From positions 1 through 28,873 of the forward strand of contig JBBCAV010000273.1 of assembly GCA_051382305.1 (NCBI GenBank): a stretch of 28,873 nt of DNA. The letters run 5' to 3'. The DNA comes from Bdellovibrionota bacterium FG-2 (GTDB lineage: Bacteria > Bdellovibrionota > UBA1018). This document shows, one piece after another, positions 1-28,873 of this stretch (position 1 is the first letter of the stretch; each line of letters begins with the position of its first letter). The position numbers and the translations under genes are program-made. The notes under the pieces are model-generated. The model saw only the letters and a program-made list of their open reading frames with translations, was not told the DNA's origin and ran no database searches.

Positions 1-937
1 CCTCAATCTTCGCCCCCCCCGCCACCGAGGCATCAAGAACCTTCTTCAGCGTCTCAAAACTCCCATCACTTACGAGCCTACAAAAATCAACGCTTCGTTT
101 TCGAGCGCCTTCGGAGTCTCCAAAGCGCGCGGCAAGCACCTTCTTGGATTCGGCAATAAATTCCGCCTGCCGACTCTCGTGAATCAATAAATAATCAGGC
201 GCCACGCAAGTCTGCCCCGCATTGATAAACTTGCCCCACATGATGCGCTCGGCCGCCTTACGCACGTTTGCAGTTTCATCCAAAATCACAGGCGACTTAC
301 CACCCAACTCGAGCGTCACCGAAGCCAAATGCTTGGCCGCCGCGGCCATAACCGTTTTGCCGATGCGAGGACTGCCCGTAAAGAAAATGTGATCAAAGGG
401 CAATTCCAGAAGTGCGTCGGAAACCGCAGAACTTCCCTCAAAAATGGCGACCTCGGACTCATCAAATAGACCCGAAATAAACTTCTTTAAAAATCGAGCG
501 GTGTTGGGGGTCTTACTCGACGGCTTCAAAATCGCACAGTTCCCTGCCGCTATGGTCGTCACCAACGGGTTCATCAGTAATTGAAACGGATAATTCCAAG
601 GTGAGAGAATCAGAACCAATCCCTTGGCCTCATAGCGGACCTCGCTTCGGGTCCCAAAAAGAACCAGTGGCGTGGACACGGATTTTGGCTTCATCCAATC
701 CGACAGATTTTCAATCGTGTGCTTCAGCTCCGAAATCGTTGGGAAAACTTCAGTGAGGTCTACCTCACCTGCGTTTTTCCGGTAATCATCAAAGATCGCC
801 TTATGAAGCTCCTCGCGTTGTGCCAAGATCGCATCACGCAACGCTGTGAGTTTCCTTATGCGCTCCTCAGCGGATGACTTCGCAATCTTCCAACGATTCG
901 CCTTTTGTTTTTCAAATACCGCGCGAAAATCTTCCAT
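1..937 (-). CDS. Aldehyde dehydrogenase (ALDH3/coniferyl-aldehyde DH-like), runs off the left edge
   Basis: Manual translation from ATG at 937 (RBS GGGGAG upstream): MEDFRAVFEKQKANRW...SPWNYPFQL...KPSSKTP...FTGSPRIG...LELGGKSP...NAGQTCVAPDY, which are the canonical ALDH motifs. Confidence 0.95.
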   Translation of the reverse strand, partial: MEDFRAVFEKQKANRWKIAKSSAEERIRKLTALRDAILAQREELHKAIFDDYRKNAGEVDLTEVFPTISELKHTIENLSDWMKPKSVSTPLVLFGTRSEVRYEAKGLVLILSPWNYPFQLLMNPLVTTIAAGNCAILKPSSKTPNTARFLKKFISGLFDESEVAIFEGSSAVSDALLELPFDHIFFTGSPRIGKTVMAAAAKHLASVTLELGGKSPVILDETANVRKAAERIMWGKFINAGQTCVAPDYLLIHESRQAEFIAESKKVLAARFGDSEGARKRSVDFCRLVSDGSFETLKKVLDASVAGGAKIE

Positions 938-964
938 AAAACAATCTCCCCTTCAATACTTCGT

Positions 965-2617
965 TTAATATTTAAATGAGCTTCCGCCTAAGAATTCCCT
1001 CAGGATCGAATGTCTTGGTACAGCATCCACGGGGATCGGCAAAAAGTACGACAAGAACTTAAGCAACCTCACGGCTTCACCATACGACTTAGAATCGGGT
1101 GTCACTGCCAAAAGCAACGGTTCGGCCACCGTTTTGAGTGCCGAAAACTCATAAATCAAGGCAGTATTAAAAAAAACATCAGCTTCTTCTTGGTAAGGAA
1201 AAACATGATGTGTCTCCCCCTCGCGAACGCTCGGCCAACGCGCGATCGTATCCGTGGCCGAATAGTTGCGAAACTGAAAATCCCGAATCATGCGACGAAG
1301 AATACGAGTATCGGTCGTTGGAATCCGATTATGACTATCCAGCGGCACTTCAGTTAACGGGCTTACGTAGATTTTGAAGACGCTTCCTTTGGGAAGTTGC
1401 GATGAAAAGAGAGGGTTAAGTCCATGAATCCCCTCTACCAAAATAATGCTTCCTTCTTCGGGAGTAAAGACTTTTCCCGACATTTTATTTTTGCCGGTCT
1501 TAAAATCATATTTTGGCAATTCAACGGATTTTCCTTCAATAATCTGTCGAAGGTTTGCCTGCATCAGGTTGATGTCGATTGCTTGAGGAGATTCAAAATC
1601 ATGCTCCCCTTTCGCAGTCATGGGCGTCTTATCTCGATCCAGAAAATAATCATCCATCGAAATGAGATAGGGCTTTAGACCATTGATCTGAAGCTGAATG
1701 GCCAAGCGCTTGGTGAAAGTTGTCTTCCCGGAAGCCGACGGACCCGAAAGTAAAATAACCTTGGTGCCCTTCTTGTTTGCGATGGCATCGGCGATTTGAC
1801 CAATCTTCTTTTCTTGGAAAGCCTCCGCAATCAGCACAAACTCGGGATAACGATTATCCCGAATCACGTTATTAAGCATTCCAACGTCTTCAACTTCAAG
1901 AATTTTACGCCACTTCAGTGTTTCTTGGAAAACTTTGTAAAACTTTTTACTCTTACGACCCGTGATGATTTTGTGCGGATGACTGATAGAAGGAAGATGC
2001 AATATCAGACCTTTATCATAACGCGTAATTAAAAATTTGCGAACATACCCGGTGCTGGGAGCAAGATATCCATAAAAATAATTAATCATCCCATCGAGCG
2101 TATAAATACTCGCATGCGTGACATCGCGAAAACTCATCAGTCTTGCTTTGTCTTCTTTGCCAGCATCGTTGAAAATCTGAATCGCTTTGGCAATAGGCAC
2201 CTCGTCGCGCACAAAAGGAAGATCGGCATTGACGATTTCCCACATGCGTTTTTCGAGCCGCTTAATAAACTCACCACTGATAGAATCTTGATCTTTAATT
2301 TCAATATAAAGCCCATTTGCAATCGGGTGCAGGATTGTAATCTTTGCTTCGGGATCTAAGTCGCTCACCGCTTTGATCAACAAGAACGACGCGCTTCGCT
2401 GATAGATTCGAATTCCATCCAAGGAATCAATCTCGACGAAGCGGATCTTAGCATCGGAGTCAACCTTACGAGTCAATTCGTGCATTCTATTATTAACAAA
2501 AGCCGCTAATACGGTGCGATTACGGTTCATACCGAGGCCTTTGAGGACGTCCAGAAGTGGTGTACCTGCCTCCTCATCAATTTCACGCGAATCTTCAATC
2601 GTTAGTTTTAGTGACAT
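965..2617 (-). CDS. Nucleoside/uridine kinase-family protein with N-terminal TGS/ThrRS-like domains
   Basis: 550 aa; Walker A GPSASGKTT, SMDDYF, VEGIHGL, LRRMIRD, C-terminal SILREFLGGS; N-terminal ThrRS-like region (IYQRSASFLLIKAV). Confidence 0.85.
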   Translation of the reverse strand: MSLKLTIEDSREIDEEAGTPLLDVLKGLGMNRNRTVLAAFVNNRMHELTRKVDSDAKIRFVEIDSLDGIRIYQRSASFLLIKAVSDLDPEAKITILHPIANGLYIEIKDQDSISGEFIKRLEKRMWEIVNADLPFVRDEVPIAKAIQIFNDAGKEDKARLMSFRDVTHASIYTLDGMINYFYGYLAPSTGYVRKFLITRYDKGLILHLPSISHPHKIITGRKSKKFYKVFQETLKWRKILEVEDVGMLNNVIRDNRYPEFVLIAEAFQEKKIGQIADAIANKKGTKVILLSGPSASGKTTFTKRLAIQLQINGLKPYLISMDDYFLDRDKTPMTAKGEHDFESPQAIDINLMQANLRQIIEGKSVELPKYDFKTGKNKMSGKVFTPEEGSIILVEGIHGLNPLFSSQLPKGSVFKIYVSPLTEVPLDSHNRIPTTDTRILRRMIRDFQFRNYSATDTIARWPSVREGETHHVFPYQEEADVFFNTALIYEFSALKTVAEPLLLAVTPDSKSYGEAVRLLKFLSYFLPIPVDAVPRHSILREFLGGSSFKY

Positions 2618-2676
2618 AGGCGATTATTGTCCCAAACTTGACCTTTTTTGGGAAGACCCTAATATGGAATATAGAC

Positions 2677-3588
2677 ATGGACTTTTTTCCCATTTACGCA
2701 GGGAGCCTTCAGCCCAATACGACCGTGCCTTTTGACGCTTTTGTTCAAGTAGCGATCAAGTTTCTGCCCTATATTGAGAAAGCAGAAAAAGTAGACGCTG
2801 AAAGACTTAGGAAACTCGTCACCAACACCATGCCCAGGCTTTTTGTGCCTATTTTGGACGAACCGGCCTATTTTGAATATCTAAAAGCGTGTCTAGAAGA
2901 GCCAAAGCCCGCCAAGAACCCCATCGAGCATCTGTTCTACTCGCTTTGTACAGTGACTGAGAATCTCCCACGCAGAGTTGAAAACGAAGGCACTTTTCAA
3001 CAAACGGCTGCCATCATTTATCTAATTTCTGACTTTTTATCGGCCCGCCCCAGTGCCATCAAATCTGAGTTCTTCGGGACAATGGAATCTTCTAATGTCT
3101 TTGAGCACTCCGCTAAAGTCGCGATCCTTTCGATGGCCCTTGCCCCTCGGCTCGGCCTGCAGGACAGCCAAGAACTCCGTGACATGGGCGTTGCGGCCCT
3201 TCTTCACGATTTAGGGAAACTCTCACTGAACCTGCCGTGGGGAGCATCACTTGAGGACCTTCCTCGCGGCCTTGCCCAAGCCTACTCAAGCCATCCAGCC
3301 CTTAGCGTCGAAATCGTGTCCGATAAACGGTATGTTAATGTGCGCATCAGACGACTCATCGCAGATCACGAAGAAATGGGACAAGGCGAGGGGTTCCCCG
3401 GGAAAAAGAACATTGTGGAGCTTTCGCTTAGTTCGCAAATTCTGAACCTATGTAACGACTTCGAGCGATACACGACCCAACAAAAAACATCGCTCATCGG
3501 CGCCTTCAAGACGTACACCCGCGACAAACGCGGGTTATTCGACTCGCTTCAGTTGCTCAGACTTGGTGAAATGCTCTCAGGGAAATAG
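2677..3588 (+). CDS. HD-GYP/HD-domain protein, partly degenerate
   Basis: FEHSAKVA...LLHDLGK...SHP...DHEE...GEGFPG; the ATG at 2677 is preferred over the TTG at 2638. Confidence 0.8.
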   Translation: MDFFPIYAGSLQPNTTVPFDAFVQVAIKFLPYIEKAEKVDAERLRKLVTNTMPRLFVPILDEPAYFEYLKACLEEPKPAKNPIEHLFYSLCTVTENLPRRVENEGTFQQTAAIIYLISDFLSARPSAIKSEFFGTMESSNVFEHSAKVAILSMALAPRLGLQDSQELRDMGVAALLHDLGKLSLNLPWGASLEDLPRGLAQAYSSHPALSVEIVSDKRYVNVRIRRLIADHEEMGQGEGFPGKKNIVELSLSSQILNLCNDFERYTTQQKTSLIGAFKTYTRDKRGLFDSLQLLRLGEMLSGK

Positions 3589-3603
3589 CTGCAGCGCCCG
3601 ACC

Positions 3604-3924
3604 TTATTCGGTCCCATTCGTTCCGTGGCAACTCATGCAGTAAGTCGTATCGTAACCTTTAGCCGCAAACACGCGATTCAATTCATCCGCATCAATCGAC
3701 GAAGTCGGACCCCGATGGATGTTTTGAAAAACGTTATGACAAACCAGGCAATCTTTTCGCCCGTATCCACCCTTATGCTCTTGAGCATCGACAATGCGAA
3801 TACCACCGGAGGAAGCCTGCACATCCCCGTAGTTCTCCCGATCGCGCACATCCGAACCACAGCCCGCCGCGAGGCCACTCGCAACTATCATCACCAACAG
3901 AAGCTTTACCTTAAATGTCATCAT
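3604..3924 (-). CDS. Small di-heme c-type cytochrome lipoprotein
   Basis: Lipobox LAAG-C after a hydrophobic leader; two CxxCH motifs (CLVCH, CMSCH); ATG at 3924 overlaps the upstream stop (ATGA). Confidence 0.85.
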   Translation of the reverse strand: MMTFKVKLLLVMIVASGLAAGCGSDVRDRENYGDVQASSGGIRIVDAQEHKGGYGRKDCLVCHNVFQNIHRGPTSSIDADELNRVFAAKGYDTTYCMSCHGTNGTE

Positions 3925-4514
3925 TTTTTCCCCGAATGGCAATCAGTACAAAAAACCCTGGAATGACAGGTATCGCACTTTTGCGGCTGCGCACGCGCAA
4001 CGACCGAGTGATAAAATCTAAAGTTACGACTGTGATTTTTGAACTCCACATCGTTGCGTCGCTGGTGGCATTTCACGCACTGGGAAGTCGTGTGACAATT
4101 CATGCAAGCATCCCCATCAATGCGCGCGTTGGTTGCATGAGATTGCGCCCACCCTATATTTAGGTGATTGCGGGGCTTGATATCCTGCAAGTTGCCCTCA
4201 CTTCGGTGGCAATTGTAACACTCCTGAGGGGCCGCTTTGTTCTTAGCCTCTGCACTTTGATGGCACTCGTGACAAATCGCCTTAAGAGGCCGGTTTAGAG
4301 CAGAGTTTGCCATTCCCGACAATAACACAGCCGTTTTGGCCTTGAGATCGACTTTGAAATTATGACAGTGATCGCAACTAAGGCCTCTCGCCTTAATAAC
4401 TCGATCAAGATGAGCGTCATGATCAAAACGCGCCGTCACATCGACGCGCTCCTCCGCGCGGCTTGAAACACTTCCAACCATCATGCAAATTATAGGAACC
4501 CAAAACGACTTCAT
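3921..4514 (-). CDS. Hepta-heme c-type cytochrome (c7/c3-like N-domain), exported
   Basis: Signal peptide ending SRA; seven CxxCH motifs (CDHCH, CHECH, CYNCH, CMNCH, CVKCH, CDTCH, CTDCH); ATG at 4514 overlaps the porin stop (ATGA); RBS GGAAGGA. Confidence 0.92.
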   Translation of the reverse strand: MKSFWVPIICMMVGSVSSRAEERVDVTARFDHDAHLDRVIKARGLSCDHCHNFKVDLKAKTAVLLSGMANSALNRPLKAICHECHQSAEAKNKAAPQECYNCHRSEGNLQDIKPRNHLNIGWAQSHATNARIDGDACMNCHTTSQCVKCHQRRNDVEFKNHSRNFRFYHSVVARAQPQKCDTCHSRVFCTDCHSGKK

Positions 4515-5770
4515 ATTTCCTTCCAAAGTAAGTAGGTCAATTTGGCAATGCCGCGGGCATCATAACGAAGGCTGTTGTTACTATTAAATTCGCCTCCCAC
4601 ATTGAACTTAAGACGATCGGTAAATGAATATCCAATCCATCCCTCTACATTGAGCGCTAACCTCTGAGCCGAGGTGACCTTCTCGTAGTAACTTACATCC
4701 ACTCCCTGCGTGAACTCCAACTTGTCCGTTAGATCTTCCCGAAACTTGATCCGATCCCCATAGGCTTTTCCGCCATAACTAAAAAAATAGTACGCCGTAT
4801 TTGTCGCCGTCAAAAAGCGTTTATGAAAACGACTTCCCCACTCTGCCCGATAGCCATAAGTCCGAAGCGCCGCTTGCAAAAGATAATCATCATAAGCAAA
4901 CGCGACGCTGGAAGAAAATACGGAATTAAACTGATAATCCAGCTGCAATGAAGTTTCGTACAAACGTCCTAGGGAAAAAATTGAAAACAACGGATCCTGT
5001 ACATCGTCATCGGGCTTTGACTCATAAGTCATGGCCCGCCATCTCACACTCATCCGGGTCGTCGGATAAAGATCAAAGCCCCCTTCGCCGATATTCAAAA
5101 CAAACGTCTGGGCATTCACTTCGGAGTTAAGTAGAAACTCGGGACTCCAAAAACTTCCAAAGGGTTTTTGAACCGCGCCCCCGACAAGATGCTGCCCCGG
5201 AAGATTAGGCATGTTTCGATACTGATACTTTGCCTTTAAAAATAACGGATACTGACTTGAACTGCGATACTGAATATTATTGGAAACAAACTGCGTGGTC
5301 GAATCCAGACTTGCATTCAAAAGTTTGCGCTCAACCCCAGCCATCGTCCCGAGTTTAATCCGCTTATCAAAGAGCGCCAAATCCGCACCCAAGGAATCCG
5401 TTGTCGTTGTACGTGTTGAGGTGTGCACATTAAAAGAGCGCCCCGCGCGAAAAGTGAGCACATCTTGGACCGGACTATAAGCGAGATCGAAAATATAGAG
5501 ATCAAATTGGGATTTGGATTTGGCCGGATCCCCAAAGACCGAAAAATTGGTATTGAATTCAAAATCATGCGGATTTGAGACATACGAACTTGAGAGAAAC
5601 TCGTACATGGGTGCTTCGGCCTTAAAATCTGTTCCATTGCGTCCAAAAAATAAGCTTTCAGATTCTACTCGCAAAAGGCCGGCAAAACCTCTATGAGCTC
5701 CCCCCAGGAAAGCGGCAATCACGGCAACACAAACGATGAACTGTCGAGCACGACAAAGTGTGAGAATCAT
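4511..5770 (-). CDS. Putative outer-membrane beta-barrel (porin-like) protein
   Basis: 419 aa; signal peptide; no internal TM helices; aromatic-rich alternating beta-strand patterns (SLQLDYQF, GWIGYSF, AKLTYLLW); directly coupled to cytochrome genes. Confidence 0.65.
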   Translation of the reverse strand: MILTLCRARQFIVCVAVIAAFLGGAHRGFAGLLRVESESLFFGRNGTDFKAEAPMYEFLSSSYVSNPHDFEFNTNFSVFGDPAKSKSQFDLYIFDLAYSPVQDVLTFRAGRSFNVHTSTRTTTTDSLGADLALFDKRIKLGTMAGVERKLLNASLDSTTQFVSNNIQYRSSSQYPLFLKAKYQYRNMPNLPGQHLVGGAVQKPFGSFWSPEFLLNSEVNAQTFVLNIGEGGFDLYPTTRMSVRWRAMTYESKPDDDVQDPLFSIFSLGRLYETSLQLDYQFNSVFSSSVAFAYDDYLLQAALRTYGYRAEWGSRFHKRFLTATNTAYYFFSYGGKAYGDRIKFREDLTDKLEFTQGVDVSYYEKVTSAQRLALNVEGWIGYSFTDRLKFNVGGEFNSNNSLRYDARGIAKLTYLLWKEI

Positions 5771-5804
5771 GAGATTCCACCCTTTTAGCTCGCTCGGTAT
5801 TCAA

Positions 5805-5829
5805 CTTCAAGCAATCATTTTGATCTCAT
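5805..5829. repeat. Left copy of the 25-bp target-site duplication of the IS1634 element
   Basis: CTTCAAGCAATCATTTTGATCTCAT, identical to 7976-8000. Confidence 0.95.
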
Positions 5830-7975
5830 CTTGGGTTTCCCAGCTGCATAGCAGCGTAATTTAGAAAATTCACAATAACTATTGAATGGCTTTGGGTTTT
5901 TCGGAAAGTTCATTTTTTTTGTGTTTTTATAAGACGGCCTAACTTCAGCAATAAGTGTGCTATTTGTATCTTATTTTTTGCTTGTTTTTTAAAACAAATG
6001 TTTTATATTACGGCCTAATGAAAGACTGCGAACGAAAAATACACCTCAAAGACTGCTCCGTCACAAAGAACGGCGTGCGGCACCGTTACTTCTCCCTGGC
6101 GGAGTCTCGCAAAGTCGACGGCAAAAACCAAAAGACGACCATCAGGTACCTGGGCAACATCACTGAGGCTCAAGAGGAGTCCTATCGATGCGCATTGAAG
6201 AGCATCAATAGTGGCAAGGGCTCAATCGTTGATCTCGAAGACCTAAGGTATGAGCGCAGCTATGAGTTTCTTAATGTCGCGGTGATGCACTGCCTTTGGC
6301 AGCAGCTCGGATTTTCTAAAATATTTTCACGCTGCGACGGCTCACATAAAGAAGTCTCCACGGAGCAGGTTGCGGAGATCCTAGTCACAGCCAAACTGCT
6401 TAAGCCCTCGAGCAATGTCAGAACCGTTGAGTGGTGCAATGAGTCCACGCTACTGCCTAAGCTCATGGGGAACAGCCCAGGCAAATACAATCGAATGAAA
6501 ATCTTTCACGAGCTCTCTACATTGGCAGCTTGTAGACCCAACATGGAGGAGCACTTTCTGGGGCTTGCCCAGAAGTATAACAGCGACGGTTTTGATATTT
6601 TCTTTATCGATGGCACGACCACCTATTTTGAGGGCACAGAATGCGAGCTGGCTCGTCCAGGCAAAGACAAGACCACAGGGTTTCAGACGCACATCGTCCT
6701 GATTCTTTTAGTCACCGACCGCCAGGGATACCCCTGCGCCTGGGAGGTTTATGAGGGCAATGACAAGGAAGTAAAAAGACTTAAGGAGATTGCCCAGAGA
6801 ATTTGCACCCAATACAAGATCACCAACATCACGTTTTGCTTTGATCGCGGCTTCGCGAGCATGAAGAATTTCGAGATGATCGAGGATTTGCAGTCAAAGT
6901 TTATCTCCGGCCTGGACCGCAATCAAATCAGCCAAGTCTGTGATGTAGCTCTTTTTCAAAACACAACACGGCAAAAGATTTTAGATAACGCGGCGACTTT
7001 GCATCAATTCGCAACACCGACCAAGGGAGAAGCCTCAAAGCGTCGGTGGCCAATTGATGGCTTTTATACTGCCGACGGAGAGAGGTATTATCGCGACCTA
7101 GGCGTGAAGAGTTTACTTGGGGGCCATTACCGTTATGTGGCTGGGTTTAGTACAGACATTTATCAAGCCGAACAGGCTCATCGCGAGCAGGCCAGGCTGG
7201 ATGCATTCTTAAAGATCTGCGAACTCAATGAAGAACTTGCGGCTGCAAAAAAGGACCGCGACCTAGACGTGGCCGCCCGCAAAGTGAGTGACATCCTAGA
7301 AGCACATAAGATGCAGGGGATCATCCAATTTACCCTCACCCCCACTAGCGTGAAAGTTGGCAATGACACCATCCAGTCCGGGGTCATCAAGTACAGTGTC
7401 GATAGCGAGGCTTGGCATCAGGCACAGCTGCTCGACGGCTTGTTTGTTTACGTAACCGACCACTCAGAGGTGGATGCCGTCGGCATGTTTAAACTCACTG
7501 CCTATGACATCACTCGGCATTACAAAGACAAGTTTGTGATCGAGCAAGATTTTAGAGGATTAAAAAATATCATCGACCTACGCCCCCTCTATGTTCGGCT
7601 ACCCGAGCATGTGCGCGCGTTGGTTTCGATCTCGATGATGGCGCAGTTCATAAACGTTTTCATTACGCGGCGCCTGGCCACTATCGGCATGTCGCTGAAT
7701 GAATTTTACAATCTGCTTGATCAGTCCAAGTCGGTAGCGGTCCTAAGCACACCGAAGCGGACACTGAACAAGCTGGTTAAAACGCAGCCGAGGCTAATCA
7801 CTGCACTGGAGGCACTCGACCTGAAAGATTCCGTCTTTTCCGATCGTACAATGGCTACCCTCGCTTAATCCGGCACGCTCCCTCGTGCTCACTCAGGATT
7901 GAGTTTACGGCCTAACTTTTTTTATGTGATGTGAATGATTACGCCAGGTTTGTGCGCTGAGTTGAGAAACATGGG
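5830..7975 (+). mobile_element. IS1634-family insertion sequence (~2146 bp)
   Basis: Single DDE transposase; imperfect terminal IRs CTTGGGTTTCCCAGCT vs CCCATGTTTCTCAACT; flanked by a long perfect direct repeat. Confidence 0.9.
6018..7868 (+). CDS. IS1634-family transposase
   Basis: N-terminal RYFSLAESRKVDGK..KTTIRYLG; FIDGTTTYFEG; CFDRGF; YKDKFVIEQDFRGLK..LRPLYVRLPEHVRA. ATG at 6018 is preferred over GTG at 5955. Confidence 0.9.
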   Translation: MKDCERKIHLKDCSVTKNGVRHRYFSLAESRKVDGKNQKTTIRYLGNITEAQEESYRCALKSINSGKGSIVDLEDLRYERSYEFLNVAVMHCLWQQLGFSKIFSRCDGSHKEVSTEQVAEILVTAKLLKPSSNVRTVEWCNESTLLPKLMGNSPGKYNRMKIFHELSTLAACRPNMEEHFLGLAQKYNSDGFDIFFIDGTTTYFEGTECELARPGKDKTTGFQTHIVLILLVTDRQGYPCAWEVYEGNDKEVKRLKEIAQRICTQYKITNITFCFDRGFASMKNFEMIEDLQSKFISGLDRNQISQVCDVALFQNTTRQKILDNAATLHQFATPTKGEASKRRWPIDGFYTADGERYYRDLGVKSLLGGHYRYVAGFSTDIYQAEQAHREQARLDAFLKICELNEELAAAKKDRDLDVAARKVSDILEAHKMQGIIQFTLTPTSVKVGNDTIQSGVIKYSVDSEAWHQAQLLDGLFVYVTDHSEVDAVGMFKLTAYDITRHYKDKFVIEQDFRGLKNIIDLRPLYVRLPEHVRALVSISMMAQFINVFITRRLATIGMSLNEFYNLLDQSKSVAVLSTPKRTLNKLVKTQPRLITALEALDLKDSVFSDRTMATLA

Positions 7976-8000
7976 CTTCAAGCAATCATTTTGATCTCAT
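7976..8000. repeat. Right copy of the 25-bp target-site duplication (contains the ftsH 3' end and stop)
   Basis: Identical to 5805-5829. Confidence 0.95.
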
Positions 8001-9834
8001 CGTCTCGATGTTTCAGCCAAAGATTCCGAATCTGCTCCTCATTTAGCGTCTCATGGACAATGAGTTCCTTTACCCCATCGTTTACAAACCCTTCAAATCG
8101 GTGGACTATCTGCGTCGCCCTTGAAAACGCCCGCTCGACAATCCCCCTTACCTCGCGATCAATTCCCTCTGCAGTTTCTTCGCTGTATTCGAAGGCCCTC
8201 ATGCTGGGGAGTGGATTCAAGAATGGTGAAACCTCGCGATCATAAGTAATCATTCCAAGCGTATCACTCATCCCAAAACGGGTCACCATGGCTCGAGCCA
8301 GATCGGTGGCCTTATCTAGGTCATCAGCCGCCCCGGTGGACATCTCTCCCAAGAAGTGTAACTCCGAGGATCGTCCCCCCATCAAGACTGCGATTTTGTG
8401 CTCCAATTCTTTCCGGCAGGCTAAATAGCGATCCTCGCTCGGCCGGCGAATCGTATATCCCAAGGCTCCCATGCCACGTGGAATCACACTGACCTTGTGC
8501 ACGGTCTCTCCTTCACCAAACGCCAAGGCCACCAACACATGCCCCATTTCATGAAACGCGACTCTGCGCTTTTCTTCGGGGTTCAGAAGGCGACTCTTGC
8601 GCTCAAGGCCTGCCACAATCCTTTCGATTGCCTCGGTAAAGTCCGCGTTCGTTACCGCATCGGCTTTACGGCGTGTCGCGGTGAGCGCTGCTTCGTTCAC
8701 GAGATTAGCTAAATCGGCTCCAGAAAAGCCTGTGGTGAGCGAAGCAATTTCGTCGGCATTAATCTCCGCCGCAAGATGAATTTTCTGCATGTGTACGTTC
8801 AGAATCTCCACACGTCCCTTGCGATCTGGCTTATCAATCAAAACCTGTCGGTCGAACCGACCTGAGCGCAATAATGCAGGATCGAGCACTTCGGGTCGAT
8901 TTGTTGCGGCTAGCAGGACGATTCCCTTACTCGAGTCAAAGCCATCAAGCTCGGCCAAAAGTTGATTGAGGGTTTGCTCCTTCTCGTCGTTTGCGCCGCC
9001 ACTAATAGCGCTCACCCCTCTCATTTTCCCCAAAGCATCCAACTCATCGATAAACAGGATGCAAGGCGCTTGGCTACGCGCCTGCTCAAAGAGGTCTCGC
9101 ACGCGTGCGGCCCCAAGACCCACGAACAACTCCACAAACTCAGAACCATTGATCAGGAAAAACGGGACACCGGCCTCGCCTGCCACGGCCCGAGCAAGCA
9201 ATGTTTTCCCCGTGCCGGGTGGACCCACAAGGAGCAGCCCTTTGGGCATTCTGCCCCCAAGGCGATTATAATGGGCGGGATCTTTTAGGAAACTTACAAC
9301 TTCTTGAAGTTCTGCCTTGGCTTCGCCCACCCCCGCCACATCTTTGAATCGTGTTTCGATGTCTTTTTCTGCATAGACGCGCACTTTCGATTTTCCCAGG
9401 GGGAACATCTGACCCCGAACGCCCCCGCCACCTGCTTTCGCCATGAAGAAACTCCAGATCGTCACCATGACCAAAATCGGGAGTACCCAAGACGCGATGG
9501 CCCGAATGAATGTGCTCTCGCGAACGGCCTCGAACTTCACTTTTGCGCGGGTCAGGCGATCTATGAGCGTCGGATCCTCTGTTCGCAACGTCCAGAACTT
9601 CTTGACCGGCACAGTTGCAGGAGGTTTAGCCGGTTCGGCCACCAGAAGCGTGCCTTCAATTCGTTCTTGCCCGACGACGAGCGACTCTATTTTCTGTTGA
9701 TCGAGTTTTTCAACAAACTGGCTATACGGAATTGCTTCAGATTTACCCTGTGTCATGAAAAGATCTTGGACAAGGAGAAAAACCCAGAAGATGAGGAGCA
9801 GATAGAGGAGACTGAAATTCTTTTTTTTCTGCAC
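7978..9834 (-). CDS. ftsH: ATP-dependent zinc metalloprotease FtsH
   Basis: Two N-terminal TM segments, [39 protein letters not shown] zinc motif. Confidence 0.97.
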
Positions 9835-9875
9835 GAAAAGCTAAAATGCAAACGGCGCACCAGAGGCTTTGGTCG

Positions 9876-10937
9876 CTAGTACTGATCCTGAGGGATCGCC
9901 ATCACACGACGCAAAACCCCAGAAAGTTCATTGCGCCACATCATCCAATTATGTAACGCTGGGACCTTACGAAAGGTCATTTGAATGCCGATGCGCACTG
10001 ATTCTTGCGCCACTTTTTCATTGAACTCATTCATCGGCAAAGTCTCGTACGAGCCGACTGAATTGAAAGCACGAAAGAGGGTCACCGTATTCATGCCAGC
10101 AAGTAAATTAACCATGCGTCCTTCGTCCCACCAAAAAGAACCTGACTGAGACACGACATTTCCAAAAACTTCAGGATACTTTACCGCCGTAAAAAAACTG
10201 ATCAGCCCCCCCAAAGAAGGACCCACAATCACCCGTTGATTTCTGCCTACCGAAGCCCCGAGTTTTTGCTCCACTTCGGGCACTAACGAAGTCGCAACAA
10301 AACGAACATAGTCTTCGTTTAACGCATACTCCCGATTTCGATCTTTGGGAGGAATCAATATCGCTACAATTGCAGGCATATCCGGCTGATTACTCAGGTT
10401 TGCCACGAGGTTCGCAATTGCGCCTTTTTCGAGATAATCACCGCCATCCTGGAAATAAGCGTAAAATCTAGGCTTGATCATCGTGCGTTTGACAGCAGGC
10501 AAAAGAACCGTAAGGTTTCTTTTGGTGCCCTCCCAGTCTTTGACCACCACCGTTTTCTGCAAGTGAGGAATCACCCCTAATTGCCGATCTAGGAGGGGAT
10601 CTTCTTGAAAATCAGGAAACGCCCAAACAGAATTATACCCCCCAAGCCCGTCTTTTTGTTGTTGTGGATTATTGGGATCCGTTTCCCAGTGTCCATCGAC
10701 CACGAACTTGTAACGAATAAAGGGCAACCAGGGCTCAGCAAACTTGAACTCATATTTCCCAGGCTCGACTTCTGGCATCGGATACCGCGTGGCATCCCAT
10801 TGACCCAGATCGCTTGCGAAAAAAACTTTTTGGCCAGGGACACCTGAAAAGTAGGAGAGCGTCTGTTCGTTCGCACGTGCGACACTTGTGAGTGCCGTTA
10901 GACCTAGGATAAGAGCGAGTCCCAGAAATTTCGCCAT
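9876..10937 (-). CDS. Secreted alpha/beta-hydrolase (Fes/enterochelin-esterase-like) with N-terminal CBM48/AMPK-type glycogen-binding domain
   Basis: Signal peptide MAKFLGL...ARA; YKFVVDGHWETDPNNP...DGLGGYNS (CBM48); QDGGDY, GPSLGG nucleophile elbow, SQSGSFW, HNW. ATG at 10937 has RBS GGGGGGA. Confidence 0.85.
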   Translation of the reverse strand: MAKFLGLALILGLTALTSVARANEQTLSYFSGVPGQKVFFASDLGQWDATRYPMPEVEPGKYEFKFAEPWLPFIRYKFVVDGHWETDPNNPQQQKDGLGGYNSVWAFPDFQEDPLLDRQLGVIPHLQKTVVVKDWEGTKRNLTVLLPAVKRTMIKPRFYAYFQDGGDYLEKGAIANLVANLSNQPDMPAIVAILIPPKDRNREYALNEDYVRFVATSLVPEVEQKLGASVGRNQRVIVGPSLGGLISFFTAVKYPEVFGNVVSQSGSFWWDEGRMVNLLAGMNTVTLFRAFNSVGSYETLPMNEFNEKVAQESVRIGIQMTFRKVPALHNWMMWRNELSGVLRRVMAIPQDQY

Positions 10938-11205
10938 ATTCCCCCCCGGAAACCTCACAAAGCTACCAAGCAAGCGGGTGGGTGACAACTTAAAAACCGA
11001 GCTCGGCGTTCTCCTCAAGCGCGTAATGAATGTAACTTCTCTTTGAGATGTGAACCTACATCTCTATAACCCTTGGGGGATTAGCATAACCCATAACGCC
11101 ACATGTTAAGATATTTAACACCTTGTTTCATGATTAGTTTCGGCTCCGATTTTCGATCGCGGCGGCTGGTATTCGGGCAGAATATCGAATAATTACGACC
11201 CCATT

Positions 11206-11222
11206 CAGGTCCAAGACTTGCT
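11206..11222 (+). promoter_or_regulatory. Possible sigma-54 (-24/-12) promoter for the coiled-coil gene
   Basis: CAGGTCCAAGACTTGCT has GG-N10-GC with a good TTGCT -12 box, about 40 nt before RBS AAGGAG/ATG 11264; the -24 box is imperfect. Confidence 0.35.
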
Positions 11223-11263
11223 CACTTGCCAAGCTAAACCTAAATCGATAAGGAGTTAACTCA

Positions 11264-11872
11264 ATGCCAATTCAGAAAACACTGCCTCACAAGTCTAACG
11301 ATCTCCCCGCCACCCGAGGAATGCTCAAACTCGTTAATAGCGAATTAAAGGCGGACAATCGCGCGCTTCGATCAGAAATGAAAGCAGGGTTTTCCGGTGT
11401 TAGCGCTGAATTCAAAAAAGTCACGGCCAGATTCAAAGATGTCGATGGCGGATTTAATGGAGTCAAAGCTCAGTTCAAAGACGTCGATGCACAGTTTAGT
11501 AAGGTGAACGCGCGATTCAATGAAGTTGACGCGCGATTCAATGAAGTTGACGCGCGATTCAATGCCATAGATGCCAGATTTTGTGAAGTCGACGCGCGAT
11601 TTAATGCCGTAGATGCCAGATTTGCCCGAGTAGATGCTCGTTTCGATGAAGTCGATGCTCGATTTAACAAAGTCGACGCCAAACTCGAAACCGTTCTCTC
11701 TGAAGTCTCACGAATCGGAAATTTGGTGGAAGAACAAAACGCTAACAACCGAATCGTCTTGGAAGGCCTCACGGGCCTTTGGCAGCGGCAAGAGAGGTTT
11801 GAATCTCGTCTTACCGAAGAAGTTGAAAAAACGGTCGCTCATGCGCTGAGCCAAAAGAAGGGTCGCATATGA
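11264..11872 (+). CDS. Coiled-coil heptad-repeat protein (VDARFxx)n, unknown function
   Basis: About 15 consecutive heptads with V/F core positions; strong RBS AAGGAG. Confidence 0.85.
   Translation: MPIQKTLPHKSNDLPATRGMLKLVNSELKADNRALRSEMKAGFSGVSAEFKKVTARFKDVDGGFNGVKAQFKDVDAQFSKVNARFNEVDARFNEVDARFNAIDARFCEVDARFNAVDARFARVDARFDEVDARFNKVDAKLETVLSEVSRIGNLVEEQNANNRIVLEGLTGLWQRQERFESRLTEEVEKTVAHALSQKKGRI
11508..11564 (+). repeat. 21-bp coding tandem repeat, ~2.7 perfect copies within a longer degenerate array (~11378-11692)
   Basis: ACGCGCGATTCAATGAAGTTG at 11508 and 11529, partial copy at 11550. Confidence 0.9.
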
Positions 11873-12312
11873 ATAAGTTCACAGTTCTATTCATCGGAGT
11901 TCTATTGAGCCTCGTCGCCTCCGCAGATGAAGCCTCTCATCAATGCCAGGTGATTAAAACAACCCAGTTTTATAATGCGCAATCCATGAAGTTTGAGGGA
12001 TTCACTCGCGCTCAAAGCCTATGGTTTCCCGTGACAAGTAAACCTCACGAAGATTCATACACGATCCCTTTAAGTAATGAGCTCGGATCAAGTGATGAAA
12101 CGGTGAGCGTTTGGACCGGGACCGTATTAAGTCAACCCGACGGAGATCTGATCCAAGCTAACGCCACTTTTGTAATTCAAGGCCAAACCGAGAATGCGGC
12201 CCTGGCAATGTCTGTGAAATCCCCCTTCACCTTTACAACACGCGACTTAGATTATGAGTCCAACGGAAAGTTCTGCATGGTGGCGGTTGATCTGAAGTGC
12301 GTTTCGAAATAG
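11869..12312 (+). CDS. Secreted hypothetical protein
   Basis: Signal peptide ending ASA-DE; ATGA overlap with the upstream gene; Cys near both ends; beta-rich. Confidence 0.75.
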   Translation: MNKFTVLFIGVLLSLVASADEASHQCQVIKTTQFYNAQSMKFEGFTRAQSLWFPVTSKPHEDSYTIPLSNELGSSDETVSVWTGTVLSQPDGDLIQANATFVIQGQTENAALAMSVKSPFTFTTRDLDYESNGKFCMVAVDLKCVSK

Positions 12313-12440
12313 AACCGGCCTGCTCGCCGTAACTCCCAGCGGTCGGCCACACAACAACGCCGCGCATCCAGCCCCCAAAATTCAAGCATCTTTCCCCTTG
12401 TTTCTCATTTTTGAAACCAGTAGGCTCGCATCACCTAAAA

Positions 12441-14150
12441 ATGAGCACCTACGTCGTACTTGCAAGAAAATGGCGCCCCGCACAGTTTACTGACATTGTC
12501 GGCCAGGGACATGTCGTCCGAACCCTCGCCAACGCGATTCAACACAAGCGCCTGCATCACGCCTTTTTATTCACAGGCTCACGCGGTATCGGCAAAACCT
12601 CTATCGCCCGCATTTTTTCAAAGGTCATTCGCTGCGAAAACACGAAAGAAGAAAACGGCTGGTTGAAATCTTGTGACGCCTGCTCTAGTTGCAAAGAGAT
12701 CGCTGGTGGCAACAGCGTCGACGTCATCGAAATCGATGGTGCCTCCAACAACGGTGTCGATGCTGTTAGAGAAATTCGTGAAAACACGCGCTACCTGCCG
12801 GCAAGCGGCTCTCGCAAGATTTACATCATCGATGAAGTTCACATGCTCACGACAGCGGCCTTCAATGCACTTTTAAAGACGCTTGAAGAACCTCCTCCAC
12901 ATGTTATTTTTGTCTTCGCCACGACCGAGCCACATAAGATTCCGGCCACGATTCTCTCGCGCGTGCAGCGTTTTGATTTCAAGCGGGTCACTTCGTTTGA
13001 GAGCCAAAAACGACTTCAAGAGATTACGACCGCCGAGGGAGTTCAGATTGAGCCCGCCGCTTTAGCTCTCATCGCACGCGCAGCCGAAGGCAGCATGCGC
13101 GATGCGCTTTCAATCCTGGATCAGGTTATTTCTTTTTGTGGCAACACCATTACCGCTAAATCCGTACGAGAGTGCGTGGGACTGACCGAAACACAAACCC
13201 TGCTAGGTATTCTCAAAGGAATCTACGAGAGAAAACCGCTCGATTCACTCGCGCTTATTGACCAGGTTTTTCAGCAAGGCCACGACCTGCGAGTCCTCAC
13301 CCGCAGTCTTATTGAAACACTGCATGCTTCAATTCTGGCTAAAGTGGGCGCGCCACCCTCTGCCGTGGTTGAGTTTTCAGAAGAAGAGCGCCAGGAGCTT
13401 GCGGCAGTCTCTAAGCTTCGCCCGCTAGAGGAAATTGAGCTCATTTTCCAAGTTTTTCACCACGGCATCGATTGGATTGCTCGCTCGCCTCAACCTAAGA
13501 TTGTACTGGATGTCTTGGTCGTAAAATGTGCCACAGCCGAAATGCTCGTGCCTGTAGGCTCAGTCCCCGGTGTGGGCCCCACAAGCTCGGCGGTTACCGA
13601 TTCACGCCCTGCGGTTCCTATGTACGTCCCCTCCCCTCCGACTGCTGTCATTACTTCTCCTGCATCGGAGACGACTCCTGCGCCTCCTTCCGCAGCTTCC
13701 GCTGAAAAATCCTGGGCTGGATTCATAGAGCTTGTTCGTAAATCGCGCCCCCTTCTTGCTTCAATTTTGGAGCATGGCTCCTGCGCCGCCCTTCCCACAG
13801 CAGAACGCAAGGCCGTTAAGATCACCTTTGCTGCTGCGGATTCGTATTACAAAGAACAGCTTCAGTCCCGGGTTTACGCCGAACAACTTACACTTTTGGC
13901 GCGGGAATATTTTGTGCTCGCGCTTAATGTCCAGGTGGAGCATGGCGAGGGCCCCCAGGCTGAGACTTTGGCCGAGCGAAAGGAAAAAGATCTGCACGCC
14001 CGCGAAGAAGCCGCAAAGAGTGCCGTTCACAATCATCCCATTATTAAAGAGGCGAAAGCCTTGTTTGGCGCAGAACTCGGGGCCATTGTTTTAACTGATC
14101 CAGACGGCCAAGATGGCCCACGCGAAGGAAGTCATAGTGGAAAAAACTGA
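12441..14150 (+). CDS. dnaX: DNA polymerase III subunit gamma/tau
   Basis: YVVLARKWRP, GSRGIGKT, EIDGASNNGVD, IIDEVHML, FNALLKTLEEPP, GSMRDALS; ATG at 12441. Confidence 0.97.
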   Translation: MSTYVVLARKWRPAQFTDIVGQGHVVRTLANAIQHKRLHHAFLFTGSRGIGKTSIARIFSKVIRCENTKEENGWLKSCDACSSCKEIAGGNSVDVIEIDGASNNGVDAVREIRENTRYLPASGSRKIYIIDEVHMLTTAAFNALLKTLEEPPPHVIFVFATTEPHKIPATILSRVQRFDFKRVTSFESQKRLQEITTAEGVQIEPAALALIARAAEGSMRDALSILDQVISFCGNTITAKSVRECVGLTETQTLLGILKGIYERKPLDSLALIDQVFQQGHDLRVLTRSLIETLHASILAKVGAPPSAVVEFSEEERQELAAVSKLRPLEEIELIFQVFHHGIDWIARSPQPKIVLDVLVVKCATAEMLVPVGSVPGVGPTSSAVTDSRPAVPMYVPSPPTAVITSPASETTPAPPSAASAEKSWAGFIELVRKSRPLLASILEHGSCAALPTAERKAVKITFAAADSYYKEQLQSRVYAEQLTLLAREYFVLALNVQVEHGEGPQAETLAERKEKDLHAREEAAKSAVHNHPIIKEAKALFGAELGAIVLTDPDGQDGPREGSHSGKN

Positions 14151-14766
14151 GTTTCCGCGCCCCCACAAACAAGATCCCGTTTCGAGGCTCGTATTTGAAC
14201 TCTCGAAATTGCCGGGAATTGGCGAAAAAACCGCGACTCGTCTAACATATTTCATTTTGAAACAAGATACGAGCTACGCACGAGCGCTTTCTGAGGCTCT
14301 CCTAAACGCCAAGGAAAAAATTGTTCTATGCGGCCGGTGCTTCACCTTCACCGATATGAACCCTTGCCGAATTTGTTCGGACCAGAATCGAGACACCCAC
14401 ACCCTTTGTGTGGTCGAGCGCCCTTCGGACGTTTACTCAATCGAACAAGCGGGAGCCTTTCGTGGGCTTTATCATGTGCTTCATGGTGCACTTTCACCTT
14501 TAGATGGGATTGGGCCTGATGATTTAAAGATTCGGGAACTGATTCAAAAAATCGCTCAACCCGAAAACTCAGCGCACGAGATTATTTTGGCGACAAATCC
14601 CAGTGTAGAAGGCGAAGCGACTTCTTTGTACCTCTCTCGCCTACTCAAGCCACTTGGGGTTCGCCTCACCAAGTTAGCTCACGGGCTCCCAGTGGGGGGA
14701 CTTTTAGAGTACTCAGATCGTCAAACCATCGGAAAAGCCCTACAAAACCGAATTGAGATTCACTGA
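14137..14766 (+). CDS. recR: Recombination mediator RecR
   Basis: LPGIGEKTA (HhH), CGRC...CRIC zinc finger, YHVLHGALSPLDGIGP, ATNPSVEGEAT (Toprim). GTG at 14137 has RBS GAAGGA; alternative ATG at 14113. Confidence 0.96.
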   Translation: MEKTEFPRPHKQDPVSRLVFELSKLPGIGEKTATRLTYFILKQDTSYARALSEALLNAKEKIVLCGRCFTFTDMNPCRICSDQNRDTHTLCVVERPSDVYSIEQAGAFRGLYHVLHGALSPLDGIGPDDLKIRELIQKIAQPENSAHEIILATNPSVEGEATSLYLSRLLKPLGVRLTKLAHGLPVGGLLEYSDRQTIGKALQNRIEIH

Positions 14767-14767
14767 A

Positions 14768-15361
14768 ATGAGTTTCATCAACTACGCCACCAAAGAGATT
14801 AACTGCAAAATCATTTACTGCGGACCCGGCCTTTCCGGTAAGACGACAAACGTTCAGTTCATTTACGAGCACACCCAAGCCGACGAAAAGGGCAAGCTCG
14901 TAACGCTAAGCACTGAGAATGAGCGGACGTTATTTTTTGATTTTTTGCCGCTCTCCGTCGGCGACGTGCGTGGGTACAAGACAAGATTTCATTTATATAC
15001 AATTCCCGGGCAAACTTTCTACGAAGTTTCGCGTCAATTTATTTTAAAGGGCGTCGATGGAATTGTTTTTGTTGCGGACAGCCAAAACGAACGCATGGAA
15101 TCAAACATAGAAAGCTTCGAATCACTAGAAAAGAGTCTAGACAAACAAGGTTACGACGTGACAAAAATCCCGCTAGTCTTTCAGTACAATAAGCGGGATT
15201 TGCCAGATGTCGTCCCAATTCGAGAACTTGAAGCAACGTTCAATGCAACGAAGCGGCCGAGTTTCGAAGCTGTGGCAAGCCGGGGCCGAGGCGTTATGGA
15301 GACGCTTCAAGCCATCGGTCAGAGTGTGATTCGTGAATTAAAAGGGGGAGTCGGATCATGA
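14768..15361 (+). CDS. mglA: MglA Ras-like polarity GTPase
   Basis: MSFINYATKEINCKIIYCGPGLSGKTT...RTLFFDFLP...YTIPGQ...QYNKRDLP, collinear with Myxococcus MglA. Confidence 0.95.
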   Translation: MSFINYATKEINCKIIYCGPGLSGKTTNVQFIYEHTQADEKGKLVTLSTENERTLFFDFLPLSVGDVRGYKTRFHLYTIPGQTFYEVSRQFILKGVDGIVFVADSQNERMESNIESFESLEKSLDKQGYDVTKIPLVFQYNKRDLPDVVPIRELEATFNATKRPSFEAVASRGRGVMETLQAIGQSVIRELKGGVGS

Positions 15362-15768
15362 ATAAAGATAAACTGAAGAAATTCAAAAAGGTTTTCGAAA
15401 ACCAACGAAACGCGATTCTATTTAATGATCGTGTGGTTCGCGAAGATTTTTCCGTTTGCGCTGATGACCGCTACGACGAACTTGATCAGGCTACGACTGA
15501 CATCGAACAGTCGATGCGCATGAGACTTCGTAATCGCGAAGTCCTTTACATCAAGAAAGTGAATGAAGCTCTTGTGCGCATCGAAGAGGGCACGTTTGGT
15601 GAATGCGACGAGTGTGGCGAAGACATTGAACTGCGCCGTCTCGAAGCACGTCCTACCGCGACTCTTTGTGTAAGCTGCAAAGAAGAATCAGAACGCAAAG
15701 AAGTTCTGACTGCGGCTGGACGCCTACATAAGAGCTTAGGCGAGACGTTTTCGCGCAGGTTTGCTTAA
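15358..15768 (+). CDS. dksA: DksA/TraR C4 zinc-finger protein
   Basis: DELDQA (DxxDxA) coiled-coil tip; CDEC...RLEARP...CVSC; ATGA overlap with mglA. Confidence 0.88.
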   Translation: MNKDKLKKFKKVFENQRNAILFNDRVVREDFSVCADDRYDELDQATTDIEQSMRMRLRNREVLYIKKVNEALVRIEEGTFGECDECGEDIELRRLEARPTATLCVSCKEESERKEVLTAAGRLHKSLGETFSRRFA

Positions 15769-15769
15769 A

Positions 15770-16558
15770 TCATTTCACGGCCTCGATGTTTGCCGACACA
15801 ACGTAATCGGTGATCTCGGTGCCTGGCGCCCATTTTTGGATGAAGGATTTGCTCAACTCTTTGGGTGATATGCGCACGTCTTTAAAGCCCGTAGCGTGAA
15901 GCATTTGCTCCAGTTCCGAAACAAGCACCGCTCCCGCGATACAACCTGTATAGAGATCGACGTTATTTTTGATGCTCTCTGGAATGGGAGCATTCGCCAC
16001 GACATCCGAAATCGCTAATCGGCCCCCGACCCTCAAGACTCGATAGAGCTCCGAGAAAACCCTAGGCTTATCCGGCGAAAGATTGATCACACAGTTGGAA
16101 ATCACCACATCAACCGAATGATCGGCGACGGGCAGATTCTCAATCTCGCCTAAGCGAAACTCCACGTTCGTATAGCTCGCTTTTTCTGCATTTGAACGGG
16201 CCTTGGAGATCATCTCCGGCGTCATGTCTACGCCAATGACTTGGCCCGTTTCACCCACCTGTTTTGCGGCCAGAAAACAATCAAAACCACCGCCACTGCC
16301 TAGATCCAGCACGGTTTCTCCAGTTTTGAGTGCGGCGATTGCTTGAGGATTGCCGCAACCCAACCCCATGTTTGCGCCCTCGGGGACAGCATTAACTTCG
16401 CTGGTCGTATACCCCATCGCCTGAGAACTCGCCTCAGAAGAGGGTGTCTCACTAGGGGAGCAGCAACTTGGGGCACATCCACAGGAGCTATTTTCTGCGA
16501 TCTTGCGATATTGATCGCGAACCTCTTGCCGAATTTCGTCGTGTTTTTTTTCTTTCAT
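15770..16558 (-). CDS. arsM: Arsenite S-adenosylmethionine methyltransferase
   Basis: GLGCGNP, LDLGSGGGFD, GVDMTPEM, SNCVINL, GCIAGA; N-terminal Cys cluster; ATG at 16558 with RBS AAGGAG. Confidence 0.95.
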   Translation of the reverse strand: MKEKKHDEIRQEVRDQYRKIAENSSCGCAPSCCSPSETPSSEASSQAMGYTTSEVNAVPEGANMGLGCGNPQAIAALKTGETVLDLGSGGGFDCFLAAKQVGETGQVIGVDMTPEMISKARSNAEKASYTNVEFRLGEIENLPVADHSVDVVISNCVINLSPDKPRVFSELYRVLRVGGRLAISDVVANAPIPESIKNNVDLYTGCIAGAVLVSELEQMLHATGFKDVRISPKELSKSFIQKWAPGTEITDYVVSANIEAVK

Positions 16559-16565
16559 AGCTTTT

Positions 16566-18293
16566 TCAGATCTCCTTCCAAGGAACAATGATAATGTTTT
16601 TAGCCAATCCATTCTGCACTCTTTGAATCTGCGCCACTTCGTGATGCGCACGACTCGCTAAAACTGGATCTTGAGTTTGATTGCCCACAAGACACTGATT
16701 GATCACCCAGGCGTAGGGCTCAATTTCCGCGCGTCTAAGATCCTTCTGAAGCGCTTCGGCCTCACTCACCAGAGTTGTCTCAGGGAGGGTAACAATAAGT
16801 AGTTTGGTGAATTTCGGATCCTTAATCCGCATCATGGGCGTAGTGACGTGCAACGTAGCTCCATCATGACCCATTTTTTTCATGACTTCCTTGTGGTACG
16901 AGCCGGCGGCATCCAAGAGAAGCAACATATGGCCCGTAGGGGCAGTATCCATGACTACAAAGTGGTCGCGCGCCTCATTTACGATTTTAGAAAAAGCGCG
17001 AAACACCGCAACCTCCTCGGTACAAGGAGAGCGAAGGTCCTCATTGAGGAGCGCCAGCCCTTCTTTGTCGAGACCTTTGCCAGCCGTCTCGATGACTTGT
17101 TGGGTATAATTCTGGGTTTCGATCTTGGGGTCGATCCTTGTGACCCGCAGACTCGGAAGTTTTTCTTGCCCTGCCAAGTTCGCCTCCAAATGTGCCGCGG
17201 GGTCCGTGGTTGTTAAGTGAACCGGATACCCCCTCGAGGCAAGATGAGTGGCGATCGCAACAGCGATAGTCGTTTTACCAACGCCGCCCTTCCCCATCAC
17301 CATGACGAGACATCGTCCGTCTGCGACTATTCCGTCAACCAACTTTTCAATGGTTAAGGTTCCAGCGGGGATCGCAACAGGGGTGGCGGCTTCCGGGAGT
17401 ACGACGGATACGTCAAAGAAACTCCTCAAAGACTGAATCCCCACCAGGTTGTGAGGCTTAAGCTCAAAGAGCGCGCGCTCCTTAGAAACTAGTCCCTGAG
17501 GAATGCCCTCAAGAGCTTTATTCACGCGTGATTCAAACGCGAGTGCGATTTTGTCCGAGCGGTTCTGCGCTCTAAATACGGCGTTAATGGCTAATTGCTG
17601 ATTAAGGAGTCCGATACCCTCGAGTTCGTGAGAGGTTCGCTCCGCCTCGGCAATCGCTATGGGATCAGGACGTGTGACAAGCACAACGGTCGTTTCGGTG
17701 GGATTTCGAAGTGTTTGGACCGCTTGTTCATAGCGCTCGCGCTGATTATTGAGAGCAGAGCTGGGTCCAAGACAAGAGGCGCCGTGAGTCGAGGTCGTCA
17801 AAAAATCCGTCCATGCAGAGGGGAGACTCAAAAGTCTGAGGGTGTGCCCCGTGGGTGCGGTGTCAAAAATGATATGATCAAAATTTAAGGTCATCTCACT
17901 ATTGAGCAGAAGGCTTGTGAACTCATCGAACGCCGCGACCTCAACAGTACAGGCACCTGAGAGCTGTTCTTCCATATTGCGAATGGAGTCCGGTGGAAGA
18001 ACTTGTCGATAAGGCCCAATGGATCGCTCACGATACGCTTTAGCAGCAGCCTCGGGGTCGATATTCAGTGCAAACAGATTTTTAACTTCAGGAATCGCTA
18101 TCGGATTTGAAGCCAATCGAACGCCCAACACTTCATCGAGATTGGATGCAGGGTCCGTACTGACTAGCAGAACTTTTTTGCCATGATCGGCAAGCCGAAC
18201 GGCCGTCGCGCATGCAATTGATGTTTTTCCGACTCCACCTTTACCAGTGAAAAAGAGGTAATGAGTCGTTTTCTCGATAAAAGTGTCACCCAC
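16566..18293 (-). CDS. arsA: Arsenical pump-driving ATPase
   Basis: Two GKGGVGKT and two DTAPTGH motifs; metalloid Cys in GACT, ASCL and SPCT. True start is probably GTG 18293, not 18563. Confidence 0.96.
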   Translation of the reverse strand: MGDTFIEKTTHYLFFTGKGGVGKTSIACATAVRLADHGKKVLLVSTDPASNLDEVLGVRLASNPIAIPEVKNLFALNIDPEAAAKAYRERSIGPYRQVLPPDSIRNMEEQLSGACTVEVAAFDEFTSLLLNSEMTLNFDHIIFDTAPTGHTLRLLSLPSAWTDFLTTSTHGASCLGPSSALNNQRERYEQAVQTLRNPTETTVVLVTRPDPIAIAEAERTSHELEGIGLLNQQLAINAVFRAQNRSDKIALAFESRVNKALEGIPQGLVSKERALFELKPHNLVGIQSLRSFFDVSVVLPEAATPVAIPAGTLTIEKLVDGIVADGRCLVMVMGKGGVGKTTIAVAIATHLASRGYPVHLTTTDPAAHLEANLAGQEKLPSLRVTRIDPKIETQNYTQQVIETAGKGLDKEGLALLNEDLRSPCTEEVAVFRAFSKIVNEARDHFVVMDTAPTGHMLLLLDAAGSYHKEVMKKMGHDGATLHVTTPMMRIKDPKFTKLLIVTLPETTLVSEAEALQKDLRRAEIEPYAWVINQCLVGNQTQDPVLASRAHHEVAQIQRVQNGLAKNIIIVPWKEI

Positions 18294-18840
18294 AACACTT
18301 CCCGCCCTTATCCGTATCAGCCTCTTCAAGAAACTTCTCAGCCAGCGCGAGTACCGCGCGAGCAGGACTGTTCTTGACGGCATTGGCCAAATCGACACTC
18401 TGACGAATATCTTCTTTGGAAACTCCCAACTTTCGGGCCTCGCTATAGTGATATTTAAAACACGGTTCGCAATTAGAAGCGATCGCCGCCCCGATTGCCA
18501 CGAGTTCACGCACAGAATTTGTGAAGATGCTGGCTTGAAACTCGACCCCCGCAATGCCTGCAAGTGCTTCTCGTGAAAGATATTTTCCAGTAGACGCTAT
18601 CTTGCCGTCCACCAAAATAAGCGGAAGGCACCTATTTCCATCTTGCGTAAGCGTGTTTTTTACCAACACCGTGTTCACGAATTTTTCTGGGTTTTGTGAA
18701 AGATTGTAGCGCCCAATCTCAACACCTTGGCGCTTGAGCCACTCAAGATCACCTGCAAAGCGAACAAGCTCCGGGTCCACTTCCGAACCACAGACTCCCG
18801 TTGAACAACACATCGGTGGGTCAAAAACTTCTAACATCAT
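18286..18840 (-). CDS. arsD: ArsD arsenite metallochaperone fused to a C-terminal AhpD/CMD-like domain
   Basis: DPPMCCSTGVCG ArsD motif in the first ~100 aa, then RELVAIGAAIASNCEPCFKYH..EARKLGVSKEDI (CMD/AhpD core) and terminal KCCG. Confidence 0.9.
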   Translation of the reverse strand: MMLEVFDPPMCCSTGVCGSEVDPELVRFAGDLEWLKRQGVEIGRYNLSQNPEKFVNTVLVKNTLTQDGNRCLPLILVDGKIASTGKYLSREALAGIAGVEFQASIFTNSVRELVAIGAAIASNCEPCFKYHYSEARKLGVSKEDIRQSVDLANAVKNSPARAVLALAEKFLEEADTDKGGKCCG

Positions 18841-18869
18841 GGTGTACCTCTACTCCGTATTTTTTGCGA

Positions 18870-19154
18870 TCAGCAACAGCTTGAACCACTACAACAGCCA
18901 CCTTTTGACTTCTGCTCGTTACCCTTACTGATAATCTCGGCCAATTCACTCACCGATGGCACTTTACCGTTAAAAAGTACTTTCTCATCAATCACGAGCG
19001 CTGGGGTACTCATAATCCCGTATTTTGCAATCTCGGCATAATCCTCAATTTTGGTAACGGATGCATCGATCCCCAACTGCTTGAGGGCCTCCTGAGTATT
19101 TACCGTAAGACGTTTGCAATTTGCGCATCCTGGACCTAGTATTTTTATGTTCAT
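18870..19154 (-). CDS. Small thioredoxin/glutaredoxin-like protein (MTH895-like) with Cys-rich tail
   Basis: IKILGPGCANC...YGIMSTPALVID...GKVP; tail GGCCSGSSCC. Confidence 0.9.
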   Translation of the reverse strand: MNIKILGPGCANCKRLTVNTQEALKQLGIDASVTKIEDYAEIAKYGIMSTPALVIDEKVLFNGKVPSVSELAEIISKGNEQKSKGGCCSGSSCC

Positions 19155-19181
19155 TTGATTTCTCCTTTTGTTAGTTAATGA

Positions 19182-20222
19182 TTAAAGCAGCCAGTTAAAC
19201 AGATAACCCACGAGCAGAATGCCGACTCCTACAATTGCTATAAAAACTGCAATGAGCGTAGGTTTTAAGACCTTACGAAGAATCACCATCTCTGGAAGCG
19301 AGAGCGCGATCACAGACATCATGAAAGCCAGTACGGTGCCCAGTGCGGCTCCTTTTTCCAAGAGCGCCTGAACGATCGGAATAATTCCAGCCGCGTTCGA
19401 ATACATGGGAATCCCAATGATCACAGCTAGCGGTACAGACCACCATGCCTGCTTACCCATGATGGAAGCCATAAAGTCTTGCGGCACATAACCGTGGATG
19501 CCCGCACCGATCGCAATCCCTCCGATCACATAGGGCCAGACCTTGCCAACTATCTCGCGAACCGCATCTTTACCGGCCTGGATTCGCGCTTCCCAAGTTA
19601 GAGAGGGCATAGCACCTTCGCCGCCTTGCCCCTCCGTCTTAATCGCATACACCCAAGACTCGACGTGCCCTTCCAGCTTCAGTCTACCAATAACCCAACC
19701 TGATCCGATTGCGATCATGAGCCCCGTACTCAAATAGAGTGCCGCCACCTTCCACCCAAAGAGCCCATAAAGGAGCACCAGCGCGACTTCGTTAACCATT
19801 GGAGCCGACACAAGAAACGAAAACGTGACTCCCAGCGGAATCCCCGCCGTCACAAAGCCAATAAACAAGGGCACGGCGGAACAAGAGCAAAATGGAGTTA
19901 CGATACCAAGCAACGCCGCAAGAATATTACCAAGATACTCACTCCGGCCTGCCAGAATTTTACGAGTCTTTTCGGGTGTAAAGAATGACCTAATCACTCC
20001 GACCGCAAAGACAACTATCATAAGCAAAAGAAGAACCTTAGGAGTATCAAAGAGAAAAAATTCGACAGATCCCGCCAAGCCACTTGTTTTTTTTAGACCC
20101 AAGACCGAGTAGGTCATCCACGCTGCAAACGGAGCAAGTGCGCGATACAAGGCAAACCATGCGAGGAGAACCACACCGCCAATAACAATCTTCTTAACTT
20201 TTGAGTTCACAGCTATCTCCAA
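19182..20222 (-). CDS. arsP: ArsP/DUF318-family permease
   Basis: Multi-TM; TPFCSCSAVP, SFLVSAPMVNE, GIPMYSNAAG, SLPEM motifs. Confidence 0.88.
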   Translation of the reverse strand: MEIAVNSKVKKIVIGGVVLLAWFALYRALAPFAAWMTYSVLGLKKTSGLAGSVEFFLFDTPKVLLLLMIVVFAVGVIRSFFTPEKTRKILAGRSEYLGNILAALLGIVTPFCSCSAVPLFIGFVTAGIPLGVTFSFLVSAPMVNEVALVLLYGLFGWKVAALYLSTGLMIAIGSGWVIGRLKLEGHVESWVYAIKTEGQGGEGAMPSLTWEARIQAGKDAVREIVGKVWPYVIGGIAIGAGIHGYVPQDFMASIMGKQAWWSVPLAVIIGIPMYSNAAGIIPIVQALLEKGAALGTVLAFMMSVIALSLPEMVILRKVLKPTLIAVFIAIVGVGILLVGYLFNWLL

Positions 20223-20903
20223 TCAAAGCACATGAAAAATAAACACGAGAGTGTAGTAAACGCCTACACAGACAAAAATACCCCCGGTCAGTCGCCGAAC
20301 CCAATACTCAATGCGTGAAAGCTTCTTGAGGACATCCCCAACCACTTGAGTACCTTTTCCGAGAAGCACAGCAAAAACCACGACGGGGGCAGCAGTGCCA
20401 ACTCCATAGAGTGAAGGCAGAAGCACACTTGACTTTGAAGTAAGCGCTAACGGGATCAAACTTCCAAAAAATAGCGCCGCAGACACCGGACAAAACGAAA
20501 GCGCAAAGAGGCTTCCAAGGAAAAGAGCCCCAAGGCTTCCTGAATTCGCTAGCTTCTTCTTGAATCGTTCACTTGTGAGCACTTCAAGATTAGGGAACTC
20601 TAGCAGCTCGAGTAAAAAAAACCCAGTTAAAACCAAAACTGGCCCCAAAAGCTGGTTCATGTATTTCTGTAATACATAAGAGACCTGAGGCATCGAAAGC
20701 ATTCCACCGACCAATACGAAACCCAACACAACGTAGGTCAAAGTTCGTCTCAGAGCGTAAAGAATACCTAAAACGAGAACAGCGCGAGATTGCGAGATCT
20801 GTTTGCTAAGATAAGAAACAGCCACAAGATTAGTCGTAAGCGGACAAGGACTCAGCGAAGTCAGAATACCAAGCCACAACGCTGTTCCAGCAAGAATCAC
20901 CAT
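20223..20903 (-). CDS. ArsG-like / CcdA-DsbD-type membrane protein
   Basis: LGILTSLSPCPLTTN and ALSFCPVSAALFF paired TM cysteines, ~6 TM; ATG at 20903 with RBS AGGGGG. Confidence 0.8.
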   Translation of the reverse strand: MVILAGTALWLGILTSLSPCPLTTNLVAVSYLSKQISQSRAVLVLGILYALRRTLTYVVLGFVLVGGMLSMPQVSYVLQKYMNQLLGPVLVLTGFFLLELLEFPNLEVLTSERFKKKLANSGSLGALFLGSLFALSFCPVSAALFFGSLIPLALTSKSSVLLPSLYGVGTAAPVVVFAVLLGKGTQVVGDVLKKLSRIEYWVRRLTGGIFVCVGVYYTLVFIFHVL

Positions 20904-20910
20904 ACCCCCT

Positions 20911-21390
20911 TCACGAATCCGAAGCCACGAGACGTCCGCCAAAAGCGGTGACTTCATTTTGAATATACTTTTGAAACTGATCAGGGTTATCGATCCCATC
21001 CCAAACCCGATCTAAGTTTTTCCACTTTTTTTGAATACCGTCTTCCATCTCCACCAAAACAACGGACTTCGTCGAAAGCCGATAGTCGGAGTTAAAATGC
21101 GCATTCATCGGTTCTTCGACATTTATAACCCGCCACACAAGGTTTCCGGCCTCCAGGGCTTTAGCAAACCGCGACTGAATCGCCTGCATTGAGTAAGCTT
21201 CGATCGCCCTGCATGTCATGCAACGAGCAGTCCCGTGGAAGTAATAGGCAATTACTTTGTGTCCCTGTTCTTTTTGGATTGCTACGTTGACGGTTGCGTT
21301 TCTGGCTCGATACTCTCTCACTCCGGCGTAGATCGCACTCACGGCCACAAACAGAAACAATCCAAGCCCAAAAATGCGTTTCATTTTCAT
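20911..21390 (-). CDS. ArsF-like membrane-anchored thioredoxin-fold protein
   Basis: N-terminal TM/signal; YYFHGTARCMTCRAIE; KWKNLDRVWD. Confidence 0.75.
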   Translation of the reverse strand: MKMKRIFGLGLFLFVAVSAIYAGVREYRARNATVNVAIQKEQGHKVIAYYFHGTARCMTCRAIEAYSMQAIQSRFAKALEAGNLVWRVINVEEPMNAHFNSDYRLSTKSVVLVEMEDGIQKKWKNLDRVWDGIDNPDQFQKYIQNEVTAFGGRLVASDS

Positions 21391-21409
21391 AAAACGATTC
21401 TCTCCTCAG

Positions 21410-22123
21410 CTACTCTTGCCAGTCTTCAAATAAGAAACTCAACCGAGTTTTAAGTTCATCGCGTACTCGACGGAACCCCTCCATCGCCTCGACATCCGCA
21501 CTACCGTGAGGGGCGGGATCAGGCAGCCCCCAATGAAGCCGGATCGCCTTACCCAAAAATACCGGACACACCTCTTCCGCACAAAGCGTGATCACTGCGT
21601 CGACACTCGTGGCATCGATCGAGTCCACCCCCTTGGAGGTGTGATGAGAAACATCAATTCCGATTTCCATTAGCGCTTCGATTGATAACGGATTAACTCT
21701 CGAAAGTGACGACCCCGCCGATGAGACTGTTACCGAGGCTGGCGCAAAAGATCGAGCTATTCCTTCTGCCATTTGACTCCGGGCAGAGTTGGCCACACAC
21801 AAAAAGAGAATGTGCTCAGGTCGGAGGGCTCTTAGAATGGCAGCTTCCACCATCCACTCGGGAGGCACCCCTTTTCCATCTGAATAGATTCGGCAAGCCA
21901 TGGACGCTTCGGTGTCTGGATGCATGCGTCCCTCTATATCTGCACCATTAATCCGAATCGTAGGCGAGCCTAAAGAAATCTCTTTTTTGGCATGCTCTTC
22001 ACTTGTGATTCGAATCTCTTGAACCTGAGCACCAGGCGCTAGTCGTTGGACTATAGTTTGAACTAAGGAGATCGTAGGTTCTAAGTTAGGACAGCCCTCA
22101 AAATAAAGAATTTCAAGCTTCAT
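21410..22123 (-). CDS. arsC: Thioredoxin-fold domain fused to thioredoxin-dependent arsenate reductase ArsC (LMW-PTP fold)
   Basis: C-half has CVANSARS P-loop, LCAEEVCP resolving Cys pair and LPDP; N-half has LYFEGCPN...GSPTIRING...ACRIY. ATG at 22123 with RBS AGGAGG. Confidence 0.88.
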
Positions 22124-23150
22124 GACTGTAGTACCTCCTACGAATCCAAAGTGAAACATTCACAAGCGCAATCAAGGCGGGCACTTCAACCAGGGGACCG
22201 ATCACCGCAGCAAAAGCGGCGCCGTGATGGATTCCGAATGTCGCGACAGCTACCGCAATCGCCAACTCAAAATTGTTCGATGCCGCCGTAAATGACAAAG
22301 AGGCCGATTGCGCATACGGAGCGCCTGCTTTCTTACTCAGTGCAAAAGAAACCAAGAACATCACAACAAAGTAAATCAGAAGTGGGATGGCGATCCGCAC
22401 GACATCCATTGGGAGCGCAACGATCGTTTCACCCTTTAACGAGAACATCACCACGATCGTAAAGAGAAGTGCAATGAGCGTGAGCGGGCTAATTTTAGGA
22501 ATAAACCTAGTGTGATACCACTCCTTACCCTTTATTTTGACGAGAACAAACCGCGTAAGAGCACCTGCGATGAATGGAATGCCAAGATAGATAAATACGC
22601 TTTCGGCGATTTGCCCCATCGTAATATTGACAGCCAATCCCTCAAGCCCGAACCAAGTTGGCAGAATAGTAATGAAAAGGTAAGCGAACACCGAATAGAA
22701 AAGAACCTGAAAGATGGAGTTGAGTGCAACCAAACCCGCGCAATACTCAGGATCCCCGTCCGCAAGATCATTCCAAACAATCACCATGGCGATACAGCGC
22801 GCCAAGCCAATGAGGATCAAGCCCACCATGTATTCGGGGTACCCTCGCAAAAAGATGAGCGCGAGCGCAAACATGAGAATCGGTCCGATGACCCAGTTCT
22901 GAACCAAAGACAGGGCCACGACTCGCTTATTGCGGAACACCTTGCCTAGTTCTTCGTAGCGCACCTTAGCGAGCGGCGGGTACATCATAACGATCAAGCC
23001 AATCGCGATTGGAATCGAGGTTGTTCCCACACTAAAGCCATTGAGAAACGGGACAATGTTTGGAAAAAGATAGCCACTGCCGATGCCTACAGCCATCGCT
23101 AAAAAGATCCATAAGGTTAGGAAGCGATCTAAAAATGATAACTTACCCAC
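22113..23150 (-). CDS. acr3: Acr3-family arsenite efflux transporter
   Basis: [53 protein letters not shown]. Start is probably GTG 23150, overlapping the arsR stop. Confidence 0.96.
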
Positions 23151-23481
23151 AACGCTTGCCCTTAAGCCACTTTTCAAGCTGAACTTGAGCCTCTTTGATG
23201 GGCGCGGAACTAAAAAGTGCCTCAATCGTCTTAAGGACTGCCTTTTGAAATAGAGAGGGTTTACGATTTACTCGATAATAAACCCACACAGCTTCCCGTC
23301 GATCTTCCAAAAGCCCCGCCCGCTGCAAATACCGAAGATGCCTGGAGGCCTTCGACTGTGAAATCCGCATCCCCTCCACAAAATCGCAAACACAAAGCTC
23401 GCCACGCCTCAGCAGCAAGGCTACCATTTTGAGTCGGGTTTCATCTGAAAGCGCCTTAAAAACTTGAACTTCGCTCCTCAT
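23143..23481 (-). CDS. arsR: ArsR/SmtB transcriptional repressor
   Basis: [17 protein letters not shown] metalloid site, [20 protein letters not shown]. Confidence 0.94.
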
Positions 23482-23498
23482 TTGAGTGATCTCCTACT

Positions 23499-23536
23499 TA
23501 TGTTTATAGTCGCCTACATGCATATATGCAAACATA
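23499..23536 (-). promoter_or_regulatory. ars operon sigma-70 promoter with overlapping palindromic operator
   Basis: Minus strand TTGCAT (23531-23526), 17 nt, TATAAA (23508-23503); perfect palindrome TGCATATATGCA (23519-23530); outer IR TATGTTT/AAACATA. Confidence 0.7.
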
Positions 23537-23541
23537 TTTTC

Positions 23542-23572
23542 AACCTCTCGCCTGGAGAGGTTAAGGCGAGAG
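23542..23572. terminator. Hairpin between the ATPase stop and the ars promoter (possible weak terminator)
   Basis: AACCTCTC-gcctg-GAGAGGTT (23542-23562), or alternatively CTCTCGCCT/AGGCGAGAG (23545-23572); no clear U-tract. Confidence 0.3.
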
Positions 23573-24390
23573 TCGGCGCTTGAAACACTTTTCTATCTCT
23601 ACAACAATAAAGAGCGTGCTAGATAAGACAAGCGCAACAAATAACGCCTCAATCGTCAGGGTTTGGGTCTTAAACACCCCTTGCAATGCTGGAACATAGA
23701 CCGTGAGATGCTGAAGAACGACTGACACGGCAACGGTCGCGGCCAGTGTTCTGTTAGACAATACCCCTTGCTGGAACAAAGACCGCCGTTCTGAGCGAAC
23801 GGCCATCACTTGACCCAACTGCAAAAAGCAAAGCACGGTGAAAACCATGGTTTGCCAATGAGTATCCCGAACATGAATTATCCAAGCCTGTAATCCAAGC
23901 ACGACCGCAGCCATCAATAGGCCAACCCAGATAGCATGCAAACCCAGACCACCAGCGAACAGGCCCTCCTGAGGACTTCGAGGGGGACGACTCATCACTT
24001 CTTTTTCAGCTGGCTCAAGTGTGAGCGCTAATGCTGGCAAACCAAGAAAGGGGGCAAGAAATAGCGTCCAAATTTCACCCGAATTGGTGGACAACAAGTA
24101 TTTGATGAATTTTCTGATGTTGTCATAGATTTTACGTCCTTCACTCACCGCTTTCACAATAGTAGCAAAATTGTCATCCAGCAGGATCATAGACAAGGAC
24201 TCTCTGGCCACGTCCGTCCCACTGCCTCCCATCGCAATACCGATATCGGCACGCTTGAGCGCCGGGGCATCATTCACACCATCCCCGGTCATGGCGACGA
24301 AATGCCCCTTTTCTTGAAGAGCTTTCACGATCTTGTCCCGTCCGGGCAGGGGTGACAGTAAACGGCTGAATCAGCAAGATAGGTTTTCGG

Positions 24391-25422
24391 TCAGCATGGC
24401 TGATCTTGGTCCCAGTGGTTTCTTCTTCGATTTTCAGTGTGATGTCTAGCTTCTTTTCTTTTTTCCGTCAGAATCCTCCTTCCTAGAACGTGAACAGAGT
24501 TCGGAGCGAAGCCCCCGTTCCCGGCATTGGGGCGGCGGATATTGTAATCCGAGATCGCGGTGCCGATTCGTGATCGTCCTTCATCTTCGCTTCCGTATTG
24601 ATCCTGCAACTTGATCTCTTCACGTTTGAGTGTACCCATCACCCGCTCTGTGCGCGCGTTTCCTGTTGGGCGCCCGACACCCGAGAGCCAGAGATCAAGT
24701 CCCTGAACCTCGATGTTTTTTCTCGTATAGGCCGCGATGTTAGCGCTGCCATGGTCGGCGACGACCCGCGGCTTCATCGCTCCTTCAGGAAGTTCATCAA
24801 TGTCCTCAGCCGCTACCGCATTCGTGATGACTGCCACGACCTGGAATTGTGTGATCTCTGGGAAGAGGCCCCATGACACGATTTTACGCGAATACCAGTC
24901 GATGATGAGAAGAAGAAACCAAAAACGTTCGTTGATGCGCAGGTAGGTCCAGTCGGTACCCCAGAGCAGGTTCTTGCGCCAGGGTTCGTGGAGCAGCATT
25001 TCGCCGGGAACGTCGAGGGGCTTCTTCGCTCCGCGGATGAACTCATGATTGAGACCGTGTTTCTTCATGATCTCAGCCACCTTCGTTTTCCCGATGAAAA
25101 CGAGGGATTTTCGCTCCAACTGGTATGCGATTCTTCGACACCGAAGCTGTGGAAACTTTTTTGCGAGAGTCAGTACCCGCTTCTCCTCGAGTGGCATGAT
25201 CCGGTTTTTTCCGCCACCGCCGCCGTGGTGCGGTTTGGCGGTGACTCCGCTCTTCCAGCGATAGACGGCTCTCGGATTTAGCTGAAGCCACTCACATGCG
25301 GTCTCCAGGCGTTCTCCGGCCTGGGCGGCTTCCTTGATCCATTTTAGAATTTCAAGCCGGACCTCCGCCGGCAGGTGGCGCCCTCGCAGGTCTCCGATCA
25401 GTCCGAGTTCACGCTTTTTTTT
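24391..25422 (-). CDS. IS3 OrfB DDE integrase, expressed by -1 frameshift as OrfAB
   Basis: WGTDWTY...IIDWYSRKIV...ADHGS...NARTERVMGTLKRE; A8G slippery run (25422-25414) at the OrfA/OrfB overlap. Confidence 0.88.
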   Translation of the reverse strand, partial: KKKRELGLIGDLRGRHLPAEVRLEILKWIKEAAQAGERLETACEWLQLNPRAVYRWKSGVTAKPHHGGGGGKNRIMPLEEKRVLTLAKKFPQLRCRRIAYQLERKSLVFIGKTKVAEIMKKHGLNHEFIRGAKKPLDVPGEMLLHEPWRKNLLWGTDWTYLRINERFWFLLLIIDWYSRKIVSWGLFPEITQFQVVAVITNAVAAEDIDELPEGAMKPRVVADHGSANIAAYTRKNIEVQGLDLWLSGVGRPTGNARTERVMGTLKREEIKLQDQYGSEDEGRSRIGTAISDYNIRRPNAGNGGFAPNSVHVLGRRILTEKRKEARHHTENRRRNHWDQDQPC

Positions 25423-25727
25423 AGCAGCTGCAATTCGATCGCAGACTCGCATAGAGCCGCCGCGAGGCGCGCTACTTCGCGTTCGAGTTTCTTCTTTTCG
25501 TGATCCCTCGCCTTTGGACCGCGTTTCATTGCCTGGAGATTTTGGATCCCACCTTCCTTGAACTTCTGTTTCCAGCGGTAAAACAGTGTTGGTGCGACGT
25601 TCTCCCTCCGACAGACTTCGGCGGTATTGCCCTTCCTCTCGGCTTCCCAGATCAACTCTGCGATCATCTCGGGACTGCGTCGGGTGCGGGTCTTCTTGGT
25701 ACGATTTACTTCTATGGGTTGCGACAT
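25398..25727 (-). CDS. IS3 OrfA (HTH + coiled coil)
   Basis: AEVCRRENVAPTLFYRWKQKF HTH followed by a leucine-zipper-like segment. Confidence 0.88.
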   Translation of the reverse strand: MSQPIEVNRTKKTRTRRSPEMIAELIWEAERKGNTAEVCRRENVAPTLFYRWKQKFKEGGIQNLQAMKRGPKARDHEKKKLEREVARLAAALCESAIELQLLKKSVNSD

Positions 25728-27706
25728 TCTGGCTCCTCTTTATCATATTTGGTTCTCCGTTTCCGAGACCAAGGAGCCATGCTATAAAATCAAGCGCATA
25801 CGCGCCGATCGACACAGAAACCTATCTTAAATTATTGCGCATTTACTGTCGAACGAGCCCGGACAGGACAATCTTGAGTTTTTGCTCGGGCGCAACGCGT
25901 GCATACACTCGAATCCCCTCAACCCTTCTCCTGTACTCGTCATACGACAGTGCATCGAGTTCCTTTCCAGTGATGATCACATTTGGGTCATCTTCCTCGA
26001 TAATTCCCACGCGTTTTGCGATTGTCTGCGCAGTCAGGGGATGGTCTCCAGTAATCATAACCGTTGTGATCCCGGCACTCCTACACTCAGCGACCGCTTG
26101 CATGGCCTCTTCCCTCGGTGGATCCATCATGCCCATTAGGCCAAGCAGGGTAAGTCCCGTTTCAATTTGGACTGAGGATTGGAGGTCAGGGAGCGTATCC
26201 CAGTTCCGCATTCCGATGGCCATAACTCTCAAACCATCAGCCGCCATTTGATTACTAACCGCCTCGATCTTGCTTCTATTAAAAGGCTGAATGCCAGCAA
26301 CAGTAAAAACGCCGATCGACCTATCGATCATTGTTTCTACCGCCCCATTGGTAAAGGAGATGTACGGAGCCAATAGTTCCGGGTTCGCTAATTTATGAAA
26401 GGTGGTCATCAGTTTTTGCTCTGAATCAAAAGACAACTCTGCGACTCTTGGAAACACCTTTTCGAGTTTTGCCTTCTCAAAACCGTTGTCACTTGCAAAC
26501 AAAAACGGCGCTGCTTCCGTCGGGGCGCCGTTACTTTTACCAGAGGCATCAACACGAGCGTCATTAGATAAAGGTAAAGCTTTCATAAATAACTGTTGGG
26601 GCGAGCTAAAATTCCTGACCCCATTAACGAGTGTAGTTTCACATTTTTCACCCCCAATCAAACGCTCGTTGCACCATACCTCTTCTACCGTCATTCTATT
26701 CAGCGTAAGGGTTCCTGTCTTATCGGTGCAAATGTAGGAGACGGACCCTAAAGTCTCAACCGCTGTGAGCTTTCGAACGAGAACGTTTTGCTTAACCATT
26801 CTGCGTGCGCCCAAGGCTAGTGAGATTGTGACCACAGCAGGCAACGCCTCTGGAATAGCAGCGACCGCGAGACACACCGCCAACAAGAATGGTTTCAAAA
26901 TAGGTTCGCCGCGTAACATCCCCCCAATAAAGATAATGCCACACGCGACCAAGATGATGATTGAAAGCCGCTTTCCAAAAAGGGTACGTCGTTTCTGAAG
27001 AGGGGTCTTGGCGCCCCTCTGGTCTTGAAGCATAGCCGCGATTTTGCCAAACTCCGTGTTCATGCCTGTTTCCGTCACCACGCCCTTACCCCGGCCAGTG
27101 GTGACAAATGTCCCTTTAAAAAGCATGTTCTTCCGACCCCCAACGGGGATGGCACTATCGGACAAGGCGTTCGCGTGCTTTTCAACCGGGACTGACTCAC
27201 CTGTAAGCGTTGCCTCTGCTGTCATGAGACCCACTGCCTCAATAATGCGAAGGTCGGCTGGCACTTGATCCCCGGATTCAACTAGAACCATATCCCCGGG
27301 AACAAGCTGTGTAGCCGGGATAGTGAAATGCGCTCCATTTCGCAACGCTAAGGTGTTACCAACTGCCATTTTTCTTAGCGCTGCCAGGGCCTTCTCCGCT
27401 CGATACTCTTGCGTAAATCCAAGGCAAGCATTGAGAATGAGAATTGCGAGAATCGCCATTGTATCGGAGGTCTCGCCGATAACCCCAGAGACAAGGGCTG
27501 CGGCAATTAGAACCAAAATCATGAAGTCGGTGAACTGCCCGAAGAACATCGTTAACGAAGAACGGCGCGCCCTTTCGACTAATTCGTTCGAACCAAACCG
27601 CTGGAGTCGCGAAAGAGCCTCGTCGCTGCTAATGCCCGACAGGGCGGATCCTAACTCTGTTACAACTGAGCCGCTGTCCTTTAGATGCCAGGCCTGGGAC
27701 ATGCGC

Positions 27707-28326
27707 TTAATTTCCCTGCATCAATCCGAACAAATAACCTCCCGTAACCGTGAGGACAATAATAAGACTTACATAAGCAGCCGTTCTCTTGGCCCCCATT
27801 ATCTTACTTACGACAAGAACACTGGGAAGCGAAAGCACTGGATCAGAGAGCAGGTACGCCAAGAGAGGTCCCTTGGCCATCGGCACTTCAACAAGTGTTG
27901 GAAAATACACGAGCACGCCAAATATAACAGGGATAAACATGTTGCTCAAAGAATTGGAACCTACATAATGCCCCACAAACTCCTGCGGCAAAACCACTTT
28001 GACGATCCCGGATACAAAGACGCCCGCAAGTAAGCGCGGCGCAATCGTTTTGGAAAACCCCCAACTTTCCTTCATCCAAGAAGAAATCTCGTCTTTCACA
28101 AAATAGCTCTTTGCGATCAAAACCACCGCGATAAGGAGAAACCCAACCACTACATATCTTAGCCAAATAAGGTCGATTCTTGTCCCTGCCAACAATCTCG
28201 CTATGAGGGCGCTAAAAAAATAAAACAGCCGCCTTGTGTTGTGCGAGGTTTCGCTCTTTGAAAAGGTGTCTGGGTATGCGCCAGGATATAGTCGACACTT
28301 GCCGCAAGGCCTGCGGAGAGCAACAT
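27707..28326 (-). pseudogene. DUF318/ArsP-like permease remnant (large internal deletion with frameshift)
   Basis: ATG 28326 gives MLLSAGLAASVDYILAH and then stops early; the C-terminal half (YFPTLVEVP...SDPVLSLPS) is in another frame with no good start. Confidence 0.65.
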
Positions 28327-28334
28327 GCCTGCAT

Positions 28335-28574
28335 TCACGGCAGCCTCTTCAGAATTGCTGCAATCTCTTCAGTCGGAGGTACTTTTCCACTCACAACGGT
28401 TTTACCGTCGACCACCAAAGCCGGGGTCATGAAAATTCCGCGTGCAATGATTTTTTCCATGTCATACACATGCGCAACCGTTGCGGATACTCCAGCGAGC
28501 GTCACCGCTTCCTTCGCGTGCTTTTCAAGATCCTGACACGAATGACAACCCGAACCAAGTACTTCAATTTTCAT
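28335..28574 (-). CDS. Small thioredoxin-like protein (MTH895-like), paralog of 18870-19154
   Basis: IEVLGSGCHSC...GIFMTPALVVDG...GKVP; RBS GAAGGG. Confidence 0.88.
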   Translation of the reverse strand: MKIEVLGSGCHSCQDLEKHAKEAVTLAGVSATVAHVYDMEKIIARGIFMTPALVVDGKTVVSGKVPPTEEIAAILKRLP

Positions 28575-28667
28575 GAAAACTGTCCCTTCTGCTTATCAAC
28601 TGTTTATTGGCGCAAAGGATATACCTCAGCATTCCCAGGGGAAAATCCGCGCATCCGGCACTTTACC

Positions 28668-28800
28668 TATTGATCCCAGCCGTAAATTGTCCTCTCTTCG
28701 GTGACAAAAAGGTCCCACTGCCCCTTTTTTTTCCATTTTTTGCTGGCACAGAGGTTTCTGCAGGTTCCAAAGTTGACGAGATAGGCTTTAGAATCCCCCA
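28668..28800 (-). mobile_element. Probable IS21-family right-end remnant
   Basis: TATTGATCCCAGCCGTAAATTGTCCTCT...AAAAGGTCCCACT resembles IS21 ends (TGTTGAT plus two tandem AAA.TG.CCCA boxes); no transposase is present. Confidence 0.4.
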
Positions 28801-28843
28801 ATAAATTGTGTACTTAAACTCAAAATCCCCTGCCGCCCCCCCG

Positions 28844-28860
28844 TTGGCACAACGCTCGCA
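28844..28860 (+). promoter_or_regulatory. Sigma-54 (-24/-12) promoter for a gene beyond the window
   Basis: TTGGCAC-AACGC-TCGCA: perfect -24 box with GG-N10-GC spacing. Confidence 0.6.
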
Positions 28861-28873
28861 CTATGTATAATGC

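Follow-up and report, generated by a model that had tools for sequence, protein, structure and literature searches.

A candidate porin-cytochrome electron conduit built from undescribed protein families in a Bdellovibrionota genome

To our knowledge, porin-cytochrome conduits are the only established route by which electrons cross the Gram-negative outer membrane without diffusing carriers, and we know of only one such conduit, MtrCAB, that has a structure. Geobacter-type Pcc clusters, as described in PMC4245776, combine a barrel of 18-22 strands with cytochromes that carry 5-14 haems on the periplasmic side and 1-15 on the outer side. For the best-named set we take OmbB to be porin-like, OmaB to be a periplasmic 8-haem cytochrome and OmcB an outer 12-haem cytochrome (in part after PMC4589669); the introduction of PMC6148476 swaps the roles of OmbB and OmaB. 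On the number of haems needed, the view taken in PMC4245776 is that 6 would not reach across the membrane and that the 10-haem MtrA is sufficient.

Here we describe three genes in a 28,873-nt contig of Bdellovibrionota bacterium FG-2 (this whole stretch is referred to below as the window), which we read, with a probability of roughly 0.6, as a Geobacter-Pcc-like trans-outer-membrane electron conduit built from undescribed families. The kind of device is already known; it is the protein families that are undescribed. The genes encode, in order, a 419-aa barrel, a 7-haem cytochrome and a 2-haem lipoprotein (Table 1), and two ATGA stop/start overlaps join them, at 4511-4514 and 3921-3924. An earlier sequence-only reading had proposed three exported proteins with these overlaps and with 7 + 2 CXXCH motifs, and both the ORF list and the sequence bear it out; signal peptides and the lipobox were called by eye from the sequences, without a predictor. 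CXXCH is absent from all other window ORFs of at least 40 aa, and the motif pattern of the trio is far beyond chance.

Table 1. Features of the trio and its upstream surroundings in the window
Feature	Position	Strand	Basis or remark
Dihaem lipoprotein cytochrome, 106 aa, mature part ~85 aa	3604..3924	-	Lipobox LAAGC, 2 CXXCH
Heptahaem c-type cytochrome, Sec-type exported, 197 aa from ATG	3921..4514	-	7 CXXCH, Pfam, repeat units
Outer-membrane beta-barrel (modelled), 419 aa	4511..5770	-	ORF, AlphaFold2 fold, Foldseek
Direct repeat copy 1 (target-site duplication)	5805..5830		34 nt upstream of barrel start codon
IS1634-family element, transposase ORF 5955-7868	5831..7975	+	NCBIfam transpos_IS1634 2.8e-65
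Direct repeat copy 2, true 3' end of ftsH	7976..8001		26 nt, 100% identical to copy 1
ftsH, conserved upstream neighbour	7978..9834	-	Pfam Peptidase_M41, AAA and FtsH_ext

The three elements that define Geobacter conduits in PMC6148476 are all present in the trio, which offers a predicted barrel of the 18-22-strand class, a Sec-exported cytochrome of the 5-14-haem class and a redox lipoprotein, encoded by clustered, co-inherited genes. With 22 modelled strands, 7 predicted periplasmic haems and 2 putative outer haems, it lies inside the ranges published in PMC4245776 and is thus of Pcc-type layout, not exceptionally small. The sequence-only reading had called the conduit compact, a description that its sizes and layout do not justify beside the Pcc clusters of PMC4245776, and it had stressed a mismatch in size and haem count, which holds against MtrAB and fails against Geobacter Pcc, whose ranges in PMC4245776 cover the trio. 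The name order ombB-omaB-omcB would also match the order found here of barrel, periplasmic cytochrome and lipoprotein cytochrome (PMC4589669, PMC4245776, PMC6148476). The differences are in the last protein (12 haems in OmcB, 2 haems in ~85 aa here) and in the host, which is Desulfuromonadia for Geobacter Pcc and Bdellovibrionota for the trio. The likeness to OmbB, OmaB and OmcB is one of published descriptions, with named families giving only generic c7/c3 domains. No close orthologue of a characterised complex emerged from Pfam or NCBIfam (generic c7/c3 only) or from PDB sequences (nothing significant), as had been anticipated from the DNA. Measured against the haem numbers discussed above, the 7-9 haems that the trio could devote to spanning the membrane are borderline.

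The 419-aa protein starts with a signal-like segment ending in GFA, followed by a conserved GLLRVES. Its AlphaFold2 model has 22 strands (residues 31-418; pLDDT 78, pTM 0.64), no plug domain and short loops, the longest of 18 residues. Foldseek found at least 421 PDB matches to this model at E<=1e-3; the ~45 listed are all outer-membrane barrels, with a probability of 1.0, and the best TM-scores among the matches listed (0.62-0.63) belong to 22-strand TonB-dependent receptor barrels. Modelling and fold comparison therefore support what had been put forward from the sequence, namely that the protein is a large integral outer-membrane barrel. A barrel this wide, with nothing closing its lumen, would be expected to need an occupant.

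The barrel has no match in Pfam or NCBIfam, and when 105 full-length relatives were scanned with Pfam, each family that appeared was matched by at most 1 of the 105. Two profiles of the barrel (A1 and A3) found nothing significant among PDB sequences, where the best E value, 0.02, belongs to a designed barrel, and they retrieved no MtrB chain from that set. At 50% identity, the family falls into no fewer than 140 clusters. Twenty distant relatives are named only "hypothetical protein" and are assigned to "bacterium" or "Deltaproteobacteria bacterium", and a third round of searching for homologues, now with profile A3 (built from 105 sequences), returned 10 proteins that had all been found previously and brought no new names or taxa. 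The nearest look-alike clusters of the barrel and the cytochrome in the ESM Atlas are unnamed or c7-type and are commonest in Myxococcota, which we record as a lead only. Outer-membrane proteins typically end in an aromatic residue. The C-terminus of the barrel is WKEI, with a final residue that is not aromatic, and under this general rule such an end counts against the conduit reading.

The 7-haem protein is, by its sequence, a member of the cytochrome c7/c3 superfamily: Cytochrome_C7 (PF14522) matches residues 29-104 at 4.3e-10 and 39.7 bits (cutoff 24.8), and Cytochrom_c3_2 (PF14537) scores 30.9 bits against a cutoff of 25, both above the Pfam gathering thresholds. The Paired_CXXCH signature of DmsE/MtrA-type proteins was not seen in either trio cytochrome in the Pfam scan. 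After a c7-like trihaem N-domain come two dihaem repeat units, at residues 117-150 and 161-193, and the N-terminal signal has a canonical lipobox, judged by eye, in 0/7 loci. In 33 homologues, the seven CXXCH motifs and 7 further histidines are invariant or nearly so; these histidines are candidate distal ligands, and all of the haems are probably bis-His. The lipoprotein is conserved in the same manner, with Cys22 (followed by Gly), both CXXCH motifs, H50 and H70 invariant in 6/6 sequences. Seven extra histidines for seven haems, and two for two, point to proteins of the electron-transfer type, without an open catalytic site. The lipoprotein would supply the redox-cofactor lipoprotein of a Pcc conduit, and its anchoring in the outer membrane is predicted; searches of Pfam, NCBIfam and PDB with it returned sub-threshold family matches only, including MtrC at 0.04, which we do not use as evidence. 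Nor do we use the PDB sequence matches of the trio cytochromes (reaction-centre cytochromes, and 3ouq at ~2e-4), which are weak and of a generic multihaem kind. AlphaFold2 is confident for the c7-like N-domain of the 7-haem protein alone (pLDDT is ~50 in the C-terminal half) and Foldseek gave no PDB match to this model at E<=0.001, so we make no statement about an elongated, wire-like shape.

If the conduit reading is right, natural fusions act as an internal "Rosetta stone" for assigning a partner to the barrel. The distant barrel relative P0100 (723 aa, in a cluster of 5 members of which four have 723-725 aa and one 393 aa) carries 12 CXXCH motifs N-terminal to its barrel, and in P0113, a second relative, 4 CXXCH motifs are fused in the same position. 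A dihaem unit, consisting of H, 2-5 residues, W/F/Y, 3 residues, H and then two CXXCH, occurs six times in the fused domain of P0100, twice in that of P0113 and twice in the 7-haem protein of the window. This pattern, which was defined after the sequences had been seen, is present in at least two copies in 33/33 homologues of the 7-haem protein and in 0/10 other multihaem sequences (9 cytochromes from related loci and P0162). Aligned with hhalign, the profile of the 7-haem protein and the P0100 fused domain score 97% with an E of 1.7e-10, modestly above controls with unrelated multihaem cytochromes; because these controls themselves score high (81-95%), we place the weight on the count of repeat units instead. 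Single-chain cytochrome-porins have been described before, in Cyc2 and in GM18_3465 of Geobacter sp. M18, and by description P0100 and P0113 are like them. Cyc2 has one haem, compared with 4-12 in the P0100 and P0113 fusions, and in the window the cytochrome and the barrel are separate genes, unlike a Cyc2-type fusion. The haems of GM18_3465 sit in loops (PMC4245776).

Six related Bdellovibrionota loci, all from metagenome-assembled genomes, show that the genes stay together, as would be expected if the trio is a unit. The barrel and 7-haem genes adjoin in 6/6 and the lipoprotein gene is present in 5/6, so the proposal that the trio is conserved together holds; the ATGA overlap between barrel stop and 7-haem start is found in 7/7 loci and that between the 7-haem and 2-haem genes in 4/7. 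Pairwise identities of the barrel and of the 7-haem protein correlate at r=0.96 (21 pairs), a value expected for a co-inherited unit because the sequences are related. The closest locus, L001, is from Oligoflexia and is syntenic with the window, in keeping with the view that this is a Bdellovibrionota-like genome.

These data bear on a reading in which the barrel would serve as an anchor or as a channel for solutes, and a soluble substrate that enters through it, such as an oxyanion of a metal or metalloid, would be acted on by the cytochromes within the periplasm, with no haem chain across the membrane. Cytochrome-associated barrels can indeed be linked to oxyanion reduction and not to mineral respiration, and the reading would resemble the proposal made for the Geobacter ExtHIJKL system, in which the reduction of selenite and tellurite requires the porin ExtI (PMC6148476, PMC5877670). 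With 2 haems, the lipoprotein would make a small terminal surface reductase, and an arsenic-resistance island lies ~10 kb from the trio in the same window, although ars genes are adjacent in 0/6 related loci. However, 22 strands without a plug or a long constriction loop would leave a pore that is unusually wide and open by the standards of solute channels, and the multihaem-barrel fusions and invariant translational coupling point to a complex of fixed stoichiometry. We consider such a channel quite unlikely.

In four of the six related loci (L003-L006), a DmsE/MtrA-like cytochrome is encoded directly upstream of the barrel. It has ~370 aa, with 9 CXXCH and 2 CX3-4CH motifs (11-haem), and matches Paired_CXXCH_1 at up to 8e-43, TIGR03508 at 7e-27 (below the cutoff of that model) and PDB chain 6r2q_A at 6.8e-8 in phmmer, all of which is consistent with a distant DmsE/MtrA-type protein. 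We take 6r2q_A to be MtrA, although the table label differs. The gene is absent from the loci in the window, L001 and L002, and the local module may therefore be incomplete; in this organism it could lie elsewhere in the genome. The word minimal, applied to the trio by the sequence-only reading, is made doubtful by the presence of the gene in the other four loci. By description, the order in L003-L006 (large periplasmic cytochrome, barrel, two small cytochromes) echoes extA (12-haem periplasmic), extB, extC and extD, and the three-gene form resembles the contiguous extBCD with a distant extA that occurs in some genomes (PMC6148476). ExtB is predicted to have 18 strands, compared with 22 in the model of our barrel, and both ExtC (5 haems) and ExtD (12 haems) are lipoproteins, whereas the first small cytochrome of the trio is of the Sec type and the second alone is a lipoprotein. 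In the four-gene form, the DmsE/MtrA-like protein, and not the 7-haem one, could thread the barrel.

With MtrCAB, MtoAB and PioAB, the trio as we read it has in common the principle of a cytochrome sheathed by a barrel. The proteins themselves differ: MtrB/PioB-type barrels have ~700 aa and 26-28 strands compared with 419 aa and 22 modelled strands here, and MtrCAB has 10 + 10 haems compared with 7 + 2 in the window cytochromes, neither of which is of the DmsE/MtrA type. It had also been assumed that the lineage is not known for extracellular electron transfer, an assumption that is dated now that MtrA/MtrB homologues have been reported in magnetotactic Bdellovibrionota MAGs (2026; PMC13200544). 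Our literature searches on Bdellovibrionota porin-cytochrome systems or extracellular electron transfer, Oligoflexia multihaem cytochromes, and heptahaem cytochromes with porins turned up no account of this cluster.

The direction of electron flow is not fixed by anything in the window. Porin-cytochrome modules are reversible in principle, and the conduit could run inwards, delivering to the periplasm electrons drawn from Fe(II) or minerals outside the cell, or from partner or prey cells, in the manner of MtoAB/PioAB and of the fused cytochrome-porin Cyc2, whose architecture P0100 and P0113 resemble. Similar conduits support inward flow in Rhodopseudomonas (PMC6148476). The genes around the related loci lean the other way: an NrfD, 4Fe-4S and tetrahaem module that adjoins the trio locus in L005 and a NapC/NirT-like cytochrome in L006 look like outward quinol-oxidising feeders, even if either direction is possible with them, and none of the loci examined yielded a marker of Fe(II) oxidation. 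Inward flow is in our estimation unlikely. Genes for ResB/CcsA cytochrome maturation occur in 3/6 related loci.

An IS1634-family element has entered between ftsH and the barrel gene, antisense to the trio, and the first of its flanking repeats contains a duplicate of the last ftsH codons and stop. Before the insertion, the ftsH stop would have been ~35 nt from the barrel start; in L001, which has no IS here, ftsH ends 95 nt before it. A scan of 3400-6100 for promoters and terminators gave counts equal to the shuffle expectation, with no promoter-like site between the IS and the barrel start, and the insertion may have deprived the trio of the transcription it once had. The window has a second IS, which interrupts a P-type ATPase, so IS activity is ongoing. 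The trio could on these grounds be a silenced or decaying remnant, severed from ftsH-driven transcription by an IS that lies 34 nt upstream and deprived of its DmsE/MtrA-like feeder. However, the three ORFs are intact and have kept every haem motif, signal and lipobox, and dN/dS between the window and L001 is 0.05, 0.07 and 0.18 across the trio (with dS near saturation), as expected of genes under purifying selection. The perfect 26-nt repeat suggests a recent insertion that has so far left the coding sequence unaffected, and since the upstream cytochrome is missing from L001 and L002 too, neither of which has an IS, the three-gene arrangement is a stable one. Decay is accordingly very improbable.

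Under the preferred reading of a Pcc-like conduit, the 419-aa protein would form a wide, plug-less 22-strand barrel, and the heptahaem cytochrome would be its obligate partner, lying in or through the lumen as an insulated haem wire. The dihaem lipoprotein would be anchored in the outer membrane and lengthen the chain of haems at one of the two openings of the barrel, most likely the outward-facing one. Across the wider family, electrons would arrive from the DmsE/MtrA-like periplasmic cytochrome, with inner-membrane modules resembling quinol dehydrogenases also feeding the conduit; in this genome, the three-gene core stands alone at the locus. Should the barrel instead be a conventional porin that neighbours periplasmic cytochromes, the result is an unremarkable one. 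A bolder version, which we offer tentatively and hold to be possible but somewhat against the odds, is that the 419-aa protein is the founding member of a family, so far unrecognised, whose 22-strand barrels sheathe cytochromes, with a dihaem-repeat cytochrome as partner that is either translationally coupled next door or fused in a multihaem, Cyc2-like form. This lineage would be independent of Mtr and of Geobacter Pcc/Ext, and would give non-Geobacter, possibly predatory Bdellovibrionota a wire of 9 haems by which to reach minerals, partners or prey.

If the conduit reading is true, a system of 9 haems and ~700 residues would be an attractive small target for structures and for wiring cells to electrodes. 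It would also define a barrel family that is invisible to Pfam/NCBIfam annotation and that surveys of extracellular electron transfer would therefore miss. The predicted exchange of electrons with minerals or between species would likewise reach further into the Bdellovibrionota, a phylum mostly seen as predators.

The minus-strand trio of genes for a 419-aa barrel, a 7-haem cytochrome and a dihaem lipoprotein is real and conserved, and we give a probability of roughly 60% to its being a Pcc-type (porin-cytochrome) outer-membrane electron conduit. The three reading frames and their two ATGA overlaps, at each of which the upstream stop overlaps the downstream start, lie exactly where the sequence-only reading had placed them. 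Each product has a signal-like hydrophobic N-terminus, as judged by eye, and no other ORF of at least 40 aa in the window contains CXXCH. A genome scan returned 13 pattern matches, six of them related loci, titled Oligoflexia, Bacteriovoracaceae (three), Bdellovibrionales and one "Deltaproteobacteria" MAG. The barrel gene adjoins the 7-haem gene in all six, and the lipoprotein gene comes next in five, being missing in L003. With the window counted, the barrel/7-haem ATGA overlap is found in 7/7 loci and the 7-haem/2-haem overlap in 4/7. Pairwise identities of the barrel and the 7-haem protein correlate at r=0.96 (21 pairs), as would be expected for a co-inherited unit. The dN/dS ratios of the three genes against L001, the closest locus, are 0.05, 0.07 and 0.18, and are approximate because dS is near saturation.

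Coordinates of features in the window and of accessory modules at two related loci
Locus	Feature	Coordinates	Strand	Remarks
Window	Barrel gene	5770..4511	-	ORF, 419 aa
Window	7-haem cytochrome gene	4514..3921	-	ORF, 197 aa from ATG, 7 CXXCH
Window	Dihaem lipoprotein gene	3924..3604	-	ORF, 106 aa, 2 CXXCH, lipobox LAAGC
Window	ATGA overlaps	4511-4514 and 3921-3924
Window	HD_5/HDIG-domain protein	2638-3588		HD-GYP-like
Window	IS1634-family element	5831-7975		2145 bp; transposase 2.8e-65
Window	Perfect 26-nt direct repeat	5805-5830 and 7976-8001		Flanks the element
Window	202-aa protein	11264-11872
Window	Arsenic-resistance island	15770-23225	-	SAM methyltransferase (ArsM-like), ArsA, ArsD, ArsP permease, DsbD_2 membrane protein, LMW phosphatase-type ArsC, Acr3/SBF transporter
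Window	P-type cation ATPase, whole	23561-27702
Window	ATPase N-terminal part	27702-25843	-	E1-E2_ATPase, Hydrolase
Window	rve-integrase ORF	25815-24391	-	Within split ATPase
Window	ATPase C-terminal part	24328-23561	-	Cation_ATPase_C
Window	Second ArsP-like ORF	27707-28195		Partial
L005	Divergent NrfD + 4Fe-4S + tetrahaem module, monohaem protein, downstream 6-haem lipoprotein	3826-6462 and 9967-11980
L006	NapC/NirT-like 6-haem protein, 680-aa 10-haem cytochrome, thioredoxin-like protein	2734-5661

The 419-aa protein matches nothing in Pfam or NCBIfam. A word-indexed search of 5.8 billion proteins gave 11 relatives including the window's own (82% to 34% identity), the single named one being a Bdellovibrionota MAG. 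From these 11 sequences AlphaFold2 predicts (mean pLDDT 78, pTM 0.64) a signal helix followed by 22 antiparallel strands over residues 31-418, with turns of 2-9 residues, a sole exception in an 18-residue loop (251-268), and no plug domain. Foldseek gave at least 421 matches in the PDB at E<=1e-3; the matches listed are outer-membrane barrels, among them 22-strand TonB-dependent receptors, which have the best query TM-scores of those listed (0.62-0.63), as well as FimD/PapC ushers and OprD/Occ porins. Going by the model, this protein belongs to an undescribed family of large outer-membrane barrels, and model and structural matches bear out the beta-barrel proposed earlier. When 1.84 billion cluster representatives were searched with a profile, the family grew to 140 clusters at E<=1e-3 (95 of them at 1e-10, 45 at 1e-30), almost all with a length of 400-450 aa. 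Among 105 full-length members no Pfam family is common to two, and the family profiles A1 and A3 found nothing significant in PDB sequences, with no MtrB chain among the matches listed.

In Pfam the 7-haem protein exceeds the thresholds of Cytochrome_C7 (over residues 29-104) and Cytochrom_c3_2, and it has 33 homologues, itself included, at 36-82% identity; every taxon named for them is Bdellovibrionota or Bdellovibrio. All seven CXXCH motifs and H35, H82, H117, H126, H161 and H169 are invariant in the 33, and H32 nearly so; seven haems with seven conserved histidines as candidate distal ligands suggest a bis-His electron-transfer type. Its C-terminal half, which is poor in the predicted monomer model, consists of two ~35-aa dihaem units (residues 117-150 and 161-193). 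The lipoprotein matches families below threshold only. Because its lipid-anchor Cys and following Gly, both CXXCH, H50 and H70 are all kept in 6/6 sequences, conservation indicates that it is a genuine dihaem protein of ~85 mature residues.

Natural fusions, judged from sequence, tie cytochromes of this kind to the barrel family. In P0100 (723 aa), a distant barrel relative from the profile search, residues 360-712 are homologous to the barrel (E 9e-24) and the N-terminal part carries 12 CXXCH; P0113 (575 aa; barrel homology E 1e-16) has four, also N-terminal. The five members of the P0100 cluster (four of 723-725 aa, one of 393 aa) stem from different contigs, so this fusion is not an assembly accident. 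A third relative, P0162, has three CXXCH at its C-terminus and could be a gene-calling read-through. The dihaem unit (H, 2-5 residues, W/F/Y, 3 residues, H, two CXXCH), a pattern set post hoc on sequences already seen, occurs six times in the fused domain of P0100, twice in that of P0113, twice in the window's 7-haem protein, at least twice in 33/33 of its homologues, and in 0/10 other multihaem sequences (nine cytochromes from related loci and P0162). An hhalign comparison also supports the link (97%, E 1.7e-10, 139 columns), at a value only modestly higher than the 81-95% of unrelated multihaem cytochromes. P0100 and P0113, annotated as hypothetical, are in effect single-chain, multihaem Cyc2-like cytochrome-porins.

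Set against known systems, with OmbB, OmaB, ExtB and Cyc2 compared by description only, the trio has the name order of ombB-omaB-omcB (barrel, periplasmic cytochrome, lipoprotein cytochrome) if OmbB is porin-like, as we also take it to be. The four-gene form of the relatives L003-L006 echoes extABCD. The Mtr system was rejected, the trio's barrel being of the wrong size and of undetectable similarity and the window's cytochromes being without the Paired_CXXCH signature. OmbB is called a porin-like protein in PMC4589669. PMC6148476 recognises Geobacter conduits by three components: a multihaem cytochrome in the periplasm, a barrel integral to the outer membrane, and a redox lipoprotein; the trio's layout has all three, and the tripartite porin-cytochrome logic proposed by the sequence-only reading holds up. 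The same paper describes genomes in which extBCD form one group and extA lies at a different place. Two other suggestions do not hold in full: at 22 strands and 7 + 2 haems the trio is not exceptionally compact, as it lies inside the Pcc ranges given in PMC4245776 (18-22 strands, 5-14 periplasmic and 1-15 outer haems), and its phylum is not entirely new to predictions of such systems, since PMC13200544 reported in 2026 MtrA and MtrB homologues in magnetotactic Bdellovibrionota MAGs. We found no description of this cluster in open-access papers and preprints.

The proposal that the conduit is minimal is doubtful, since 4/6 relatives (L003-L006) carry, directly upstream of the barrel gene, a DmsE/MtrA-like Sec-type cytochrome of 365-373 aa with 9 CXXCH and 2 CX3-4CH; the window, L001 and L002 have no such gene there. 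This cytochrome matches Paired_CXXCH_1 (up to 8e-43), the DmsE-family decahaem model TIGR03508 (7e-27, below cutoff), the GSU2203 decahaem family and PDB chain 6r2q_A (6.8e-8). We take that chain, for which the table prints another molecule name, to be MtrA from the MtrCAB structure of Shewanella baltica. Its length equals the 333 aa listed for MtrA in PMC4245776. Further electron-transport modules lie at L005 and L006, and ResB and CcsA cytochrome-maturation genes at L002, L004 and L006. Taken together, the genes of the related loci resemble a full path from quinol to the outer membrane. The trio is probably the core of a larger system, of which the window shows the outer-membrane core alone.

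The presence of the DmsE-like protein raises the question of which cytochrome enters the barrel. We favour the 7-haem protein as direct partner because its ATGA coupling to the barrel gene is invariant, because it is in all loci while the DmsE-like gene is optional, and because of the natural fusions. The plug-less 22-strand barrel would then sheathe the heptahaem cytochrome, whose haem chain would be prolonged at one barrel mouth by the dihaem lipoprotein. By our own geometric estimate, the backbone of a 22-strand barrel measures ~40 Å across (~47 Å in the case of 26 strands, as in MtrB), and ~40 Å should suffice for a slim c7-type haem chain. Inferred rather than shown are the physical complex, the face that the lipoprotein would occupy, a span of the membrane by 7-9 haems and the direction of electron flow; six haems are too few to span the membrane and the 10-haem MtrA is sufficient, according to PMC4245776.

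The window and L001 share the synteny aldehyde dehydrogenase, PRK-family kinase, HD-domain protein, trio, ftsH, esterase and dnaX. In L001, 95 nt separate the ftsH end from the barrel start; in the window an IS1634-family element, not present in L001, lies between them in antisense orientation, precisely at the ftsH 3' end and 34 nt ahead of the barrel's start codon. Its flanking repeat is the duplicated ftsH end including the stop codon, and long target duplications are typical of IS1634. A sequence scan found no promoter-like site between element and barrel start; the insertion may affect expression of the trio, although its coding sequences are intact. The HD_5/HDIG-domain gene, conserved beside the trio in L001 only, is convergent to it, with 15 nt between stops. 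Elsewhere in the window are an arsenic-resistance island, a P-type cation ATPase that a second mobile element seems to have split, and a 202-aa protein consisting mostly of repeats of a heptad-like, 'VDARFNE/K'-type motif, with only weak Pfam coiled-coil matches.

No curated library describes the barrel family or the dihaem-repeat cytochrome family, and it is this unannotated barrel family, with its multihaem fusions, that is worth follow-up.
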